Shown here: positions 1-64,000 of the stretch, one piece after another
Layout: each line of letters starts with the position of its first letter
Position numbering within the stretch: position 1 is the stretch's first letter
Source of the DNA: an uncultured Bacteroidota bacterium
Lineage (GTDB): Bacteria > Bacteroidota > Bacteroidia > UBA4408
Direction: 5' to 3'
Length of the DNA: 64,000 bases
Assembly (NCBI GenBank): GCA_903831265.1
Contig: CAIKXD010000068.1
Span: 5,198 to 69,197, forward strand
Notes under the pieces: generated by a model
The model's database searches: none
Told to the model about the DNA's origin: nothing
What the model saw: only the letters and a program-made list of their open reading frames with translations
Translations under genes and position numbers: made by a program

Positions 1-58
1 TTCAATTCATTGGACTATTACAAAAACCTTATCGGTATAAAACAAATTTGGGCCATTG
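1..58. repeat. ~58-nt sequence (ttcaattcattggactatta...atcggtataaaacaa) repeated at 18495-18558
   Basis: Direct reading: window 1-58 aligns with 18495-18558. Blocks 'ttcaat', 'attggactatt' and 'atcggtataaaacaa' are shared, with small indels between them. Confidence 0.6.
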
Positions 59-306
59 CTTATTTAGCATCGGTTTAATTTCGAAATAGCTCGCTTTTAC
101 TTTACTTCAATGTAGTTGATGATTTCACAGTATGATTAAAAATTTGGTGGATTGCTGATTGATAGGGCGTAATTTGAGATAAAGTTGCTTTTGTTATTAT
201 GTTAGTACACAGGATATTGCCTATATAATGTTTAAAGAATAAGCATAAAAGTTAAACAAAAACACAAAAAGTGTTAAGATGTTTTTCATTTTGTTTAAAA
301 TAAACG

Positions 307-314
307 TACATTTG
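307..314 (+). promoter_or_regulatory. Bacteroidota sigma-A -7 box TACATTTG (TAnnTTTG), 20 nt upstream of the ECF sigma ATG
   Basis: Exact match to the TAnnTTTG consensus, positioned just 5' of the 335 start codon. Confidence 0.4.
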
Positions 315-334
315 TTCCACAAAATAAAAAAGGC

Positions 335-838
335 ATGTCAACAATAGAATTCAACAACCAAGTTTTAAATTTCAAATCTGCTTTAGGATATTTCGCCTTG
401 AGTCTTACTTCAAATTCAGAAGATGCAAAAGATTTGTTACAAGATACCTTAGTAAAGGCAATAGTTTATAAAGATAAGTTTACCGATGCAACCAATTTAA
501 AAGCTTGGTTATACACCATCATGAAAAATACCTTTATAAACAACTATAGAAGGTCGGTTAAAGTAAATCAGATCATAGACAATACAAAAGATTTGTATTT
601 TATGAACATTCCACAAAATAGTGGAGTGTCCTCGCCTGTATCTCAAATATCAATCAAGGATATCAATAAGTCAATAGATGGTCTTAGCGAAGATTTAAAA
701 GTGCCTTTTCAGATGTTTTTTGAAGGCTATAAGTATAAAGAAATTGCCGATAGATTCGATTTGCCAATTGGCACTGTTAAGAGTAGAATATTTTTGGCAA
801 GAAAACAATTAATGAATGAGTTGAAAGATTTCAGATAA
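335..838 (+). CDS. RNA polymerase ECF-type sigma-70 factor
   Basis: 167 aa. Region-2-like N-terminus. C-terminal region-4 helix-turn-helix 'LPIGTVKSRIFLARKQL'. Size is typical of the sigma-24/ECF family. Confidence 0.85.
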   Translation: MSTIEFNNQVLNFKSALGYFALSLTSNSEDAKDLLQDTLVKAIVYKDKFTDATNLKAWLYTIMKNTFINNYRRSVKVNQIIDNTKDLYFMNIPQNSGVSSPVSQISIKDINKSIDGLSEDLKVPFQMFFEGYKYKEIADRFDLPIGTVKSRIFLARKQLMNELKDFR

Positions 839-871
839 ATAGCTAAATTTGTCGTTTAGGCCATTTATTAA

Positions 872-2362
872 TTGATTAACATGCACAAAAAAAAGGTAGT
901 CGTGATAGGTTCTGGCTTTGCAGGCCTCTCTGCGGCTTGTTTTATGGCCAAAAATGGTCATGAAGTTACTGTTTTAGAAAAAAATTCAACAGCAGGTGGA
1001 AGGGCAAGAAAATTTGAAGCCGATGGATTTTTATTTGATATGGGGCCAAGTTGGTATTGGATGCCTGATGTGTTTGAAAGATTTTTTGCTCAGTTTGGTA
1101 AAAAAGTTGATGAATATTACGATTTAGTTCGCTTAAATCCTTCATATCAGGTAATTTTTAGCACAACAGAAAAGTGGAACATTCCTTCCGAAGTGGAAGA
1201 TCTTGCAGCTTTCCTCGAGTCTATTGAAACCGGGGCAGGTAGCAAGTTGAAACTATTCTTAAAAGAAGCGTCAATAAAGTACCAAGTTGGCATGAATGAT
1301 TTGGTATACAAGCCTGGATTAAGTTTTACCGAATTTATGAGCGTTGATTTCTTTAAAGGCCTATTAAAATTAGACTTGTTTACATCACACTCTAAGCACG
1401 TTAGAAAATATTTTAAAAATCCCAAAATTATCAGTCTTCTTGAGTTTCCGGTTCTTTTTTTAGGGGCCAAACCACAAGACACTCCATCTTTATATAGTTT
1501 AATGAATTATGCCGATATGCAACTAGGAACTTGGTATCCTATGGGAGGCATGCACAAGATAGTTGAAGGAATGGTTGATTTAGCTTCTTCCTTGGGAGTT
1601 GAAATTAATTGCGATCAAAATGTTACGGGCTTTGAAACCCAATCAGGAATTGTTACCCACGTAAAAACATCGAACAAAAACTATAGTTGCGATGTGGTTA
1701 TTGCAGGTGCCGACTATCACCATGTAGATCAAGAAATACTTGATATAAAACATAGAAATTATACAGCAACCTACTGGGATAAGCGCACAATGGCTCCATC
1801 ATCTCTATTGTTTTATTTAGGTATTGATAAAAAAATAGAAGGTTTGTTGCATCATAATTTGTTTTTTGATGAAGATTTTGGTCAACATGCAATAGAAATA
1901 TATGATGAACCACAATGGCCTACAAAGCCATTGTTTTATGCTTGTTGTCCTTCAATAACCGATGCTTCTGTTGCACCTGTGGGAAAGGAGAATTTATTTA
2001 TATTAATACCGGTAGCTCCTGGCATTGAAGATACAGATGCTACGCGTGAAAAATATTTTAACATGGTGATAAAACGTTTGGAGCATTTAACGGGGCAAAT
2101 AATATTACCGCACATTATCTATAAAAAAAGTTACGCCCACAACGATTTTATTGCCGATTATAACTCTTTTAAAGGGAATGCTTATGGTTTGGCCAATACA
2201 TTAAATCAAACTGCGATTTTAAAACCAAGTATAAAAAGTAAGAAGCTGAGTAATTTATATTTCACCGGGCAGCTAACTGTTCCTGGTCCTGGTGTTCCTC
2301 CTTCTCTAATTTCTGGAGAAGTTGTAGCAGATGAAATTATTAAAAATTTATCATTGAACTAG
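872..2362 (+). CDS. crtI: phytoene desaturase (CrtI family)
   Basis: N-terminal FAD/NAD Rossmann motif 'VVVIGSGFAGLSAA...VTVLEKNSTAGGRA'. 496 aa. Sits directly upstream of a phytoene synthase gene. Confidence 0.9.
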   Translation: MINMHKKKVVVIGSGFAGLSAACFMAKNGHEVTVLEKNSTAGGRARKFEADGFLFDMGPSWYWMPDVFERFFAQFGKKVDEYYDLVRLNPSYQVIFSTTEKWNIPSEVEDLAAFLESIETGAGSKLKLFLKEASIKYQVGMNDLVYKPGLSFTEFMSVDFFKGLLKLDLFTSHSKHVRKYFKNPKIISLLEFPVLFLGAKPQDTPSLYSLMNYADMQLGTWYPMGGMHKIVEGMVDLASSLGVEINCDQNVTGFETQSGIVTHVKTSNKNYSCDVVIAGADYHHVDQEILDIKHRNYTATYWDKRTMAPSSLLFYLGIDKKIEGLLHHNLFFDEDFGQHAIEIYDEPQWPTKPLFYACCPSITDASVAPVGKENLFILIPVAPGIEDTDATREKYFNMVIKRLEHLTGQIILPHIIYKKSYAHNDFIADYNSFKGNAYGLANTLNQTAILKPSIKSKKLSNLYFTGQLTVPGPGVPPSLISGEVVADEIIKNLSLN

Positions 2363-2363
2363 A

Positions 2364-3206
2364 ATGGACCAGATTGCTTTATATAACCAAAACAGTTTTA
2401 ATTGTAGTAAGATAACCACACAGATTTACAGCACTTCTTTTTCATTAGGAATTTTGTCATTAAATAAAAAGTTTCGTGACCCTATATATGGAATATATGG
2501 ATTTGTAAGGTTTGCAGATGAAATAGTGGATACATTCCATGAGCACAAAAAGGAAGAATTAATAGAGCGATTTGAGCAAGATACTTATACAGCAATAAAA
2601 GAGAAAATAAGTTTGAACCCAATATTGCATAGCTTTCAATTGGTGGTAAACGAATATAACATTGAACACGATTTGATTGCTCAGTTTTTGAAAAGTATGA
2701 AAATGGATTTGCAGCAAAAAGATTATGAGCAGCAAAGCTTTGAAACTTACATTCTTGGATCTGCAGAAGTTGTTGGATTGATGTGTTTGCGCGTTTTTAC
2801 AGAAGGAAGTCAAGATTATTATAAGCAGTTAAAGCCTCAAGCAATGCGCTTGGGTTCGGCTTTTCAAAAGATAAACTTTTTACGTGATTTAAAGGCCGAT
2901 TACTTCTCTTTAGGCCGTGCCTATTTTCCAGGTTTTGAGCTAGATAAGTTTAATGAGCAAAAAAAGAAACAAATAGAGCTAGATATTGAAAAAGATTTTG
3001 AAGCTGGATTGGAAGGTATAAAAAAATTGCCTTACGGTGCAAGGTTTGGCGTTTATGTAGCTTATGTATATTACTACGCGTTGTTTGCAAAAATAAAATC
3101 ACTTTCGGCCAGTAACATACTTACAGAGCGCATTAGAATACCTGATTTAAGGAAATATTTACTTATTGTGCGCTGCTATTTTAAGCATGCATTAAATTTA
3201 ATATAA
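2364..3206 (+). CDS. crtB: phytoene synthase (squalene/phytoene synthase family)
   Basis: 'YSTSFSLGI...YGFVRFADEIVD' and 'YILGSAEVVGLM' match the trans-isoprenyl diphosphate synthase head-to-head signatures. Start is 2 nt after the crtI stop. Confidence 0.85.
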   Translation: MDQIALYNQNSFNCSKITTQIYSTSFSLGILSLNKKFRDPIYGIYGFVRFADEIVDTFHEHKKEELIERFEQDTYTAIKEKISLNPILHSFQLVVNEYNIEHDLIAQFLKSMKMDLQQKDYEQQSFETYILGSAEVVGLMCLRVFTEGSQDYYKQLKPQAMRLGSAFQKINFLRDLKADYFSLGRAYFPGFELDKFNEQKKKQIELDIEKDFEAGLEGIKKLPYGARFGVYVAYVYYYALFAKIKSLSASNILTERIRIPDLRKYLLIVRCYFKHALNLI

Positions 3207-3207
3207 A

Positions 3208-3768
3208 ATGGTTAGGTTTTTTTATTTTGCTTTTATTTTACTCACTAATACTTTATTGAGTGCAAGTAACATGAATGATATAAAACAACTGAGACAGGAA
3301 TTTAATTTAGCTATTGAAGACAGTAAAAAAGCAAGTAATTTATATGAAGAATTGTTGAAATTGAAACCTGCTATTAATACGCTTCAGTATGCCTATTTAG
3401 GAGCTACAGAAGCTCTTTTGGCTAAACATAGCTTTAATCCTTTTTCAAAATTGAGTTATGTAAACAACGCACTAACCAAGCTAAATAAAGCAGTAGCATT
3501 AAGCGACAACAATATTGAAATTAGATATATGCGTTTTTCAGTGGAAGCCAATATGCCGGCCTATTTAGGATATAGCAAACATGTGGTAGATGATAAAAAC
3601 ATATTGATAAAAGGATTAAAAAGCGCACTCATTAGCAAAGATAATAGTGAAATGTATATTGTTTTTGCCAATGGAATAATGACAAGTAACCATTGCAGCA
3701 AAGACGAGAAAATATTATTAACTAATATAATTGAAGCCTGTAATGAAGCTAAATTAATTAAAAAGTAA
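3208..3768 (+). CDS. hypothetical protein with N-terminal signal/anchor, co-transcribed with crtIB
   Basis: ORF begins 2 nt after the crtB stop. Hydrophobic N-terminus. No family recognised. Confidence 0.4.
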   Translation: MVRFFYFAFILLTNTLLSASNMNDIKQLRQEFNLAIEDSKKASNLYEELLKLKPAINTLQYAYLGATEALLAKHSFNPFSKLSYVNNALTKLNKAVALSDNNIEIRYMRFSVEANMPAYLGYSKHVVDDKNILIKGLKSALISKDNSEMYIVFANGIMTSNHCSKDEKILLTNIIEACNEAKLIKK

Positions 3769-3772
3769 AACC

Positions 3773-4618
3773 ATGTTAAATCTAAATCTTACGATCGATA
3801 GTCACTCAGGATTTTGCTTCGGAGTTGTGTATGCTATAGAAATGGCAGAAGAAATATTGGAGACACAAGGATATCTCTATTGCTTAGGCGATATAGTACA
3901 TAATGATGAAGAGGTAAATAGGCTCAAAAAATTGGGTTTGCTAACAATAGATCACCAAAAACTTGCTACCCTTAAAAATGAATATGTTCTAATTCGTGCA
4001 CATGGCGAACCCCCATCTACCTATCAAACAGCCATTGAAAATAATATTACACTTATTGATGCTACCTGTCCAGTAGTACTTAAACTTCAAAATAGAATTA
4101 GAAAATCTTTCGATAACAAAGAGAATATATTTTTATTTGGCAAACAAGGACATGCAGAGGTTGAAGGTTTAATGGGACAAATACAAAACAAAGGAGTTGT
4201 TTTTGCAGATGTTGATGATTTGAATAAAGCTGAAGTGCCTCAAGAAGTTACGATTTACACGCAAACCACAAAAAGCAAACAACGTTTTCATGAAATTACC
4301 AACATCCTTCGTGAAAGGGGAATTAAAGTTAGCGCACATGATACCATTTGTACGCAAGTAGCCGACCGAGATAATGAGTTAAGGAAGTTTGCCACCAGAT
4401 TTGATAAAGTGGTGTTTGTTGCTGGAACCAAATCTAGCAATGGAAAGGTGCTATATAATGTTTGTAAAGAAGTAAATGATCAAACCTATTTTGTTTCCAA
4501 CCAAACCGAACTAAAATTAGAATGGTTTAAACAAGGCGATAAAGTTGGAATTTGCGGTGCAACAAGCACTCCAATGTGGCTGATGGAGGAAATAAAAGGA
4601 GTTTTGGAACAAGCTTAA
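3773..4618 (+). CDS. ispH: 4-hydroxy-3-methylbut-2-enyl diphosphate reductase
   Basis: 281 aa. 'HSGFCFGV' (Cys ligand 1), 'TCPVV', 'GHAEVEG' and 'TICTQV' match the IspH/LytB Fe-S ligand motifs. Confidence 0.9.
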   Translation: MLNLNLTIDSHSGFCFGVVYAIEMAEEILETQGYLYCLGDIVHNDEEVNRLKKLGLLTIDHQKLATLKNEYVLIRAHGEPPSTYQTAIENNITLIDATCPVVLKLQNRIRKSFDNKENIFLFGKQGHAEVEGLMGQIQNKGVVFADVDDLNKAEVPQEVTIYTQTTKSKQRFHEITNILRERGIKVSAHDTICTQVADRDNELRKFATRFDKVVFVAGTKSSNGKVLYNVCKEVNDQTYFVSNQTELKLEWFKQGDKVGICGATSTPMWLMEEIKGVLEQA

Positions 4619-4622
4619 AAAG

Positions 4623-5123
4623 CTACTCTTCAAAATTATCCATCTTTAAAAATTTCCAAATTAAGTTGCTTTCATAGCCTTTAGTTTGTGCAAATAATGC
4701 TATTTTTCTTGCTTTGAGCGGTGTTAGTTTTCCTGTAACACCTGCTCTTTTTTTTTCAAGTACTTTTTTTAAACTTTTTTCATAATCATCATCGGGTATC
4801 TGTAGTAAGGCTTTTTTAATGCAGTATGGTGAAATTTTGTGCAGTTTTAAAGCCTGTGTAATTTTTACTTTTCCCCAATGTTTTATTCGAAATTTTCCTA
4901 GTGTAAGCTGCATCGCAAAACGCTCTTCATTTATAAAGTTGGCACCTATCAATTCTACTATGGCATCTTCAACCTCATTACTATGCAATCCCCATTCAAA
5001 TAGTTTATTTCTAATTTCTTGTTGCGATCTTTCTTGATAGGCGCAATGCTTTTGCGCTTTAAGCAATGCACTTTTATAATCAAGAAATATTTTTTTAGAT
5101 TCCATAAGTGACACAGTAAACAA
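4623..5123 (-). CDS. recX: regulatory protein RecX
   Basis: ~160 aa. Repeated three-helix pattern '...CAYQERSQQEIRNKLFEWGL...'. Size and composition are typical of RecX. The start may instead be the Met at codon 7. Confidence 0.65.
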   Translation of the reverse strand: MFTVSLMESKKIFLDYKSALLKAQKHCAYQERSQQEIRNKLFEWGLHSNEVEDAIVELIGANFINEERFAMQLTLGKFRIKHWGKVKITQALKLHKISPYCIKKALLQIPDDDYEKSLKKVLEKKRAGVTGKLTPLKARKIALFAQTKGYESNLIWKFLKMDNFEE

Positions 5124-5262
5124 TCTTGAAAAAGCTCTTTTTGAAACGAAGTGTAATTTAAACTTTGAAAATAGTTTTTTTAAAAGATGATTCTAGTGAA
5201 ATTAAAAATCACTAACTAGAATAAAAAGTACTCAATGAAAAATTTAATTTTGTTTAGCAAAA

Positions 5263-6141
5263 CTATAAGTTAGCAATAGCTAATTCCAATTGAGCAAAAA
5301 CATTTTGATTTACATTTACCAGAGGTAATCTTACAGTATCGCCACAAACATTCAACATTTTTAGCGCAGCTTTTATACCGCCTGGATTTCCGTCTGCAAA
5401 AAGCAAATCGGTAATACCAGTTAGTTTATAATGTAAATGACGTGCTTCTTCAAAATTGCCTTGCAAGCATAAATTTACCATTTGAGCGTAATCTTTGGTA
5501 AAAGCATTGGCTGTAACAGAAATTACGCCCCAGCCACCAGCAGCAATTATTGGTAAAGTAAGGTTGTCATCGCCAGAAATAACCATAAAATTATCAGGCT
5601 TATTTTTAATGATTTGCATAATTTGCTCCATGTTGCCAGATGCTTCTTTTATGCCGCAAATATTAGGTACTTCATGCGCTAAATGCAGGGTAGTTTGAGC
5701 AGTTAAGTTGGAGCCTGTGCGGCCTGGTACATTATACAAAATGATAGGCAAAGCTGAGGCTTTTGCTAACATGGTATAATGTTGTATAATTCCTTGTTGA
5801 GAAGGCTTGTTGTAATATGGCGATACGGAAAGCACCCCAGTAAAGCCATCATAATCAAAGTTTTCTAATTGATAGACTAACTCAACAGTATTGTTTCCAC
5901 CAATGCCAATTACAAGAGGAACACGGCCCGCATTTTTATTTTTAATGCAATTGATTACTTCTTTTTTTTCTGAAGTTGATAATGTGGCTGTTTCGCCCGT
6001 GGTGCCAAGTACCACAATATAATTTATGCCCTGTGTAATTAGGCGTTCAACCAAATTTTCTAATCCATTAAAATCAATATTTCCATTCTGTAAAAATGGG
6101 GTTACAATAGCTACGCCTGTTCCTTTAAGTTTGTTTTGCAT
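5263..6141 (-). CDS. dapA: 4-hydroxy-tetrahydrodipicolinate synthase
   Basis: 'GTGVAIVTPF', 'VLGTTGE', 'GVISV'. 292-aa DapA/NAL TIM-barrel lyase. Confidence 0.9.
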   Translation of the reverse strand: MQNKLKGTGVAIVTPFLQNGNIDFNGLENLVERLITQGINYIVVLGTTGETATLSTSEKKEVINCIKNKNAGRVPLVIGIGGNNTVELVYQLENFDYDGFTGVLSVSPYYNKPSQQGIIQHYTMLAKASALPIILYNVPGRTGSNLTAQTTLHLAHEVPNICGIKEASGNMEQIMQIIKNKPDNFMVISGDDNLTLPIIAAGGWGVISVTANAFTKDYAQMVNLCLQGNFEEARHLHYKLTGITDLLFADGNPGGIKAALKMLNVCGDTVRLPLVNVNQNVFAQLELAIANL

Positions 6142-6142
6142 G

Positions 6143-6694
6143 TTATTTTTTTGGATGAATCATGTTTAAGTATTTTTCGGCAAGTGGAATAAAACGCATC
6201 AAGTCTATATTTTCATCAACGCTCAGCATCAAATCGTAATAAGGAGTGTATTTAGGATGTTCTTTACCTACTTTGAATTTAGCTCTTGAAAGTGCTGTTA
6301 CATAAAGCAAAGGCATTTTGAAGTTCATGCATAAGTTTATGAGCAAATCGAAGGGTTCTAAAATAAAATTTTCTACAATAGGATCATTAGGTTTTAGATA
6401 CCATTTAAGTTGTTTGCGCGAAAAAAAATCGTATTCTAATTTAGAGCTCATTAAAGTGGGTTCTTCTTTACCATCATAAAATCCTATGGCTCTAACTTTT
6501 CGTTTATTTTCTTTTAGCTTTTTAATATATTTTTTAACCAATTCAAATTCATCTTTATTGGTGGCATCAAAAATGAGGGCAATGGTTTCAGCTTCTTCAA
6601 AATTAACTGCTACTTTTTTTCTTTCAATAGCTGCAAATTCTTTTTTCAAGAAATATTCACCCGCTCTTTTCTGTGTTTTTTTAACTATGCTCAA
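6143..6694 (-). CDS. hypothetical protein, translationally coupled upstream of dapA
   Basis: 183 aa. Its stop lies 1 nt from the dapA start. Lys/Glu-rich. No family recognised. Confidence 0.45.
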   Translation of the reverse strand: MSIVKKTQKRAGEYFLKKEFAAIERKKVAVNFEEAETIALIFDATNKDEFELVKKYIKKLKENKRKVRAIGFYDGKEEPTLMSSKLEYDFFSRKQLKWYLKPNDPIVENFILEPFDLLINLCMNFKMPLLYVTALSRAKFKVGKEHPKYTPYYDLMLSVDENIDLMRFIPLAEKYLNMIHPKK

Positions 6695-6842
6695 AGCCTA
6701 ATGGTTATTTGAATACAAAATAAAGGTTTTAAATTGAGATTTGGGTGATGTGAAATTAAATTTTGGATTTTTTGCCACAGATTCACAGATTAATTATTTA
6801 AATTAATTAGCTAATCATTACATTCGCTAATCAGCTAATTGT

Positions 6843-7814
6843 TTAGTCAAACGACTGATTGTTTTTACTCGCCTGATCAATCATGGCTTCGTATTCAGCA
6901 GGTGATAAATCGTTATAATAGAAGTTGATTGGATTAATTTTATTGTTGTTTTTTATTACTTCGTAATGCAAATGTGGTGCGGTACTCATTCCTGTACTGC
7001 CAACATATCCAATCACATCGCCTCTTTTAACTTTTTGTCCGCGTCTTACCGCAAAGCGACTCATGTGCCCGTACAAGGTTTTATATCCGTAATTATGATT
7101 AATAACCACATGGTTTCCATAGCCCTGTGCTAAATTATCTGCTGCTTCAACAACACCATCGCCAGTAGCATAAATTGGAGAACCCACAGGCGAAGAAAAA
7201 TCCATTCCAGCATGCAAATGTGTTGTTTTGTAAATAGGATGAGTACGATAGCCAAAGCCAGAAGTCATACTCTTTAAATTTTTATTACTGATGGGCTGTA
7301 TAGCAGGAATACTTGCTAACATCACAGATTTATTATTTGCCAACTTTACTAAATCATCAAACGACTTACTTTGGATATACATTTTTTTTGCAATCTTATC
7401 TAACTTTTGGGTAGTTTCAATAAGCAATTCACTATTGTTTAAACCTTCTAAATCTTTATATCGGTCAACACCACCAAAGCCTGCATTGCGTATTTCAGGT
7501 GGAATCGGCTCGGCTTCAAAAATTACACGATATACATTGTCATCGCGGTTTTCTAAATCGGCCAATACCAAATTCATTTGATTTAAGCGGCTATCAATTA
7601 AATCATATTGATATTTCATGGCTTCTATTTCTCGCTTCAATTGTTTTTCTTTTGGCGAGTCAAAATAAGAATAGGCAAAAAACATGGTTACCGATGCAAA
7701 GGCTAATCCGGTAACTAAAAAGCCTGTAAAGCGCTTAAACCTATCCCAAAACTTTAGCTGTACCTTTTCGTAGGTAAGTGATTTTGTATTGAAATAGAAT
7801 TTAATTTTAGACAT
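6843..7814 (-). CDS. M23 family metallopeptidase with N-terminal membrane anchor
   Basis: 'GNHVVINHNYGYKTLYGHM...GYVGSTGMSTAPHLHYEV' carries the HxxxD/HxH LytM/M23 signature. The longest ORF extends to 7874. I chose the internal start 'MSKIKFYF' at 7814 because it matches the usual Bacteroidota M23 N-terminus. Confidence 0.8.
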   Translation of the reverse strand: MSKIKFYFNTKSLTYEKVQLKFWDRFKRFTGFLVTGLAFASVTMFFAYSYFDSPKEKQLKREIEAMKYQYDLIDSRLNQMNLVLADLENRDDNVYRVIFEAEPIPPEIRNAGFGGVDRYKDLEGLNNSELLIETTQKLDKIAKKMYIQSKSFDDLVKLANNKSVMLASIPAIQPISNKNLKSMTSGFGYRTHPIYKTTHLHAGMDFSSPVGSPIYATGDGVVEAADNLAQGYGNHVVINHNYGYKTLYGHMSRFAVRRGQKVKRGDVIGYVGSTGMSTAPHLHYEVIKNNNKINPINFYYNDLSPAEYEAMIDQASKNNQSFD

Positions 7815-7995
7815 ATTTTTTATATATTTTACTTGTTTGTTAGCAAAATAGAACTCAAAATTAATCAAATACACTAAATTTGCAAGCCTTATTTAAAAAG
7901 CATCCTAATTTTAAAGGTTTTTTTAGCAAAAATTAGGATCGTTAATTGAGTAAATAAAAAGAAAGATAAATAGCATAAAAGCATTAAACATACCT

Positions 7996-10620
7996 ATGGA
8001 ATCGCGTAAAGTAAGACAAACATTTTTAGATTTTTTTAAATCCAAAGGACACGAAATTGTACCATCGGCACCTATGGTGGTAAAGAATGATCCTACACTT
8101 ATGTTTAACAACAGTGGCATGGCGCCTTTTAAGGATTTATTTTTAGGAAATGCCCCAATTAAATTTCCTCGTGTTGCCGACACACAAAAATGTTTGCGTG
8201 TAAGTGGAAAGCATAATGATTTAGAGGAAGTTGGTGTAGATACTTATCATCATACCATGTTTGAAATGCTTGGCAATTGGAGCTTTGGCGATTATTTTAA
8301 AAAAGAAGCTATAGCATGGGCATGGGAATTACTAACAGATGTATATAAATTAGATAAAGATAGGTTGTATGTAACCGTTTTTGAAGGTGATGGAAATGAA
8401 GGCTTAGCATTTGATCAAGAGGCGTTTGACAACTGGGCAAAATTTATTGATCCTAAACGTATCTTAAATGGCAACAAAAAAGATAATTTTTGGGAAATGG
8501 GTGATACCGGTCCTTGTGGCCCTTGCAGCGAAATTCATGTTGATTTAAGGAGTGATGAAGAACGTAAAAAAATTGATGGTGCTACGCTTGTAAATAATGA
8601 TCATCCGCAAGTGATTGAAATATGGAATAATGTGTTTATGGAATTTGAACGCAGAGCCGATGGTAGTTTGGTAAAATTACCAAAGCAACATGTAGATACA
8701 GGCATGGGTTTTGAACGCTTGTGCAGAGCTATAGAAGGTAAAAGTAGCAATTATGATACAGATGTTTTTCAACCATTGATTAAGCATGTGGCTCAACAAT
8801 CAGGAAAGCCTTACGGAAAGGATGAAAAGATTGATATTGCGATTAGGGTGTTGAGTGATCATATTAGAACTATTTCTTTCGCTATTGCTGATGGACAGCT
8901 ACCTAGCAACAATAAAGCAGGCTACGTAATTAGAAGAATTTTACGTAGGGCAGTAAGATATTATTATACATTTTTAGAAGTTAAAGAACCCTTTTTATAT
9001 ACCATGGTGCCAGTATTGGTGCGTGAAATGGGTGATGTTTTTACTGAGTTAAAAGCACAACAAGGTCTCATAGAAAATGTAATTAAAGAAGAAGAAACAG
9101 CTTTTTTAAGGACATTAGGAAATGGAATTGTAAGATTTAGCAATCATATAAAATCTCTTTCTGGATTATTGATTGACGGTGCTTTTGCTTTTGAATTATA
9201 CGATACTTTTGGTTTTCCTATTGATTTAACAGAATTGATAGCCAGAGAACAAAATTTGAGTGTAAACATGGAAGAGTTTAAGGCATGCATGGCACAACAA
9301 AAAAATCGTTCTAGATCGGCTGCTGCCGTTGATACAGAAGATTGGGTTGTTTTAGATGCTGCTGCAGAATCGGTTTTTGTAGGTTACGATTTGTTAGAAA
9401 CAGAAACAGAAATAATTAAGTACCGTAAAGTTAAAGCCAAAAACAAAGAGCAATTTCAACTGGTGTTAAGTCGCACCCCATTTTATGCCGAAAGTGGCGG
9501 TCAGGTGGGAGATAAAGGTAAATTGATCCCGATAGCTATCGGGATTGAACAAGAAGTAATTGAAATTTCAGATACCAAAAAAGAAAATGGTATTACCATT
9601 CATTTTGCAGATAAATTACCAAGCGATTTAAGCGTAACTTTTATAGCGCAAGTAAATGCAGTTGAGCGCGCTGAAACAGAAAATAATCACAGCGCTACAC
9701 ATTTGATGCATGCTGCTTTGCGTAGTATTTTAGGAACGCATGTGGAGCAAAAAGGATCATTGGTTAATGATAAAAATTTGCGTTTCGATTTTTCGCATTT
9801 CTCTAAAGTTAGTAATGAAGAAATAGCGAGTATTGAGCAAATGGTGAATAAAAAAATTAGAGAAAATATTGCTTTGCAAGTTGAGCTGATGAGTATTGAT
9901 GATGCACGGAAAACAGGCGCTATGGCTTTGTTTGGTGAGAAATATGGAGAAGTAGTTCGTGTTGTTACTTTCGATAAAAATTATAGTATTGAATTGTGTG
10001 GTGGTACGCATGTAAAAAGCACGGGGCAAATAGGTTTGTTTAAAATTGTTTCTGAAGGTGCTGTTGCTGCTGGTGTCAGAAGAATTGAAGCGATTACAGC
10101 CAATGCGGCTGAAGAATATTTCAATCAAAATTTAGCGACTCTAAATTTGGTAAAAGAAGCATTAAAAAATCCTAAAGATGTGCTTAAAAGTGTTGATGCC
10201 TTACTTGAGGAAAACACCAAGTTAACCAAGCAAATAGAAGCTTTGATGCGCGAAAAGGCAAAAGCAATTAAGGCTAATTTGTTAAGTAATGTTGAGCAGG
10301 TTAATGGCATTAATTTTATTAGCTCCATCATTGAGTTAAATTCTGCTGAAGCGATTAAAGATTTATGTTTTCAATTGAAGCAAACACCGAATACAGCCAT
10401 TGCGCTTGGTGCGGTGATGAATGATAAAGCCCAATTATTTATAGCTTTAAGTGATGATTTGGTGAATGATAAAAAATTAAGTGCTGCTGCTATTGTAAAA
10501 GAAACTGCAAAAGAAATTAATGGTGGAGGTGGCGGTAGTCCTGCATTTGCAACGGCGGGTGGGACTAATGTGACTGGCTTGGAAGGGGCTTTGCAAAGTG
10601 CTCAACAGAAATTGCAATAA
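7996..10620 (+). CDS. alaS: alanine--tRNA ligase
   Basis: 874 aa. Class II aaRS motifs. 'HSATHLMHAAL' editing-domain zinc motif. C-terminal DHHA1-like 'GGGGGSPAFA'. Confidence 0.95.
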   Translation: MESRKVRQTFLDFFKSKGHEIVPSAPMVVKNDPTLMFNNSGMAPFKDLFLGNAPIKFPRVADTQKCLRVSGKHNDLEEVGVDTYHHTMFEMLGNWSFGDYFKKEAIAWAWELLTDVYKLDKDRLYVTVFEGDGNEGLAFDQEAFDNWAKFIDPKRILNGNKKDNFWEMGDTGPCGPCSEIHVDLRSDEERKKIDGATLVNNDHPQVIEIWNNVFMEFERRADGSLVKLPKQHVDTGMGFERLCRAIEGKSSNYDTDVFQPLIKHVAQQSGKPYGKDEKIDIAIRVLSDHIRTISFAIADGQLPSNNKAGYVIRRILRRAVRYYYTFLEVKEPFLYTMVPVLVREMGDVFTELKAQQGLIENVIKEEETAFLRTLGNGIVRFSNHIKSLSGLLIDGAFAFELYDTFGFPIDLTELIAREQNLSVNMEEFKACMAQQKNRSRSAAAVDTEDWVVLDAAAESVFVGYDLLETETEIIKYRKVKAKNKEQFQLVLSRTPFYAESGGQVGDKGKLIPIAIGIEQEVIEISDTKKENGITIHFADKLPSDLSVTFIAQVNAVERAETENNHSATHLMHAALRSILGTHVEQKGSLVNDKNLRFDFSHFSKVSNEEIASIEQMVNKKIRENIALQVELMSIDDARKTGAMALFGEKYGEVVRVVTFDKNYSIELCGGTHVKSTGQIGLFKIVSEGAVAAGVRRIEAITANAAEEYFNQNLATLNLVKEALKNPKDVLKSVDALLEENTKLTKQIEALMREKAKAIKANLLSNVEQVNGINFISSIIELNSAEAIKDLCFQLKQTPNTAIALGAVMNDKAQLFIALSDDLVNDKKLSAAAIVKETAKEINGGGGGSPAFATAGGTNVTGLEGALQSAQQKLQ

Positions 10621-11190
10621 TATTATTTAACGAGGGGTTTTATTTTAAATTTGATTGATATATCTTTCTCTTAAACGTAAAGCTGTGGGTCGTGTTTTTA
10701 ATCGTTAGCGCTTCGCTTCGTAGTGTAGCAAGTTTAATTTCGCCTGCTGCCGCATAACGATAGCTATCGTTTTCTTGGCTTGTGCTGCAACATTTTGCAG
10801 TTCATATTGCTCAATGCTTTAAAGTATTAATTTTTACTTATTCGTGAAAAGTAATACTTATCATATAGATTTTAAATTAAAATTAAATTACCAACCATAA
10901 CGCTTTACCACCAGCTAGGACGCTGACAGGAGCGGGGTAGAGTGAAATAAATGCATCATACATTTTAATCATTTCAATTTTTTTCTTAAAAAGATGAGTT
11001 GGGGCTTAAAACTTTGTTAAAGTTTGGAACTTTAACAAAGTTAAGTGCATTATTACGCGCGAGGGATTGAGCCTTTGTTTGAGCTCTTTTTGAAGGGTTT
11101 CTTGTGTGTTGCCAAAAAAGCGAGTGGCGAAAGCCCGACCTTTCCTGACAAGGGAAGGACGCGCCCTCCATTTTAATAAATTAATGCTAA
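10621..11190. other. unusually long convergent intergenic spacer with a GC-rich structured segment (about 11051-11170); candidate ncRNA, family unknown
   Basis: 570 nt between the convergent alaS and atpC. Local GC is far above background. Contains a 'ggcgaaagcc' GNRA tetraloop hairpin, a 'cctttcctgacaagggaagg' hairpin, a 16-bp palindrome at 10756-10771 and a 15-bp perfect hairpin at 11010-11042. Confidence 0.3.
11010..11042. repeat. perfect 15-bp inverted repeat aactttgttaaagtt/tgg/aactttaacaaagtt
   Basis: Verified reverse-complement arms with a 3-nt loop. Confidence 0.8.
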
Positions 11191-11225
11191 AAAAAACGCC
11201 CCAACAATTATGCTGAGGCGTTTAA
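11191..11225 (-). terminator. Rho-independent terminator of atpC
   Basis: Minus-strand RNA 'acgccuc-(loop)-ggggcgu' forms a 7-bp stem followed by a U7 tract, immediately 3' of the atpC stop. Confidence 0.65.
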
Positions 11226-11243
11226 TTTTATTCTGTTTAGCTT

Positions 11244-11477
11244 TTACTCTGCTAAAACAATTACTTTATTTTTTAAAACTTCAACCACACCGCCTTTAAT
11301 GGTAAAGGTTTGTGTGCCTGCATTGTCGGTAATTTTTACCTTGCCAGCTTTTAAAGCGCTAATCATAGGGGCATGGTTATTTAGTATACCCAAAGAACCA
11401 TCGCTACCAGGTAATGAAACCGATTTAATTTCGCCTTCAAACAACTTTTTATCAGGGCTTATTATTTCTAAAAACAT
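11244..11477 (-). CDS. atpC: F0F1 ATP synthase subunit epsilon
   Basis: 77 aa. 'LEIISPDKKLFEGEIKSVSLPGSDGSLGIL.NHAPMIS.LK.G.V'. Immediately downstream of atpD. Confidence 0.85.
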   Translation of the reverse strand: MFLEIISPDKKLFEGEIKSVSLPGSDGSLGILNNHAPMISALKAGKVKITDNAGTQTFTIKGGVVEVLKNKVIVLAE

Positions 11478-11506
11478 GCTGTTTTATTTTATGATTTAAG
11501 CGAATA

Positions 11507-13015
<1,509 letters not shown>

Positions 13016-13188
13016 TTAATGCGATTTTATTCTGTTTTTAATTACACAGGTTATTTAATTTCGGGCGCAAAAGTACACTTTTTTTGAGAGAAATAAGTTT
13101 ATTTTTAAAAAATATTGTTTTGGTAAAAAGTGTTGAAAATCAATGAACTATCCTGATTTATTTTAAAAAGCCCAACAAATAAGACATT

Positions 13189-15699
13189 TTATTTTATTTT
13201 AATTTCTGTTATTTTTTGTTTCCGCAGAACCCATTTTACTATTTCGAACCAAATGACTGCAACAAAACCAATAGAAACTGTGAGTACAACTTCTTTAAAA
13301 CTTAAGGCCTCAAAGTCAAAAAAACTACTAAGCCAAGGAACATAAATTAATAGAGCACATAAAACAGTAGTAATGGCAATAATTAATAAAACTAAATTGT
13401 TTTTATATTTTAGGGTATTTAACATAGAATAAAAAAATGATCTGTTTTCGAGTGTAAGAAAAATGTTGGCGGATATTAATGTTGTAAATACCAGTGTTCT
13501 GGTATGTGCTTCGTTAGCGCCATTGTATACCCCATACTGATAAGCCACCAATGTTCCTAAAGTAATAGCCAAACCTTGAATAATGCTGATGCCAAGTTCT
13601 TTGAAATTGAAAAAAGTATTACCTAAAACCCTTGGCTTTAATAACATGGTGTTTTTTTCCATTGGTTCATTTTCATAAATAATGGAACAAGTGGGCCCCA
13701 TAATTAATTCTAAAAAAATAACATGTACAGGCGAAAAAATATTTGGATAAATCCAGCCCAGTATTAAAGGAATAAATACCGTAAGAATTATAGGAATATG
13801 GATTGAAATGATGTATTGAATTGCTTTCTTTAAATTGGTGTATATTTTTCTACCCATAGCAATGGCCTCCACCATTTTTGATAGATCATCATCCACTAAA
13901 ATTAATGAGGCAGCATCTTTTGCAATAGAGGTCCCTTTTTTACCCATGGCAATACCAATATGTGCAGCTTTAAGCGCAGGGCCATCATTTACACCATCAC
14001 CCGTCATAGCTACAATTTGCCCGGCATTTTTTAATGCATTTATTACACGAAGTTTAGCATCTGGAAACATGCGTGTAAACATATTTGTTGACAGCACCAC
14101 TTTTTGCAATTCGGCTTCACTCAAGTTCATAATTTCATCACCATTAATACTCTTTTCATGTCCAGCAAAATCAATTTTTTTGGCAATGGCAGTTGTTGTT
14201 AAAGCATTGTCACCAGTAATTATTTTTACATTGATTCCTGCTTGGTAGAAATTGTTTAGTACTTCATTAATGTTTGTCTTTGGAGGGTCGTAAAATGCAA
14301 CCAAGCCTAAAAATTCAAACTTAAATTCTTCTTGATTTTTTGGGAATTTATTTTCGCTAAAATTTGCCTGCCCAACACCCAATACGCGGTATCCATCTTT
14401 AGCCAGGGCTGTTAGTGCAACATGAATTTGATTTTTTTCAGTATCATTTAACCCAGACACTTTGATGATAGCTTCAGGAGCGCCTTTAGCGGCAATTATT
14501 TTGCTGCCGTCCTTATGTTGAAATATATGCGTCATCATAGGCGGTTTACCTTCGAGTGGATACTCGTGAATAAACTGATAATGCTTTCTTTCATCAATAT
14601 CAATATAATTTTGGTAAGCTTTATGTAAAGCTATTTCCATGGGGTCAAAAGGTTCAGGTTCGCTACTCCACATGGCCATACTTAAGATTTCTTTTACATC
14701 AAAATCAGCCACATTATTAATATCAATTAATTCATCTTTTTTTAGTAAATAAATTTTAGCCAAGGCCATTTTATTTTCAGTTATAGTTCCAGTTTTATCG
14801 GTACAAATAACAGTGGCACTGCCTAATGTTTCAACGGTTTTCATTTGTTTTACAATAATGCCCATTTTCATTAATCGCCAAGCGCCAATGGCCATAAAGG
14901 TGGTGAATGCCACTGGGATTTCTTCTGGTAAAATACTCATAGCCAATGTGAGTGCTTTTAAAAAGCTGTTAAGTAGTTGCTGAGTTTGAAAATAATTTAT
15001 GCCCCAAACAATTAAAAAAACAACTAGGCCAATAATGACCATTTTTTTTACAAAGTTGTTGATTTGAAGTTCGAGTGGAGTTTTTTCTTCTTGAATATTG
15101 CTCAAGCTTGCCCCAATTTTACCCATTTGGGTTTGTGCTCCAATAGCCGTAATTTTAATGATAGCAGAGCCGCTTACCACATTGCAACCTTGCAGCACAA
15201 TGTCTTTCTCTGCCTTAAAAACGGATAAAGATTCACCTGTAAGCACCGCCTCATTAACTGAAAAATCATGGGCCTCTATCACTATTCCATCAGCCGAAAC
15301 AGCCTCTCCTTCCTGTAATAGTAAACAATCATTAATCACTAATTCTTCGCTTTTTATTTCTATTAAATTTCCATTTCTATAAACCTTGCAAGAGGGTTGT
15401 GTATAGTTTTTAAGCAGATTTAAAGCATTTCTACTTCTTTTGTCTTGGTACAACGAAATGGTTGCAACTAAGAGTATAGCTGAAACTAAAAAAATACCAT
15501 CATCTATTTTACCGCTTACAAAGTAAATGGTTGAAGCAACCAAAAGTAAGAGCACCATAGGTTCTTTGGCAAGACTTTTTATGCCATTTAGAACAGGATT
15601 TTCCCGCTTTTGCAGCGCTATGTTACTTCCATTTTGCAGTCTTGAAGCGATTACTTCTGAATCTGATAAACCATTAACTTTATTGGAATAATTATTCAT
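13189..15699 (-). CDS. cation-transporting P-type ATPase (P2-type, Ca2+/Mg2+-like)
   Basis: 836 aa. Phosphorylation motif 'CTDKTGTITENKM', hinge 'MTGDGVNDGPALK', and about 10 predicted TM segments. Confidence 0.85.
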   Translation of the reverse strand: MNNYSNKVNGLSDSEVIASRLQNGSNIALQKRENPVLNGIKSLAKEPMVLLLLVASTIYFVSGKIDDGIFLVSAILLVATISLYQDKRSRNALNLLKNYTQPSCKVYRNGNLIEIKSEELVINDCLLLQEGEAVSADGIVIEAHDFSVNEAVLTGESLSVFKAEKDIVLQGCNVVSGSAIIKITAIGAQTQMGKIGASLSNIQEEKTPLELQINNFVKKMVIIGLVVFLIVWGINYFQTQQLLNSFLKALTLAMSILPEEIPVAFTTFMAIGAWRLMKMGIIVKQMKTVETLGSATVICTDKTGTITENKMALAKIYLLKKDELIDINNVADFDVKEILSMAMWSSEPEPFDPMEIALHKAYQNYIDIDERKHYQFIHEYPLEGKPPMMTHIFQHKDGSKIIAAKGAPEAIIKVSGLNDTEKNQIHVALTALAKDGYRVLGVGQANFSENKFPKNQEEFKFEFLGLVAFYDPPKTNINEVLNNFYQAGINVKIITGDNALTTTAIAKKIDFAGHEKSINGDEIMNLSEAELQKVVLSTNMFTRMFPDAKLRVINALKNAGQIVAMTGDGVNDGPALKAAHIGIAMGKKGTSIAKDAASLILVDDDLSKMVEAIAMGRKIYTNLKKAIQYIISIHIPIILTVFIPLILGWIYPNIFSPVHVIFLELIMGPTCSIIYENEPMEKNTMLLKPRVLGNTFFNFKELGISIIQGLAITLGTLVAYQYGVYNGANEAHTRTLVFTTLISANIFLTLENRSFFYSMLNTLKYKNNLVLLIIAITTVLCALLIYVPWLSSFFDFEALSFKEVVLTVSIGFVAVIWFEIVKWVLRKQKITEIKIK

Positions 15700-15806
15700 T
15701 AGTTGAGGTTTATTTTGTGTTTTATTTTACTTGTTTACTTTGAATGCAGTACAAAGATAAGTTAAGTGTGACTGGATTGTTTCAAAGTCCAAGATAAATT
15801 AATACT

Positions 15807-16544
15807 TTGGCAAAAATAAAAATGCTAATGGATAGAAATTTATTAGGACTTACATTAGGTCCTGGTTTGGCAATTGCCATATTTATATTTTGGAAAGATA
15901 AACTTGACCCAGAGCCACGAAGGTTACTTATTAGAGCATTTTTTTTGGGATGTTTAAGCGTTTTGCCTGCGATAGGATTAAATATGTTTTTGAAGACAGT
16001 TTTAAATTTTAAGGTTAGTGAATCGATGTTTGAAACATTTACCTATGCCTTTTTTGTGGTTGGCCTGGCCGAGGAATTAAGTAAGTTTTTATTTTTAAGG
16101 TATAATTTATTTTTACGTTCGGAGTTTGATGAGCCCTATGATGGTATTACCTATGCGGTGATGATAGCCATGGGCTTTGCTACCTTAGAAAATTTTATGT
16201 ATGTTTATAGGGCAAGTAATGCTTATGATGTAGCCTGGTTGCGTGCTTTTACTGCTGTGCCTGCACATGCAACTTTTGCCATTGCCATGGGATATTTTAC
16301 AGGATTGGCAAAATTTAATCGAGAAAAAAGATTTTCTTATTTAATAAAAGGACTTATTGTAGCAATTTTAATGCATGGATTTTATGATTTTTTGCTGATG
16401 CAAAAGAACTTTCCACAAATAGCAATTGGTGCTTTTGCTTCTGTGGCAATATCGGTTTATTTTTCCATGAAGGCCATCCGTTTGCATCAAGAAATATCGC
16501 CACATAAAATTGTGTATAAGGGCTGGAAAAAGTGGAAATTATAA
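15807..16544 (+). CDS. PrsW-family intramembrane glutamic protease
   Basis: Polytopic membrane protein carrying the 'EELSK', 'FTAVPAH' and 'HGFYDF' motifs characteristic of the PrsW family. Confidence 0.65.
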   Translation: MAKIKMLMDRNLLGLTLGPGLAIAIFIFWKDKLDPEPRRLLIRAFFLGCLSVLPAIGLNMFLKTVLNFKVSESMFETFTYAFFVVGLAEELSKFLFLRYNLFLRSEFDEPYDGITYAVMIAMGFATLENFMYVYRASNAYDVAWLRAFTAVPAHATFAIAMGYFTGLAKFNREKRFSYLIKGLIVAILMHGFYDFLLMQKNFPQIAIGAFASVAISVYFSMKAIRLHQEISPHKIVYKGWKKWKL

Positions 16545-16873
16545 TTGCTTCAAAATTTGAACTAATTTATAGTTCTTGTTTACTTTAATATGTTTGTTCT
16601 TGTGTTTTTTTAGATATACTTTGTTTACTCTTTTAATTGAGTATGCTTGTTTAAAACAATCTGAAACATCAATCTTTATTTTAAATGATTTAGGTTTGGC
16701 AAGTATGTTTAATGCCACATGTATATTAATAAATAACGTTATAAATGCGGGCAGCGATTATGCGGCATTAGGGCTAAATGATAATTATCACCATTTATGG
16801 TATAGCTAAGGTTTAGCTATTAGAAAGGTTTTTGTGTAAATTAGCACCCTTAATTTCAATCATATAAATTTCA

Positions 16874-17692
16874 GTGAACAATAGCGAAAAAGCAGAAATG
16901 TCATTTTTAGAGCACCTTGAGGCGCTTAGATGGCACCTTATGCGTGCAGTAATTGCAGTACTTACTTTGGCCATCATTTTATTTTTTTACAGAGAAATAG
17001 TATTTGATAATTTTCTTTTTGCGCCTAAGCATCCCGATTTTTGGACTTATCGCATGCTTTGTTTACTGAGCGATTACCTCGATATGGGTGATGCATTATG
17101 TATTAGAGAATTACCTTTTGAATTGATCAATACAGAACTTTCTGGGCAATTTACAATGCATATTTGGGTTTCGTTTGTGGCAGGTTTTATTTTAGCCGCG
17201 CCCTATGTATTATGGGAAATATGGCGTTTTATAAAGCCAGCTTTGCATGAAAAAGAAAGAAAGTACTCTAAAGGTGTGGTGTTTTTTAGCACACTTTTAT
17301 TTTTTGCAGGTGTGCTTTTTGGTTATTATGTTATTGTTCCTCTATCCATTAACTTTCTTGGAAGTTATCAAGTAAGTGCCGATGTAAAAAATATGATTGC
17401 CATGGATTCATTTGTATCTACGGTAACCACAATTACATTTGCATCGGGCATTGTGTTTGAGTTGCCTATAGTAATTTACTTTCTTACACAAATAGGATTA
17501 ATGACGCCTCAGTTTATGCGCACCTATCGCAAACATGCCATGGTAATTATTTTAATTGTTGCCGCAGTTATTACGCCATCGCCAGATGTTACCTCACAAT
17601 TATTAGTAGCTTTCCCATTATATTTGCTTTATGAATTGAGTATTTTTGTAAGCATGTATGTGGTTAAAAAGGCCGAAAAAGAATTACGCTAA
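16874..17692 (+). CDS. tatC: twin-arginine translocase subunit TatC
   Basis: 'MSFLEHLEALRWHL' TatC N-terminal signature with 6 TM helices. The true start is possibly at 16898. Confidence 0.85.
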   Translation: MNNSEKAEMSFLEHLEALRWHLMRAVIAVLTLAIILFFYREIVFDNFLFAPKHPDFWTYRMLCLLSDYLDMGDALCIRELPFELINTELSGQFTMHIWVSFVAGFILAAPYVLWEIWRFIKPALHEKERKYSKGVVFFSTLLFFAGVLFGYYVIVPLSINFLGSYQVSADVKNMIAMDSFVSTVTTITFASGIVFELPIVIYFLTQIGLMTPQFMRTYRKHAMVIILIVAAVITPSPDVTSQLLVAFPLYLLYELSIFVSMYVVKKAEKELR

Positions 17693-17710
17693 TTATTTAA
17701 TACACCTTTT

Positions 17711-18073
17711 ATGTCGCAGAGTCCAGAAGAATTTAATGCTTACCGAAGTAAAATGAATGAACGTATTTTGGGGCAAAACAACAAAGTAATCAATCGTTTT
17801 TTTAATTTAGATACCAATACCTATGCCGAGGGTGCTTTGCCTATAAAAACTAAGGAAATGCTTGGTTTGGTGGCAAGTATGGTATTGCGTTGCGATGATT
17901 GCATTAAATATCATGTTGAAAAATGTTACCATGAAGGAGTAACCGAAGAAGAGATATTTGAAGTATTTTCAATTGCTAATATAGTAGGAGGGAGCATTGT
18001 AATACCGCACTTTAGAAGGGCAGTTGAGTATTGGGATTTGCTGAAAGAGAAAAAAGATGAAGTAATTATTTAA
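17711..18073 (+). CDS. carboxymuconolactone decarboxylase / AhpD-like family protein
   Basis: 120 aa. CxxC-H motif 'CDDCIKYH' of the CMD/AhpD fold. Confidence 0.7.
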   Translation: MSQSPEEFNAYRSKMNERILGQNNKVINRFFNLDTNTYAEGALPIKTKEMLGLVASMVLRCDDCIKYHVEKCYHEGVTEEEIFEVFSIANIVGGSIVIPHFRRAVEYWDLLKEKKDEVII

Positions 18074-18084
18074 TAAAAAGAAAG

Positions 18085-18414
18085 ATGGAAGAGGTAAAAC
18101 CAAGATACGAAAAGCACCTATTTATTTGCACAAACCAAAGAGCCGAAGGTCAGAGAGTTTGTTGTGGCGAAACCCATGGAATGGCATTAACCGCTGCATT
18201 TAAAGAAGCTATTAAAGAAAAAAAGTTACAAATTAAAATGCGCGCCCAAAAGGCTGGATGTTTTGATATATGTGAATTTGGACCCAATGTTATTGTTTAT
18301 CCAGAGGGCGTGTATTATGGTAAAGTTACGCTTGAAGATGTGAATGAAATAGTAGAAGAGCATTTGGTGAATAACAGACCAGTAGCACGTTTACGACTTA
18401 ATTTTACACGATAG
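18085..18414 (+). CDS. thioredoxin-like (2Fe-2S) ferredoxin
   Basis: 109 aa. Cys spacing 'C...CC...C(x3)C' and the 'GPNVIVYPEGVYYGKV' motif of thioredoxin-fold [2Fe-2S] ferredoxins. Confidence 0.7.
   Translation: MEEVKPRYEKHLFICTNQRAEGQRVCCGETHGMALTAAFKEAIKEKKLQIKMRAQKAGCFDICEFGPNVIVYPEGVYYGKVTLEDVNEIVEEHLVNNRPVARLRLNFTR
18381..18408. repeat. left copy of a 28-bp imperfect direct repeat (agtaGcacgtttacgacttAattttac) overlapping the last 10 codons of the ferredoxin gene
   Basis: Matches 23551-23578 at 26 of 28 positions. Confidence 0.75.
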
Positions 18415-18434
18415 TAATACCAATTGTATTTATT

Positions 18435-18445
18435 AAATAGTCCAA
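18435..18445. repeat. inverted copy (aaatagtccaa) of the 'ttggactattt' core of the 60-nt repeat
   Basis: Reverse complement of 18506-18516; also matches window 11-20. Confidence 0.5.
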
Positions 18446-18494
18446 AGCTATTTAATAAATTTACAATGTATAATGCAGATATAACAAAATATAG

Positions 18495-18558
18495 TTCAAT
18501 AAAATTGGACTATTTATTTTGTATAATCGGTATAAAACAATAATGGCAATATCTTTCC
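18495..18558. repeat. second copy of the ~60-nt repeat seen at window 1-58
   Basis: Shares the 'ttcaat..attggactatt..atcggtataaaacaa' blocks. Confidence 0.6.
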
Positions 18559-18741
18559 TTATGCTTTTTATGAACTATTTACATCTAGGAAATAGTGTCT
18601 AACAGGCCTATTTGAAAATTGTTAGCGCATGAGTTGTTGGTTGTTGCAATCTGCAATTACTTTCAGATTCCTGAAATCTTTTAACTTTCAACGCTAAGGT
18701 GACAAAATCTATTTGTGTGTTGGTATTCATAGTTTTTACAT

Positions 18742-19980
18742 TTAAGACAAGAAGTGATAGATAAAATAAATTTCAATTGATGTTTTCAATTGAAATTTAT
18801 TTTTTGCCGAACTAATACTCTTGAAGCTCTTTATCAATAATTTATAAGACTTCTTAAACTCACCGGCCTTTCCAATTGGATTGATCAACAAAAAAAATAA
18901 AATTGGTATTAACCCTAATGTAATCACTTTTAAACCTAAATAGTCCTTGGAAAAAACACCAAGCTCAAGACCCAAATACAGAGTTGAAAAACCAGTTAAA
19001 AAACCAATTACTATTGAGATAAATGCTGATGTCATGATTTGGAATTCAGATATTTTTTGAATTGCAGATATCTGTTGCTCAATCAAACTGAATTCATGTG
19101 ATGAATTTTGAATACCTAGTTTTTTGGTGAGGTAAATAAACTGAGTGCCTTCTGGCTCATTAAATATGTTTTTAATACTTTTAATATATTTTATATCAAT
19201 CAGACTTGTATTTTTTAATCCCTCGTTATAAAACAATAGGTTTTCAATTACTTGTTTGTAAATTAAATTTAATAACTGATTGTAGTTGTGAATGGCTTGA
19301 TCTGCCTCTTCCTTTATCCTTGGATCAACATTATTTGTTAGTGAATTCAGCCTCTTGGCGAAATTCATGGAAAATAGGATATTAACAATGGCAACACCAA
19401 ATACTCCCTTGGATGTTTCTTCTAGAATTTCAGAATTTTGCATAAAATTGGTACTTGCAATTGCACCGGCAACCACACCTCCATATCCTAAAATTTTTCC
19501 GGCATCCGACTTGCTATTGAATCCGGATAATGCTCCAACAAGAATGCCTAAATTAGACCATCCAGCTTTTGTTTTTTCAGCAAGTGCCTGTTTTCTGAGT
19601 TGTTTTGCAGTCTCAATGCGCATTTGAGCAAGTTCAACTGTTCTGTTAAGCATGGTTGTAATAAAAGCAATTTCAATTAAATTATATTCATCAACCGTTA
19701 GGGTTGACTTTTTCGTAAATTCCTCAAAAGACATTATTGAAGACTTTAACAGATGCAATTTATCATCGTAATCAAAGAGATAAGACTGTGATATTGCTTT
19801 GAATGCCCAACCTGCCGAATTATTAAAATCCTTTTTTATTAGTTCTTCACTCAAATCTATCGATTTGCTGAAATTGCCCGATGTGAGCTCAGTTGCACAG
19901 AGTTCCGTAGTGGATCGGTTATCTTTATTTGTATGATTAATTAAAATGTCCTTTAGTAGTCTGTAAGTATTTGTGCTCAT
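18742..19980 (-). CDS. hypothetical membrane protein (Gly-rich central segment, C-terminal TM helices)
   Basis: 412 aa. No recognisable family. 'GILVGALSGF...GYGGVVAGAIAS' glycine-zipper-like segment. Three C-terminal hydrophobic helices. A 17-bp perfect hairpin with a T-run (18763-18803) overlaps the last codons. Confidence 0.4.
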   Translation of the reverse strand: MSTNTYRLLKDILINHTNKDNRSTTELCATELTSGNFSKSIDLSEELIKKDFNNSAGWAFKAISQSYLFDYDDKLHLLKSSIMSFEEFTKKSTLTVDEYNLIEIAFITTMLNRTVELAQMRIETAKQLRKQALAEKTKAGWSNLGILVGALSGFNSKSDAGKILGYGGVVAGAIASTNFMQNSEILEETSKGVFGVAIVNILFSMNFAKRLNSLTNNVDPRIKEEADQAIHNYNQLLNLIYKQVIENLLFYNEGLKNTSLIDIKYIKSIKNIFNEPEGTQFIYLTKKLGIQNSSHEFSLIEQQISAIQKISEFQIMTSAFISIVIGFLTGFSTLYLGLELGVFSKDYLGLKVITLGLIPILFFLLINPIGKAGEFKKSYKLLIKSFKSISSAKNKFQLKTSIEIYFIYHFLS

Positions 19981-20049
19981 TTGAAATTTGTGAATATTAT
20001 ACCGCTGTTTTAGATTGTTTTAGGTCCTGTATATTGCCAAGCGAAGATA

Positions 20050-20634
20050 TTATTTATAATTTTTGTGTATGAAAGGTGTGTCGTAAATAACGCACAACAT
20101 GTCACAATCGCGAGTTACTTCGTTCCCAATTTCACAATCACATGACTTTCTCATGTATCCCGCGATACCCCGAGCAAATGAATGTTCGTTGAAATAAAAG
20201 ATAGGATTTTCTCTCCAACTACCATCACTGTCCTGAGTACTATCCTCCATAACCACAATCATTGGTTTAGCAAAGACTTCTTCGTAGTGTGTTTTATAAT
20301 CATTCTCATACGAGCCTTCCTGTTTTTTTTTAATTTTTTTCTTTGTGATGTAATAGTTCCTTACATCTCCTTTCTTTTTGGCTTGCTCATGGGTATGATC
20401 ATCTGTAAAATTTTGTCCCATATAATGCTCGCCTTTTAAAAGTGTAAAAGTACCATCTTCATAAAATTTAAAATTCTCTGTTAGTCGGTCTCCGCGCTGT
20501 CCACCATTTGCACTGCCTTCCCATTCGCCTTGTATGAGTATTTCAATAGGATTATCTGCAAATTTAGTTTCACCTTTACAACCCGTCAATAAAGTGAATG
20601 AGACGAGCACAAGTATTTTTTGAAAATAGCTCAT
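20050..20634 (-). CDS. hypothetical lipoprotein (Cys-rich C-terminus)
   Basis: Lipobox 'LLTGC' after a signal peptide when started at the Met at 20634. C-terminal 'CDCEIGNEVTRDCDMLC' cluster. The longest ORF extends to 20700. Confidence 0.45.
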   Translation of the reverse strand: MSYFQKILVLVSFTLLTGCKGETKFADNPIEILIQGEWEGSANGGQRGDRLTENFKFYEDGTFTLLKGEHYMGQNFTDDHTHEQAKKKGDVRNYYITKKKIKKKQEGSYENDYKTHYEEVFAKPMIVVMEDSTQDSDGSWRENPIFYFNEHSFARGIAGYMRKSCDCEIGNEVTRDCDMLCVIYDTPFIHKNYK

Positions 20635-20770
20635 ATCATTCCTAAAGTTGATATTTTTAATGGTTGCGATAAAGCTGCGGTTTGGAATAGTTTTTATCAT
20701 ATTAGAAAAATTGATTGGGGTTAAATATTTAACTAATTCGTGTATTGGTTTTTATATTTGGTAAGATTTT

Positions 20771-21139
20771 TTATTTCTGACAAATTTGAGTGGTAAAATC
20801 ACCATCATTTTCATCGCCGTAGGCAGTAATTGACCCATCCTTTGTGCCGCCATCCCAAATAACTTGCATCAAACTTCTTCTACCTGCAATCACATCAATT
20901 GGAAAATACATATCATGATTTAACTTTTCACGTAAATCAATAATACGCCAAACTCTTTTACTCCACATAACATCAGCTTCTCTCAAATAAGTGTATGGAA
21001 TTACCCTACGCTCAATGGTATGTTCTTTCACATAAACACCATCTAAAATATTAGACTAGGCATTTACATTTGAAGATACAACTGCTAAATTTAAACTAAC
21101 TATAGCAGTTAAAATAGTTTTATTGAACAAGGCTTTCAT
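20771..21139 (-). pseudogene. GldN-like N-terminal fragment interrupted by an in-frame TAG
   Basis: ATG at 21139 encodes a 27-aa signal peptide 'MKALFNKTILTAIVSLNLAVVSSNVNA'. An amber codon (21056-21058) follows. The same frame then continues as '...IPYTYLREADVMWSKRVWRIIDLREKLNHDMYFPID', which resembles the conserved N-terminal block of GldN/PorN. Total length ~123 codons against ~300 for GldN. Confidence 0.4.
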
Positions 21140-21160
21140 ATCAAGTAGTTTTGATTTGTA

Positions 21161-22393
21161 TTAACCGTTAACTTTTAGTGTAAGTGTAGGTAAAGTTCTA
21201 ACTGTACCGTTAGGCATTCTCACTTTAATGTCTTCAAAAATTACCCTTCCGTTGTTTTTAACCTTTTGAAGCAAAGTAGTTATTTCTCCAGTAAAATTAT
21301 TGCCAGTGGCAGAAGCTGTTTTAAATTCGCCACCAACGTTTAATGCAACTGTGTAAGAAGCAACAGTAACTCTTAAATCAAAATCAAAGTCCTTCATTAC
21401 TGCTGCAACACCACCAGATGCCAATAGCAAGGCTTTAGTAATTACACCTGATTCTTTACCCCCAACTTTAGCAATTGGATCTGGCAATGGTCTCACACGA
21501 AATTGATAGTTATTTTCTATTTTTTTTAATTCTTGTCCTTGCCTTACAGTCAGGGAGATTGAAAAATCAGTCATATTCTCGGGCGTAACATCATACATAT
21601 CTTTATTGTAACACCTAGATATTTTTCCTCCAGTTACATAAGGAATAAGCTGTTCTGACTTGTAGCCCGGGACTGATATTTTTATAGGATTTGGAATGCC
21701 AAAATATAAAACATTGTTTCGCTCAGTGGCGATTAGTATATCAGGTTTAAATGTGAAAGAACTGATTTTCTTCCAGGATTTACTGCCTTTTGTGGTATAT
21801 AGCCCATCCCTCTTTAAGATTTGTTCTCCAATTTGATCAACAAAACCAGGAACTGAAATGGATATTTTATTTTCCTGCATCATCCATTTCCCTGGTATAT
21901 GTACGATAGTTGAATTAATGGATGTAACGAGCACCAAGTCACCATTACCAAAGAATCTCAACTGATAGTTTACTATCAAATTATCATAGATTCCAGGTAA
22001 ATCCTCCTCGCTCATAGGTTTCAGATTAATCAAGTTATCAATTTTATTTTCTAAATCTTCAGTAATTGCATTTAGATTCAATGATTGATTCCTTGCCTCT
22101 TCCGGGGAGCTCTCCGTATAAGAATGATAATCATTTAAAAGATTTTTTAAGTGTATTATCAAGGTAGTGTACGGATCGATTCCAGTTGGTTTTTTTGTAG
22201 TAATTTCCTTGTATTGAACTTCTAATGTTGTATACCTATTTTCTAATTTTTTAAGCTGTAAATTTGTTTTATCATTCACGCTGTTACATCCGATTGCCAA
22301 GAAGATAAGACAAAATATTAAGCTACTTTTGATTAATGTGCTAATTAAGGGTGTTTTAAATTTAAATTTCTTTGACATAAATTTCTTTTTCAT
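21161..22393 (-). CDS. GldM/PorM-like protein, lipoprotein variant (C-terminal GldM domains)
   Basis: The 'NVLYFGIPNPIKISVPG', 'FRVRPLPDPIAKV' and 'IKVRMPNGTVRTLPTLTLKV' blocks resemble the repeated Ig-like C-terminal domains of GldM. The N-terminus is a lipoprotein-type signal ('FLAIGC') rather than the GldM TM anchor. 410 aa against ~510. Confidence 0.45.
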   Translation of the reverse strand: MKKKFMSKKFKFKTPLISTLIKSSLIFCLIFLAIGCNSVNDKTNLQLKKLENRYTTLEVQYKEITTKKPTGIDPYTTLIIHLKNLLNDYHSYTESSPEEARNQSLNLNAITEDLENKIDNLINLKPMSEEDLPGIYDNLIVNYQLRFFGNGDLVLVTSINSTIVHIPGKWMMQENKISISVPGFVDQIGEQILKRDGLYTTKGSKSWKKISSFTFKPDILIATERNNVLYFGIPNPIKISVPGYKSEQLIPYVTGGKISRCYNKDMYDVTPENMTDFSISLTVRQGQELKKIENNYQFRVRPLPDPIAKVGGKESGVITKALLLASGGVAAVMKDFDFDLRVTVASYTVALNVGGEFKTASATGNNFTGEITTLLQKVKNNGRVIFEDIKVRMPNGTVRTLPTLTLKVNG

Positions 22394-22935
22394 TTTATTT
22401 TGGCTGTTTTAATGATACTCTTAAGCTTGTCATTCATTTTTACCAGTTGGCCATAACGGTAATTTAATTTCAAATTGAATGTTTCATCATACAGGGTAAT
22501 ATTCTCAGGTTTGAACCGCACATTAACGATATTTGAAAAATTTTTCACCAAAGCTTCTGCTTCTTTAATTTGTTTCGGATTTAAACCTTGTTTCATTGTT
22601 GACCAAAGTCCCTTATCAAAATAATGTGTTTTTAATCCTGCCGCGGCAGCATCTAAGTGTTCGACTTTGGCTAAACGAGCTTTCAGTGTCCATTGTGTTT
22701 TACTTAAATCGTAGCTTAATAAGTATATATTTTGGAATTCGCCATAGGGTAAATCTTGAAACCCTTGTATAAATCCATACCTGTAAATGGCATCACTAAA
22801 AATTGGATTAAACAGCCATTCTTCCCAACCAAAACCATGCAACCCCTCGAATGTTTTCTTGTCCGTTGATTTACCTTGCGCTCCCGATGGCTTTTGATAA
22901 CCAAGTGTATTGTATGTAATTCTGGCGTAGTGCAT
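22390..22935 (-). CDS. hypothetical cytoplasmic protein, translationally coupled to the GldM-like gene
   Basis: 181 aa. Its stop TGA overlaps the downstream ATG (ATGA). No TM segment and no recognised family. Confidence 0.45.
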   Translation of the reverse strand: MHYARITYNTLGYQKPSGAQGKSTDKKTFEGLHGFGWEEWLFNPIFSDAIYRYGFIQGFQDLPYGEFQNIYLLSYDLSKTQWTLKARLAKVEHLDAAAAGLKTHYFDKGLWSTMKQGLNPKQIKEAEALVKNFSNIVNVRFKPENITLYDETFNLKLNYRYGQLVKMNDKLKSIIKTAKIK

Positions 22936-23094
22936 TTAAAAATGGATCCTATCAATAAAATAGATTAATTAAGTTTGAGCATATATAATTTCCGCAGGAC
23001 TTAGGTATTTGCTCATAAATTGTAACATATGAATAATTTTCCGATATTTTATCTTTAATAATGTTACAAAGCTAACTCTGAAGTTGTTGAATAA

Positions 23095-23125
23095 TTTGTA
23101 TTTTTGTTCTAAATTAGTACCTTTG
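23095..23125 (+). promoter_or_regulatory. candidate Bacteroidota promoter TTTG-N19-TACCTTTG upstream of the XRE gene
   Basis: TAnnTTTG box at 23118-23125, with a TTG 19 nt upstream. ATG at 23150. Confidence 0.45.
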
Positions 23126-23149
23126 AAATTGTATCATAGAACCTAAATA

Positions 23150-23542
23150 ATGGAAAAAAATTTTAAATCGGTCGCAGATCGCGTAAAAGAAATGAGGCTA
23201 AAAAAAAATTACTCTCAAGATTATATTGCGAAAAAATTAGGTATCAGCCAAAAGGCATACTCAAAAATTGAGAACAACGAAACTCGACTCAATGTAGAAG
23301 CATTACTCTCTATTTCTGAGATATTAGAAATTCCAGTTAATAATTTTTTTGGCGATTCTAAAGCGCCAATGCTTAACGACTTTAGTTCTGGCAGAGACGG
23401 TGATAATGTAATTTATAAGACGATAAATGACAATGCGAAAGAGGATTTATATCAGCAACTTCTAAAAGCTAAGGAAGAAATTATACAAGCTAAAAATAAT
23501 GAAATTGAAACTTTAAAAAAGCAAATAGAAAAAGCAGAATAA
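23150..23542 (+). CDS. XRE-family helix-turn-helix transcriptional regulator with C-terminal coiled coil
   Basis: 'YSQDYIAKKLGISQKAYSKIENNE' is a canonical Cro/C1 HTH. The C-terminal 40 aa are heptad-like. Confidence 0.8.
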   Translation: MEKNFKSVADRVKEMRLKKNYSQDYIAKKLGISQKAYSKIENNETRLNVEALLSISEILEIPVNNFFGDSKAPMLNDFSSGRDGDNVIYKTINDNAKEDLYQQLLKAKEEIIQAKNNEIETLKKQIEKAE

Positions 23543-23550
23543 GTAAGATT

Positions 23551-23578
23551 AGTAACACGTTTACGACTTTATTTTACT
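23551..23578. repeat. right copy of the 28-bp direct repeat (agtaAcacgtttacgacttTattttac)
   Basis: 26/28 identical to 18381-18408. Lies 9 nt after the XRE stop. Confidence 0.75.
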
Positions 23579-23596
23579 TTAAGATGTTTGTTATAT

Positions 23597-24079
23597 TTAT
23601 TTTAACACATATCTAACTGTAATTGCTCCATCAAACCACAACAAATTATCGGCTGTAAAATTTAACTCGGGCTTTGCATTAATACCAATATTTAGAGGTA
23701 TCTGTTTGAGCGTATATTCTAATCCCAAAATAGCATCTAAACCTATATTGATGTGTGTGCCTAAATCATTATAAAAAACATTTGCTCTGCCTGCGTTGAT
23801 GAATTTTGCATGCGCACCTGCACCATAATACCAATCAAGTTCATCTACATCAAATGGGTGTCGGTTATTAAACTCATAAAGCACAGTTAAGCCTGGCCCG
23901 TAGTTAAAATTAGCAATTCCTTCAATCATATTTTTAGCATTTAAATAATGCTTGAGTGTAATGCCATAATTATAGCCTGCATTTAAACCAATAGCAGTGC
24001 GATAAAGCTGAGATTGCGCTTCGGCAGCATTATTAATAAGGCAAGCAAATAATAAACAAATTAAGATTTTACTTTTCAT
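23597..24079 (-). CDS. small outer-membrane beta-barrel protein
   Basis: Signal peptide 'LLFACLINNAAEAQ'. Alternating hydrophobic beta-strand pattern with Gly/Asn/Tyr-rich turns. 160 aa. Confidence 0.5.
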   Translation of the reverse strand: MKSKILICLLFACLINNAAEAQSQLYRTAIGLNAGYNYGITLKHYLNAKNMIEGIANFNYGPGLTVLYEFNNRHPFDVDELDWYYGAGAHAKFINAGRANVFYNDLGTHINIGLDAILGLEYTLKQIPLNIGINAKPELNFTADNLLWFDGAITVRYVLK

Positions 24080-24082
24080 GTG

Positions 24083-25741
24083 CTAACAAGTATAGTTTGC
24101 AACAATTGGCATTCTTCGGCCCATACCAAAGGCCTTAGGTGAAACCCTAATAACGGGTGCCGCTTGTTTACGTTTGTATTCATTTTTGTTCACCAAATTG
24201 ATGATTCTTTTTACTAAACTTTGGTCATAACCAAGCGCACAAATTTCTTCAACAGATTGCTTGTTTTCGATGTATTGAAATAATACTTTATCTAAAATAT
24301 CATATTCGGGAAGCGAATCTGAATCTTTTTGATTTGGCCTGAGTTCGGCTGAAGGTGCTTTGGTAATGGTGTTTAAAGGTATAATTTCTTTGTCCTTATT
24401 GATATATTGGCACAACTGGTATACCTCGGTTTTGTAAACATCGCCAATAACAGCAAGACCGCCACACATATCGCCGTAAAGCGTACCATAGCCCACGGCC
24501 ATTTCACTTTTGTTACTTGTGTTAAGTAAAATATAACCAAATTTATTGCTCATCGCCATTAATAAAACTCCTCTTAATCTGGCTTGAATATTTTCTTCTG
24601 CCAAACCAAAGTTGGTTCCTTCAAAACTTGGTGCAAGCGTATTAAGCACCGACTGAAAATTATCTTCAATGGGCAATATTTGATGTTTACAGCCTAAATT
24701 ATTAACCAATGCAATTGCATCATTAATGCTGTGATTGCTACTAAAACCTGAGGGAAGTAGCACTGCCATCACATTGTCTTTCCCTAAAGCATCAGCGGCA
24801 AGCGCCAGCGTGAGCGCAGAGTCAATTCCTCCGCTTAATCCTAGTATAGCTTTTGTGAAATTTTGTTTTTCAAAATAATCGCGAATCCCGCAAATCAGCG
24901 CATTATAAATCAATTCATTTTTTGAAGGATTTATAGGCGCAGAGAAAGCATCAATACTATTGTCAAACAAATCAACAATTTTAAAGTCCTCTTTAAAGAA
25001 TGGAGCAGCCGCTATAACTTTTCCATTTTTGTTGATTAAAGTTGAACCGCCATCAAAAACCAACTCGGTTTGAGCGCCACAATGGTTTACATAAAGTAAT
25101 GGTAGATTGTATTTAACAGCATTTCTTTGAAGCACCTTGATTCTAGTTTGGTTTTGTATAAAGCTAAAAGGAGAGGCCGCAATGTTAATGATACAATCTG
25201 GATGTAGTTTCATTAACTCTTGCATAGGGCTAATGGTATACATTTTGGCATGATTTAAGGGTGTAAAAGTTTCATCTTGTTCATCCCATAAATCTTCGCA
25301 AATAGTTAGTGCTATTTTATGCCCTTTAAATTCAATAATTTCAAAAATATTGTTTGGTTCAAAATACCTGTACTCGTCAAATACATCATAATTAGGGAGC
25401 AATGTTTTTTTGATAATTTTTGCAACTCTTTTATTTTCTATAAAATAGGCGGCATTATAAAGTCTTTTGCCTGTTTCATTTTTATTGATTGCAGGAGCTC
25501 CAATAATTGCAGCAATGCCATCGCAATGAATGGCAATGAGCGCAATTGATTTAATACATTCTTCAATAAAATGATTTGATTCTAAAAAATCTAATGGTGG
25601 ATATCCGCAAAGTGATAATTCTGGAAAAACTATTAAATCGGCACTGCTCGATTTTGCTAGTTGTATTTGTTCAATTATTTTATTTGCATTGGCATCAAAA
25701 TTACCAATATGAAAGTTAAGTTGTGCCCAGGCAATTTTCAT
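24083..25741 (-). CDS. nadE: glutamine-dependent NAD+ synthetase
   Basis: N-terminal CN-hydrolase domain. C-terminal PP-loop 'LSGGIDSALTLALA'. 552 aa. Confidence 0.9.
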   Translation of the reverse strand: MKIAWAQLNFHIGNFDANANKIIEQIQLAKSSSADLIVFPELSLCGYPPLDFLESNHFIEECIKSIALIAIHCDGIAAIIGAPAINKNETGKRLYNAAYFIENKRVAKIIKKTLLPNYDVFDEYRYFEPNNIFEIIEFKGHKIALTICEDLWDEQDETFTPLNHAKMYTISPMQELMKLHPDCIINIAASPFSFIQNQTRIKVLQRNAVKYNLPLLYVNHCGAQTELVFDGGSTLINKNGKVIAAAPFFKEDFKIVDLFDNSIDAFSAPINPSKNELIYNALICGIRDYFEKQNFTKAILGLSGGIDSALTLALAADALGKDNVMAVLLPSGFSSNHSINDAIALVNNLGCKHQILPIEDNFQSVLNTLAPSFEGTNFGLAEENIQARLRGVLLMAMSNKFGYILLNTSNKSEMAVGYGTLYGDMCGGLAVIGDVYKTEVYQLCQYINKDKEIIPLNTITKAPSAELRPNQKDSDSLPEYDILDKVLFQYIENKQSVEEICALGYDQSLVKRIINLVNKNEYKRKQAAPVIRVSPKAFGMGRRMPIVANYTC

Positions 25742-25804
25742 TTCTTTAGATATATAAAAGCCTTGTTACTTTATAATAACAAGGCTTTTGGTAGCTTTAA
25801 ATTT

Positions 25805-26584
25805 CTAAAATAAAATTCCTATGTTTAATTGGAAGAAATTAGATTTAGCATTTTGCTGCAGGGCCTGACCGTTTTTTGCAAGCGATTTAATTGTTTCAGA
25901 CTCTTTCTTTAACACATTGGTAAAACCGTTTTGAAAGTTAAGACTGGCAAACAAGGCTGTTGTTCCAGCTATTCTGTATTCAGCGCCGGCACCAACATTT
26001 AAACCTGCTCTAAAGAAACTCATGTCTTTAGTAACAATTAAATCTGGTATCTCATAATCGTTAATCACAGTAACTATGGTATCCTCATAGGTTAAAAGTG
26101 TGCCAACATCATTGGCTTTGACTTTGCCACGTATAGATAGGTTAATGCCAAACATCCCAAAATAGGTATATCCTCCAACTTCAGGTGTTCTCATTTTTAG
26201 CAATAGCGGAATATCAACGTAGGTAATTTTATAACTTCTTTGAGCAATAAGAAATTTGTCGACGCTACCTTCAACAGGCACTGTGTATTCCGAAGGGTCG
26301 TAATAATTTGAATCGGCAGCGTTAGCAAAGTTTAGTCTACCTCCGGTATAATTTACTTCTAGGCCTGTAGAAAAACTTGCAACAGAGGTTAATTTAAACT
26401 CGGCAACTAAGCCATATGCAAATTTTAAAGCGGAGCCATCGCTTAATAATTTTTTCTTGTCATCGGGTTTCATCCAAGCAATAGATGGGGCCATTTTTAG
26501 TCCAAATCTAAATTTTTGATCTTGAGCAAATAATTTACCTAAGGTCATTGAAAAACATATAGTAATTAAGAAAAGCTTTTTCAT
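25805..26584 (-). CDS. outer-membrane beta-barrel protein (porin-like family)
   Basis: Signal peptide 'MKKLFLITICFSMTLGKLFAQ' followed by beta-strand periodicity. The longest ORF has a TTG start at 26611. Confidence 0.5.
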   Translation of the reverse strand: MKKLFLITICFSMTLGKLFAQDQKFRFGLKMAPSIAWMKPDDKKKLLSDGSALKFAYGLVAEFKLTSVASFSTGLEVNYTGGRLNFANAADSNYYDPSEYTVPVEGSVDKFLIAQRSYKITYVDIPLLLKMRTPEVGGYTYFGMFGINLSIRGKVKANDVGTLLTYEDTIVTVINDYEIPDLIVTKDMSFFRAGLNVGAGAEYRIAGTTALFASLNFQNGFTNVLKKESETIKSLAKNGQALQQNAKSNFFQLNIGILF

Positions 26585-26629
26585 ACTTTTGGGCGTTTTT
26601 ATGTAACACAATATTAAGTATAATTTTTA

Positions 26630-27649
26630 ATGAAATACAAGCTTAAAATTTATTTATTGTTAACAGTGCTTTGTTATGTTTCGTGCGATAACCCTACCCA
26701 ACATAAAGTGCCTGAAGAGATTATTGAACAAGCTTTTAAGATAAAAGTAAATAGGTTTGACCAAGACCTATTTGCCAATCAAAAAGATTCAATACAATTT
26801 AGTACAACAAATTTGGCACTTAAGTATCCCGATTTTTTTTACTTGTTTACTAAAAATATTCTCAACATTGGCGATTCATCAAATCCGCAAATGCCGGTCC
26901 TTTTAAAAGGTTTTTTAAAGGATCAGTATATCAATGAAATGTATAATGAGGTGCAAAAACAATATAGCGATGTGAACGCTTACAATTCGGATTTTACAAA
27001 CGCATTTAAGGGCTATCATTACTTTTTCCCGCAGGCTAAGATTCCGGCAATTACTTATTTTGTTTCGGGATACAATTTTGCCACAGTTACCACGCAAAAT
27101 ACCTTAGCTATTGGCTTAGAAATGTATTTGGGTAGCAATTATCAACCTTATTCATTATTAAAAATACCCGTTTACAAACAAAAATTAATGCGTAAAGAGT
27201 ATCTTGTTGTTGATGCTATGCAGGCCTGGATAACCACCGAATTTGAGAAGGAGGAAGATTACAACACACTTTTAAATCAAATGTTATACAAAGGCAAGGT
27301 GCTTTATATGCTCCAAAAAATATTACCTGAGACAATTGATTCGGTAATATTTGGTTATAGTGAGGAACAACTTAAATGGTGTCTGAGCAATGAATCTAAA
27401 ATTTGGTCGCATTTTATTGAGAAAAAACTACTATTTGCAGCCTTAAGAGGCGATAGTTTTAAGTATATTAATGAAGGCCCATTTACAGCTGGTTTTCCGC
27501 GAGAATCTCCAGGTAAAATAGGAGTGTGGTTAGGTTACCAAATTATTAAAAAGTATATTGAACAACAACCTAAAATTACTTTAAAGCAGCTTTTTGAAAA
27601 TCGTAATGCTCAACAAATTCTAATGCAATCAAAATATAAACCTAAATAA
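26630..27649 (+). CDS. gldB: gliding motility lipoprotein GldB
   Basis: 339-aa lipoprotein with lipobox 'YVSC'. Immediately followed by a small GldC-like gene; the gldB-gldC arrangement is as in Flavobacterium. Assignment rests on synteny and family recollection. Confidence 0.6.
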   Translation: MKYKLKIYLLLTVLCYVSCDNPTQHKVPEEIIEQAFKIKVNRFDQDLFANQKDSIQFSTTNLALKYPDFFYLFTKNILNIGDSSNPQMPVLLKGFLKDQYINEMYNEVQKQYSDVNAYNSDFTNAFKGYHYFFPQAKIPAITYFVSGYNFATVTTQNTLAIGLEMYLGSNYQPYSLLKIPVYKQKLMRKEYLVVDAMQAWITTEFEKEEDYNTLLNQMLYKGKVLYMLQKILPETIDSVIFGYSEEQLKWCLSNESKIWSHFIEKKLLFAALRGDSFKYINEGPFTAGFPRESPGKIGVWLGYQIIKKYIEQQPKITLKQLFENRNAQQILMQSKYKPK

Positions 27650-27652
27650 GCG

Positions 27653-27997
27653 ATGAAAACATCTGAAATAAATATAAAAGTTGTAACAGACATTAATCAC
27701 TTGCCAGAACTTATTACTTGGCAAGCTACCGACTCTGGTATGGAAGGAGAAAACGAGACTAAAGCCATGATGTTGGCTTTTTGGGATTCGGCACAACAAA
27801 ATACCTTAAAGATTGATTTGTGGACAAAAGACATGATGGTTGAAGAAATGAAATTATTTTTTTACCAAACAATGCTTAGTATGTCTGCAACCTTAGAAAG
27901 AGCTACTGGCGATGCTTCATCGGCAGCAGATTTACGTGAGTTTTGTAAACATCTTGCCCAAAAAATGGAAATAGAAACTACGCCACCTAAAAGCTAA
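27653..27997 (+). CDS. gldC: gliding motility-associated protein GldC
   Basis: 114-aa soluble protein. 'MKTSEINIKV...WQATDSG' resembles the GldC N-terminus. Starts 4 nt after gldB. Confidence 0.55.
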   Translation: MKTSEINIKVVTDINHLPELITWQATDSGMEGENETKAMMLAFWDSAQQNTLKIDLWTKDMMVEEMKLFFYQTMLSMSATLERATGDASSAADLREFCKHLAQKMEIETTPPKS

Positions 27998-28962
27998 GGT
28001 GAGCTTGGTTGGCAGCATGCATCAATAGCCTTAAATAGCACTTGCGCTAACTTAATATTTGATTGTTGCGACCAGCCTGCAATGTGCGGTGTTAATATCA
28101 CTTTTGGAGAATTGAAAAGCGCTTTAATTGTTTCGTTTTGATGCGCTGCGTTGAGGTGTTCAAATGAAGTATCTTCATATTCAAGCACATCTAAACACAT
28201 TCCTTTAATTTTATTTTCATCTATTAAACGCATTGCATCTGCTGTGTTTAATACTTTTCCACGAGCAGTGTTTATAAGGTAAAATGGGTGTTTAAAGGCA
28301 TTTAACCAATGGTAATTAATCATTCCATTGGTTTCTGGAGTAAGTGGAATGTGTAATGAAACAACTGTTGCTTCTGCTTGAATTCTTTCTAATGAACTTT
28401 CTTCAACATACAAATTGTTTGAGATGTAATTGTTTTTGTATTTATCATAAACGAGCACCTTCACATCAAACCCCTGAAGCCTTTTAGCAAAAGCACTGCC
28501 CATATTTCCATACCCAATAATACCTACTGTTTTGCCCGCTAATTCTTCGCCACGGTTGGTTTCTCTTAACCATTTATATTGTCTTACTTCGGCATCTGCT
28601 TTATTGATATTATTGAATAGTCCCAATAGCATACCTAAAGCATGCTCTGCTACTGCATCTTTATTGCCAGCAGCAGCATGTAAACATTTAATATTTTTAC
28701 TTTCGGCATAAACAACATCTATATTTTCCATACCTGCGCCATAACGAGCAATAAACTGCAATTGTGTGGCAGCATCAATAATGGTTTTGTCAATTGTAAT
28801 ACGACTTCTAATAATAAGGCCTTTAAAATTATGAATTTCTTTTACAATTTTTTCTTTATCCCAATCAAAAGCCTCAGTGATAACAAAGTTGTGCTCTAAG
28901 AGCAATTGCATTAGTAGCGGATGAACAGTATCAATAACAAGTATTGTATTTTGCTTGCTCAT
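27994..28962 (-). CDS. D-isomer-specific 2-hydroxyacid dehydrogenase family protein
   Basis: NAD-binding motif 'GIIGYGNMGSAFAKRL'. Catalytic-region His/Glu/Arg layout. 322 aa. Confidence 0.8.
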   Translation of the reverse strand: MSKQNTILVIDTVHPLLMQLLLEHNFVITEAFDWDKEKIVKEIHNFKGLIIRSRITIDKTIIDAATQLQFIARYGAGMENIDVVYAESKNIKCLHAAAGNKDAVAEHALGMLLGLFNNINKADAEVRQYKWLRETNRGEELAGKTVGIIGYGNMGSAFAKRLQGFDVKVLVYDKYKNNYISNNLYVEESSLERIQAEATVVSLHIPLTPETNGMINYHWLNAFKHPFYLINTARGKVLNTADAMRLIDENKIKGMCLDVLEYEDTSFEHLNAAHQNETIKALFNSPKVILTPHIAGWSQQSNIKLAQVLFKAIDACCQPSSP

Positions 28963-29448
28963 TTAATGTGTTTTTTCATATGTTACAATTGAAAAATCAT
29001 AAGCGTGCTTTTCATCTTTAAAGTAATCTTCTTTTGAGGTGATTTTCCAGAGGTTAGCATCTATTTTTGGGAAAAATGTATCTGCATCAAAGTTATGATG
29101 TACATGTGTGATGTACAATTTATCTGCAATATGCATGCTCTGTTCGTAAATACTAGCTCCACCTACAATAAAAACCTCTTGAGAGTCGGCCTGCGCAATT
29201 GCTTCATGTATATTTTGAACTACAAGACAGCCAGGTGCATTAAAGTTTAGGTTGTTGCTGATTATAATGTTTTTTCTTTTTGGTAGCGCTTTTCCAATAC
29301 TATCAAAGGTTTTACGCCCCATGATGATAGTACAGTTTAAGGTTGTTTTTTTAAAGAACAATAAATCAGTTGGTAGGTGCCAAATCAATTGGTTGTTTAA
29401 TCCAATGGCATTGTTTTGAGCTATAGCGGCAATAATTGAAATTTTCAA
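28963..29448 (-). CDS. folA: dihydrofolate reductase
   Basis: 'ISIIAAIAQNNAIG...LIW..P.D...F...T....IIMGRKTF.SI'. 161 aa. Confidence 0.85.
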   Translation of the reverse strand: MKISIIAAIAQNNAIGLNNQLIWHLPTDLLFFKKTTLNCTIIMGRKTFDSIGKALPKRKNIIISNNLNFNAPGCLVVQNIHEAIAQADSQEVFIVGGASIYEQSMHIADKLYITHVHHNFDADTFFPKIDANLWKITSKEDYFKDEKHAYDFSIVTYEKTH

Positions 29449-29513
29449 GTAAAATAATTTTTAACAAAGGTATAAGGCAAATTTAATTATTCAAAACAAT
29501 AACTATTTTGCAT

Positions 29514-30227
29514 TTATCTATAATCTGCATTTCCAGTGTAATCATCAAAACAACGACTTACTTTATAATAAAAATCGTAGTCGTTGGCATAATTAACAAC
29601 ATCTTCGGTGAGTTTACAAAACATGATAAAAGCACGTTCATCAAATTTAGATAAATCAACTTTCTTAACATTAAAGAAATAGGCTAAGCGTCTTTCTGCC
29701 TTTTCAAAAAACAATTCCTTTTTATAAATTTCAATTAATTTTTGACGCTCCCTTCCTTCTTTACTGTATTCGTAATACAATGCACTAATTGGGCTAGTAA
29801 GCGGTGGAGCAGGCACATTGATAAATCTTTCGTAAAAATTCTTTTGATTTTGAGTAAGCTCCTTAGGGCTAATCATAACCGTATTTAAATTATACGTTTT
29901 AGCAAACAGAATAACTCCTTGATGTATTTTATAACTTTGAAGTTCTAGTATTTCTTTGGCAGCAATTTTACGCGCTATATACCCAATACAGCTAATTAAT
30001 ATTGTGTCTGTAGCATTTGCTCTAAGTTCAAAATATCCTTTATCGGAAGTAACAGTGCCCACGCCACTTTTTTTATTTACTACATAAGCAAATGGAATGG
30101 TGGTACTACTATCTTTTTCTGTGATGTATCCTTTAATTACCGTGCTTTGAGCAACACATTCTATAGAGAAGGTAAGCAATAAAAAAACGAAAAAAATTGT
30201 ATGTAAATTCAATAATTTCAAAAGCAA
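29514..30227 (-). CDS. secreted protein with carboxypeptidase-regulatory-like (CarboxypepD_reg) beta-sandwich domain
   Basis: After the signal peptide, 'VIKGYITEKDSSTTIPFAYVVNKKSGVGTVTSDKGYFEL' matches the CarboxypepD_reg-like fold. Confidence 0.45.
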   Translation of the reverse strand: MLLKLLNLHTIFFVFLLLTFSIECVAQSTVIKGYITEKDSSTTIPFAYVVNKKSGVGTVTSDKGYFELRANATDTILISCIGYIARKIAAKEILELQSYKIHQGVILFAKTYNLNTVMISPKELTQNQKNFYERFINVPAPPLTSPISALYYEYSKEGRERQKLIEIYKKELFFEKAERRLAYFFNVKKVDLSKFDERAFIMFCKLTEDVVNYANDYDFYYKVSRCFDDYTGNADYR

Positions 30228-30421
30228 ACTAATTTAATTGCTGCAAGTTAAAGTAAATGTTTTTATAGCTCACGTTCATTATGTTATTTTTGCATTTTAA
30301 AGAGGTAAATTAACTAGAAAAAAGGCAATTGTAAAGTTATCTTTGTATCAATACAATTTAATAAGCATTAATTTACTATTACAAATATCGTTAAAATTAA
30401 AAAGAAATAAATACATTTAGT

Positions 30422-31216
30422 ATGTGCGGACGATATGTTGTGGTTCAAAAATGGGAAGAGTTAGAGCGGGCCTTTAGCACAGCGCCCTTAGCTATTACCG
30501 AGCCCTTTATTGCCAATTATAATACTGGCCCTGGAAGTTATGCCCCAGTTGTAATTTTAAAAAATAACACTGCAATGCTTGCCACAATGCAATTTGGACT
30601 TACGCCATTTTGGGCAAAGAAAAAAATGTATCTTTTTAATGCGCGTGCCGAAGGCGATGGAAATGAAAATGATGATATCAATTACACGGGAGGAAAAGGA
30701 ATAATATCAAAGCCTGCCTTTAGAAAGCCAATAAGAGAACAACGTTGTTTAGTAATTGCCAATGCTTTTATGGAAGGACCTAAAACTGAAAAACTTTCAA
30801 AACCTTATTTGTGTTTTTTGCGAAATCGCGAAAGCTTTTGTATGGCGGGCATTTACGATACCTACGTAGATAAAGAAACAGGCGAAGAAACTCAGTCTTT
30901 TGCCATTATAACCACTGTGGCCAATGAATTAATGCAAAAAATAGGGCATCACAGAAGTCCGGTAATTTTAGAGCAAGCAGATGAAAATAGATGGCTTCAT
31001 AGTGCCGATTTAGCCGAAGTTACAGCCTTGCTAAAACCTTATCCAGCGCATTTAATGAATGCCTATCCTATAGATGTTGCCATTAAAAATCAAAAAAACA
31101 ATGCACCGGAATTTTTAAAACCCACAGGTGCCACCCTAATAAAAGAAACAGAGCAGGTAATGATTTCAGAAGAATATTACTGGAATAAAAATAAGCGAAG
31201 TTTAAGGAAGGAGTGA
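30422..31216 (+). CDS. SOS-response-associated peptidase (SRAP/YedK, abasic-site DNA-protein crosslink family)
   Basis: Hallmark N-terminal 'MCGRY' with the catalytic Cys2. 264 aa. Confidence 0.85.
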   Translation: MCGRYVVVQKWEELERAFSTAPLAITEPFIANYNTGPGSYAPVVILKNNTAMLATMQFGLTPFWAKKKMYLFNARAEGDGNENDDINYTGGKGIISKPAFRKPIREQRCLVIANAFMEGPKTEKLSKPYLCFLRNRESFCMAGIYDTYVDKETGEETQSFAIITTVANELMQKIGHHRSPVILEQADENRWLHSADLAEVTALLKPYPAHLMNAYPIDVAIKNQKNNAPEFLKPTGATLIKETEQVMISEEYYWNKNKRSLRKE

Positions 31217-31347
31217 GTAATTTCTGCAAAGAATAAGTTTGCTCAATAACACGCTAAGCTAAAGTTTTGCTTGGTTATTAAATTTAAAAGCAGGCATCTT
31301 GATTGAAGCAGGTTTTTTTTTATCATTGCATGATATTAATAATTCTT

Positions 31348-32652
31348 ATGGAAGAAATTACAATTGAAGCGCTGCATCACTATTTTACACAATCAACTGG
31401 TGTTTGCACAGATACAAGAAATATAGCAGCAGGCAGCTTATTTGTGGCCCTCAAGGGCGATAATTTTGATGGAAACCAATTTGTTGAGCAAGCCATAAAA
31501 TCAGGAGCAAAATATGCCATTACTGATAATGCAAACTTTGCCAATAACCAACAAATATTTTATGTAAAAGATACATTAATTGCCTTGCAGGATTTGGCCA
31601 ATTATCATAGAAAGCAATTCGCTATTCCTGTGATTGCAATTACGGGTTCCAATGGCAAAACAACAACTAAAGAATTATTTAATGCGGTTTTATCAAAAAA
31701 GTATAATACGCTCGCTACAAAAGGCAATTTAAACAATCACATTGGTGTTCCGCTTACGCTATTAAAGTTAAATAATTCACACGAGCTTGCCATTATTGAA
31801 ATGGGTGCAAATCACCAAGGAGAGATTGAATTACTCAGTCGCATTGCAGCGCCAACAATAGGCTTAATTACCAATATAGGAAAGGCTCATTTAGAGGGTT
31901 TTGGCGGCATTGAAGGTGTTATTAAGGGCAAAACAGAATTATATCATTTTTTAGAAAAACAAAATGGACTTATTGTTTATAATGCCGATAATGCTGTTTT
32001 AAAAGAAAAGGTAAATAACAGTAATACTTTATGCTATGCTTTTAATAATGAAGCCAATTGCATAGGAAAGATTGAGAGTGATCAACCCTTTTTAGCTTTA
32101 AATTATACCTATGAAAATGAAATGCAAATAAGTGTCAGTTCCAACTTAATAGGACTTTATAATGCCGAAAACATACTGAGTGCCATTTGTGTTGCAAAAT
32201 ATTTAGGGGTTGATGACCAAGCGATAATTGAAGGTATTTCTGCTTATGCGCCAGATAATAGTCGCTCTCAAATTATTAAAAAAGAAACAAATACAATTAT
32301 TTTAGATGCATACAATGCCAATCCTAGTAGCATGAAAGCGGCTCTTGATAATTTTGACAAAATTGATGCAAAAAATAAACTAGTAATTTTAGGTGATATG
32401 TTCGAACTTGGCCAAACAAGTGCCGAGGAACATCAAAACATTGCCCAAGCAGCCATTCAAAATAAAGCTAACCAATGTATTTTTGTTGGTCCACAATTTA
32501 GTCAATCTGAGGCTGCGCAAGCCCAAAAAAGTTTTTTAAGTGTACTTGATTGTATGCAGTATTTAAAAACCTTGCCATTAAACAATCTTACAATTCTTAT
32601 AAAAGGCTCAAGAGGAATGAAAATGGAACAAATATTATCAGTATTTGATTAA
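31348..32652 (+). CDS. murF: UDP-N-acetylmuramoyl-tripeptide--D-alanyl-D-alanine ligase
   Basis: 'ITGSNGKTTTKE' P-loop and Mur ligase middle and C-terminal domains. The longest ORF starts at 31303, but 'MEEITIEAL' at 31348 fits the family N-terminus. Confidence 0.85.
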   Translation: MEEITIEALHHYFTQSTGVCTDTRNIAAGSLFVALKGDNFDGNQFVEQAIKSGAKYAITDNANFANNQQIFYVKDTLIALQDLANYHRKQFAIPVIAITGSNGKTTTKELFNAVLSKKYNTLATKGNLNNHIGVPLTLLKLNNSHELAIIEMGANHQGEIELLSRIAAPTIGLITNIGKAHLEGFGGIEGVIKGKTELYHFLEKQNGLIVYNADNAVLKEKVNNSNTLCYAFNNEANCIGKIESDQPFLALNYTYENEMQISVSSNLIGLYNAENILSAICVAKYLGVDDQAIIEGISAYAPDNSRSQIIKKETNTIILDAYNANPSSMKAALDNFDKIDAKNKLVILGDMFELGQTSAEEHQNIAQAAIQNKANQCIFVGPQFSQSEAAQAQKSFLSVLDCMQYLKTLPLNNLTILIKGSRGMKMEQILSVFD

Positions 32653-32659
32653 TAAAAAA

Positions 32660-34456
32660 TTAATCCAACTTTAACACAGCCATAAACGCTTGTTGTGGAA
32701 TTTCTACGCTACCTACCTGACGCATTCTTTTCTTCCCTTCTTTTTGCTTTTCTAACAATTTACGCTTACGCGAAATATCACCACCATAGCATTTTGCAGT
32801 AACATCTTTTCTTAGCGCGCGGATAGTTTCACGTGCCACAATTTTAGCGCCAATGGCGGCTTGTATAGGAATTTCAAATTGCTGACGTGGAATTAGTTCT
32901 TTCAGTTTCTCACATATTTTTTTACCAAAATCATGCGCATGATCTCTGTGAATTAAAGCAGATAAAGCATCCACAGGCTCACTATTTAGTAAAATGTCTA
33001 ACTTAACCAATTGCGATTCGCGATACTCTAAAGGCGAATAATCAAACGAGGCATAACCCTTTGAAATGGTTTTTAACTTATCATAAAAATCAAAAACAAC
33101 TTCACCTAACGGCAGCTCAAAATTAAGCTCAACCCTATCTTGGGTTAAATAAACTTGGTTTTTAAGAATTCCTCTTTTGTTGATACAAAGGCTCATAATA
33201 CCACCCGTAAACTCCGATTTGGTAATGATTTGTGCTTTTATGTATGGTTCTTCAACATAATCAATTCTACTCACTTCGGGCAAATCGCTTGGGTTGTTTA
33301 CAATTATTTTTTCACCTTTAGTGGTGTGTGCAAAGTACGATACGTTAGGAACCGTGGTAATTACCGTCATGTTAAATTCTCGCTCTAATCGTTCCTGAAT
33401 TATTTCCATGTGGAGCATGCCTAAAAAGCCGCATCTGAAGCCAAATCCCAAGGCAGCCGAGGACTCTGGCTCCCATGTTAAAGAAGCATCGTTCAGCTGC
33501 AATTTTTCCATACTGTAACGCAGTTCTTGATAGTCATCCGTATCAACAGGATAAATACCTGCAAAAACCATTGGTTTAACGTCTTCAAAACCTTGTATGG
33601 CAGTTTCGCATGGCGCTGCAACTAGTGTAATGGTATCACCCACTTTTACTTCGCGTGCTTCTTTAATGCCCGAAATAATATAACCTACATCGCCAACTTT
33701 TACTGAATTTCTTGGCTCTTGTTTTAAGCGCAATACGCCAATTTCCTCTGCATTATATTCTTTTTTAGTAGCAAAAAATTTAACACGGTCGCCCTTTTTA
33801 ATCTCACCATTAATTACTTTAAAATAGGCTATGATTCCTCTAAATGAATTAAAAACGGAATCAAAAATTAGCGCTTGCAATGGTGCATTTAAATTTCCTT
33901 TTGGAGCTGGCACTCTATTTACAATGGCTTCTAAGATATCGTAAACGCCCATGCCTGTTTTTCCGCTGGCTGACAAAATAATATCTCTTTCGCATCCCAA
34001 TAATTCAACAATTTGGTCTTTAACCTCTTCAGGATTTGCGCTTGGCAAATCAATTTTATTTAAAACAGGAATAATAGTTAAGTTGTTTTCGAGGGCCAAA
34101 TAAAGGTTCGAAATAGTTTGTGCTTGAATTCCTTGTGCAGCATCAACAATAAGCAATGCCCCTTCGCAAGCTGCAATTGAGCGCGAAACTTCGTATGAAA
34201 AATCAACGTGTCCGGGCGTATCAATCAAATTTAAGATATACTTCTGACCATTTAGTTCATAGTCCATTTGAATAGCATGGCTTTTTATTGTAATGCCACG
34301 CTCTCGCTCCAAGTCCATATCATCAAGCACTTGTGCCTGTAAATCACGCTTAGAAACAGTTTTAGTATATTCAAGTAAACGGTCGGCTAGTGTGCTTTTC
34401 CCGTGATCGATGTGCGCAATAATGCAAAAATTTCTAATATTTTCCATAGACCGCAA
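32660..34456 (-). CDS. lepA: translation elongation factor 4
   Basis: '[22 protein letters not shown]', 'DTPGHVDF', 'NKIDL' and the LepA-specific C-terminal domain. 598 aa. Confidence 0.95.
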
Positions 34457-34672
34457 AAGTAATCAGAAAAATTGAAAGAATTATGTTCAATTTAATTAAA
34501 CCTAGATTAGGGATTAGAAATCTACTCAACTTCATTTTCCTTCAATCTCAAGCACTTAATTCCATTTTTATTTTCATAAAAAAAGGCCGTCTATTAAATT
34601 AAAAAAAGCACGGGAGCAACTGATATTATTGAAAAATATCGTTTACCAACAGTTCAAATAGTGTAACTTGAA

Positions 34673-35530
34673 TTAAACCAAACTCATTAAATAAGTTCCA
34701 TAGCCGCTTTTTAGCAATGGTTTAGCTAATTCATGTAATTGTTCTTTATTGATAAAGCCCATACGATAGGCTATTTCTTCAATACAACCTATTTTTAAGC
34801 CTTGTCTTTCTTCGATAACTTGCACAAATTGCCCAGCTTGCATTAATGATGCAAATGTTCCAGTATCAAGCCATGCAGTACCTCTGTCTAAAATGCCAAC
34901 TTTTAATTTTCCGGCTTCCAAATAATGTTTATTTACATCTGTAATTTCATATTCTCCTCTTGGACTTGGCTTTAATTCTTTTGCAATTTTAATAACATCA
35001 TTGTCGTAAAAATATAAACCTGGAACAGCATAATTTGATTTAGGATGCGCTGGTTTTTCTTCAATACTTACCGCTTTCATATTGTTATCAAACTCAACCA
35101 CACCATAGCGCTCTGGATCTGAAACATGGTAGGCAAATACTACACCACCTGTAGGGTCTTTATACTGTTGCATTAAAGTACCTAAACCAGAACCATAAAA
35201 GATATTGTCACCTAATATTAGTGCAACTTTGTCGTTACCAATAAAATCAGCACCAATTACAAATGCCTGCGCTAAACCGTTGGGAACTGCTTGTTCGGCA
35301 TAACTAAAGGTGCAACCTAAATTTTTGCCATCGCCTAATAACCTTTTAAAATGAGGTAAATCATGTGGTGTAGAAATGATAAGTATTTCATTAATTCCGG
35401 CCATCATAAGCACCGATAGCGGATAGTAAATCATGGGTTTATCGTAAACTGGCATTAATTGCTTGCTCACAGCAAGGGTCAATGGATGCAATCTTGTGCC
35501 GGAGCCACCAGCTAAAATAATTCCTTTCAT
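34673..35530 (-). CDS. rfbA: glucose-1-phosphate thymidylyltransferase
   Basis: '[18 protein letters not shown]' and 'EKP' motifs. 285 aa. Confidence 0.9.
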
Positions 35531-35854
35531 ATTGTAAAAATTTGATGCTAAAATAGGAAATTAAAATAGAATGAGCATGTTTAAAAAAATGTTTTCGTAG
35601 GACTTTTTTGTTAAAGGAAGTGTTTATTTTAAGCTGTATTGCATGATTTATAATAAACAAACCGAGCAGGCTTAATAAAAAATACGTACCATAAATTTAA
35701 ACCAGATTAATCGCTTAAAACAAATATTTTAAACCATGTTAAGTAATTTTTGATAATTTGAGCCCCAAATTATAACAAGTATTTGACACGTTAAATGATA
35801 TCTATTGTGTTGTAGGCTGGCTATTAATTTTTTACTTACGAACTATATTTAAAC

Positions 35855-37333
35855 TTGATGATGGAAATTAATAAAAAGTATTTAAACGTATTTTACATCT
35901 TTATTTTTTTAGCATATCTATTAACCCAATTTCCTTTTTTAAAAGCAGATTCAGATCTAGCCATAGCATCGGGCAGTAGGGGCGCATGGACAGATGAGGG
36001 CCTTTACACTGCGCCAATAAGAAATATAATAAATCAAGGCTACAACAATTTTACTAAAGAGCATTCTATTTTAAAAACGCCCTACGCTATTGTTACCCCA
36101 CTTTATTCGATTTTTCTGTATCCATTTTTTAAATTGTTTGGTATTAGTTTAGAGATGGCTAGGTTAATTACAGTGTTATTTTGTACATTTTTTATCTTTA
36201 TTATCTTTTATAAAAAAGACGCAAAGTTGATTGGTATCGCGTTTGTATTGTCAACTATGATGTTAAACCCAATACACCAATACACGCATTTATGCTTAGC
36301 CGAAATGTATGCTACATTGCTAATTATTGCTGCCATTGTGATAAGTGTTTACAATGTAAATTTAGGCTCTAATAAAGGATTGATTTTGATGTACACATTT
36401 TTAATTTGTGCTGTATTATTCAAAATTCAATTTATATATATTCTTCCTTTGCCTCTCTTTTTTTACGCATGGCAACTGTTGTTAAAAGAAAAGTCTTTTT
36501 CAAGGAAACAATTATTAAATGCTGTTGCAGTTATATCAATTATCTTATTGAGCATGTTTTTGCTGTGGTATCTGCCATTTAAGGAGGCGTGGAAATATAC
36601 CGGTAGTAGTTCTTCTGGGAGTATATCCTTAAAAACAATTAGCTTAGATATAGTTTTAAATAACCTAAATGTTTTTTTCTTTTCTGAAAGGTATTTCTTG
36701 TTTACCTTCCTATTCCTAATTTCTTTTGCTGCTTTTTTATATCATTATTCAAAAAAGAAATTACCAATAACCTATCTAAGATTAACTGAACTTATTCTAA
36801 TTTGGATACTGTTAGAATCACATAAAATAACGCTAACCTATTTACCTGTAAGATATCTTATAAGTTTTTATGCAGCAATGGGATTGTTTATTTCAGTGAT
36901 GTTCGCTTTTTATTTTAATCAAAACAAATTTTTGTACAAGATAATTGTATTCGTTTTTTTGATATCTTGTTTCGCATTTAATAACTATTTTTATATGCAG
37001 GCATTCAAATCTCGTGCTTATAAAGTGCATGAAATGAATGTATTTTTTAAGTCGATAGCAAAGAAGTCAGATATAGTTATTGGTCCGTGGGCTCCCGCTT
37101 TTACTTGGGAAACAAAGTGTACTACTTTTCCTATTTGGACTGTTTATACAGAAAATAAAAATATTTTAGAAGAATATAGTCCAAGTTTTATTGTTAGCGA
37201 ACACGATCAAAATGATTCGGGCGAAGCTTTTAAAAACGATAATTTGAATTTAAATACGATTGGGGATTCTTTAATTCAAACCCAAATTGGGCAATGGAAA
37301 ATAAATATCTATGCTGTAAAGAATAAAAAATAA
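35855..37333 (+). CDS. GT-C-fold glycosyltransferase (ArnT/PMT, GT39/GT83-like) polytopic membrane protein
   Basis: About 11 TM helices. First-loop 'GAWTDEGLY' acidic DE motif typical of GT-C transferases. Confidence 0.5.
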   Translation: MMMEINKKYLNVFYIFIFLAYLLTQFPFLKADSDLAIASGSRGAWTDEGLYTAPIRNIINQGYNNFTKEHSILKTPYAIVTPLYSIFLYPFFKLFGISLEMARLITVLFCTFFIFIIFYKKDAKLIGIAFVLSTMMLNPIHQYTHLCLAEMYATLLIIAAIVISVYNVNLGSNKGLILMYTFLICAVLFKIQFIYILPLPLFFYAWQLLLKEKSFSRKQLLNAVAVISIILLSMFLLWYLPFKEAWKYTGSSSSGSISLKTISLDIVLNNLNVFFFSERYFLFTFLFLISFAAFLYHYSKKKLPITYLRLTELILIWILLESHKITLTYLPVRYLISFYAAMGLFISVMFAFYFNQNKFLYKIIVFVFLISCFAFNNYFYMQAFKSRAYKVHEMNVFFKSIAKKSDIVIGPWAPAFTWETKCTTFPIWTVYTENKNILEEYSPSFIVSEHDQNDSGEAFKNDNLNLNTIGDSLIQTQIGQWKINIYAVKNKK

Positions 37334-37343
37334 AAACCTATTA

Positions 37344-40300
37344 TTAGCTAATATAGTTACTTGAATTAGCAAGTTTATTTTTAAGTTCTTCAATACGTTT
37401 AAGCTTGTTCGGCTGTCTTCTTCGTTTATTAGTTTCTGTAAAATATTGGTGTTTCTCAAGAAATGGGATTTGCATCTCATCCCATTGTTTGTCTGTTTGT
37501 ATTTTGCCAAATGAAATTAGTTCCTTTTTTAAAGATGCTGAAATTTCATAAAAATCTTCACGCCCTAAATAATCCAAATCAGCATCACACATAATCATTT
37601 CTAGAAGCGTTTTTGGATTTTGGGGTATTTCAGTAGCCATAATAATGGCATCAATAATATCGATTTGACGCTCAGTATAGCCATATTTTGGTAGCACCTC
37701 ACGTGCGAATGTAACTCCAATTTTTTCATTCTTTACATACTCTTGTACAAAACCTGCATCATGAAAAAGTGCAGCAGTTTTTAATAAAAATAAATCTTCA
37801 CCATCAACACCTTCTTCTCTTGCAATTTCTTCGGCAGAGTTTGTTACATCAATTGTGTGATGAATGCCATGATAATAAAGCCCTTCAGGTAGTCTTTCTG
37901 CCAGTAGTTTTAGAATACGTGCTTCAGATTTTTTGAAACTGAATTTATCAAGTAGCAATTGAGAAAATTTCTCGTTAAATAATTCGTTTGGAGTCATGCC
38001 TTCTGTATCTGATGAAAGTTCAGGTCTAATTTTTTCCACAAAATACATCTCAATATCGCCTTTGTTTTTAGCTGCAATTTTTCCTCTGTAAGTGCAAACA
38101 AAAAAATCTTTAATGTACTCATATGTAGCCTTTGTTATATTAACCTTGCCCGCCTCTCCACTACTTTCAGTTCTGCTCGCGGTATTTACAGTGTCGCCCC
38201 AAATATCAAAAGCAAATTTAGTTTTTCCTATGACACCTGCAATAATTTCTCCTGTATTTATTCCTAATCTTAATTTCCACTCATACTTTTTTCCTTCAAT
38301 TTCTATAAACGCACCACGCATAAAATGCTGTATTTCTAGCGCTGCTAATACAGATTCTATAGGGTTACTTTTATTTCTAATAGGAATTCCACCCGCGCAC
38401 ATATATGAATCTCCAATTGTTTTGATTCTTTCCATGTTGTATTTTCCTACAATTTCATCAAATTTACTAAAGTACTTGTCTAATTCATCAATTAATTGTT
38501 GTGGTCGTAACTTCTCAGCAATCTTGGTAAATCCTTGAAAATCGGTAAACATAACTGTACACATACTATAATTCCTTGGTCTAGAAAAGCCTTTGTTTAT
38601 AAGTTCCTCAGCAGTTTCTTTCGGTAAAATACTGTGTACTAAACTTTCTGTTTTCTTTTTTTGCTCTTCAATAATCGACTTCTGCGCCTCAATTTCTTCT
38701 TTTTGTTTCATTACGGTGGCTGTGCGTTCTCTTATTTGATTTTCGAGAAATCTTTTCTGTTTAACCACCCTATTTAAGCGCTGCCTATTGTAAAAATATA
38801 TTATAGCAGCTAACATAATAACAACCAATAATCTAAACCACCATGTTTTCCAAAAGGGTGGTGTTATCCTAATTTGAATAGTAGCGGCTGTCTTGCTCCA
38901 AACGCCATCTGAATTAGAACCCAAAACTTTAAATACATATTCACCTGGCTCCAAATTAGTGTAATTTGCTTGGTTTTGCGTACCAACATAATTCCAATCT
39001 TCATCTAAACCTTCCATCATATATTTAAACTCATTATTCTCGGGTGATGAAAAATGAAGCGCAGAAAAATCAAATGAAAAGAAATTTTGCTTGTAGGAAA
39101 GTACAATTTCTTCGGCATAGGTTATGCTTTTTTTTAGCACCTTACTTTTGTTTGCCTCAACCGGTTGATTAAATATCATTAAGGCTGTAATAACAATTCT
39201 TGGTGCAATTGTATCATGCAGTATTTGGTTTGGAAAAAATGCGTTAAATCCTTCTACACCACCAAAAAACAATTCCCCTTTTTCTGATTTAAAAGCTGCT
39301 CCACTATTAAATTCATTGCTTTGTAAACCGTCATTCTCATAATAGTTAGCGATGGTTGAATCGTTTAACCTAAGTTTAATTAAACCATTATTGGAGCTAC
39401 ACCATAATACATTCGAATTTTCTTTTAAAATACTGTAAATGGTGCTATTTTGGATGCCTTCTAGGTAGGCACATCGGTTTACTTTTCCTGATGAAATATC
39501 TAAATTATTTAAACCACCACCATAAGTTCCAAGCCACAAGCTGCCTTCATTTATTTGCGATATACTTAAAATATTATTGTTGCTCAATGTGTTTTCAACA
39601 TCTTGATTAGAAAGGTATTTTACAAAATAAATTTTATCGGTTATTCCTTTTGTTTCTTTTATATAGTCCACCCTGTTTAATCCTCCACCATTGGTGCCAA
39701 CCCATATATTTCCATTCAAATCTTCAAAAATGGCTCTAATATCATTGTTTGATATAGATTGCTTAGAATTACTATTGTTAACATAATGTTCAATAGTTCG
39801 GTTTTTTAAGAATATTTTATAGAGCCCTTCTTTTGTCCCAATCCATAAATTATTTTTAGAGTCGAGCGTAAGGCACAACATAAATTTTTCTCTCAAATAA
39901 TCAATTTCCTTTTTATTTAGTTTAAACGGAATAATTTTATGATTAACGATATTGTATTCAAATAATCCTCGCTCGCAACCTACCAATAAGATATTTTCGG
40001 ATAAACGCTGTATACAAGTTACCGCTGTTGAAACCGACTTTATAGTTGATGGCATTTCGATGGTAAAACTAACACCAGTTTCTCTGTCAAATACAGTTAA
40101 GCCACCATCGCTTCCAATGTAAGATATGTTACTTGTAACATCGTCATAAATACTCCAAACATTGTTGGTAGCGTTGGTTAAATTAAAATTTATGCGTGGT
40201 GTAAAAAGCTTAAATTTATTTTGAATTCTATCAAATTTATTAATGCCAGATTCTGTTCCAACCCACATCGTGCCTGTCTTGTCTTCATAAATGCAATTTA

Positions 40301-41264
40301 CTTTATTGCCATTAATTCCTTTTCTGTTTTCAGGTGAATACTGAAAACGAGCAAAATTATTTGGCTTGTTGTTGTACTTATTAAGTCCTCCAAAAGTGGC
40401 CAACCATATTGTTCCCGAATAATCTCTGTAAATATCTTTTACAACATTGTTACTTAAACTATTTGGTTTAAGTGCATCATTTTGTACTACCTCTATACTC
40501 CCTGTTTTTTTGTTTAAAATGGTTAAGCCATTTTCTGTGCCTAACCAAAGCTGTGTGTTATCAAATTCAAAAATAGAAAATACACAATTGCTATTAAGGT
40601 TCCATTGTCGGTTTTTTTTAGATAACCTTGAATCCTTGTCATTAATATCATAAGCAATAATCCCTAAATTATTAGTTCCAATCCAAAGCGTTTTTTCTTG
40701 ATCAATAAATAAAGATTGTACAATGCTATTTTGTAAATTTTGTTGAAGAGTAATTGCTTTTAATTTGGATTTTTTTTCTCCAATATGCATTTCATACAAA
40801 CCATTATTAGCAGTAGCTGCATAAAGTATATTGTTGTGAATTAATAATGCGGTAAACTTTTGTTTAAGCTCGCTTCCTTTATACTGTAATTGATATAATG
40901 TAAATTTTTCCGCTATTGGGTCAAACATATTCAATCCATTGTCAGTAGCAATCCATAAATTGCCTCTTTCATCGATTTTAATATCGTGAATAAAATTACT
41001 TGAAATGGAGTTGCTTTCTTTGGGATAATTCTTGTAGACGTTAAAATGATAGCCATCATATTTATTTAAGCCATCTTGGGTGCCAAACCACATAAAACCA
41101 TGCTTGTCCTGCACAACGCAGTTTACATAGCTCTGAGATAATCCATCGCGAATTCCTAAATGATCGAAGCTAAAATTATTTTTTTGAGCATATAAAAATG
41201 AATGTGCAACAAAAAATGCAAAAAGCAATACACACCTAACAATATTTAATTTTATTTGATTCAA
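37344..41264 (-). CDS. multidomain sensor: periplasmic two-component-regulator propeller repeats + Y_Y_Y, single TM, class III adenylate/guanylate cyclase, C-terminal HD phosphohydrolase domain
   Basis: Signal peptide, then about 14 'NxIxxIxxDxxGxLWIGTxxGLNxxD'-type Reg_prop repeats. Y_Y_Y region. TM 'WWFRLLVVIMLAAIIYF'. Coiled coil. Cyclase motifs 'VMFTDFQGFT', 'KTIGDSYM', 'GINTGEIIAGVIG', 'DIWGDTVNTASR'. HD motifs 'HGIHHTIDV' and 'LFHDAGF'. Confidence 0.8.
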   Translation of the reverse strand: MNQIKLNIVRCVLLFAFFVAHSFLYAQKNNFSFDHLGIRDGLSQSYVNCVVQDKHGFMWFGTQDGLNKYDGYHFNVYKNYPKESNSISSNFIHDIKIDERGNLWIATDNGLNMFDPIAEKFTLYQLQYKGSELKQKFTALLIHNNILYAATANNGLYEMHIGEKKSKLKAITLQQNLQNSIVQSLFIDQEKTLWIGTNNLGIIAYDINDKDSRLSKKNRQWNLNSNCVFSIFEFDNTQLWLGTENGLTILNKKTGSIEVVQNDALKPNSLSNNVVKDIYRDYSGTIWLATFGGLNKYNNKPNNFARFQYSPENRKGINGNKVNCIYEDKTGTMWVGTESGINKFDRIQNKFKLFTPRINFNLTNATNNVWSIYDDVTSNISYIGSDGGLTVFDRETGVSFTIEMPSTIKSVSTAVTCIQRLSENILLVGCERGLFEYNIVNHKIIPFKLNKKEIDYLREKFMLCLTLDSKNNLWIGTKEGLYKIFLKNRTIEHYVNNSNSKQSISNNDIRAIFEDLNGNIWVGTNGGGLNRVDYIKETKGITDKIYFVKYLSNQDVENTLSNNNILSISQINEGSLWLGTYGGGLNNLDISSGKVNRCAYLEGIQNSTIYSILKENSNVLWCSSNNGLIKLRLNDSTIANYYENDGLQSNEFNSGAAFKSEKGELFFGGVEGFNAFFPNQILHDTIAPRIVITALMIFNQPVEANKSKVLKKSITYAEEIVLSYKQNFFSFDFSALHFSSPENNEFKYMMEGLDEDWNYVGTQNQANYTNLEPGEYVFKVLGSNSDGVWSKTAATIQIRITPPFWKTWWFRLLVVIMLAAIIYFYNRQRLNRVVKQKRFLENQIRERTATVMKQKEEIEAQKSIIEEQKKKTESLVHSILPKETAEELINKGFSRPRNYSMCTVMFTDFQGFTKIAEKLRPQQLIDELDKYFSKFDEIVGKYNMERIKTIGDSYMCAGGIPIRNKSNPIESVLAALEIQHFMRGAFIEIEGKKYEWKLRLGINTGEIIAGVIGKTKFAFDIWGDTVNTASRTESSGEAGKVNITKATYEYIKDFFVCTYRGKIAAKNKGDIEMYFVEKIRPELSSDTEGMTPNELFNEKFSQLLLDKFSFKKSEARILKLLAERLPEGLYYHGIHHTIDVTNSAEEIAREEGVDGEDLFLLKTAALFHDAGFVQEYVKNEKIGVTFAREVLPKYGYTERQIDIIDAIIMATEIPQNPKTLLEMIMCDADLDYLGREDFYEISASLKKELISFGKIQTDKQWDEMQIPFLEKHQYFTETNKRRRQPNKLKRIEELKNKLANSSNYIS

Positions 41265-41285
41265 ATAACCTGGGCTTTAGCTAAA

Positions 41286-42827
41286 TTACAATGGTATGTT
41301 GCCATGCTTTTTACGTGGCAAATTATCTACCTTATTTTTCAGCATTTTAAAGGCTGTAATCAGTTTTTCTCTTGTGTCTTCTGGCATAATAACTTCATCA
41401 ATATAGCCTCTTTCGGCAGCGCGATAAGGATTTGCAAAATGTTCTATATACTCCATTTCCTTTTCTTTTAGCTTAGCGGCTGGATCTTTTGCTGCCGAAA
41501 TTTCCGACTTAAAAATAATCTCAGCAGCGCCTTTGGCTCCCATTACAGCTATTTCAGCAGTAGGCCAAGCATAATTCATATCAGCTCCAATATGCTTGCT
41601 ATTCATTACATCATAGGCACCACCGTAGGCTTTTCTTGTAATCACTGTAATTCTTGGCACAGTTGCTTCGCAAAATGCATATAGCAATTTAGCACCATTA
41701 CTTATAATGCCATTCCATTCTTGATCAGTTCCTGGCAAAAATCCCGGTACATCTTCAAAAACTAATAATGGGATATTAAACGAATCGCAGAACCTAACAA
41801 ATCTTGCCGCTTTGTTAGATGATTTAATATCAAGCACGCCAGCTAAAAATGCTGGCTGATTAGCAATAATACCAATGCTTTTTCCACCTAAGCGTGCAAA
41901 ACCAACCACTATATTTTCTGCATAGTTTTTATGAACCTCTAAAAAACTATCAGTATCAATTACCTCTTGAATTACTTCACGCATATCATAAGGTTGATTT
42001 GCATTTTCAGGAATCAAACTGTTTAATTTAGGTCTCTTTTCGTTACCAATCTCATAGGCAATTGCAGGCGCTTCTTCCTCACAATTTTGAGGCATATAGC
42101 TTAACAAGGCTTTTATATTGTTAATGCATTCTATTTCATTTGCACATGAAAAATGTGTTACACCCGATTTGGTGCTGTGTGTAGATGCACCTCCTAATTC
42201 TTCACTACTTACTTCTTCATGAGTAACTGTTTTAACCACATTAGGCCCAGTAACAAACATATACGAAGTGTTTTCAACCATCATAATAAAATCAGTAATG
42301 GCAGGAGAGTAAACAGCACCTCCTGCACATGGTCCCATAATAGCTGATAACTGTGGAATCACACCCGATGCCCTTGTGTTTTTATAAAAGATATCTGCAT
42401 AACCTCCTAATGACACCACACCTTCTTGAATACGTGCGCCACCACTGTCGTTTAATCCAATTACAGGCGCGCCATTTTGCATGGCCAAATCCATTATTCT
42501 GCAAATTTTTTCTGCATGTGTTTCACTTAATGAACCACCAAAAACTGTAAAATCTTGAGAAAAAACATACACCAATCGACCATTGATAGTGCCATAACCT
42601 GTTACAACACCATCACCTAAATATTTTTCACGTTCTAACCCAAATTCATTTGAGCGGTGGGTTACCATCATCCCAATTTCCTGGAAAGACCCCTCATCCA
42701 TTAAAAAGTGTAAACGCTCTCTGGCAGTTAGTTTTCCTTTCTTATGCTGCGATGCAACGCGTGTTTCGCCACCTCCTAGTTGTGCTTCTTTTATTTTTTG
42801 CTGAAGTAAATCAGTTGCTATAGTCAT
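41286..42827 (-). CDS. acyl-CoA carboxylase carboxyltransferase subunit (propionyl-CoA carboxylase beta / methylmalonyl-CoA carboxyltransferase family)
   Basis: 513 aa. Tandem crotonase-fold carboxyltransferase domains. 'GGARIQEG' and 'GPCAGGAVYSPA' motifs. Confidence 0.9.
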   Translation of the reverse strand: MTIATDLLQQKIKEAQLGGGETRVASQHKKGKLTARERLHFLMDEGSFQEIGMMVTHRSNEFGLEREKYLGDGVVTGYGTINGRLVYVFSQDFTVFGGSLSETHAEKICRIMDLAMQNGAPVIGLNDSGGARIQEGVVSLGGYADIFYKNTRASGVIPQLSAIMGPCAGGAVYSPAITDFIMMVENTSYMFVTGPNVVKTVTHEEVSSEELGGASTHSTKSGVTHFSCANEIECINNIKALLSYMPQNCEEEAPAIAYEIGNEKRPKLNSLIPENANQPYDMREVIQEVIDTDSFLEVHKNYAENIVVGFARLGGKSIGIIANQPAFLAGVLDIKSSNKAARFVRFCDSFNIPLLVFEDVPGFLPGTDQEWNGIISNGAKLLYAFCEATVPRITVITRKAYGGAYDVMNSKHIGADMNYAWPTAEIAVMGAKGAAEIIFKSEISAAKDPAAKLKEKEMEYIEHFANPYRAAERGYIDEVIMPEDTREKLITAFKMLKNKVDNLPRKKHGNIPL

Positions 42828-42907
42828 ATGTATGTTAAATTATCGACAAACTTAAATCAAATTTAGGTAAATTAAAACCATGTTTTTTAAATGCTTTATA
42901 TATTCTA

Positions 42908-43621
42908 TTATTCTAACTCCCAAACAATTTGTACCTCATCATTCAATTCAATATCATCTGGTGTAAATCCTTGCAAAGCTCCTTGACCGCTGTCTTCTGC
43001 CATCATCATTCCTCTTGTTCTAGTCAGTGGATATGGGGCAATATTGGCAACTTGACCATAATCAATGGCTTTAATCGCTTTTATTTTTACACCCGATTCA
43101 GTTGCTAAATGATTGGCTTTTAATTTGGCGTCCTTCACAGCAAGTTTTATCAAGGTAGCTTCGGTTTGTTTGCTTAAGGTATCAGATAGCATAAAGTTAA
43201 AATGCATGTTGTAATCTGCCTTGTTATCTGAAAAGGTATTTAAAATTTTGGCTACTTTTTCTTTGCTGTAATTAAACTTTACCTGTAAACTTTGGGTAGC
43301 AAAATATCCGCTGTCTTTGGCAGCACCTCTGCGGTAAACCGAATGTTTATTTAACTGAAAATTAGTCGTTTTTATATCCTTTTCATTTAAGCCGGAAGCA
43401 ACAATTTGTTTTATTAGTTCTTTTGTTTTTTTATCTAAACCAAGCATTGCTTGATTTACGTCTGACCCAATAAAATTAGCACTTAAATTAAGCATTCCTT
43501 CATCGGGTTGCAATTTTAAATTAGAAACGCCCTTAACACTCATTGTTGCCACGTTTTTTTTGTCTTGTGCACAAAGCAAAAAACTTTGAACGAGCAATAA
43601 AATTGTAATGATCTTTTTCAT
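42908..43621 (-). CDS. SIMPL-domain (DUF541/BP26-like) periplasmic protein
   Basis: Signal peptide starting at the Met at 43621. 'MSVKGVSNLKLQPDEGMLNL' opening and the overall SIMPL pattern. About 237 aa. Confidence 0.6.
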   Translation of the reverse strand: MKKIITILLLVQSFLLCAQDKKNVATMSVKGVSNLKLQPDEGMLNLSANFIGSDVNQAMLGLDKKTKELIKQIVASGLNEKDIKTTNFQLNKHSVYRRGAAKDSGYFATQSLQVKFNYSKEKVAKILNTFSDNKADYNMHFNFMLSDTLSKQTEATLIKLAVKDAKLKANHLATESGVKIKAIKAIDYGQVANIAPYPLTRTRGMMMAEDSGQGALQGFTPDDIELNDEVQIVWELE

Positions 43622-43634
43622 ATGATAGTTATTT

Positions 43635-44554
43635 TTAATTTGAAGTTTTTTTAGCATAAGTATTTCGTCCAACTCTTACTCTAAAACCTATTCCAGGCAC
43701 AATAGTTATTCCTTTAAAGGCAAAAGAACTACCATTTAATAATTGGTAGCTACCATAGTTTTGATAAAACATAGAAAGTGAAGGAATTACAAAAACATGT
43801 TGAAAACCCACTTTCGCATTGATAAAGAATCCGTACGACATATACTTTTGCTGATAATTTTGAGGCAGAATAGAAGTTTTGTCTAAGTTATAGATATCTA
43901 TGGGAGTGGATGAATAATTTACAATGGAATAATTAGCTGCTAAACCCCATGATAAAGAACCATACTCTTCCTCATTGCCAAAAGAATAACTAAACAAGAC
44001 AGGCATAAAAAAATCTTTTCTGTTAAAGTTATATCCTAAGCGATCTTGCAAATATGAAAGAACCGATGGCAATGATTGACTTTGTGTTGTAATTTGCAAT
44101 CCAATACTTCCATAAATTTGTTTTGTTGTTTTATCATCTACATTTCCTGTGGGGCCCATAAATTGAAACTGAGTTTCTAAACCCCTTGCATTGCCTGCTA
44201 ATTTAGCGCCAATATCCCATCTTTTAAACACACCATATTTTAAATAAAATTCGTTACCGCTACTTATAGGATCTAACTGATAGGCTATAGCTGCCTTGTT
44301 TATATTTATAAAGTTTTCATCAAACTTTATACTATCCTTTAGAGCTAAATCTTCTATGTTATTTACAAGTAGGTCCTTAACATATAAGCTTGCTTGAGTA
44401 GAAATGTTATATGAAGTATGGTAACCTCCCGCAAAATTTCCTTTCGGAGTTACCTTGCCCGAATTGGAAATAACCCTTGGTGCCACGCATGAAGCCAAAG
44501 TTAAAACTGAAAATAAAAATAACATTACTTGCTTAAGCATACCCGTTTTTTGCA
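43635..44554 (-). CDS. hypothetical lipoprotein / outer-membrane protein
   Basis: Start taken at 'MQKTGMLKQVMLFLFSVLTLASC' (lipobox LASC). The longer ORF to 44786 would overlap the divergent rsmB-like gene and has an aberrant N-terminus. Confidence 0.4.
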
Positions 44555-44643
44555 TAACAAAGAAATGAATTTTAAATGGAAAAAAAACACAATGTTGATG
44601 GTTAAATCTATTAATTACCTTTACGCCAAATTTTAATACCAAT

Positions 44644-45885
44644 ATGAACAAGGATTTCAAGGGAGGAAAAAGAAAGGTGGTACTCGACCACAAAATACTC
44701 ACAAAGAATATTGCAGCTGTAATACGCGATGTAATTAAGGAAGGAACAAACTTAGACAAAGCACTTGAAAAAGTGATGAAGGCCAATAAAAAATGGAATT
44801 TTAGAAATAGAACTTACATTTATGAAACATGTAGTGATATGATTCGCTATTGGCGATTAATAGCCACAGCAGCCGATGCCGACAAAAATTTTACCGACAG
44901 CCAGTTTTATAGAATTTATGCAGCATGGTTTGTCTTCAGAGATAAAGAACTACCAATGCTACCTGCATTTAAAGAGGTAAATACCGATACCATTGAGCAA
45001 CGATTAAGAAAATACGAAAAAATTACCAAAATAAGAGAATCTTATCCCGATTGGATGGATGATTTATGCAAGCAGCAATTAGGTGCGGCGTGGGAAAAAA
45101 TGGCTATTGCGCTCAACCACGAACCTAAAATGATTTTAAGAGCTAACACCATTAAAACAAGCGTAAAGCAACTACAAGATATACTTACCGAGCATCAAAT
45201 TGAGAATAACATTGTACCCTGGAGCCCTTATGCTGTTGAATTAGTGTTTAGAAGAAATGTATTTCGTTTGCCCGAATTTAAAGAAGGTTTTTTTGAGGTA
45301 CAAGATAGCGCCTCGCAGATGGTAGCCGACTTTCTGCAGGTAAAACCTGGAATGCGTGTAATTGATGCTTGCGCTGGAACCGGCGGAAAAAGCCTTCATC
45401 TAGCTGCTTTAATGCAAAACAAAGGACGTTTAATTGCACTCGATAACAAAACTTTTAAACTAGAAGAACTTAAGAAAAGAGCGCGGAGAGCTGGCGTTTC
45501 TATTATCGAAACCAAAGAAATAGAAAGTACAAAAACAACCAAAAGATTAGTAAGCACAGCCGATCGTTTGCTTTTAGATTTACCTTGTTCTGGTTTAGGT
45601 GTATTGCGCAGAAATCCTGATGCCAAATGGAAGTTGCAACCACAAGAAATTACCAACCTTATTGCACAACAAAGAGAAATTATGGAACGCTTTGCACCAA
45701 CAGTAAAACCTGGTGGAAAAATGGTATATGCCACCTGCAGCATTTTACCTATGGAAGGTGAAGATCAAATTAAGTGGTTTGTTGAAAAGCATGCAGAACA
45801 TTGGATACTGGAGGGCGAAAAAAGATATGCACCCACACAGTTTGATGCCGATGGCTTTTACATGGCCTTGCTCACAAGGAAATAA
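44644..45885 (+). CDS. rRNA cytosine-C5 methyltransferase (RsmB/RsmF, NOL1/NOP2/Sun family)
   Basis: SAM motif 'RVIDACAGTGGKSLHLAA', 'DLPCSGLGVLRRNPD' and catalytic Cys 'YATCS'. Confidence 0.8.
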   Translation: MNKDFKGGKRKVVLDHKILTKNIAAVIRDVIKEGTNLDKALEKVMKANKKWNFRNRTYIYETCSDMIRYWRLIATAADADKNFTDSQFYRIYAAWFVFRDKELPMLPAFKEVNTDTIEQRLRKYEKITKIRESYPDWMDDLCKQQLGAAWEKMAIALNHEPKMILRANTIKTSVKQLQDILTEHQIENNIVPWSPYAVELVFRRNVFRLPEFKEGFFEVQDSASQMVADFLQVKPGMRVIDACAGTGGKSLHLAALMQNKGRLIALDNKTFKLEELKKRARRAGVSIIETKEIESTKTTKRLVSTADRLLLDLPCSGLGVLRRNPDAKWKLQPQEITNLIAQQREIMERFAPTVKPGGKMVYATCSILPMEGEDQIKWFVEKHAEHWILEGEKRYAPTQFDADGFYMALLTRK

Positions 45886-45926
45886 TATATTAACACACTT
45901 TTAAAAATAGATTTTACTTATTGTAT

Positions 45927-45934
45927 TATCTTTG
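45927..45934 (+). promoter_or_regulatory. TATCTTTG -7 box upstream of sod
   Basis: Matches TAnnTTTG, 42 nt before the ATG. Confidence 0.35.
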
Positions 45935-45975
45935 AAATCAAAATCTATCATTAATCATCTTTAAATTTAAATACT

Positions 45976-46581
45976 ATGGCTTTTGAATTACCTAAATTGG
46001 CTTATGCCTACAATGCACTTGAATCAAATATTGATGCTAAAACAATGGAAATCCATCATACTAAACATCATCAAGCATATGTAAACAATGTAAACGCTGC
46101 TATTGCAGGTACCGATGCAGATAAATTAAGTGTAGAAGAAATTTGTGCAAACATTTCTAAGTATCCAATGGCCGTTAGAAATAATGGTGGCGGACATTAC
46201 AATCACTCCTTGTTTTGGACCATCATGGGGCCAAATGGTGGCGGCAATCCAACAGGAGAACTCAATGATGCCATCAATGCAGCTTTTGGTTCATTCGATA
46301 AACTTAAAGAAGATTTTAATAAGGCTGCTACCACAAGATTTGGCTCAGGCTGGGCTTGGTTAATTGTACATAACGGTAAATTAATGGTTACCTCTACGCC
46401 AAATCAAGATAACCCCTTAATGGATATTGCAGAGGTTAAAGGCACACCAATTTTAGCCTTAGATGTGTGGGAACATGCCTACTATTTAAATTACCAAAAC
46501 CGCAGACCCGACTATATTAACGCATTTTGGAATGTAATTAACTGGACCGAAGTAGCTGCAAGATTTAAAGCAGCAAAATAA
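45976..46581 (+). CDS. sodA: Fe/Mn superoxide dismutase
   Basis: '[12 protein letters not shown]...[12 protein letters not shown]' and 'DVWEHAYY' metal ligands. 201 aa. Confidence 0.95.
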
Positions 46582-46589
46582 TTTCTTTT

Positions 46590-46643
46590 AGCGTCATTGA
46601 TTGATTTATATGATACAATATACTTTAATCAATGACGCTTTTT
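46590..46643 (+). terminator. Rho-independent terminator of sod
   Basis: 13-bp perfect stem 'agcgtcattgatt'/'aatcaatgacgct' followed by TTTT. Confidence 0.7.
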
Positions 46644-46656
46644 AATTTCAATACAA

Positions 46657-47082
46657 TTGCAAAGTAAATTTTTTCTTTCCTTCTTCTTTTTTATAATGCT
46701 AATTGGCACATCAAAGGCTAGTAATAGCCAATCAGATGCAGTGTTAAGTACATTCAAACACCTCGTCATTAATGAAAGTGAGTTGGCTACACAAGAAGTA
46801 AAACTTCCCTCAGAAAAAAAAATAAAATTAATTGCCCTTCTTCAAAGCGCTACTGTAGAAAATAAAAAAGTAACTGCAGCCATATTAACCCTAACTCTTG
46901 GTATGCTTGGTGTTCACCGAATTTATTTAGGCACCGCACCCTACATTCCAGCAGTATATTTGTTCACTTTTGGCGGAGGTTTTTTTGTGCTGCCCATCAT
47001 TGACTTGATAATGATACTAACCACCAACGACATCGCAAAATTCGAAAACAACAACAAAATCTTAATGTGGACAGGAGAGTAA
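46657..47082 (+). CDS. TM2-domain membrane protein
   Basis: Signal peptide followed by 'GMLGVHRIYLG...GGGFFVLPIIDLI', a two-helix TM2 signature. Confidence 0.6.
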   Translation: MQSKFFLSFFFFIMLIGTSKASNSQSDAVLSTFKHLVINESELATQEVKLPSEKKIKLIALLQSATVENKKVTAAILTLTLGMLGVHRIYLGTAPYIPAVYLFTFGGGFFVLPIIDLIMILTTNDIAKFENNNKILMWTGE

Positions 47083-47106
47083 AAAATTAATTATCTGAAT
47101 TTGGGC

Positions 47107-50100
47107 TTAATCTCTAGGAGTTAAAATCACTTTTATTGTTTTATTCAAGTACTCATCACTAATACTTAAATAATAAACACCAGTGACAACTTCGTCAAAT
47201 GCTATAAATTGCGTGTTCCCTTGCTTACTTGTTGAAATCTTTTTGCTGTACACAAGTTTACCTGTAACATCACATAAACTTAAATTAATGAATTCCGACT
47301 TTAATGCAGCTGTTGTTAAATTAATTCCATTTAAATTTGAAGGATTAGGGTAAACGGACCAATTTTCACCTTGGGCTGGTTTTATAAAGTTTACTGCTTT
47401 TACATCACTATATTCAAATTTACCGTCAAAATCTATTTGCATAAGTCTGTAATAAGACAAACCTTCATAAGGTTCAAAATCCATTGCCTTGTAATTTAGT
47501 ATTGTGTTGCTATTTCCAGCCCCATCAATTAAAGCAAAAGAAGCAAAATTAACACCGTCAATAGAGCGCTCAATCTTAAAATAATCATTGTTTGTCTCGC
47601 TCGCTGTTGTCCATGTTAATTCAATATTTTCAAGTACTGGCTGAGCATCAAAATTAATTAAACTAATTGGTAATGGAGAGCCATTCCCATTTGCTGTGAA
47701 ATCACTAAAAGAATATAAACCATTCCAAGTAATTGTCCTAGTGCCTGGATTTACTGATCCTGTGCCCATTTCAAAATTTGAACCAGAACCTAAAGCTGCA
47801 ATCCATCCTTGTGGGTTATGTTTAAATGGCTTTAAATTAGCAGTTATTGGTGCTGTGCCTTCATCTGCTGCAGCCCACTTATAGGTAACTCCATACCCTA
47901 TTTGAGTAGTAGGAAAATTACTTGGCTCTACTTGCCAGTAGCGCGATAAATAATTAGTAGATGTTCCCATACTTGGGTGAACCGATGGAATTACATTAAC
48001 ACTCACTTGGGAAGTAGCGCTCATTGGACCTTCATACAGCGATAAAGTCATTGGTGTATAATTAATTGCATCTCCAACAGGATAATTATAACTTGTGTTT
48101 GCTGTGGTTGTATATCTCACCAATTTTGCTGCGGCCAATCCCGAAATAAAATATTCATTGGCAGAACCCCCAGCTAATGATCCATTAACACCTGTAGTTC
48201 CAATAGTAAAAACATTACCATTCAAATCAACCTTGCCACTAATAAGGCCAACAGAATTTAATGCATTTACATTTCCATTTAGTATAACATTTCCTGTAAC
48301 AGGACTAAAATCTAAATCGTAAAATGTTTCTAAAGTTACACCAGCATTTATAGTTATTGATTGATCACCTATAATTTGCTTATCGAAAACTACTTTTTTA
48401 CTGTTATGAGTAAACGCACTAGATGCCCCCGTTCTTGTCCAATTGCCTCCTATCGAAAATACTCCTGTGTAGGCTGGGCTTAGCGTAAAGGTTCCATTTG
48501 TAATGGTAAGGTTTCCTCTCAAGGCCCTTGTGTTTTGCATCTGCAAATCAGTGCCAATGTCTTTTACTTCCACATTCCACGGGATACCCGGATTGCCTGA
48601 TCCAATTGCACCTGTAGCCCATGTTTTATCATTAACGCCTACCTGATAATCAACAGTATTTGCAAATCGCAATAGTGAATTAATTCCGTAATAGCATGGG
48701 TTAAGTGTTTGACCTACCGAGCCAGCTAACATTACCTGCAAAACGCCATTAATAGTGGTTGGATTTCCTGAACCAAAATCAACAGCACCATCGCCAATCC
48801 GAACCAACACGTTACTATCAAAGTTCAATAAAGTACCACCAAAAGAACTCACTGTCTTGGTAAAAAGTAAAGGTGAGTTTCCGCCTTGGCCAGTAATATC
48901 AAAAGTACCTCCCAAAGAGCCAACAATCGACCTTGTTCCACCTCCACTTATTGTTATGCTTCCTGCAAAAGATGGCGATGTTGCATTTCCTCTATCAGTA
49001 AATGTAAAAGTTGCTAAATCCAAATCACCACCACTCAAAATTAAATCTCTATTAATTGTTTTATTTTGATTAATAGTTAAAGTACCTAGTGTTATTTCAA
49101 GATCTCTTACTTTACTTAAATCTTGTATAAACTCTACTCCACTTGTCATAGTTGCATCGTAACGCAAATCATAGCTATTACCTGCACCAATAGTTGGCGA
49201 TGCGCTCATGGTTGCCGTGGCTGAACTTCTGCATATTTGTGATCCATTCGCCATAGTATTCGTAAAGCCATTTAATTCATAGGAGCCATTCGTTAATTTT
49301 AAACGGTTATTAATTGTGGTATTTGTATTGATGCGAACACTTGCTCCTACATTGTCTATGTTTAAATAACCAAAGGCAAATATGTTGTTACTGATGATTT
49401 GCTGCGTTGTCCCATTCATAGTTATCTCTCTTCCATTTTGTGTAAATGTTCCACCTGCATTGCGCGTTAAGTTACCTGCTATTTGTATATCGCCTCCTGC
49501 TGCAATACTCAAATTTAAAGCGCCTGTGCTTACTCCACCTATGCTTACATTGCCTTTTACGATTAAAGGATTTGACATTGCTCCCATGCTCAAGTTGCCG
49601 CCTTGGTTTATGTTTAAATTTCCAGCTATTTGTCGGGTTGCGCTGCCCCCATTGCTTAAATCTAATGTTGTTACAGTTCCATTTTCATCTATATCAACAT
49701 GGTAGGGATAACCGGGTCCGCTTGTTGCGCTCCATTCTAGGCCTCTTCCGTAGTTATTTCCACTAAAATATCTCAAAGTAGAACCTGCGGAATAGCTTGG
49801 TGCATTGCTATTCACAAAGCCGCCCAATGCTAATTCTAAGGTGCCTTTGATGGTACTTATTGAATTGCCAAAATTCATTCCTGCACTTAATGCAACTTTT
49901 ATATGCGGTGCAAACTCCAATGTGCCACCTAAGTTACTTATTACGCTTTTATTCGCTTGTATATTTAACTGCGCTCCGGGCAATGTGCTGATGATACTTC
50001 TTACCCCGCCACTCACTAAAATGCTTCCGCCTGCATTTACTAAATTAAGCTTGTTGCCATTCAAATCTAAAACTCCAATGTTGATTAATTGTAGGGCATT

Positions 50101-53100
50101 ACCTATACTTCCATTAATTGTAATATCGGTAATATCAATAGCATCTAACAATAAACTGCCAGAGGGTTTATCAAGCACCAGGTAATTAAAAGTTTCTGTT
50201 CCTCCACCTGTTACTGTGATGTTTTGGGTGCCCGAACGATTGAAAATGATCGCTTTGCCATTCGGATTAAAAATGCCATTTACACCACTTCTGTCCCAAT
50301 CTCCGTTAATATATAAGTTACCTCCACCCATGTTGAGCGTTCCATTATCGATTCCAATTGAGCCAGATAGACCGCGATCGCTAGCTGGCATATTTAAGGT
50401 TGTGTTGTTACTTATTCTTACATTGTTTGGTACGCCTAAACCTGCGGAGGTACTATTGCCTGTCCATTCCATATTTACTCCATAATTACCACCTGTGTTG
50501 TAACTCAAGGTGGAACTAGCGCCATACGTTGGGGGGGCGCTTAAACTGCTACCACTATTTAAAATCAATTCTCCATTTACGGTAAGTGGGGTGGATATTG
50601 TAGTTAAACCATTTAAATCTGCGTTGTTTATTATTAAAGCATTACCTCCTGCAAAGGTCCCTGCGCCATTAAAAACAATACTGCCCAAACCACTGATGGT
50701 GCTTACTGCTCCGCTGCTATTGGTTAAAGTACCTCCTATGCTATTAAAAATTAGCGATCTTGTTGCATCTATATTTAAGCTACCGCCTGCATTAATTGTA
50801 ACTGAACTTAGGGCATCAGTATTGCCGCCAGTAATTTGAACAGCATGACTTATACAGGCTGAGGAGGCTGCGGGTGGTATACTTCCTCCTGCCCATGTTG
50901 AGGTATTATTCCAAGCTCCAGGAGCTATAGTAGAGATACAATCTAATATGCCATTGATATTACCTATCACAAAAGGGCGGTTGTTTAAACTTCCTGTAAA
51001 AGTTGTACTTGAGCTGCTTAAATAGGGATTGCCTCCCGTTAAGACAGAGGCTCTGGCTTGCCAAAATAATCCAGTATAATCGCCTTGGAAAACACCATTG
51101 GCTCTTATAAAACCTGCTGCTTCTGCGCTCACAGGCCACTGAAAATTGCTAGATAAATTGTTGCCGCCTGCTATACTTTCATTGATGGTCCACTGTAAAT
51201 TAACCATTTGGTTATTGTCGTTTACTAATGGAGCAAAGGCGGGGGCAGTGTTTACTCTAATCATAATATCATCAACTGTGCCTGCTTGTTGCATTGTAAC
51301 AGGTGAATAGGTACTAGCATCTGGCCCTATTGGATAAAGTGTGGCAATATTGTTAAAGTTTCTAATTAATCTTCCGCTGCCATTGGTTACTATGTAATTA
51401 CTGGAGGATGCTCCAGTTAAAGGAGTATTTAAACCATTCATCTTTAAATTAAAGTTGCCCAAGGTTAATCGACCATTGCTAAGCGTTAATTGATTATCTA
51501 TTTCAACATTAACCGTGGTTAAGCTAACACCAGAAGCATTATTAATAGTTAAAAAGTCGAATGGATTTGTTGTTGTGTTTGTACCTCCAATATTCTGATT
51601 GCTAGTTCCATTAAAGGTAACGGATCTTAAATTTGGAAAGAAATTAACCAATGCTGTTCCATTGTTGTTCCAATTGCCTTTCAATTCAATGTCACCTCCA
51701 AAGGCCCCTGAACCTGATAAATTTCCTGATAAATTAATATCGCCATTTACAATCAAAGGAACGGTCATGTTATTTCCTGCAAAATCCATATAAATATTTG
51801 AACCAGCATCAATGGTTAAGTTGCCCGCTGTATTGAAAACGCTGCTGGTATTTACTCCAGCACCAGGATTAAGAGTAGTGTTATTACTAACTTGTACATG
51901 GCCAGGATAACCTCTTCCAGAAGAAGCACTCCATTCTAGGTTTCTGCCGTAAGCGCTTCCTGTAAAATACTGAAGTGTGGAATTAGCATTGTAAATAGGA
52001 GCACTTATATTTACAAATCCACCAGCATTAATTCTCAATGTTCCTCCACTTTGAATGGTGGTTGAATTGATACCAGCTCCAAAGTTAACTCCCCCATTGA
52101 TGGTAACATTATAAGGATTACTTACACCGGTAAAAGTTCCGGATCCAATAAAGTTTAAGGTGCCAGCATTGGTGCCTACAATAAAATTACTTGCTGTAGT
52201 AGCCACAGTAGCACCTACACTAAGATTAATTGTATTTGCGGCTCCCATATTAAATATACCGCTAGTTAAGGTGAGTGCGTTATTGATGGTGAAAGAAGCC
52301 GAGGTATTTGTTAAAGTACCCGACAAATTCATAATTACTTGCTCAGCAGTGCTTATAACAGGCACTGTATTAAAACCAGTATTTTGATTCACTCCATAAA
52401 ACTCATAAATTGAGCCGGTATTGAAATTCCTTGTGCCTGAGGGCGCCATGCCTACTATACCTGAGGCATGAGTGGTTCTGATTAAAGAGCCGGTGTTAGT
52501 TCTGAATTCATCAGCAGAGGCGCCACCATCACTTGTTGTTACTATAAAACCTTGTGCATCAAATGTGGCATTAACACCAACAGCTATATCACCATCGCTA
52601 ACAGAAAAATTAGAAAGTAATAACAAAGATTTACTATCAGCAATCACAAAATCAACATAGAAATTACTACCTCCTGTTTTAGAATAATTTTGAACTCCTG
52701 CACCATTGAAGGAAAAGGTAGGATTTATAGTATTACTTCCGGTTGATGAACACTGTATAAGGCCTCCTGTTGCTGTTAGATTGCCACTTAAATATACAAA
52801 ACCATCTCCTGTTCCAGCTACCGAAGTGTTGAAATCAAAACGACCTGCAGATTGAATCCAGTTTCCAAGTACATAAGTATTATTATTACTTAAATTTCCG
52901 CTATGTTGAGAAAATCTGGCATTGGCGTTGGTTAAATTCAGATTTCCATTGATGTACAAAGTAACACCTCCTAATGTTGTTGTTTGTTCAAACTGACCAC
53001 CGTTGAGCGTTAAATTTCCTGTTATACCATTAGTAATGCCTGCACCTCCCCATGTCCTGCTTGGTGTAAAAAGTCCTGTACCTTCAATAACAAGGTTGTG

Positions 53101-56100
53101 ATAAGATCTGTTAGCAGTGAGAGAAGTAAAAACTGGCACTGTTTGATTTGCAACACCATTGAAAACAACTGTACTTCCAGCGGTTGTATATATGCCTGTT
53201 CCAGGTGTAAAAGTGCCGGAAATACCAATATTTCCTGTATTTTGAAGCACTCTGTTGTTGTTTGTTGAAGATAAATTATTATAATCAAATGCTGCTATGG
53301 TTTGACCATTTGCTCCATTGTAATTTATGGTATTTCCTGTCACTACATAGTTTCCAGTGGTAAAAGTAGCTGAAGGATTAAAAACACCAGCTACATTTAT
53401 TAAACCAGAAAGTGTAATATTATTAGTAGTTCGAGCATTACTTAGTGTGAGATTATTAAATGACGCAGCTGGAACAGTTTGTGCAGCTGTTCCATTAAAG
53501 TTGATAGTACTTCCTATAATCGTTAGTATTCCCACTCCCGGGGTATAGGTTCCGCAGATGCCAATTGTTCCTGTATTTGAAAGCGTTCTGTTGCCACCAC
53601 TTATATTTAAGTTTCCGTAGTTAATAGGTGGAACATCCGATAAAGCTGCTCCTGCGATATTAAAAGTACTATTGCAATCGCAAGAACCACTTGCGCTACC
53701 ACCATATGTCATCAATCCATTAACTGTGATTGATGTTCCAGAAGCTAGTTGGAAATTGCCAGTTCCGTTTAATATAAAATCTGTAACAGTAAAACTTCCA
53801 CTATTTATAACACAAGGATTGGATGCAGAAACTCCTACTGTAATATTATCGGCAGCTGTAGGGACGCCAACAGGCGACCAATTAGAGGCGGTATTATAAT
53901 CGTTGCTTGTAGACCCTACCCATGTGTAATTGATAAAAACAGGCGCTTTTCTACCAGTAATTTCAAGACCATTAAGAGGTAAATAGCTTTGATTGAAGGC
54001 TGCATTTGAAGGTTGAAAACCATCAATCTTTACACCTGAACTAATCGTAGTGCCATGTTCTGTCCAAGCGCCAGCACTATATGTGCTAAATTTTAAATTA
54101 GATTCAGTTCCATTCACATTTGATGGTGGATAAAATATACTAATTGAATCGCGATACAAGCCACCTGCACCATTTTCGGAAACCAACCAATATCTGCTCA
54201 AATAATCAGTGGCAGTTATTGGAGTATTAATATTTGGACTAATAGCATCAATCACCCTTAATCCAATAATTCTACTAACCGTATTCTTGTAAAATCGAAT
54301 CTCAACTGGACTGTATTCGGCACTTCCTGTACTTTCACCTATCGGAAATGCATAATTATCAAAGCCAACAGGGTTGCCACTTCTAACATAAGTACTCAAT
54401 TTAAACTCACCTGTTCCATTGGTTACAAACATGTTTGATGCCGAAGGGCTAGTAATTGAGTAGTTTCCGCTGTTCAAATAATCAATAAACAAATCACTAT
54501 TTCCTAAAAATAAAGAACCATTTATTAATCTTACCTCACCTCCTCCTCCTGTAGCAGTTCTTGAAGCATGCAAATTAATTCCTGCAGCATTATCAATATC
54601 TACAGAAACGCTAGTCATTGCAGCTGGCCACTCTTTATCTGTAGATGTCATGTTAACAGTTCCATTATATCTGAGTTGACTACCAGCAGCGTAAACAATT
54701 CCACCAGCCCCGGCAATTGCACCATTGGTTCTTGTAAATTTACCGTTAGAATTTATAGTGATATTGGTAGCAAGTGTTATACCGGCCGGGTTATTCAAAC
54801 GCCACCAAAGATTGTTGAGTGTATTGCCTGCCACACTAACACTTTGATTGACAGTGCCTTTAAATTCAATTTGACACACAGGAAATACGCCCCCTGCAGT
54901 AATTGTGGAACCTAAAGATTGACTAAAACTACCATGTATATTTAAATAAATTTCGGGGTTAATTCCAGAACTTGCTCCTGTAAAAGTGCCGGTGGTTTGA
55001 GAAAAATTACCTAAAATATTCCATGTTGAAATTATGCCATTTGCACCAACACTGCAGTTATTGACTGTACCACCACTTTGAGTATAATTATTGGAAATAT
55101 TGATAGTTGAGGTCGATCCTAAACCTGCAGATGCAGCAAAAACCAAAAAAGTTCCTGCAGAAATATTAAAATTTGAGGTTGAAACAAGAAATGTGGAAAT
55201 GCCTCCTGCTAAAGCACCTGGTACCTGAAAATTAGTTATACCTCCTGTAATATTTATTGCTCCCGAAATATTTATAGTAATGTTTGTTAAATTAGGGGTA
55301 ATAACATTTGTAAGGGCAAAAGTTCCCCCTGAAACATTTAAATTACCCAAAATATTGAGCGTCATATTAGTAGCACCTGTAAGTCTTAAAGATCCTGAAT
55401 TTGTTGCAACAACATTAAAATTACCAGCTATGGTTGCCCCATTTAAGCCACCAGTCAAATTTACAGCTGCAGTTTGTGAAGCACAGTTCCATGTAAAATT
55501 GCCAAATGTTTGAGAAAGCCCACCAGTTGCAGCCGTATTGCTTGTATAACCTATGATATTACAATTAGAAGCAGCATTCCAAGTTGCTGTTGGAATAGTT
55601 CCTGCAATCGTATTGTAATTATGCTCGTAAGTGCCAGCAGCAGAAAATGTTGTATTCAAGGCAGTCATACCAACTATTGACCCCGTGGCACCACCAATTC
55701 GTAATGTTCCATTAACAATATTGGCAGTAGTACCTGTTAATGTTAAAGTGTTAGCTCCCATATCAAATCTACAATTGACTCCTGCATTAATAGTTAAGTT
55801 ATTCGCAATGTTTACTGCTACCGTTGAGGTAACGTTTGCAGAAGTATTAGATACTATTAAATTATTGAAACTAGCTGCCGATGTCAAAATGGTCTGTGCT
55901 AAGGAGCCATTAAAATTTACGGTACTTGCTGTGGTTGTAGTGACACCTGCAGAAGGTGTATAATTTCCGCATATTCCTATAGTACCAACGTTAGAAAGCA
56001 CTCTTGGACCACCTGCCAAATTTAAATTGCCGTAATTTAATGCAGGTATTGTTTGAGAAGCAGCGCTAACAATATTTAATGTACTTGCACAATTAAAGTT

Positions 56101-59100
56101 TGCTATTGCTGTATTCATATAAGTTAGATTACCTGCGACTGTTATATTAGCACTAGCACCTAAATTAAGGCTGCCAGTACCTATTAAGCTTAAATTATTA
56201 ACAGTTTGAGTTGTGTTAAAATTAGTAGGATTTGTACCAGCAACATTAAAGAGAACATTGTCCAATGCTGTTGGAACTCCATTAGGAGTCCAATTTGTAG
56301 CAGTTCCCCATAATCCATTTGTGGCCCCATTCCAAGTGTAGGTGGTAACTGATGATATAAATGCATCATCCTTTCCTAAGGCAAAAGTACCAACATTAGT
56401 AAAGGGTGCCGAAGTGTTGAAAAAATAAGGATTTGAGCCCCCCACTGTAGCAGCATTTTGAGTCCATGTGACTCCATTCCATAATCCAAATCTCCTTGTA
56501 ACTCCTGCTGCAAAGTTAACAGCTTCTTCGCCTGGTGAATTCCAATATGCTGCTATATTAATACTTGAACCACCAGCAGTGCCTTCAGAAACAATCCAAC
56601 TACGATTTACAACTTTGCTTGCATCAAATGGAGAAGGTGGTGTGCCGTCTACCACTTTAACACTATATGAATCTGTTGTGCCACTATTTGCAATAATGAT
56701 AGGATTATAAGATGAATTTCCAACAGGAAAATTAAAAGAAAAACCACCACCCATTAATGCAATTTGAAGTGAACCTGTGCTATTTGTTCTAACATAGGAT
56801 GATGCGCTTCCTCCTATTGGAATATCAACTATAGTAAGGTTGTTAGCGTTTAGAACTAAAATTCCTGCATTAAGTGTGATTGTATTTCCTATGCTACGAC
56901 TAGCATGTAAAGTTACTGTATTGGTTGCGAAAGTATTATCGATGATTAAATTCATAGGCCCATTTACAGCAGGAAATTCAACATTTGTGGTAGTTTGAGC
57001 TACCGTGCTTGCATCATAAACCAAGGTAGAATAACCTCCAGTTTGATCATAAAAAACAGTGCCGCTGCCGCTTATATTTCCTTTACTTATTCTAAGCGTT
57101 GAGCCCCAAGCTCCACCATTTGCATTGTCATTTAAAGGTAATATTCCAGTAAGATTTATTCCACCACCATTAACTCTAAAATTTACATTGCTTATAACGC
57201 TTCCGCTGATTGTTACATTCTGAACTCCAACTCCGTTAAATTCAACTAAACTATTTGTTGATAAGGAAAGACTAAATAATTGGAGCGTTGCTGCTGCCGA
57301 TTGAAGGTAGTCGCCACCAATTCTTAAGGTGCCATCAAAGTCACTTATTGCCAGATCAATGATTCCGTCACTATGTGTTACATTACCCGCAATATTTAAT
57401 GTTCCGGTGCCGCCAACACTTGCAAAATCAGTTAATACTAAAAATGCACTTGCATTATTTACAATAAGATTTCCTGCTACATTTATGATACAATCATTAC
57501 CTCCGGTAGCAAGCGCAAAAACACCATCCGAAACTGTTAAGTTACCACCAATATTAAGTGTGCAATTATTATTTGTTGTTATACCTATTTCATTGCCATT
57601 TAGCGCTAAAATGCTCATATTTCCATTTACCGTTGTTAAAGCACCATCTAACATAGGGTTGGTAGATTGTGATGGGCAATTCCAAGTAAAATTGCCGAAA
57701 CTTTGATTTAACCCAGATGTTGGTTGAGTGCCAGAGGTATATCCCATAATGAGACAAGTAGAATTTGTATTCCATGTTGCCAAAGGGATGTTGCCATCAA
57801 TTGTTGAATAATTGTGTTCGTATTTACTTCCCGCATTAAAGGTTGTATTTGCGGCACTCATGCCAGTAATTGATCCTCCCGTTCCTCCGATACGTAAATT
57901 TCCATTGATGGTATTTGAAGCAGAGCCAGTCAAATTTAATGTATTATTTCCCATATCTAAACGACAGTTTGGGCCCGCATTAATCGTTAAATTATTAGGC
58001 ACATTAATTGAACTATTGGCTGTTACAGTTGCCGAGGTATTTGATATGAGTAAGAAATTGATTGTTTGTATTGCGTTACTGCTATAAGTCTGAGCAACAG
58101 TTCCGTTAAAATTAAGTTGACGACTATTATTGTTATAAGTTCCACTAGTTTTGATAAAATTACCGGAAACATTTAAATCACCGCCAACGCTTGCCGAAAG
58201 CGTTAAAGTGCCTCCTCCTCGTATATCAAGATTTCTGGTCGTTATTGGGGTAGTTGATGTTCCAGAATTTATGGTTCCATTTGCCACCACTAAATTTCCT
58301 GAAATATTCCAAACTTGCCCTGCACCTGCTGTCCTAGTAATAGTTTGTCCACTGCTATTCATTGTAAAGTCATACACCGAAATCGCTCCAAAAGCACCGT
58401 TTGATAAGGTTAATGGTTGTGTATATGAATTTTGCCCAAAGGGATTAGTTGAAGTGCCGTTACCTGTATTTGAAACAGTAAAATACCTTACAATGCCATT
58501 ACTATTGCCTGAAACATTATTGCCGTTGTAGTTTTCAACTGGTACTTGCCCATACATCCCATTATTATAGGAAATATAGCCCATCCAATTGAATGCTGCA
58601 GGGCGCGCACCTCCATTTATTGCTCCTTGCAAACGAGACCAAGAAATTCTGAATTCACGTCTGTCATCTCCACCATTCCCATTGCCATTATCGTTAGATG
58701 AATATTGACCATTGGCATTGCTCACATAATCATTAGCTGTGCCTGTAATTCCATTAGGTTGGCCACCAATAGATGTCCAGCCATTTGCACCGTCCCTTCT
58801 AAATATTTCTCGGTAGCCATTATGAGCATAAATACAAATATCAGCTCTAAAAGGTAAGTTAGGTCTTGTTGTGTAGTTGTCATAATTTAAGCCTACCAAT
58901 GTGCCATTGGCGTTTGTACCACCGTTAACAGGAACAATTGGATCAACATCCAAATAAATTGAAACTGGCTCCGATTGATTTGCATTATTTATTGACACAA
59001 ATAAATCAGTATTGTTCCACGTGAGAGCCCAATTTGTAGTGCCCGATGTATAATTATTAGGGTAATTTACTAATCCATCATTTGCAGCGTCAATTGTTGG

Positions 59101-59178
59101 TGCAGTCCACTGTGCATTAGAATTATTTACAACACAAAAAATAGTGAGAGATATCAGAATAAGTATCTTATTTTTCAT
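47107..59178 (-). CDS. giant (4023 aa) T9SS-sorted cell-surface protein built from nested beta-helix-like repeat modules
   Basis: One uninterrupted 12-kb ORF with an N-terminal signal peptide. Extremely Asn/Gly/Thr/Ser-rich 'NxxGxxxxxNGxL' repeats. Large internal duplications: residues ~380-500 resemble ~1110-1230, and ~935-1090 resemble ~1735-1880. Three copies of 'YGRxLEWSAxSGxGYP'. C-terminal 'YPNPS...GKLVYSK...GVYYLSI' type-A Por C-terminal sorting domain. Confidence 0.85.
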   Translation of the reverse strand: MKNKILILISLTIFCVVNNSNAQWTAPTIDAANDGLVNYPNNYTSGTTNWALTWNNTDLFVSINNANQSEPVSIYLDVDPIVPVNGGTNANGTLVGLNYDNYTTRPNLPFRADICIYAHNGYREIFRRDGANGWTSIGGQPNGITGTANDYVSNANGQYSSNDNGNGNGGDDRREFRISWSRLQGAINGGARPAAFNWMGYISYNNGMYGQVPVENYNGNNVSGNSNGIVRYFTVSNTGNGTSTNPFGQNSYTQPLTLSNGAFGAISVYDFTMNSSGQTITRTAGAGQVWNISGNLVVANGTINSGTSTTPITTRNLDIRGGGTLTLSASVGGDLNVSGNFIKTSGTYNNNSRQLNFNGTVAQTYSSNAIQTINFLLISNTSATVTANSSINVPNNLTINAGPNCRLDMGNNTLNLTGSASNTINGNLRIGGTGGSITGMSAANTTFNAGSKYEHNYSTIDGNIPLATWNTNSTCLIMGYTSGTQPTSGLNQSFGNFTWNCPSQSTNPMLDGALTTVNGNMSILALNGNEIGITTNNNCTLNIGGNLTVSDGVFALATGGNDCIINVAGNLIVNNASAFLVLTDFASVGGTGTLNIAGNVTHSDGIIDLAISDFDGTLRIGGDYLQSAAATLQLFSLSLSTNSLVEFNGVGVQNVTISGSVISNVNFRVNGGGINLTGILPLNDNANGGAWGSTLRISKGNISGSGTVFYDQTGGYSTLVYDASTVAQTTTNVEFPAVNGPMNLIIDNTFATNTVTLHASRSIGNTITLNAGILVLNANNLTIVDIPIGGSASSYVRTNSTGSLQIALMGGGFSFNFPVGNSSYNPIIIANSGTTDSYSVKVVDGTPPSPFDASKVVNRSWIVSEGTAGGSSINIAAYWNSPGEEAVNFAAGVTRRFGLWNGVTWTQNAATVGGSNPYFFNTSAPFTNVGTFALGKDDAFISSVTTYTWNGATNGLWGTATNWTPNGVPTALDNVLFNVAGTNPTNFNTTQTVNNLSLIGTGSLNLGASANITVAGNLTYMNTAIANFNCASTLNIVSAASQTIPALNYGNLNLAGGPRVLSNVGTIGICGNYTPSAGVTTTTASTVNFNGSLAQTILTSAASFNNLIVSNTSANVTSTVAVNIANNLTINAGVNCRFDMGANTLTLTGTTANIVNGTLRIGGATGSIVGMTALNTTFSAAGTYEHNYNTIAGTIPTATWNAASNCNIIGYTSNTAATGGLSQTFGNFTWNCASQTAAVNLTGGLNGATIAGNFNVVATNSGSLRLTGATNMTLNILGNLNVSGGTFALTNVITPNLTNITINISGAINITGGITNFQVPGALAGGISTFLVSTSNFNISAGTFLVFAASAGLGSTSTINISNNYTQSGGTVNNCSVGANGIISTWNILGNFSQTTGTFTGASSGINPEIYLNIHGSFSQSLGSTITAGGVFPVCQIEFKGTVNQSVSVAGNTLNNLWWRLNNPAGITLATNITINSNGKFTRTNGAIAGAGGIVYAAGSQLRYNGTVNMTSTDKEWPAAMTSVSVDIDNAAGINLHASRTATGGGGEVRLINGSLFLGNSDLFIDYLNSGNYSITSPSASNMFVTNGTGEFKLSTYVRSGNPVGFDNYAFPIGESTGSAEYSPVEIRFYKNTVSRIIGLRVIDAISPNINTPITATDYLSRYWLVSENGAGGLYRDSISIFYPPSNVNGTESNLKFSTYSAGAWTEHGTTISSGVKIDGFQPSNAAFNQSYLPLNGLEITGRKAPVFINYTWVGSTSNDYNTASNWSPVGVPTAADNITVGVSASNPCVINSGSFTVTDFILNGTGNFQLASGTSITVNGLMTYGGSASGSCDCNSTFNIAGAALSDVPPINYGNLNISGGNRTLSNTGTIGICGTYTPGVGILTIIGSTINFNGTAAQTVPAASFNNLTLSNARTTNNITLSGLINVAGVFNPSATFTTGNYVVTGNTINYNGANGQTIAAFDYNNLSSTNNNRVLQNTGNIGISGTFTPGTGIYTTAGSTVVFNGVANQTVPVFTSLTANRSYHNLVIEGTGLFTPSRTWGGAGITNGITGNLTLNGGQFEQTTTLGGVTLYINGNLNLTNANARFSQHSGNLSNNNTYVLGNWIQSAGRFDFNTSVAGTGDGFVYLSGNLTATGGLIQCSSTGSNTINPTFSFNGAGVQNYSKTGGSNFYVDFVIADSKSLLLLSNFSVSDGDIAVGVNATFDAQGFIVTTSDGGASADEFRTNTGSLIRTTHASGIVGMAPSGTRNFNTGSIYEFYGVNQNTGFNTVPVISTAEQVIMNLSGTLTNTSASFTINNALTLTSGIFNMGAANTINLSVGATVATTASNFIVGTNAGTLNFIGSGTFTGVSNPYNVTINGGVNFGAGINSTTIQSGGTLRINAGGFVNISAPIYNANSTLQYFTGSAYGRNLEWSASSGRGYPGHVQVSNNTTLNPGAGVNTSSVFNTAGNLTIDAGSNIYMDFAGNNMTVPLIVNGDINLSGNLSGSGAFGGDIELKGNWNNNGTALVNFFPNLRSVTFNGTSNQNIGGTNTTTNPFDFLTINNASGVSLTTVNVEIDNQLTLSNGRLTLGNFNLKMNGLNTPLTGASSSNYIVTNGSGRLIRNFNNIATLYPIGPDASTYSPVTMQQAGTVDDIMIRVNTAPAFAPLVNDNNQMVNLQWTINESIAGGNNLSSNFQWPVSAEAAGFIRANGVFQGDYTGLFWQARASVLTGGNPYLSSSSTTFTGSLNNRPFVIGNINGILDCISTIAPGAWNNTSTWAGGSIPPAASSACISHAVQITGGNTDALSSVTINAGGSLNIDATRSLIFNSIGGTLTNSSGAVSTISGLGSIVFNGAGTFAGGNALIINNADLNGLTTISTPLTVNGELILNSGSSLSAPPTYGASSTLSYNTGGNYGVNMEWTGNSTSAGLGVPNNVRISNNTTLNMPASDRGLSGSIGIDNGTLNMGGGNLYINGDWDRSGVNGIFNPNGKAIIFNRSGTQNITVTGGGTETFNYLVLDKPSGSLLLDAIDITDITINGSIGNALQLINIGVLDLNGNKLNLVNAGGSILVSGGVRSIISTLPGAQLNIQANKSVISNLGGTLEFAPHIKVALSAGMNFGNSISTIKGTLELALGGFVNSNAPSYSAGSTLRYFSGNNYGRGLEWSATSGPGYPYHVDIDENGTVTTLDLSNGGSATRQIAGNLNINQGGNLSMGAMSNPLIVKGNVSIGGVSTGALNLSIAAGGDIQIAGNLTRNAGGTFTQNGREITMNGTTQQIISNNIFAFGYLNIDNVGASVRINTNTTINNRLKLTNGSYELNGFTNTMANGSQICRSSATATMSASPTIGAGNSYDLRYDATMTSGVEFIQDLSKVRDLEITLGTLTINQNKTINRDLILSGGDLDLATFTFTDRGNATSPSFAGSITISGGGTRSIVGSLGGTFDITGQGGNSPLLFTKTVSSFGGTLLNFDSNVLVRIGDGAVDFGSGNPTTINGVLQVMLAGSVGQTLNPCYYGINSLLRFANTVDYQVGVNDKTWATGAIGSGNPGIPWNVEVKDIGTDLQMQNTRALRGNLTITNGTFTLSPAYTGVFSIGGNWTRTGASSAFTHNSKKVVFDKQIIGDQSITINAGVTLETFYDLDFSPVTGNVILNGNVNALNSVGLISGKVDLNGNVFTIGTTGVNGSLAGGSANEYFISGLAAAKLVRYTTTANTSYNYPVGDAINYTPMTLSLYEGPMSATSQVSVNVIPSVHPSMGTSTNYLSRYWQVEPSNFPTTQIGYGVTYKWAAADEGTAPITANLKPFKHNPQGWIAALGSGSNFEMGTGSVNPGTRTITWNGLYSFSDFTANGNGSPLPISLINFDAQPVLENIELTWTTASETNNDYFKIERSIDGVNFASFALIDGAGNSNTILNYKAMDFEPYEGLSYYRLMQIDFDGKFEYSDVKAVNFIKPAQGENWSVYPNPSNLNGINLTTAALKSEFINLSLCDVTGKLVYSKKISTSKQGNTQFIAFDEVVTGVYYLSISDEYLNKTIKVILTPRD

Positions 59179-59471
59179 TGAAGTTATATGTTAAATTAAG
59201 GTAAAAAAAAGAACAACTTTTTAATTCTTTGCTAATGTATAAAATTTATTAATATAAAGCAAGCATTTTTTTGGGTAAGCATGTTTTTTTGTGAAATCAA
59301 GAATAAGCAAGCTTTATTCTTGCACAATATGTTATAATTTAAAATTTTATTAGCCTTAACATATCCTTTAAAGCACTCAATTTGATTATGTTTTTTGGAA
59401 AATTAAGTCAACTAAAAATACAATTTAAAAATATAACCTATGGCATTTCAATTTTACTTCATTTAATTTAT

Positions 59472-59479
59472 TACCTTTG
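59472..59479 (+). promoter_or_regulatory. TACCTTTG -7 box upstream of typA
   Basis: Exact TAnnTTTG, 27 nt before the ATG at 59507. Confidence 0.4.
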
Positions 59480-59506
59480 CGCCCTTAAAAAAACAAGCCT
59501 ATTATC

Positions 59507-61315
59507 ATGCAAGCTATCAGAAACATTGCAATTATTGCCCACGTTGATCACGGCAAAACAACCTTGGTTGACAAAATGTTGCATCAAAGTAAATTATTTC
59601 GCGACAACCAAGAATCTGGAGAGTTAATTCTCGATAATAATGACTTAGAAAGAGAAAGAGGCATTACAATTCTTGCAAAAAATGTTTCTATAAACTATGG
59701 TGGAGTAAAAATAAACATTATTGATACACCTGGCCATAGTGATTTTGGGGGAGAAGTAGAGCGTGTATTAAATATGGCCGATGGTGTTTTACTTTTGGTT
59801 GATGCTTTCGAAGGTACCATGCCTCAAACTCGATTTGTTTTACAAAAAGCATTACAATTAGGCCTAAAAGCAATTTTGGTTATCAACAAGGTAGATAAGC
59901 CTAATTGTCGCCCCGATGAAGTGCACGATGAGGTGTTTGATTTGTTTTTTAACTTAGACGCAACAGAAGAGCAATTAAATTTCCCTACCATTTACGGAAG
60001 TAGTAAACAGGGTTGGATGAACACTGATTGGAATGAAGTTACCACTGATATCGTGCCATTGTTAGATTGTATTGTGCAACATATTCCAGCAGCACCATAT
60101 CATGAAGGTACATTACAAATGCAAATTACCTCTCTTGACTTTAGTAGCTTCGTTGGTCGTATTGCCATTGGCAGGGTGTTTAGAGGTAATATTCGCGAAA
60201 ATATGCCTGTTTCTCTTGTTAAAAGAGATGGTAAAATAGTTAAATCAAGAATTAAAGAATTGTACGTATTTGAAGGCCTAGGTAGAGCTAAAGTTTCTGA
60301 AGTTAAGAGTGGCGATATATGTGCTATAACTGGTATCGAAGGATTTGAAATTGGTGATACAATTGCAGATTTTGAAAATCCTGAAGGCTTAAAACCAATT
60401 AGTATTGATGAGCCTACAATGAGCATGTTATTTACTATCAACAATTCTCCTTTCTTTGGAAGAGAAGGAAAATTCCTTACTTCCCGTCACGTGCGTGAAA
60501 GATTATACAAGGAAATGGAGAAAAATCTTGCATTGCGTGTTGATGAAACAGATAGTGCTGATGCATTTCTTGTTTTTGGTAGAGGTATTTTACATTTGAG
60601 TATTCTTATAGAAACCATGCGCAGAGAAGGTTACGAATTACAAGTAGGTCAACCTCAGGTAATATTAAAAGTAATTGATGGAGTAAAATGCGAACCGGTG
60701 GAAACCTTGATTGTAGATGTGCCTGAACCTGTTTCTGGGAAAGTAATTGAGTTAGTGAGCCAGAGAAAAGGTGATATGTTAATCATGGAGCCAAAAGGTG
60801 ATATGATTCACCTGGAGTTTACCATTCCTTCAAGAGGTATTATTGGTCTAAGAAATAAAGTGCTTACTGCAACTGCTGGTGAAGCCATCATGAATCATCG
60901 TTTGAAAGGATTTGAACCGTGGAAAGGCGAAATAGCAGGAAGAATTTCAGGCTCATTAATCAGTATGGAGTTAGGAACTGCCATTGCTTATAGTATTGAT
61001 AAATTACAAGATAGAGGTTTCTTCTTTGTAGATCCAGGAGATGAAATCTATGCAGGACAGGTTATTGGAGAACACACTCGTCCGGATGACTTGGCGGTGA
61101 ACATTACAAAAACTAAAAAGCTTACCAACATGCGTGCCTCAGGTACTGACGAAAAAATGAATATTGCGCCTGCTGTAAAGTTTTCATTGGAAGAAGCCAT
61201 GGAATACATTCAAGAAGATGAATATGTTGAATTAACACCAAAGTCTATTCGCATGCGTAAAACTATACTAAACGAAAATGAACGTAAACGTGTAACTAAA
61301 AGTGCATCGGCATAA
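59507..61315 (+). CDS. typA: translational GTPase TypA/BipA
   Basis: '[22 protein letters not shown]', 'DTPGHSDF', 'NKVDK'. 602 aa. Confidence 0.95.
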
Positions 61316-61340
61316 CTTATTTATATGAAATTATATAAAA

Positions 61341-61374
61341 AAGTCCCTCTTTAATTAAAAAGAGGGACTTTTTT
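61341..61374 (+). terminator. Rho-independent terminator of typA
   Basis: Stem 'aagtccctcttt'/'aaagagggactt' with loop 'aatt', followed by TTTT. Confidence 0.7.
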
Positions 61375-61451
61375 ATGAGCGGCTATCTATCGTATTTTCA
61401 GATTAATTAAAAAAAATCAACTTGCTAAATGATTGATGCTATTTTTGTTTT

Positions 61452-63233
61452 ATGAATTGGGAATGGATTCAGAAGTTTAATCAGTTAATTATTGTTGCTC
61501 AAGAAAAATTGAGTAAGAAACAGTTTATTTTACTGTCTGCTATTCTTGTTGGCCTTTCGTCAGGCTTTGCTGCCATAATTTTAAAGAGTTTTGTACATTT
61601 AATTTTTACACTTGCTACCTATAAACCAATTGTAAGTTTAAAATACTTGTACCTTATGCTGCCTGCATTGGGTATATTTTTTACTGTTTGGGCAGTTAAA
61701 AAAATTCTCAAAGGAAAATTAGAAAAAGGTTTACCTCCAATTCATTATGCAATTGCTAAAAAATCGAGCATTATTCCCCGTGAACAAATGTATGCACAGG
61801 TCCTCACCAGTTCATTAACTGTAGGTTTAGGAGGTTCCGCTGGATTGGAAGCACCTATTGTTATTACTGGCGCGGCTTTTGGATCAAATTATGCAAAAAC
61901 TTATCATCTTGATTATAAAGATAGAACGCTTTTATTGGCTTGTGGCGTAGCCGCTGGTATTGGAGCTGCATTTAATGCTCCTATTGCAGGGGTGTTATTT
62001 GCTTTGGAAGTTTTATTGTTAGATATAGGAATTTCGGCATTTACTCCACTCATCATTGCTGCTGCCACAGGGGCTTTAATTTCAAAAATTTTCTTGCAGG
62101 AAGATATCTTGTTTACGTTTCCTCAAAGCAGTGATTTCGATTATTTTAATGTGCCATTTTATGTAATTTTAGGCCTACTAACAGGATTGCTAGCGGTTTA
62201 TCATCAAAGAATGTTTTTAAAAATAGAACATTGGCTAGCAGGTTTAAAAATAAGTGCATATAAAAAAGTTTTTGTTGCTGGTATAATGCTGGCCATTTTA
62301 ATAATGTTTTTTCCCAGCTTATTTGGTGAAGGCTATGCAAGTATAAAGATTTTAGCCTCCGCTAATTCTGACCTGCTTTTCGAAAATAGTATTCTGCATA
62401 ATTTTACTCCTAATCCTTGGTTTATTTTGCTTTTTATTACCCTCACCATGCTCATTAAAGTAGTGGCAACTGCCATTACATTAGGAAGCGGAGGTAATGG
62501 TGGAAACTTTGCACCTTCGCTTTTTGTGGGTGCATATGCAGGTTTTGTTTTTTCAAGATTTATTAATCTAACAGAATTAACCCAGTTGCCCGAAAGTAAC
62601 TTTACATTGGTAGGTATGGCAGGAATTCTCAGTGGTTTGTACCATGCACCATTAACAGCGCTGTTTCTTATTGCTGAAATTACAGGAGGTTATAATCTAT
62701 TAATTCCTTTAATGATTGTCTCTTCCATTAGCTATGCTATTAGTAAACATTTTGAAAAATTTAGCATGGATGCTAAAAAACTAGCAAGTTCTGGATTAAT
62801 GTTTACTAACGATAAGGATAAAAATATTTTAACAACTATATCCACTTCTCGCTTGGTTGAAACTGATTTTATCAAAGTTTTCCCGTTGCAAACATTAGGC
62901 GAATTTGTGAAAATTATTGCTTCCTCTAAAAGGAATATTTTTCCTGTAGTGAATGATAAAAATAAATTACTTGGTATAATTATTTTAGATAATGTAAGGG
63001 AAGTAATTTTTAAACCCGAGCTTTACGAGAAAGTTCTGGTAAAAGAGTTGATGAGTATGCCTCCAGAAATTGTTGCACCTTATGAACCTATGGAGAGTGT
63101 TATGAAAAAATTTGATGAAACTGGCGCGTGGAATTTACCAGTGATTGATGCAGGTGAATATGTTGGTTTTATTTCAAAATCCAGTGTATTTTCGAATTAT
63201 AGAAACAAATTGATGGATTATAGTATAGATTAA
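61452..63233 (+). CDS. ClC-family voltage-gated chloride channel with C-terminal CBS pair
   Basis: 'GLGGSAGLEAPIV' (GxEGP-like), 'GIGAAFNAPIAGVLFALE' (GxFxP) and 'GGNFAPSLFVGA' selectivity motifs. Two CBS domains at the C-terminus. Confidence 0.85.
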   Translation: MNWEWIQKFNQLIIVAQEKLSKKQFILLSAILVGLSSGFAAIILKSFVHLIFTLATYKPIVSLKYLYLMLPALGIFFTVWAVKKILKGKLEKGLPPIHYAIAKKSSIIPREQMYAQVLTSSLTVGLGGSAGLEAPIVITGAAFGSNYAKTYHLDYKDRTLLLACGVAAGIGAAFNAPIAGVLFALEVLLLDIGISAFTPLIIAAATGALISKIFLQEDILFTFPQSSDFDYFNVPFYVILGLLTGLLAVYHQRMFLKIEHWLAGLKISAYKKVFVAGIMLAILIMFFPSLFGEGYASIKILASANSDLLFENSILHNFTPNPWFILLFITLTMLIKVVATAITLGSGGNGGNFAPSLFVGAYAGFVFSRFINLTELTQLPESNFTLVGMAGILSGLYHAPLTALFLIAEITGGYNLLIPLMIVSSISYAISKHFEKFSMDAKKLASSGLMFTNDKDKNILTTISTSRLVETDFIKVFPLQTLGEFVKIIASSKRNIFPVVNDKNKLLGIIILDNVREVIFKPELYEKVLVKELMSMPPEIVAPYEPMESVMKKFDETGAWNLPVIDAGEYVGFISKSSVFSNYRNKLMDYSID

Positions 63234-63237
63234 ACTT

Positions 63238-63441
63238 ATGGAAAAAAAATCAAAATTAAACTACGAACTTGCCTTTAAGGAATTAAATAGCATTGTAAAA
63301 GATATTGAGCAGGACAATGTACAACTTGACGAACTATCAACTAAAATTGTTAGGGCTAATGAATTGATTGCTTTTTGCAAAGAAAAATTAAGAAAAACCG
63401 AAGATGAATATCAAAAAGCAATTGAAGGGTTAAAGTCTTAA
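63238..63441 (+). CDS. xseB: exodeoxyribonuclease VII small subunit
   Basis: 67-aa helical protein. 'YELAFKELNSIVKDIEQ...L.L.ELS'. Confidence 0.75.
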   Translation: MEKKSKLNYELAFKELNSIVKDIEQDNVQLDELSTKIVRANELIAFCKEKLRKTEDEYQKAIEGLKS

Positions 63442-63780
63442 TTGCTTTGCTTTAGGTAAACTTTTTAATACAAGATGATATGAATCATCAATGAATTTTT
63501 TTATTAAAGTATTGCTCAGTTCTTGATTAATAATTACTGTGTTCCAATGTAATTTATTCATATGATAACCCGGCAATATATTATCCGAATAGGATTCTCG
63601 CAATTCTATGGCCTTTTCAGGATCGCATTTTACATTTATCCTTAAAGGCTGCCTTTCGAGCGAAATCAACAAAAATATTTTATCTAACACCTTAAAAACT
63701 AAGGTGTCATCATCAAATGGAAAACTTTCTGTAACACCTTTTTTATCAATACAATAGGCTCTTATTTCTTCTACATTCAT
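63430..63780 (-). CDS. MmcQ/YjbR-family (DUF419) predicted DNA-binding protein
   Basis: 116 aa. 'KGVTESFPFDDDTLVFKV' and 'GYHMNKLHWNTV' are typical of the family. Confidence 0.55.
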   Translation of the reverse strand: MNVEEIRAYCIDKKGVTESFPFDDDTLVFKVLDKIFLLISLERQPLRINVKCDPEKAIELRESYSDNILPGYHMNKLHWNTVIINQELSNTLIKKFIDDSYHLVLKSLPKAKQLRL

Positions 63781-63807
63781 TATGCCTAAATAAGATGCAC
63801 CTAATTA

Positions 63808-64000
63808 TTACTTAACAACTTTTTGGGTAGTCAAGCCCTTAGCATCTAACATTTGAATTAAATATATGCCTGCAGGCCAGTTTGAACTATCCAATGTCAA
63901 ACTTTTTTTGCCCTCACAATTCATGTTTGCTATAAGTTCACCAGTTGTATTAAATACTGTAACACTACTTACATTGCCCGATAAATTTAAATTGAGTTGT
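63808..64000 (-). CDS. 3' end of a T9SS C-terminal-sorting-domain protein (partial; 5' part beyond window)
   Basis: Minus-strand translation ends '...VTVFNTTGELIANM...GKKSLTLDSSNWPAGIYLIQMLDAKGLTTQKVVK*', a type-A Por sorting-domain pattern. Confidence 0.6.
   Translation of the reverse strand, partial: QLNLNLSGNVSSVTVFNTTGELIANMNCEGKKSLTLDSSNWPAGIYLIQMLDAKGLTTQKVVK

Follow-up and report, generated by a model that had tools for sequence, protein, structure and literature searches.

Introduction

How does DNA that encodes no recombinase come to lie between two copies of a gene end, and how are its genes exchanged? These questions are raised by an islet at the 3' end of the ferredoxin gene fdx in an uncultured freshwater Bacteroidota lineage. 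The islet lies in the window, a 64-kb stretch of DNA that was analyzed as a whole. A preliminary description had read it as a site-specific insertion with duplication of the target end, either a decayed integrative element or a cargo module mobilized in trans, with cargo that suggested an accessory envelope system linked to gliding and T9SS. Our analysis points to a different organization (Table 1). We estimate a probability of roughly 60% that the locus is a flexible genomic islet of the replacement type, with fdx and the XRE module as its anchors, and that the repeat is the scar of a founding insertion.

Table 1. Features of the fdx islet and its borders, in window positions
Feature	Positions	Strand	Remarks
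fdx, thioredoxin-like 2Fe-2S ferredoxin	18085..18414	+	target gene, putative left recombination anchor
Left repeat copy	18376..18407	+	fdx codons ~98-108 of 109
Palindromic repeat element, 117 nt, MITE/REP-like	18417..18533	.	arms 18417-18455 and 18495-18533
Conserved left-end segment of islet	18566..18629	+	73% identical to L049 1481-1544
ORF412, membrane protein of no assigned family	18742..19980	-	hydrophobic C-terminal segments
Strain-variable segment, 2.35 kb	19990..22339	-	ORF216, GldN pseudogene and most of ORF410
ORF216, predicted lipoprotein	20050..20700	-	lipobox-like LLTGC motif
GldN pseudogene	20771..21139	-	27-aa signal-peptide ORF (21056-21139) and 86-aa fragment (20771-21031)
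ORF410, chimeric lipoprotein	21161..22393	-	novel N-terminal ~215 aa, C-terminal half of GldM domains 3-4
ORF181, stand-alone PUA-like (ASCH/EVE/YTH-like) domain protein	22390..22935	-	first gene of cargo operon
XRE promoter/operator	23092..23149	+	GTTCTA-N25-TAGAAC with TTAGTAC-type repeats
XRE-family HTH regulator, 130 aa	23150..23542	+	Pfam HTH_3; stop 23540-23542
Right repeat copy	23546..23577	+	probable non-coding relic of original fdx 3' end
OMP160, small outer-membrane beta-barrel	23597..24079	-	first gene of conserved right flank

The direct repeat in the window

The direct repeat at the islet borders is real and lies where it had been placed, with corrected figures. The consensus string first given for it has 27 letters, not 28. 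Positions 18381-18407 and 23551-23577 agree at 25 of 27 nucleotides, and position 28 is mismatched. Extended leftward by 5 nt, the copies agree at 28 of 32 positions, and the right copy begins 3 nt past the XRE stop, as compared with 8 nt in the shorter version. The copies differ by G/A, A/T and CC/TT, and the longest perfect run between them is 14 nt, CACGTTTACGACTT. A search allowing up to three mismatches found two sites only in 64 kb and none in 100 shuffles, with a chance expectation of 0. The 28-mer is not a widespread motif: among 30 species-level fdx loci it occurs in XRE-bearing islets only. In this set the tail duplication is found in L001 alone, and no larger insertion is flanked by one.

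The repeat is thus present, but it is not full length. The left copy is the same as that of L049, a conspecific of the window strain, over 36 nt; the L049 copy runs on through the stop codon and a terminator hairpin. In the window, 160 nt (18406-18565) that include the palindromic element stand in place of the distal part. A second copy of this element is located downstream of atpC in L057 (1-71/84, 92% identical), and a diverged copy is found in L004. The conserved segment after it matches L049 1481-1544, which directly follows the L049 left repeat, despite the different cargo. In the right copy a deletion has taken out about 137 nt, including the stop codon and terminator that L031 and L049 still have. 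In L031, L049 and L001, the right copies read NFARP or NFAKPV, a stop codon and then a hairpin, like the end of fdx in L002 (NFKKP and stop). From these alignments, the right copies keep the ancestral fdx C-terminus and terminator, and the window repeat is the decayed relic of a longer duplication of the fdx tail, stop codon and terminator, which measures 80-165 nt in relatives.

The fdx product matches Pfam Suc_Fer-like above the cutoff and the NCBIfam 2Fe-2S ferredoxin model below the cutoff.

Empty sites and joins in relatives

The order fdx, cargo, XRE, fdx-tail copy is found in the window, L057, L001, L049/L031 and L045-47/L068/L069. Repeat lengths across this architecture are 32, 35, about 80 and 130-165 nt; the duplication is perfect over 35 nt in L001 and longer in L049 (about 80 nt) and L046 (130-165 nt). 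Unoccupied sites were observed in two lineages. L002 carries the uninterrupted fdx-OMP160-nadE junction with one repeat copy that an insertion would predict. L005, about 97% identical to the occupied L046, is the second empty site; its segment 10304-10468 is single in L005 and occurs twice in L046. No empty site was found in the window's own strain cluster, in which all contigs with an identical OMP160 protein carry XRE. The right flank keeps the order OMP160-nadE-OMP268-gldB-gldC. What stands of the proposed site-specific insertion is an indel polymorphism located precisely at the 3' end of fdx, with a copy of that end on either side. The proposal of a single mobile unit is not supported, for reasons given below.

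Alternatively, the repeat could be due to chance or have a regulatory or structural role unrelated to insertion, for instance as terminator or operator of XRE, as a dif-like Xer site or as the template/variable repeat pair of a DGR. The right copy in relatives does include a terminator hairpin that now follows XRE, and with about 28 nt the repeat is similar in size to a dif site. However, the repeat count exceeds chance, and the repeat follows the local fdx sequence in each lineage and reaches 80-165 nt, which makes this reading highly improbable. Chance and the specific candidates were all rejected. A DGR would have a reverse transcriptase and mismatches at adenines; the first is absent, and the mismatches here are not specific to adenine. 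For a dif-like Xer site (IMEX), dyad-symmetric arms are absent by inspection and the sequence is coding. The XRE operator lies ahead of the XRE gene and differs in sequence from the repeat.

The right joins are of two types. The window-type join leads from 3 nt past the XRE stop to fdx codon ~98. The L046-type join leads from 85 nt past the XRE stop to a point 12 nt further 3' in fdx, and L046-type islets have a 20-aa stub of the L001-type ORF157 beside XRE. The two joins are only 12 nt apart within fdx.

Mobility genes and composition

The islet encodes no integrase or transposase, as had been reported: none was found in the window cargo with Pfam, NCBIfam and PADLOC. Recombinase domains were also absent from the cargo of the L001 and L046 variants tested and from precomputed Pfam tables; the L049 cargo is of the L001 type, so the L001 search covers it. 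No integrase or transposase was seen among ORFs of at least 150 aa across the window, which were read by eye. A tRNA scan found no tRNA genes in the region, and an Rfam scan found nothing either. Scans of viral contigs with the XRE protein and with a degenerate repeat gave no match, nor did blastn of the islet against phage and plasmid collections. An autonomous element with an integrase for the same target was not found in a non-exhaustive search of viral contigs, phage and plasmid collections and the 30 fdx loci.

Composition does not mark the islet as foreign. Its GC content is 32.3%, compared to 34.8% elsewhere, GC3 is like that of the flanks, and 23% of same-size windows deviate in tetranucleotide usage as much as the islet or more. 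We conclude that its composition is native-like. A scan for promoters and terminators gave counts equal to those of shuffles.

Cargo polymorphism between fdx and the XRE module

At least five islet variants occur at the fdx locus, none of which encodes a recombinase. The XRE gene is the constant right-end gene in every one of them. Its protein is 98% identical to those of L001, L031 and L049 and 83% identical to the L046 type, and the operator motif is kept across the XRE family. Among contigs that share a 100% identical XRE protein, at least four cargo types occur. Homology with L001, L031, L060/L062, L032 and L033 sets in at 23092-23105, at the beginning of the XRE operator. The operator is therefore the left edge of a constant module, and this breakpoint is common to all cargo comparisons. 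Cargo also differs between close strains. L057 and L058, which are 98.9% identical to the window, carry 304 nt in place of the 2.35-kb variable segment, as located by blastn breakpoints. In addition, metagenome contigs break at the islet borders.

Divergence along the locus is mosaic. Window fdx is 92-99% identical to L001 fdx, in a flank with about 83% identity. With fdx of the conspecific L049 it shares only 73-90% identity, in a flank with about 98%, and is thus nearer to the L001 allele. Synonymous codon differences to L001 are 14.6% in fdx and 11.9% in XRE, as compared with 27-50% in flanking genes. The fdx allele therefore travels together with the islet even though it lies outside the repeats, and the cargo varies independently of XRE and the repeats. 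Because cargo varies under an identical XRE and fdx outside the repeats co-transfers, the DNA between the repeats does not behave as one mobile unit. The earlier view of the islet as one integrative element or cargo module is not supported at this point: the XRE module and repeats are constant and the cargo is swapped.

We infer that homologous recombination is the agent of this exchange. Once founded, an islet without a recombinase could be kept variable, and could spread between strains and related species, with fdx as the left homology arm and either the XRE module or the duplicated fdx tail and terminator as the right arm. Cargo between these anchors would be repeatedly replaced, deleted or captured from elsewhere. 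In relatives with repeats of 80-165 nt, recombination between the copies could delete the islet precisely and recreate the empty site. An arm of 32-35 nt is marginal for RecA-dependent recombination, which counts against this explanation.

Replacement flexible genomic islands have been described from aquatic bacteria (Lopez-Perez, Martin-Cuadrado and Rodriguez-Valera, 2014; PMC4033161), and their published boundary signature is the same (PMC4033161). Like them, the window islet occupies a fixed locus with gene content that differs between strains, probably exchanged by homologous recombination in conserved flanks. The anomalous, mostly synonymous divergence at the boundaries, the absence of mobility genes, the native-like composition and the metagenome assemblies that break at the borders are further likenesses. 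The cargo of the published islands is enriched in envelope and exposed proteins, and that of the window islet may be so as well. Unlike the published islands, the window islet is very small (2.5-5 kb), and one of its anchors, the XRE module, is itself inserted DNA. Its duplicated target 3' end and true empty sites are more typical of additive islands.

A proposed founding insertion

In the replacement-islet explanation, founding would have placed an XRE-regulated cassette at the fdx 3' end, with duplication of the fdx tail and terminator. The right copy would be the original gene end, and the left copy would complete a working fdx. Founding may have been the work of a site-specific recombinase, either since lost or supplied in trans; it may also have come about by an illegitimate join on one side, or by erosion of a second copy of fdx. 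The two joins 12 nt apart, as a site-specific recombinase would produce, speak against the explanation; a pure scar model needs extra small deletions or coincidence to account for them. The identity of the L001 copies at 35 of 35 positions suggests a recent event and was likewise counted against it.

Repressors of the XRE type, such as ImmR of ICEBs1, typically control integrative elements, and the XRE gene was counted in favor of a decayed integrative element. Such an element would have lost its integrase while its attL and attR, located at the end of fdx, still function, and the integrase of a related element elsewhere in the genome or the community would excise and integrate it in trans. 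This describes a CIME, a cis-mobilizable element derived from ICEs or IMEs (Guedon et al., 2017; PMC5704250), as exemplified by the fda locus of Streptococcus thermophilus. The window islet resembles CIMEs in that the 3' end of a protein-coding gene, its target, forms part of the direct repeats; it also resembles them in its lack of integration and transfer genes, its variable cargo and the empty sites in relatives. That the conserved gene is restored, that empty sites occur in two lineages, that the L001 copies are perfect and that two different joins fall within 12 nt of fdx are all consistent with this reading, and no variant carries an integrase, as the CIME definition requires (PMC5704250). 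In contrast to the case of CIMEs, searches of viral contigs and of phage and plasmid collections turned up no element with a cognate integrase for this target. The restriction of the tail duplication to L001 among the 30 loci, the decayed and shortened right copy of the window, and the variation of repeat length (32-165 nt) and join position by lineage also argue against it. Moreover, neither cargo variation independent of the ends nor co-transfer of the target gene is predicted by att x att exchange. We consider a CIME-like element rather unlikely. As for a site-specific island (IME/ICE), the flanking repeats with an intact gene and the unoccupied sites are present; an encoded recombinase and foreign composition, the latter supportive and not strictly defining, are absent.

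Founding may instead have proceeded without a site-specific recombinase, through homology-facilitated illegitimate recombination (HFIR) or an eroded second fdx copy, with the duplication as a by-product. HFIR is an established route for foreign DNA in natural transformation, described from laboratory transformation of Acinetobacter, Streptococcus and Pseudomonas, and was reportedly treated by de Vries and Wackernagel in 2002. The term appears in PMC8116780 and PMC5312590. Without any integrase, a one-sided homologous anchor combined with a microhomology join would leave exactly such a series: a copy of the donor gene, the foreign DNA, and the resident copy in truncated form. At the fdx locus, where the architecture is what suggests it, a donor with CMD-fdx-terminator-cargo-XRE would have recombined homologously in fdx/CMD on the left and joined illegitimately on the right. 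The microhomologies GAATAA (at the XRE stop and fdx codons VNN, window type) and TAGAAA (at the L046-type join) are consistent with this, but they are short and AT-rich and could be due to chance. The 3' extent of the repeat varies as if set by donor-recipient homology, and fdx co-transfers with the islet. In its non-coding part, the L046 right copy is nearer to the empty-site allele L005 than the L046 left copy is. On the other hand, a donor lineage with native cargo-XRE downstream of fdx is needed and none was found, and joins 12 nt apart call for either two events that struck almost the same spot or small deletions afterwards. Recombinase-free founding is possible, and we put it forward tentatively; it concerns the founding step only and is compatible with a replacement-type islet.

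The locus may also represent an integrase-less 'portable' islet family of streamlined freshwater Bacteroidota, or a still-unrecognized trans-acting recombination system that recognizes the fdx tail. We regard this as unlikely. A portable islet would bring its own arms, the full fdx allele on the left and the copy of the fdx tail and terminator on the right. It would home into fdx of related species by RecA-dependent double crossover, whatever lies downstream, and deliver a rapidly exchangeable surface-protein cassette controlled by XRE and the PUA-like protein. If a gene tail does serve as a portable homology arm, this would be a simple, general way for islets without integrases to spread across species.

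The islet at fdx offers a small, well-resolved example of how genome-streamlined uncultured freshwater bacteria may keep a hypervariable slot without a dedicated mobility gene. In this slot the target end is duplicated, a regulator gene stays in place as anchor, and swaps of cargo are seen even at a strain identity of about 99%.

Cargo genes

The gene content of the islet is broadly as first described, with the exception of the 'GldM/GldN-like pair'. ORF410 matches GldM_3rd and GldM_4th only in Pfam. Over residues ~215-410 it shares 65-70% identity with genuine GldM proteins of 555 aa, in their C-terminal half, and the GldM transmembrane helix and domains 1-2 are absent. The 86-aa GldN fragment covers residues ~42-112 of 280, and the signal peptide is in a separate ORF. 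The likeness to the T9SS/gliding core is thus limited to the ORF410 C-terminal half and the 86-aa ORF, in gldM-gldN order, the latter with about 70 of 280 GldN residues. Judged from these matches, the pair is a captured partial paralogue of the gldM-3'/gldN-5' junction on a new lipoprotein N-terminus. An accessory T9SS or gliding module was rejected: GldM is not full length, GldN is broken, and the fragment is missing from a 98.9%-identical strain. The attractive functional reading is thereby corrected; the GldM and GldN signals are captured fragments and do not indicate an accessory secretion system.

Most of the cargo has no known family; its products include an outer-membrane protein (DUF2715-like), lipoproteins and a membrane protein. 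ORF412 had no match in Pfam and PADLOC searches; the deletion variant L057 still has it, with 402 aa, and it is present in L058 too. ORF216 had no family match in Pfam, NCBIfam and PADLOC. PADLOC matched only the XRE HTH domain, to generic controller/HTH models, and no known defence system could be assigned to the islet. ORF181 and XRE are divergent, and ORF181 shares 4 nt with the start of ORF410. The single-sequence AF2 model of ORF181 is poor (pLDDT 58), and no link by sequence was found between ORF181 and the ORF157 family.

XRE homologues also occur at other loci. Those beside aconitase (L050) and the SRP RNA gene (L034/L035) have no flanking repeats, and the one beside a PPIase gene (L052) is too close to a contig end for the repeat test. 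The fdx-tail duplication has so far been seen at the fdx locus only. Cargo of related XRE modules includes T9SS-sorted proteins. XRE regulators paired with a PUA-like protein, with genes for secreted or surface proteins downstream, form a recurrent, uncharacterized module.

Duplication of the fdx 3' end

The islet is bounded by two copies of a 27-mer, AGTAGCACGTTTACGACTTAATTTTAC. One lies in fdx, the 2Fe-2S ferredoxin gene, and the other beside the XRE-family regulator gene (XRE) at the right end. The second copy carries 2 mismatches (25/27), and 28/32 positions match if the repeat is extended 5 nt leftward; the longest perfect run is 14 nt. The repeat in the preliminary description is real, its figure of 26/28 being slightly generous. 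No further site was found on either strand of the 64 kb with up to 3 mismatches allowed, and dinucleotide-preserving shuffles gave no match (0/100). The right copy ends 19 nt short of the stop of OMP160, a convergent gene for a small outer-membrane protein.

A ferredoxin-protein scan with one genome per species yielded 30 loci. In locus L002 (fdx 93% identical), OMP160 and nadE directly follow fdx with a single diverged tail copy. This is an empty site, the kind of uninterrupted junction that had been proposed as confirmation of insertion. L001 (fdx 94%) shares the window's XRE gene, and directly behind it 35 nt of the L001 fdx tail are repeated perfectly. The cargo of L001 is different and consists of an outer-membrane protein (DUF2715-like) and two further proteins, 161 and 157 aa long. 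The metagenome contigs L049 and L031 belong to the window's species, with flanks 95-98% identical, and have L001-type cargo; their repeat of ~80 nt takes in the fdx stop codon and the terminator hairpin. A further group of metagenome contigs (L045-47, L068 and L069) has an XRE 83% identical in protein, yet another cargo, and a repeat of 130-165 nt composed of the fdx tail and downstream DNA. In three of the 30 species-level loci, L003, L005 and L006, the space from fdx to OMP160 holds other small lipoprotein genes, and neither XRE nor the repeat is present. Both flanks of L005 are ~97% identical to L046, and a single segment of L005 is present in two copies in L046. This pair is a presence/absence polymorphism within one species, bounded exactly at the repeat. 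The alignments show that the islet is an insertion/deletion polymorphism with the fdx-end duplication as its bounds.

The right copies of L001, L031 and L049 read ..NFAKPV or ..NFARP up to the stop codon, followed by a hairpin. They resemble the intact gene end of L002 (..NFKKP and stop), so the right copy is the original fdx 3' end. In the window, the right copy has lost ~137 nt, including the stop codon and terminator. In place of the distal part of the left copy there are 160 nt, with a 117-nt palindromic repeat element inside. Together with the longer repeats of relatives, these changes identify the 28-mer noticed at first as the eroded core of a longer duplication.

Features of the window and of related contigs
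Feature	Contig	Position	Strand	Description
Structured-looking stretch	window	11100-11170		GC-rich, downstream of atpC
tatC block	window	17207-17386		~180 nt, 98.9% identical to L001
Identity switch	window	near 18017		CMD/fdx boundary
fdx	window	18085-18414		thioredoxin-like 2Fe-2S ferredoxin; final codons hold left repeat copy
Left repeat copy	window	18381-18407		18376-18407 when extended
Palindromic element	window	18417-18533		arms 18417-18455 and 18495-18533
Contig ends	window	~18532 and ~22941-23011		where metagenome contigs tend to stop
ORF412	window		minus	membrane protein, no family match
ORF216	window		minus	predicted lipoprotein
Segment missing in L057/L058	window	19990-22339		ORF216, GldN stub, most of ORF410
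GldN pseudogene	window	20771-21139	minus	27-aa signal-peptide ORF and 86-aa fragment matching GldN residues ~42-112 of 280
ORF410	window	21161-22393	minus	next after GldN pseudogene; includes GldM part
ORF181	window	22390-22935	minus	4-nt overlap with ORF410 start; divergent from XRE
Restart of homology	window	23092-23105		start of operator/promoter
XRE	window	23150-23542		XRE-family regulator; stop 3 nt before right repeat copy
Right repeat copy	window	23551-23577		23546-23577 when extended
Duplicated segment	L005	10304-10468		two copies in L046
XRE homologue	L034	404-875		57% identical in protein
XRE homologue	L035	1285-1755		57% identical in protein
XRE homologue	L033	12-1583		67% identical
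XRE module	L072	1-1045		frameshifted L046-type XRE and ORF157 stub

Cargo of the islet

All cargo genes of the window are on the minus strand. In ORF410, GldM domains 3 and 4 are confined to the C-terminal half, which is 65-70% identical to the same half of genuine 555-aa GldM in related bacteria. The first ~215 residues are new and start with a lipoprotein signal. ORF410 is therefore a chimera, and its GldM part and the GldN stub are a captured partial paralogue of the gldM-3'/gldN-5' junction. An accessory gliding/T9SS system had been proposed from this pair. The proposal is not supported: only domains 3-4 of GldM are present, on a new N-terminus, GldN is a pseudogene, and the segment is absent from a 98.9%-identical strain.

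No recombinase was found in the islet, and inspection by eye of the ORFs of 150 aa or more across the 64 kb revealed none either. Scans for tRNA genes and Rfam families gave no match. GC content is 32.3% in the islet and 34.8% in the remainder of the window. In tetranucleotide usage, a deviation this large or larger occurs in 23% of windows of the same size. The comparison of composition suggested earlier thus gives no sign of foreign DNA.

A divergent pair of XRE and a small protein is a recurrent feature. The window, L060, L052/L032 and the P0007 context, the locus of an ORF181 homologue, have PUA-like ORF181 as the partner. In L001, L049 and L031 the partner is ORF157, of which a stub is left in L046. 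Genes for envelope or secreted proteins follow the pair, including a beta-helix protein in L052 and, in the P0007 context, a 1432-aa PKD and Por_Secre_tail protein whose translation is coupled to that of the ORF181 homologue. In L050, a 743-aa T9SS-sorted protein adjoins XRE without an ORF181 homologue. The islet is most likely a regulated, strain-variable surface-protein cassette.

ORF181 belongs to a family of stand-alone PUA-like (ASCH/EVE/YTH-like) domains. It has 553 relatives, and in some of these an HNH nuclease is fused to the domain. Members recur as divergent partners of this XRE family, with genes for large secreted or T9SS-sorted proteins downstream. The fold and the HNH-fused relatives hint at a putative sensor of modified nucleic acid.

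Turnover between fixed anchors

At least four cargo types occur among contigs that encode an XRE protein 100% identical to that of the window. These are the window type; that of L057/L058, which are 98.9% identical to the window and lack a segment of it; the L001 type; and that of L060/L062, in which the ORF181 allele has diverged (68% nucleotide identity) and a >615-aa gene is present. In all cargo comparisons, homology restarts where a conserved operator/promoter begins (GTTCTA-N25-TAGAAC plus TTAGTAC repeats), an element located upstream of every member of the XRE family. L046-type islets still contain a 20-aa stub of the L001-type ORF157 beside XRE, left behind when cargo was replaced at an earlier time. 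What lies between the repeats is not one coherent mobile unit, and the comparisons show that cargo turns over between fixed anchors. Metagenome contigs tend to stop at two places within the islet, as would be expected of a heterogeneous population.

The exchange extends beyond the repeats. Compared to L001, the share of same-amino-acid codons that differ is 14.6% in fdx and 11.9% in XRE, against 27-34% in tatC and CMD, the gene left of fdx, and 28-50% in OMP160, nadE, OMP268, gldB and gldC. In 90-nt windows, fdx is 92-99% identical to that of L001, although the L001 flank matches at only ~83%. With L049, a conspecific, the flank is ~98% identical, yet fdx reaches only 73-90%. Identity switches at the CMD/fdx boundary. 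These patterns show that fdx, although outside the repeats, travels with the islet, and that the exchange of fdx and XRE is more recent than that of the genome around them. Replacement flexible genomic islands, which are exchanged through homologous recombination, have been described with the same boundary signature (PMC4033161). Within tatC, a short block is nearly identical to L001 and the rest of the flank is ~80-86% identical; it is probably a separate short recombination tract.

Mechanism and origin

We favor, with a probability of roughly 0.6, that the islet is at present maintained by recombination. Homologous recombination would now spread and diversify it, fdx serving as its left arm. 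On the right, the arm would be the XRE module in cargo swaps, and the tail/terminator copy in entry into an empty site. Lineages with differing downstream genes (OMP160 in the window, a 155-aa lipoprotein gene in L001, 169-aa and TRL genes in L046) share only the tail copy right of the insertion point. The long repeats (80-165 nt) may also allow precise deletion of the islet.

Among known kinds, the islet comes closest to replacement flexible genomic islands and to CIMEs, cis-mobilizable elements that have lost the integrase and kept att sites. Unlike the former, the islet is bracketed by a target-gene-end duplication and has true empty sites. Unlike CIMEs, it has no detectable cognate integrase, its joins are variable, and its cargo moves independently of its ends. 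None of the islet variants encodes a recombinase. An active CIME-like element is unlikely. The interpretation in the preliminary description thus has partial support.

The founding event is a separate matter. A trans-acting recombinase, as the CIME model assumes (PMC5704250), would fit: the differing joins of two lineages are only 12 nt apart in fdx, and the L001 copies are perfect. A founding event that was not site-specific, such as homology-facilitated illegitimate recombination or the erosion of a second copy of fdx, fits other findings: the variable repeat length, short microhomologies at the joins, fdx co-transfer, and the failure of the 30 fdx loci and of searches of viral contigs, phages and plasmids to yield an integrase-bearing relative.

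The palindromic element and other XRE contexts

The palindromic element resembles MITE/REP-like mobile repeats. L057 has a second copy (92% identical) just downstream of atpC, where the window has none; a diverged copy is located upstream of tatC in L004. In L057 the element directly precedes the conserved atpC-downstream sequence, where the window has the structured-looking stretch gcgagtggcgaaagcccgacctttcctgacaagggaaggacgcgccctcc. This stretch has no Rfam match.

In L034 and L035, a convergent SRP RNA gene (Rfam RF04183, 68-69 bits) has its 3' end no more than 6 nt from the end of the XRE homologue. Here too, a member of this family adjoins a conserved gene at its 3' end. Flanking repeats are not detectable on these short contigs. 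The XRE module of L072 is located between unrelated GC-rich sequences with no fdx tail downstream, and represents either another genomic context or a chimeric assembly. In L033, an IS30-like transposase-sized gene (by eye) and a C-terminal fragment of a large serine recombinase (Pfam Recombinase, Zn_ribbon_recom) are located 4-5 kb from the XRE homologue, with glycosyltransferase- and asparagine-synthase-like genes in between.

What the first reader, a model, noticed from the sequence alone, without database searches (positions are those of the whole stretch)
20771..22935. Translationally coupled ORF181 - lipoprotein GldM-like - decayed GldN-like operon
The 410-aa product carries blocks that I recognise from the C-terminal Ig-like domains of GldM/PorM: 'NVLYFGIPNPIKISVPG', 'FRVRPLPDPIAKV', and a C-terminal '...VRTLPTLTLKV'. 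It has a lipoprotein signal in place of the cytoplasmic N-terminus plus TM helix of canonical GldM. It is shorter by about 100 residues and so lacks the part that contacts GldL. The upstream ORF181 stop overlaps its ATG (ATGA), but ORF181 has no TM helices and does not look like GldL. Downstream is a GldN-like N-terminal fragment. The arrangement has the order of gldLMN but with substituted or truncated parts, on an islet. It could be a non-canonical periplasmic T9SS/gliding accessory module, a decoy, or a pseudo-operon.
Basis: partly seen in the sequence, partly recalled or inferred. Interest (0 to 1): 0.7.

Follow-up and report, generated by a model that had tools for sequence, protein, structure and literature searches.

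The report
Chimeric GldM-tip lipoprotein in variable islet
A strain-specific gene that fuses a small lipoprotein to the last two domains of the gliding/secretion motor protein GldM, followed by a dead piece of gldN, is a recombination patchwork inside a hypervariable genome islet and not a new kind of secretion-system operon.

Summary
The sequence features are real. ORF181 (22390-22935) overlaps by ATGA a 410-aa ORF (21161-22393) with a lipoprotein signal and significant GldM D3+D4 domains. A gldN 5' fragment follows. The "gldLMN-like operon" reading fails. The 410-aa ORF has three parts: (1) residues 1-~211, a complete small lipoprotein homologous to stand-alone 108-211-aa proteins; (2) a strongly diverged GldM D3 (at most 44% identical to any GldM); (3) D4, which with the stop codon, the 21-bp spacer and gldN codons 1-~118 forms a 700-bp block (20785-21484) 98% identical to the canonical gldMN of another freshwater Bacteroidia lineage. 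gldN' is dead: CAG>TAG at codon 28, truncation at ~118 of 283 codons, and a microhomology junction onto a scrap of another islet gene. A strain 98.8% identical in the flanks has 304 unrelated bp in place of the 2350-bp cassette. At least four alleles occupy this slot in one species. ORF181 is soluble, possibly PUA-like, and unrelated to GldL. Independent assemblies reproduce the cassette. The protein cannot be a motor component. At most it could bind GldN through D4. Interest is modest.

The parts
23150..23542 (+). Xre-type HTH regulator. It is the conserved flank of the islet, and every islet allele breaks at about 23092-23096, ~55 bp upstream of its start codon.
   Evidence: Pfam HTH_3 2.2e-14. 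It is 94-100% conserved even where the flanks are only 77-87% identical.
22390..22935 (-). ORF181: a soluble 181-aa protein from a very small family, tentatively PUA-like (EVE/ASCH/YTH) in fold. It is not GldL.
21161..22393 (-). 410-aa chimeric ORF, ATGA-coupled to ORF181: lipoprotein module + GldM D3 + GldM D4.
22340..22393 (-). First 18 codons (MKKKFMSKKFKFKTPLIS), shared with the 40-aa stub ORF of strain L023. Strain homology ends after codon 18.
   Evidence: blastn of window against L023, plus the L023 sequence.
21761..22339 (-). Remainder of the small-lipoprotein module (residues 19-~211): h-region and lipobox Cys36, a helical stretch, then a small beta module that ends at the W207-x-K209 motif.
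   Evidence: Exhaustive search: P0090 (211-aa lipoprotein) E=1.6e-10 over residues 45-210. P0092, P0093 and P0095 are the beta module alone. All of them end 1-3 residues after W-x-K. No similarity to GldM D1/D2 (hhalign probability 10%).
21485..21745 (-). Diverged GldM D3 domain (residues 217-303).
   Evidence: PF21602 46.8 bits. Only 38-44% identical to any GldM. dN 0.53-0.67 against 0.12-0.17 among canonical GldMs; pN 0.41 is below pS 0.8.
20785..21484 (-). 700-bp patch of canonical gldMN DNA: gldM codons 304-410 (D4), the stop codon, the 21-bp spacer, and gldN codons 1-~118.
   Evidence: 98.0% identical (14 differences) to L003 and to L032-L038, with sharp edges on both sides. dS 0.066 against 1.0 or more to other species. 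The same block is only 71-81% identical between species of the clade.
20771..21139 (-). gldN pseudogene: intact signal peptide, TAG at codon 28 (21056-21058), and truncation after about codon 118 of 283.
   Evidence: Translation. CAG in L003 and L032 against TAG here. PF19841 positions 2-61/228; TIGR03523 70.8 bits, below the 85.9 cut-off. tblastn GldN 1-121 at 95.9%.
20749..20782 (-). 34-bp scrap of the 5' end of the 157/162-aa gene found next to the HTH gene in other islet alleles. It is joined to gldN' through an ATGTCAnAAA microhomology.
   Evidence: 88-91% match to L025, L026, L028, L029 and L030. Junction sequences.
20050..20700 (-). Lipoprotein gene of unknown function (216 aa, or 194 aa from the second ATG), the last gene of the strain-specific cassette.
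   Evidence: No family hit, and no relation to the N-terminal module of the 410-aa protein.
19990..22339 (.). Strain-specific 2350-bp cassette. Strain L023/L024, which is 98.8-99.5% identical in the flanks, has 304 unrelated bp here.
   Evidence: The 304-bp filler has no match elsewhere.
18742..19980 (-). 412-aa membrane protein of unknown function. It is an islet gene shared with alleles L023 (402 aa, 98% identical) and L027 (406 aa).

Best explanation
The locus is an evolutionary mosaic in a hypervariable, strain-specific islet. It is not a T9SS/gliding module. The islet lies between the Xre-HTH gene and the Suc_Fer-like gene.

Shown: the 410-aa ORF is a complete small lipoprotein fused in frame to GldM domains D3-D4. 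D3 is an old, fast-evolved copy. D4 is new. D4 belongs to a 700-bp patch copied from a canonical gldMN operon.

Inferred: the patch entered through a crossover in the conserved D3-D4 linker (FRVxxLPDPIAKVGGK) on one side. On the other side it joined by microhomology onto a scrap of another islet gene. That event dragged in the gldM stop codon, the spacer and the first ~118 codons of gldN, which are non-functional (TAG at codon 28, then truncation).

ORF181 is a soluble, possibly PUA-like protein of the islet and has nothing to do with GldL.

How it works (inferred): the ORF is probably translated through coupling to ORF181, exported, and lipidated at Cys36. That would give a membrane-tethered periplasmic protein that displays a GldM tip. 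It has no TM helix, D1 or D2, so it cannot pair with GldL or transmit torque. I think it most likely has no dedicated role in secretion or gliding. Its only plausible T9SS-related activity is passive binding of GldN through D4.
For: Domain content: D3+D4 only, below the GldM equivalog cut-off (81.8 against 180 bits). No full-length relative among 5.8 billion proteins; every GldM hit covers only the C-terminal 47%.

N-terminal module: homologous to stand-alone lipoproteins that end exactly where D3 begins.

Mosaic ages: D3 is at most 44% identical to any GldM, D4 is 98%. The 700-bp block has sharp edges; dS is 0.066 against 1.0 or more; the block is not ultraconserved between species (71-81%).

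gldN': nonsense codon and truncation. Right junction: microhomology plus a scrap of orf157.

Strain specificity: L023/L024 lack the cassette at 98.8% flank identity. There are at least four alleles in one species and more in relatives.

ORF181 homologs sit next to the same HTH gene and ahead of unrelated large secreted proteins. The window has no canonical gldK, gldL, gldM or gldN. Independent assemblies confirm the cassette.
Against: D3 has stayed open and recognisable despite saturated synonymous divergence (pN 0.41 below pS 0.8). A D3-bearing ORF must therefore have been under selection for a long time. The fusion is in frame and falls exactly at a domain boundary. The ORF is intact in every sampled copy, with only single-residue variants. 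These points suit a functional flexible-genome gene better than pure debris. No expression or binding data exist. The polarity of the window/L023 difference (insertion or deletion) is not resolved.
Confidence: 0.55

Rival explanations
1. The 410-aa protein is a functional accessory protein: a periplasmic, lipid-anchored GldM tip that binds the GldN/GldK ring. It would act as a competitor, decoy or modulator of the GldLM motor arm. Its D4 would be kept similar to canonical D4 by recombination.
For: PorM D4 alone is sufficient to bind PorN (PMC5790014). The PorM tip is modelled in the cleft between PorN subunits (PMC12635249). D4 here is 98% identical to a canonical D4. D3 shows long-term maintenance as an ORF. 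The fusion is clean and in frame at a domain boundary. The ORF is intact in several assemblies and is translationally coupled. Stand-alone signal-peptide + D3-D4 proteins exist elsewhere (P0035).
Against: The architecture is a singleton. The gene is absent from strains 98.8% identical. D2, which PorM needs along with D3-D4 to bind PorK and to dimerise, is missing. If the MAG link is right, D4 matches another lineage's GldM and not the host's. The patch is too recent for selection to have acted on it. The co-imported gldN' was left to die.
Confidence: 0.25
2. Same anatomy, different source of the patch. The 700-bp block would be an intragenomic gene-conversion tract copied from the window organism's own canonical gldMN operon, not DNA from another lineage. 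(This is a sub-question about the source of the patch, not exclusive of the other readings.)
For: Gene conversion between co-resident paralogs is the simplest way to overwrite D4. The link between the L003 operon and a different species rests on one MAG bin (GCA_945872355.1: L003 and L025). L003 and L032 operons differ by ~5%, which is similar to the 4-8% between the window and L026-L030.
Against: L025, from the largest contig of the same MAG as L003, is only 77-87% identical to the window in syntenic housekeeping DNA. The species-representative scan found no second L003-type operon that could belong to the window's species. No canonical GldM in the protein collection carries the window's N365/N395 D4 variants. 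The right end of the block is an illegitimate junction and not the end of a conversion tract.
Confidence: 0.3
3. Assembly artefact: the contig is a chimera that joins an islet gene to reads from a canonical gldMN operon.
For: The block is a near-exact repeat of an operon common in the same kinds of samples. Two short contigs end inside it (L001, L047).
Against: Both junctions recur in independent assemblies from different studies (L047; the 2918-bp contig of GCA_041445565.1 with identical gene spacing). A double chimeric join without shared k-mers at the right end is implausible. The block carries 8 private differences, including the TAG.
Confidence: 0.02
4. A non-canonical gldLMN-type operon in which ORF181 replaces GldL as the partner of a lipoprotein GldM.
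For: Gene order and the ATGA coupling.
Against: ORF181 has no TM helix and no GldL_N similarity. Its homologs precede unrelated secreted proteins. The GldM-like protein lacks the TM helix and D1 that contact GldL. gldN' is dead.
Confidence: 0.02

Closest known systems
GldM/PorM, the periplasmic arm of the T9SS/gliding GldLM motor (PDB 6EY4, 6EY5, 6EY6, 7CMG, 6YS8; TIGR03517)
   Same: Residues 217-410 are bona fide D3 and D4 domains. This is supported by Pfam, by sequence matches to the solved chains at E~1e-11, by a fold match to PorM 315-516, and by D4 being 98% identical to a canonical GldM.
   Different: There is no cytoplasmic tail, TM helix, D1 or D2. An unrelated lipoprotein takes their place. 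The score is below the equivalog cut-off. No gldK or gldL lies upstream. The gene is strain-specific and its architecture is a singleton.
GldN/PorN, the T9SS ring subunit (PF19841, TIGR03523)
   Same: The signal peptide and first ~118 codons are 96% identical in protein to a canonical GldN.
   Different: There is an in-frame TAG at codon 28, and about 165 of 283 codons are missing. It is a pseudogene.
Stand-alone secreted GldM D3-D4 proteins (P0035, 226 aa, next to a GldM_4th+TonB_C protein); seen in the databases, not found in the held literature
   Same: Both are exported proteins that consist of GldM D3-D4 without the motor part.
   Different: P0035 has a plain signal peptide and no lipoprotein module. 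It is only 34% (D3) and 62% (D4) identical, so it is not the source of this gene.
Small lipocalin-like lipoproteins and beta-module proteins (P0090, P0092, P0093, P0095); uncharacterised
   Same: Residues 1-~211 match P0090 end to end (E=1.6e-10), and 14 positions are invariant across the beta module.
   Different: Those proteins stop 1-3 residues after the W-x-K motif. Here the reading frame continues into GldM D3.
Replacement-type flexible genomic islands of aquatic bacteria, and homology-facilitated illegitimate recombination (both from my own knowledge of the literature, not checked here)
   Same: Fixed flanks, many unrelated alleles within one species, cargo rich in secreted and surface proteins, and one homologous plus one microhomology junction.
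   Different: No integrase, transposase or terminal repeats were found at the cassette.
PUA-like modified-base reader domains (EVE, ASCH, YTH, McrB-NTD), for ORF181
   Different: There is no sequence-profile hit. Foldseek is not significant (E=0.6). The region of residues 8-36 is modelled poorly.

Membership tests
GldM/PorM (T9SS motor protein) | N-terminal cytoplasmic tail plus a single TM helix that pairs with GldL | tested here: not met
   The only hydrophobic segment is a signal peptide that ends in the lipobox L-A-I-G-C36.
GldM/PorM (T9SS motor protein) | Helical D1 domain (PF12081 GldM_1st) and D2 domain (PF21601 GldM_2nd) | tested here: not met
   No Pfam hit at E up to 1. hhalign against a GldM profile gives probability 10%. 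Residues 1-~211 belong to another family.
GldM/PorM (T9SS motor protein) | D3 (PF21602) and D4 (PF12080) domains | tested here: met
   46.8 and 63.5 bits, above the cut-offs. Sequence matches in the PDB. Fold match to 6EY6, E=1.9e-17.
GldM/PorM (T9SS motor protein) | Full-length equivalog score (TIGR03517, cut-off 180 bits) | tested here: not met
   81.8 bits, covering profile positions 303-519 only.
GldM/PorM (T9SS motor protein) | Encoded in a gldK-gldL-gldM-gldN operon | tested here: not met
   The window has no gldK or gldL (tblastn). The upstream gene is ORF181.
GldN/PorN | Complete ~280-aa periplasmic protein that reaches the family cut-off | tested here: not met
   TIGR03523 scores 70.8 bits, below 85.9. 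Only about 118 codons are present, and codon 28 is TAG.
GldL/PorL (for ORF181) | Two TM helices plus the GldL_N domain | tested here: not met
   No Pfam hit. The maximum 19-residue Kyte-Doolittle hydropathy is 0.5.
Bacterial lipoprotein (signal peptidase II substrate) | Positively charged n-region, uncharged h-region, and a lipobox [LVI..][AST..][GAS]-C | tested here: met
   Read directly from the sequence: K-rich residues 2-22, h-region 23-35, A-I-G-C36. No dedicated predictor was available.
P0090-type small lipoproteins (uncharacterised) | Lipobox, helical stretch, and a ~85-aa beta module ending in W-x-K | tested here: met
   E=1.6e-10 against 1.8 billion representatives. 14 columns are invariant.
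PUA-like fold (EVE/ASCH/YTH), for ORF181 | A PUA-like beta-barrel with an aromatic cage for a modified base | tested here: inconclusive

The most novel reading that the evidence does not exclude
The chimeric lipoprotein is a natural, islet-encoded modulator of the T9SS/gliding machine. It would be a membrane-tethered GldM tip that occupies GldN sites on the outer-membrane ring and so tunes or blocks secretion and gliding in the strains that carry it. Its D4 would be kept matched to canonical GldM by recombination. More broadly, HTH-ORF181-X would be a hypervariable locus in which a PUA-like protein is coupled to swappable cell-envelope proteins.
Probability: 0.15. Interest if true: 0.65.

Novelty: new variant of a known kind. 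Interest (0 to 1): 0.33.

Why it matters
The finding shows that a GldM-plus-GldN hit pair in an annotation can be a recombination scar and not a second T9SS module. It also documents, base by base, how a flexible islet builds a new open reading frame: a whole small lipoprotein fused to two captured motor domains, with one homologous and one microhomology junction. If the protein does bind GldN, it would be a ready-made natural probe or inhibitor of the contact between the motor tip and the ring. That contact is currently known only from two-hybrid data and low-confidence modelling. As it stands, the case is of modest interest to T9SS specialists and of some interest for gene birth and for the microdiversity of freshwater Bacteroidota.

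Tried and rejected
- **D1/D2 remnant in the N-terminus:** rejected (hhalign probability 10%). The only echo is the short motif NKISISVPGF, which resembles the D3 motif NPIKISVPGY (blastp E=0.004 in a two-sequence search). That is too weak to call an internal repeat.
- **TPR/CHAT hits P0091 and P0094** from the exhaustive search: judged spurious repeat matches.
- **PADLOC and PHROGs** on ORF181, the 410-aa protein, the 216-aa lipoprotein and the 412-aa protein: nothing significant. Only the HTH protein hits generic regulators.
- **Mobile-element signatures** around the cassette: none. Promoter and terminator scans are at background level.
- **Calibrating relatedness** with the window's 874-aa ORF against L003's 877-aa ORF: these are unrelated genes (AlaRS against a ClpB-like protein).
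- **AF2 with a D3-D4-only alignment:** I used A2 instead and ignored the low-confidence N-terminus.
- **afdb50 fold library:** unavailable.
- **Window's NadE look-up:** not on record, so the window's own assembly and its canonical gldKLMN could not be retrieved.
- **Metagenome scan** for a canonical gldN carrying the window-specific GGC variant: 0 hits, not even the window itself, so it is uninformative.
- **First 412-against-402-aa codon comparison:** misaligned. Redone by blastp: 98% identical over 399 residues, with different C-terminal ends.
- **Lipo216 against the N-terminal module:** unrelated.
- **First sandbox runs:** the fetched loci were not yet visible to the scripts.
Full report
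**1. Observation.**
The minus strand carries ORF181 (22390-22935), a 410-aa ORF (21161-22393) and an 86-aa ORF (20771-21031). The TGA of ORF181 overlaps the ATG of the 410-aa ORF as ATGA.

Pfam finds GldM_3rd (residues 220-301, 46.8 bits) and GldM_4th (304-408, 63.5 bits) in the 410-aa protein, and nothing for D1 or D2. NCBIfam's GldM equivalog scores 81.8 bits against a cut-off of 180. The 86-aa ORF matches GldN positions 2-61 of 228.

Sequence search against solved structures matches residues 211-409 to PorM (6EY5, 6EY6, 7CMG) and GldM (6EY4, 6YS8) at E~1e-11. An AF2 model is confident only for residues ~220-410 (pLDDT 80-96). It superposes on PorM 315-516 (6EY6, E=1.9e-17, TM 0.73 on the target).

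The gldN remnant is longer than the 86-aa ORF. It starts at ATG 21139, 21 bp after the gldM-like stop, and encodes a normal signal peptide. It then hits an in-frame TAG at codon 28 and continues in the same frame.

**2. The 410-aa ORF has three parts of different origin and age.**
Among 5.8 billion proteins, the only full-length relatives are near-identical copies from the same population. All other hits are canonical ~555-aa GldMs that cover only the C-terminal 47%.

- **(a) Residues 1-~211.** An exhaustive HMMER search with residues 37-216 found a 211-aa lipoprotein, P0090 (E=1.6e-10, covering residues 45-210). It also found three 108-154-aa proteins that consist of the C-terminal beta module alone. 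All four end 1-3 residues after a conserved W-x-K motif (W207 and K209 here), and 14 columns are invariant. Profile comparison with GldM shows no D1/D2 similarity. This part is therefore a complete small lipoprotein whose stop codon has been replaced by a read-through into D3.
- **(b) D3 (217-303).** It is only 38-44% identical to any GldM. dN is 0.53-0.67 against 0.12-0.17 between canonical GldMs of the clade. Synonymous sites are saturated, with pN 0.41 below pS 0.8.
- **(c) D4 (304-410).** It is 98% identical to the GldMs P0002-P0004.

At DNA level, window 20785-21484 is 98.0% identical (14 differences) to the canonical gldMN of MAG contig CAMBZU010000025 (L003). This 700-bp block holds gldM codons 304-410, the stop codon, the 21-bp spacer and gldN codons 1-~118. 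Identity collapses to ~45% immediately upstream and to nothing downstream. One of the 14 differences is CAG>TAG at 21058.

A second sub-lineage of the same operon type (L032-L039, ~95% identical to L003) is equally close to the window. Eight differences, including the TAG, are private to the window. The differences are mostly synonymous (dS 0.066, dN 0.008 in D4). They therefore mostly arose in functional operons before the copy was made.

**3. Junctions.**
The left edge lies in the DNA that encodes the D3-D4 linker FRVxxLPDPIAKVGGK. This is the stretch where BLAST alignments to all species of the clade begin. That fits a crossover between a pre-existing diverged D3-D4 gene and canonical gldM DNA (inference).

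At the right edge, canonical gldN reads ...CAAATGTCAAAAAC. The window switches there to a 34-bp scrap (20749-20782). The scrap is 88-91% identical to the first codons of a 157/162-aa gene that lies next to the HTH gene in other islet alleles and starts ...ATGTCAGAAATAA. The junction is therefore a microhomology join onto debris of another islet gene. No insertion-sequence-like repeats flank the cassette.

**4. Source of the patch.**
L025 comes from the largest contig of the same MAG as L003 (GCA_945872355.1) and carries the syntenic TatC...HTH...NadE-GldB locus. It is only 77-87% identical to the window there. The block itself is only 71-81% identical between L003 and the other species of the clade, so it is not ultraconserved.

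The species-representative scan found no second L003-type operon that could belong to the window's species. The patch therefore most likely came from an L003/L032-type lineage and not from the host's own operon. I put this at about 70:30. It rests on one MAG bin, and I could not retrieve the host's own gldKLMN.

**5. Strain specificity and the islet.**
Contigs L023 and L024 are 98.8-99.5% identical to the window on both sides. They replace window 19990-22339 (2350 bp) with 304 unrelated bp. That 2350-bp segment holds the rest of the 410-aa gene, gldN', the scrap and a 216-aa lipoprotein gene. L023 keeps the first 18 codons (MKKKFMSKKFKFKTPLIS) as a 40-aa stub that is still ATGA-coupled to ORF181.

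Other contigs of the same species (98-98.7% identical on the HTH side) carry further alleles. L042 (the same contig as L031) has a 47%-identical ORF181 homolog followed by a signal-peptide-bearing protein of at least 615 aa. L044 has yet another ORF181 allele. More distant relatives (92-96% identical) have either three unrelated small genes or only the 406-aa membrane protein. Every allele breaks at window ~23092-23096, 55 bp upstream of the HTH start codon.

The cassette itself recurs in independent assemblies: L047 at 99.9%, and a 2918-bp contig of GCA_041445565.1 with 410 aa | 86 aa | 194 aa | start of the 412-aa gene at identical spacing. An assembly chimera is therefore excluded.

**6. 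ORF181.**
It has no profile hit and no hydrophobic segment. Only five clusters of relatives exist. In the two other contexts I could see, a divergent HTH gene lies upstream and a large exported protein follows immediately. One is a 1432-aa PKD_6 + Por_Secre_tail protein (a T9SS cargo), and the other is at least 615 aa with a signal peptide.

Between the window and L023, ORF181 has 0 synonymous and 3 nonsynonymous differences. Neighbouring genes show the usual synonymous excess (NadE 15:4, TatC 6:0).

**7. Mechanism.**
- **Shown:** the anatomy, the relative ages of the parts, the junctions, the strain specificity, and the dead gldN'.
- **Inferred:** the ORF is translated by coupling, exported, and lipidated at Cys36. 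This would give a tethered periplasmic protein that ends in GldM D3-D4.

In PorM, the TM helix and D1 couple to PorL. D4 alone binds PorN, while binding PorK needs D2-D3 plus D4, and isolated D4 is monomeric (PMC5790014). The PorM tip is modelled in the cleft between PorN subunits (PMC12635249). The chimera therefore cannot be a motor part. The only T9SS-related activity open to it is occupying GldN.

I rate "mosaic by-product with no dedicated T9SS role" at 0.55 and "functional GldN-binding modulator" at 0.25. The main argument for the second reading is D3. Its synonymous sites are saturated, yet it is still an open, Pfam-recognisable domain with pN below pS. That is not expected of neutral debris. 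In addition, the fusion falls exactly at a domain boundary.

**8. Novelty.**
The held literature describes no lipoprotein or D3-D4-only GldM derivative. The architecture is new but is a singleton, and it sits in a replacement-type flexible islet. I class it as a new variant of a known kind, of modest interest.

Noticed in passing
window 18417-18545; L023 19703-19832: A MITE-like element of ~115-130 bp with 39-nt terminal inverted repeats sits at the far edge of the islet, right after the Suc_Fer-like gene. Strain L023 has an extra copy (92% identical) inserted between atpC and alaS, where the window (~11174) has an empty site. I found no other copy in the window and none in L025-L030.
   Followed up: partly
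window 18415-23096 and loci L023-L031, L040-L046: The slot between the HTH gene and the Suc_Fer-like gene is a replacement-type hypervariable islet. It has at least four unrelated alleles within one species (98% or more flank identity) and further alleles in relatives. All alleles share the same breakpoint ~55 bp upstream of the HTH start codon.
   Followed up: partly
window 23096-23578 (HTH gene): The HTH gene is 94-96% identical in DNA to relatives whose flanking housekeeping genes are only 77-87% identical. Its protein is 100% identical next to a 47%-identical ORF181 allele. This suggests either very strong constraint or exchange of the islet edge between lineages.
   Followed up: no
L002 51-731 (P0035) and a 1650-bp contig of JGI sample 3300059473: Stand-alone 226-aa proteins made of a signal peptide plus GldM D3-D4 exist in other freshwater metagenomes. 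One lies directly downstream of a 260-aa protein with GldM_4th and TonB_C domains. This looks like an undescribed class of GldM-tip-only periplasmic proteins.
   Followed up: partly
window 22390-22935 and its homologs P0057, P0087-P0089: The ORF181 family has only five clusters. In each context I could see, it lies next to an Xre-HTH gene and just upstream of a tightly coupled gene for an exported protein (a PKD/T9SS-CTD protein, a large secreted protein, or the GldM chimera). Between two strains it has 0 synonymous and 3 nonsynonymous differences.
   Followed up: partly
window 18742-19980 against L023 10910-12118: The 412-aa islet membrane protein is 98% identical to the 402-aa version over 399 residues but has a different C-terminal end. 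This suggests a frameshift or a different junction near the MITE-like element.
   Followed up: no
window 26630-27649 and the following ORF: In strain L023, whose flanks here are 98.8% identical to the window, the orthologous genes are called gldB (GldB_lipo) and gldC-like. They lie just beyond NadE, so the organism has gliding/T9SS genes. The canonical gldKLMN is not in the window.
   Followed up: partly
window 47107-59178 (-) and 37344-41264 (-): Very large ORFs of 4023 aa and 1306 aa, possibly giant surface or secreted proteins. I did not examine them.
   Followed up: no

Follow-up and report, generated by a model that had tools for sequence, protein, structure and literature searches.

Architecture of the gene

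The stretch of DNA analysed (the window) is 64,000 nucleotides of a contig from an uncultured Bacteroidota bacterium. On its reverse strand lies one long open reading frame, which from a TTG start encodes 1306 amino acids; an alternative TTG 12 codons downstream, used by some gene callers, gives 1294. The protein contains, in order, a signal or anchor segment, a periplasmic sensor of the HTCS type, one transmembrane helix, a helical linker of about 70 residues, a class IIIa cyclase domain and an HD domain. The features are as follows.

37344..41264 (-), whole open reading frame, 1306 amino acids plus stop codon; putative receptor-type adenylate cyclase with a C-terminal HD domain
41184..41264 (-), N-terminal hydrophobic segment, residues 1-27 (hydropathy and sequence)
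39075..41183 (-), periplasmic double beta-propeller region of Reg_prop repeats, residues ~28-730 (Pfam and PDB matches)
38865..39053 (-), Y_Y_Y (Ig-like) domain, residues 738-800 (Pfam PF07495, E = 1.4e-19)
38787..38846 (-), single transmembrane helix, residues ~807-826, TWWFRLLVVIMLAAIIYFY (hydropathy)
38577..38786 (-), cytoplasmic signalling helix with a cyclase-transducer-like end, residues 827-896 (AF2 model and alignments)
38034..38573 (-), class IIIa nucleotidyl cyclase catalytic domain, residues 898-1077 (Pfam PF00211 and alignments with AC8/AC9)
37935..38033 (-), conserved cyclase-HD linker, residues 1078-1110, IKPELS...G..PN..F (conservation among homologues)
37347..37934 (-), compact all-helical HD phosphohydrolase domain, residues 1111-1306 (Pfam PF01966, AF2 model, PDB profile and Foldseek)

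Pfam annotation placed the Reg_prop, Y_Y_Y, Guanylate_cyc and HD domains in this single reading frame, confirming the layout given in the initial annotation, and every cyclase and HD motif quoted there was found in the translation (FTDFQGFT, KTIGDSYM, DIWGDTVNTASR, HGIHHTIDV and LFHDAGF). An identical protein sequence is already deposited in NCBI/ENA. At least 120 clusters of homologues, mostly from Flavobacteriales and Bacteroidales, share the full length and the architecture at 40-98% identity. Judged by this conservation, the reading frame is a genuine gene subject to constraint, and the sensor-cyclase-HD design is widespread in Bacteroidota, not rare.

The periplasmic sensor and its connection to the cyclase

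Only two segments of the protein are hydrophobic, residues 6-26 and 807-826. The first 27 residues are possibly a signal peptide, which may be cut after LYA and before Q, or else an N-terminal membrane anchor. Several Reg_prop repeats were detected over residues ~30-700 (Pfam, E = 8e-43), and the sensor matched the solved sensor domains 4A2L (BT4663, E = 5.6e-103), 3V9F (E = 9e-83) and 3OTT. This homology bears out the earlier reading of the N-terminal two-thirds as an HTCS input module. The single membrane crossing followed by a helical segment was also as first described, since hydropathy and a long AF2 helix agree. In the AF2 model of the fragment, helices occupy fragment residues 2-50 and 53-62, corresponding to the region of residues 827-896. 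This region aligns with the helices that precede C1 and C2 in AC8 and AC9, and residues 847-888 weakly match the C-terminal part of HNOBA (Pfam).

The Bacteroides HTCS proteins BT4663 (4A2L/4A2M), BT3049 (3V9F) and BT4673 (3OTT) have the same Reg_prop and Y_Y_Y input, also followed by a transmembrane helix. Their outputs, HisKA/HATPase_c, receiver and AraC-type HTH domains, have no counterpart here; cyclase and HD domains stand in their place. Assignment to the HTCS class was rejected because no kinase, receiver or AraC domain was found in the protein; such domains are present in relatives that share its sensor. The neighbouring genes encode a Mur ligase, LepA, a nucleotidyl transferase, a carboxyltransferase, SIMPL, RsmB and SodA, and no SusC/SusD, glycoside hydrolase or polysaccharide-utilisation locus was found near the gene. 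The cyclase-HD output and the lack of SusC/SusD or glycoside hydrolase neighbours therefore both indicate that this protein is not an HTCS. The glycan ligand initially proposed is an analogy with the HTCS sensors to which these neighbours lend no support.

A non-canonical output had also been claimed for this sensor class. The usual outputs of such sensors are indeed histidine kinases; however, the architecture is common and IMG already auto-names proteins of this type, so it is less unusual than was implied. No paper on the sensor-cyclase-HD architecture was found in the literature.

The cyclase domain

The catalytic domain matched PF00211 (Guanylate_cyc) over model positions 5-182 of 183, with E = 2.3e-48 and a score of 164.7 bits against a cut-off of 21.9. 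Its closest solved relatives are class IIIa enzymes, namely mammalian AC8, AC9 and AC5 and mycobacterial Cya/Rv1625c. In alignments with AC8 and AC9, D908 (FTDF) and D952 (IGDSYM) correspond to the metal-binding aspartates of C1, and K948 (KTIG) and D1020 (FDIWG) to the adenine-specifying Lys/Asp pair of C2; N1027 and R1031 (TVNTASR) are the transition-state residues. D908, K948, D952, D1020 and N1027 are invariant in all 240 homologues compared. R1031 is invariant in the 120 full-length homologues (120/120) and varies in short forms.

At the substrate-specifying positions, Glu/Cys or Glu/Ser is the pair of guanylate cyclases, and Lys/Asp is the ATP type. The pair found here is Lys/Asp and not Glu/Cys, which settles the substrate check proposed in the initial annotation, and its description of the cyclase as intact holds for all six residues of the catalytic hexad, none of which is degenerate. 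By these residues the cyclase is apparently active, ATP-specific and cAMP-making. Like the receptor-type class IIIa cyclases (Rv1625c/Cya and the mammalian enzymes), it has the six catalytic residues of the subclass and an upstream helical transducer. Those cyclases have a six-helix membrane bundle, whereas in the present protein a single transmembrane helix carries a large propeller module in the periplasm, and an HD domain comes after the cyclase.

The HD domain

In the linker that joins the two cytoplasmic domains, P1092 and F1096 are invariant and N1093 nearly so; the pLDDT of the linker in the AF2 model is lower. Beyond it, residues 1134-1229 matched PF01966 (E = 2.4e-8; 34.7-38.7 bits against a cut-off of 22). 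The HD signature consists of Y1131-H1132-x3-H1136, H1168-D1169, D1227-A-D-L-D-Y-L-G, W1261, Q1265, F1268, H1272, R1283 and K1287. H1132, H1136, H1168, D1169 and D1227 are invariant in 240/240 homologues, as are the further polar residues D1229, D1231, H1272, R1283 and K1287. The metal-binding His/Asp set is thus complete, with no ligand missing, in line with the complete HD domain first reported.

The AF2 model of the domain (pLDDT 93) has 13 helices in about 190 residues, and 58 residues separate the HD pair from the last Asp ligand. This spacing and the domain size are like those of YpgQ; in class I phosphodiesterases (PDEs) the spacing is about 117 residues. A PDB profile search matched 2PQ7 (E = 7.5e-6). 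Foldseek likewise returned 2PQ7 (E = 1.8e-4) and YpgQ (E = 1.4e-3) at the top, both with TMt in the range 0.66-0.70, and ranked the catalytic domains of PDE5, PDE4 and PDE2 just behind; the PDE matches score weakly (E = 4e-3 to 3e-2), and the PDB contains a great many PDE entries. The closest solved relatives are therefore 2PQ7, BH2835 (3DTO) and YpgQ (5DQV) of B. subtilis (Foldseek E = 1.8e-4 to 6e-3, TM 0.56-0.70), which have the same compact size and H-x3-H...HD...D ligands. In contrast to that group, to which identity is only about 20%, the present domain has its own signature (DADLDYLG, W..Q..F, H.YFT, R and K) and occurs in cNMP-signalling architectures. Its C-terminal lid has no sequence match detectable in the PDB, and no dedicated Pfam or NCBIfam model for the subfamily was found. 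By fold and signature, the domain is a compact 2PQ7/YpgQ-like member of a distinct, unnamed subfamily.

Two other assignments were rejected. Eukaryotic class I PDEs (PDE4, PDE5, PDE2 and PDE9) resemble the domain in their HD fold, H-x3-H-x(25-35)-D motif and mononuclear-type ligands (profile E = 0.2-0.3, TMq 0.5-0.65), and the reaction that we propose is the same. However, PF00233 (PDEase_I) did not match the domain even at E<=10, HDxxH is absent (HDAGF is present instead of HDxxHxGxxN), and about 190 residues in 13 helices compare with about 330 residues in 16. H1132-x3-H1136-x32-D1169 conforms to H(X)3H(X)25-35(D/E), the minimal motif given for class I PDEs (PMC4222275), but YpgQ-like proteins satisfy this motif too, and it therefore does not discriminate. 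Membership of the HD-GYP c-di-GMP phosphodiesterases fails on the missing GYP motif and extra ligands; 4MCW matched marginally, in the HD core only (E = 0.036-0.083), and the sequence lacks the additional histidines that dinuclear HD phosphodiesterases have (H...HD...H...HH...D).

Partner domains of the HD subfamily

Relatives of the HD domain form 2536 representative clusters at E<=1e-10. About 100 of the best 150 relatives contain a class III cyclase as well, placed before or after the HD domain, in architectures such as propeller-cyclase-HD, TPR-cyclase-HD, HD-PAS-cyclase, HD-cyclase and cyclase-AAA-TPR-HD. A cNMP-binding domain (cNB) follows the HD domain in five relatives (HD-cNB, HD-cNB-SpoIIE, HD-cNB-HATPase_c and HD-cNB-HAMP); its phosphate-binding cassette is canonical, of the form FGE.SLLDTEPRSA, in four of the five, and in P0372, the fifth, it is an RVA variant. 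Some 38 stand-alone proteins of about 200 residues retain the HD signature. The recurrent fusion to class III cyclases and cNMP-binding domains supports participation of the subfamily in cNMP turnover, with phosphodiesterase the most likely activity, although fusion to cyclases speaks for a shared pathway without identifying the bond that is cleaved.

A search of the window and of 80 related loci with a small HMM detected no cNMP-binding effector. A tandem Usp protein is often encoded adjacent to the gene.

Discussion

The architecture, the topology elements and the conservation of every catalytic residue are shown by these analyses; the enzymatic activities, the phosphodiesterase substrate, signalling through a dimer and the kind of ligand are inferred. 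The sensor, with two beta-propellers and a Y_Y_Y domain, would bind a ligand outside the cytoplasm, and the signal would pass through the single transmembrane helix and the signalling helix of about 70 residues to a homodimeric cyclase, whose two complete, predicted ATP-specific active sites would make cAMP. The HD domain is predicted to be a catalytically competent, metal-dependent phosphohydrolase dedicated to cyclic-nucleotide signalling. If it hydrolyses the cAMP made alongside, the protein would govern how a local cAMP signal builds up and how it fades; hydrolysis might be a constitutive drain, or be regulated reciprocally with synthesis as in Rel/SpoT or GGDEF-EAL proteins. We put at about an even chance that the protein is a receptor-type class IIIa adenylate cyclase whose HD domain, most likely, hydrolyses the adjacent cAMP. 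The self-limiting pulse generator of the initial annotation gains from the repeated fusion of the subfamily to cyclases and cNMP-binding domains, but no family model calls the domain a cAMP phosphodiesterase, and its nearest relatives are 2PQ7 and YpgQ.

These relatives raise a different view of the HD domain, in which the cyclase acts as described and the HD domain, in the manner of YpgQ, serves as a nucleotide pyrophosphohydrolase or nucleotidase acting on (d)NTPs or nucleoside phosphates, in local ATP trimming or the clearing of by-products. The best profile and fold matches (2PQ7, BH2835 and YpgQ), the domain size and the HD-to-D spacing of 58, as in YpgQ and unlike the ~117 of class I PDEs, argue for it. 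YpgQ is the sole characterised member of that group, a (d)NTP pyrophosphohydrolase that hydrolyses both NTPs and dNTPs (PMC8177086). Its kcat/KM is however only ~1e2 M-1 s-1 (PMC8177086), so weak that its true substrate is uncertain; with identity to YpgQ at only about 20%, and no obvious reason for a general NTPase to be fused repeatedly to cyclases and cNMP-binding domains, we consider this view unlikely. HD domains also hydrolyse 2',3'-cNMP, (p)ppGpp, cyclic dinucleotides and Ap4A (PMC8177086), and the H...HD...D core does not reveal the substrate. Turnover of another such signalling nucleotide, in cross-talk with cAMP synthesis, would accord with the weak profile matches to the HD-GYP enzyme 4MCW (E = 0.08) and to YqeK, but is distinctly improbable given that the GYP motif and the extended His set are missing, that no SpoT/Rel or PgpH family match was obtained, and that the recurrent partners are cNMP-specific domains and not GGDEF, DAC or RelA domains.

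That the HD domain is no enzyme but a regulatory, nucleotide-binding or dimerisation module acting on the cyclase is suggested by the conserved linker, which points to tight coupling of the two domains, and by their uncertain relative placement in the AF2 model (pTM 0.56). We regard this as very unlikely, because D1229, D1231, H1272, R1283 and K1287 are as invariant as the metal ligands across the 240 homologues, in the manner of an active site, and because the ~38 stand-alone proteins keep the signature too. There is hardly any likelihood that the cyclase makes cGMP or a pyrimidine cNMP, or in a variant of this reading belongs to a Pycsar-like anti-phage system. PADLOC did give weak matches to PycC (E = 3e-11), but they score far under the generic Guanylate_cyc match, and the Lys948/Asp1020 pair, checked in the AC8/AC9 alignment, is of the ATP type. 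Pycsar membership was accordingly rejected: the matches are weak and generic, no cNMP-activated effector gene is adjacent, the neighbours are housekeeping genes, and a periplasmic sensor is present.

Returning to hydrolysis of cAMP by the HD domain, a synthase and a putative hydrolase on one polypeptide are common to this protein, Rel/SpoT, GGDEF-EAL and GGDEF-HD-GYP proteins, a comparison that draws on established family knowledge. Rel/SpoT combines an HD hydrolase with a synthetase, so that its hydrolase also has the HD fold; here, by contrast, the messenger would be cAMP and the order is synthase then HD. It is plausible, if somewhat short of an even chance, that the C-terminal domain represents a widespread but hitherto unrecognised class of HD-type phosphodiesterases in bacteria that act on 3',5'-cyclic nucleotides, and that the protein writes and erases cAMP under the control of an extracellular ligand. 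This class could quite conceivably combine a 2PQ7/YpgQ-like fold with a function parallel to that of eukaryotic class I PDEs, and occur as stand-alone proteins of about 200 residues, fused to cyclases and fused to cNMP-binding domains. In that case a cAMP network would be expected in Flavobacteriales and Bacteroidales, perhaps read by the neighbouring tandem Usp protein.

Signalling by cAMP is poorly charted in Bacteroidota, and an early census covering the four members sequenced first found them to have no adenylate cyclases (PMC1183210). The known bacterial cAMP phosphodiesterases have either the metallophosphoesterase fold (class III) or the metallo-beta-lactamase fold (class II) (PMC4222275). 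The parts open to testing are soluble domains of small size, so experiments on the question would be inexpensive. If the HD subfamily degrades cAMP, it would be a new HD-type phosphodiesterase class for bacteria, with 2536 representative clusters, and its co-occurrence with cyclases and cNMP-binding domains would be explained. The protein would then be the cAMP counterpart of the bifunctional Rel/SpoT and GGDEF-EAL enzymes. The HTCS sensor is a transcription-linked glycan receptor; degradation of cAMP by the HD subfamily would show that such a sensor can instead drive a diffusible second messenger.

Domain layout and sensor module

The gene is a single unbroken open reading frame of 1306 codons (window 37344..41264, reverse strand). 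It begins with a TTG codon, the start being set 12 codons downstream in some public gene calls. Every motif quoted in the initial annotation was found in the translation, and all four of the domains that it had named were matched in Pfam:

Reg_prop repeats, E 8e-43
aa 738-800, Y_Y_Y, E 1.4e-19
aa 898-1077, Guanylate_cyc, E 2.3e-48
aa 1134-1229, HD, 34.7 bits (cut-off 22)

Hydropathy analysis located hydrophobic segments at aa 6-26 and aa 807-826. Since there are no others, the predicted layout is a signal peptide or anchor, about 780 extracytoplasmic residues, one transmembrane (TM) helix and about 480 cytoplasmic residues.

The N-terminal 830 residues were compared with the PDB and matched 4A2L (BT4663; E 5.6e-103), 3V9F (E 9e-83) and 3OTT (E 3e-48), all solved periplasmic domains of hybrid two-component system (HTCS) sensors from Bacteroides thetaiotaomicron. 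Because of these matches the input module is assigned to the HTCS type, as initially proposed. The protein as a whole is not an HTCS, as kinase, receiver and HTH domains are all missing. Outside this phylum, such a sensor feeds into kinases of the HisKA, HisKA_2 or HisKA_3 type, into hybrid kinases, or into a chain of kinase, receiver and SpoIIE domains, which makes the cyclase an alternative output on a modular propeller sensor. By analogy only, the ligand might be a glycan; no polysaccharide-utilisation genes were found near the gene in the window.

Transducer and cyclase domain

An AlphaFold2 model of aa 830-1306 (125 sequences, pLDDT 87) has a long helix that starts at the membrane and reaches about aa 879, then another, shorter helix and a cyclase fold. 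The helical stretch preceding the cyclase aligns with the helices before C1 and C2 of mammalian AC8 and AC9, and gives a weak match to the C-terminal part of HNOBA. It is consistent with a transducer segment, a known element of class IIIa/b cyclases.

The nearest solved cyclases are the mammalian membrane adenylate cyclases and the mycobacterial Cya/Rv1625c. Alignments to solved cyclases place D908 and D952 at the positions of the two aspartates that bind metal, K948 and D1020 at those of the Lys/Asp pair that specifies adenine, and N1027 and R1031 at those of the transition-state residues. The initial annotation had left the choice between Lys/Asp and Glu/Cys to be made, and it falls on Lys/Asp. 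All six catalytic residues lie within the single cyclase domain, as expected if the enzyme is a homodimer bearing two active sites, and they are conserved without exception in 120 full-length homologs. By all the sequence criteria tried the protein is a class IIIa adenylate cyclase, and it is probably an active one.

The HD domain

The only models that the HD domain matches are generic ones, PF01966 and HDIG, and no curated family model was found for it. Modelled separately, aa 1085-1306 are all-helical (pLDDT 93). A profile built from 18 diverse members was searched against the PDB and matched 2PQ7 (E 7.5e-6), BH2835 (3DTO; E 0.006), Bacillus subtilis YpgQ (E 0.06) and an HD-GYP enzyme (E 0.08); matches to class I phosphodiesterases (PDEs; E 0.2-0.3) were limited to the H..H..HD stretch. 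Foldseek likewise ranked 2PQ7 (E 1.8e-4) and YpgQ (E 1.4e-3) at the top, followed by many catalytic domains of PDE5, PDE4 and PDE2 (E 4e-3 to 3e-2, query TM 0.5-0.65). The C-terminal 'lid' (aa ~1215-1301), searched against the PDB with phmmer, gave no match even at E<=10.

Eleven residues are invariant in 240/240 homologs: Y1131, H1132, H1136, H1168, D1169, D1227, D1229, D1231, F1268, R1283 and K1287. H1272 is conserved in 239/240. The ligands are of the mononuclear type, H...HD...D, with an extra histidine four residues ahead of the first. The His/Asp metal-binding set, on which the initial interpretation depended, is thus complete, and the domain is most likely catalytic, as judged from these residues. 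Q1265-x-x-F1268 may be akin to the purine clamp, Q-x-x-F, seen in class I PDEs; about half of the short forms have Asn at position 1265.

PMC4222275 quotes H(X)3H(X)25-35(D/E) as the minimal motif of class I PDEs. It is present in the HD domain and equally in YpgQ-like enzymes; because PDE-type and YpgQ-like enzymes share it, the core chemistry is by itself insufficient to fix the substrate. The same source treats Myxococcus PdeA and PdeB among the class III PDEs. The additional histidines of dinuclear HD phosphodiesterases, as listed in PMC8177086, are absent from the HD domain.

Fusion partners of the HD subfamily

A search of 1.84 billion representative proteins with the HD domain yielded 3599 relatives at E<=1e-3, of which 2536 pass E<=1e-10 and 558 pass E<=1e-30. 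The best 150 (41-70% identity) were sorted by BLAST and Pfam. About 100 of these also contain a class III cyclase, arranged as propeller-Y_Y_Y-cyclase-HD, TPR-cyclase-HD, HD-PAS-cyclase, HD-cyclase or cyclase-AAA-TPR-HD. In five of the 150 a cNMP-binding (cNB) domain lies immediately C-terminal to the HD domain, giving HD-cNB, HD-cNB-SpoIIE (two proteins), HD-cNB-HATPase_c and HD-cNB-HAMP. The phosphate-binding cassette of the fused cNB domain reads FGE.SLLDTEPRSA or a close form in four of the five, and the fifth, P0372, is a variant with RVA. Stand-alone HD proteins of 193-276 aa make up about 38 of the 150. Homologs with architectures other than that described here comprise P0266, P0306, P0289, P0381 and P0372, and also P0309, P0319, P0358, P0342 and P0242; the HD signature is conserved in every one of these architectures.

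Placement on either side of cyclases and ahead of cNMP receptors is most simply explained, by association, if the HD subfamily is an enzyme of cNMP turnover, which for an HD hydrolase means a phosphodiesterase. That its substrate is cAMP itself we regard as close to an even chance. The nearest structures support a YpgQ-like NTP pyrophosphohydrolase, a reading that leaves the cNMP-specific partners unexplained and that we think unlikely; hydrolysis of another messenger is somewhat less likely still. A non-catalytic, regulatory HD module is improbable given the invariant active-site residues and the existence of stand-alone HD homologs. Least probable of all is that the cyclase makes a product other than cAMP or acts against phage, since the Lys/Asp pair is present and the gene context is of a housekeeping kind; PADLOC matches to PycC were generic only, and the anti-phage reading was dropped.

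The genes around P0272, a stand-alone HD homolog, were uninformative, and a small HMM of the fused cNB domains found no cNMP-binding domain in the window or in 80 related loci.

Distribution

The exact protein is already present in NCBI/ENA, on a 94-kb contig. A whole-protein search returned at least 120 clusters, formed at 90% identity, whose proteins are 1252-1345 aa long, have this domain set and show 40-98% identity. Automated annotation already lists the three domains, and many of these proteins carry the IMG name 'ligand-binding sensor domain-containing protein/class 3 adenylate cyclase/HD superfamily phosphohydrolase'. The best match in a species-representative genome is 49% identical. 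In the GTDB set of such genomes the full-length form is present in Crocinitomicaceae (Fluviicola, Lishizhenia, Taishania, Brumimicrobium), Vicingus and other Flavobacteriales, and Bacteroidales have forms whose first propeller diverges more. A sister set of about 510-530 aa has a short N-terminus, one TM helix, a helical linker, the cyclase and the HD domain, with 55-66% identity over the shared part. Because this sensor-less set keeps those parts, the TM-helix-cyclase-HD unit is the conserved core, and the propeller sensor one of several inputs.

In the short forms (P0001-P0120, n=120) the column of the transition-state arginine, aa 1031, contains R (59 proteins), H (41), A (15) and G (3); all 120 full-length sensor forms have R there. 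The remaining cyclase catalytic residues are invariant in the short forms. Many of these may have an impaired or altered cyclase beside an intact HD domain.

Gene neighbourhood

The genes around the sensor-cyclase-HD gene encode a Mur ligase, LepA, a nucleotidyl transferase, a 492-aa protein, a carboxyltransferase, SIMPL, RsmB, SodA and a TM2 protein. The carboxyltransferase gene, immediately upstream, may be co-transcribed with it, since its stop codon lies only 21 bp from the TTG start. The block from the TM2 protein through SodA, RsmB, SIMPL and the carboxyltransferase to the sensor-cyclase-HD gene (window 41286-47082) is kept at a related locus, L084:2953-7980 (GCA_945872355.1), where the homolog is 81% identical and the downstream side differs. 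Four reading frames in the window were noted individually:

35855-37333, (+), 492-aa ORF, convergent with the 3' end of the sensor-cyclase-HD gene across a 10 bp gap
38092-38538, (+), 148-aa antisense ORF within the cyclase/linker-coding part
43635-44786, (-), 383-aa ORF flanking the region
47107-59178, (-), 4023-aa giant ORF with a C-terminal T9SS sorting domain (Por_Secre_tail)

The 492-aa and 383-aa ORFs had no Pfam or PADLOC match, and neither is kept beside homologs of the sensor-cyclase-HD gene in other loci. Antisense ORFs resembling the 148-aa frame occur in five other loci; it is most likely a by-product of conserved coding sequence and not a gene. The giant ORF, which has almost no Pfam matches besides Por_Secre_tail, encodes a protein of very large size that is secreted or located at the surface. 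Its sorting domain, together with the taxonomy of the homologs, places the genome in the Bacteroidota, near Flavobacteriales. Searches of the window found no Rfam match and no homolog (tblastn) of the universal stress protein (Usp) described below; a scan for sigma-70 promoters and terminators, a method ill-suited to Bacteroidota, stayed at background level.

Of 61 related loci, some 26 have a tandem Usp gene (PF00582, ~274 aa) within about 500 bp of the cyclase-HD gene, and 35 have one within 7 kb (for example L003:8261-9094(-), L038:6200-7030(-), L056:6758-7585(-) and L085:10007-10837(-)). At least three arrangements, spanning several orders, were seen: in Crocinitomicaceae the gene lies downstream and is convergent; in Bacteroidales, Marinifilum and Ancylomarina it lies upstream and is divergent; and in some cases it is present as a second copy downstream. 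The motif GTHGxxGxQxxTGS, which has one residue fewer than the ATP-binding motif of Usp, occurs in 28 of 38 copies. Because some Usp proteins bind cAMP, Usp is a candidate partner or effector of the cyclase-HD protein.

In about 17 Crocinitomicaceae loci a ferritin gene (PF00210, ~172 aa) lies directly upstream on the same strand, with a gap of 6-60 bp (for example L012:7443-7961(+) and L021:1837-2355(+)). RNase R is found further upstream, and downstream a ~508-aa protein that we take, by eye, to be of the GH3 family. This neighbourhood is probably lineage synteny, though an operon link of the cyclase-HD gene to iron storage is conceivable. A second class III cyclase of 429 aa, without an HD domain, is encoded 4.5 kb downstream of the propeller-cyclase-HD gene in another locus (L010:16433-17722, (+)). 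On a 5.9-Mb contig, L085, two SpoIIE-type phosphatases, HAMP-SpoIIE (L085:1946-3748, (+)) and TPR-SpoIIE (L085:11812-13902, (+)), are encoded within 4 kb of the cyclase-HD gene, along with Usp and HSP20. These neighbours recall the HD-cNMP_binding-SpoIIE fusions and hint at a stress or partner-switching context.

Proposed mechanism and significance

We propose that a ligand would bind the periplasmic propellers of a dimer, and that the signal would travel through the TM and signalling helices to switch on the cyclase dimer. The cAMP so made would be cleaved to AMP by the tethered HD domain. Hydrolysis might run all the time as a drain, making the signal sharper and more local, or might be regulated reciprocally with synthesis. 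The linker between the two domains is conserved (IKPELS...PN..F), which suggests that they communicate. What the sequence shows directly is the set of domains, the elements of the topology and the conservation of residues; the enzymatic activities, the substrate, the direction of regulation and the ligand are inferred from these. In mode of action the protein would most resemble a receptor adenylate cyclase, and it shares with Rel/SpoT and GGDEF-EAL proteins the logic of synthase plus hydrolase on one chain; its HD domain belongs neither with the class I PDEs nor with the HD-GYP proteins.

A literature search, outside which most subscription journals lay, found nothing about such an architecture, fusions of a cyclase to an HD domain or bacterial cAMP PDEs of the HD type, and no characterisation of the family. 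Taken singly, the gene is an unremarkable member of a large family, and its interest lies at the level of that family, above all in the HD subfamily.
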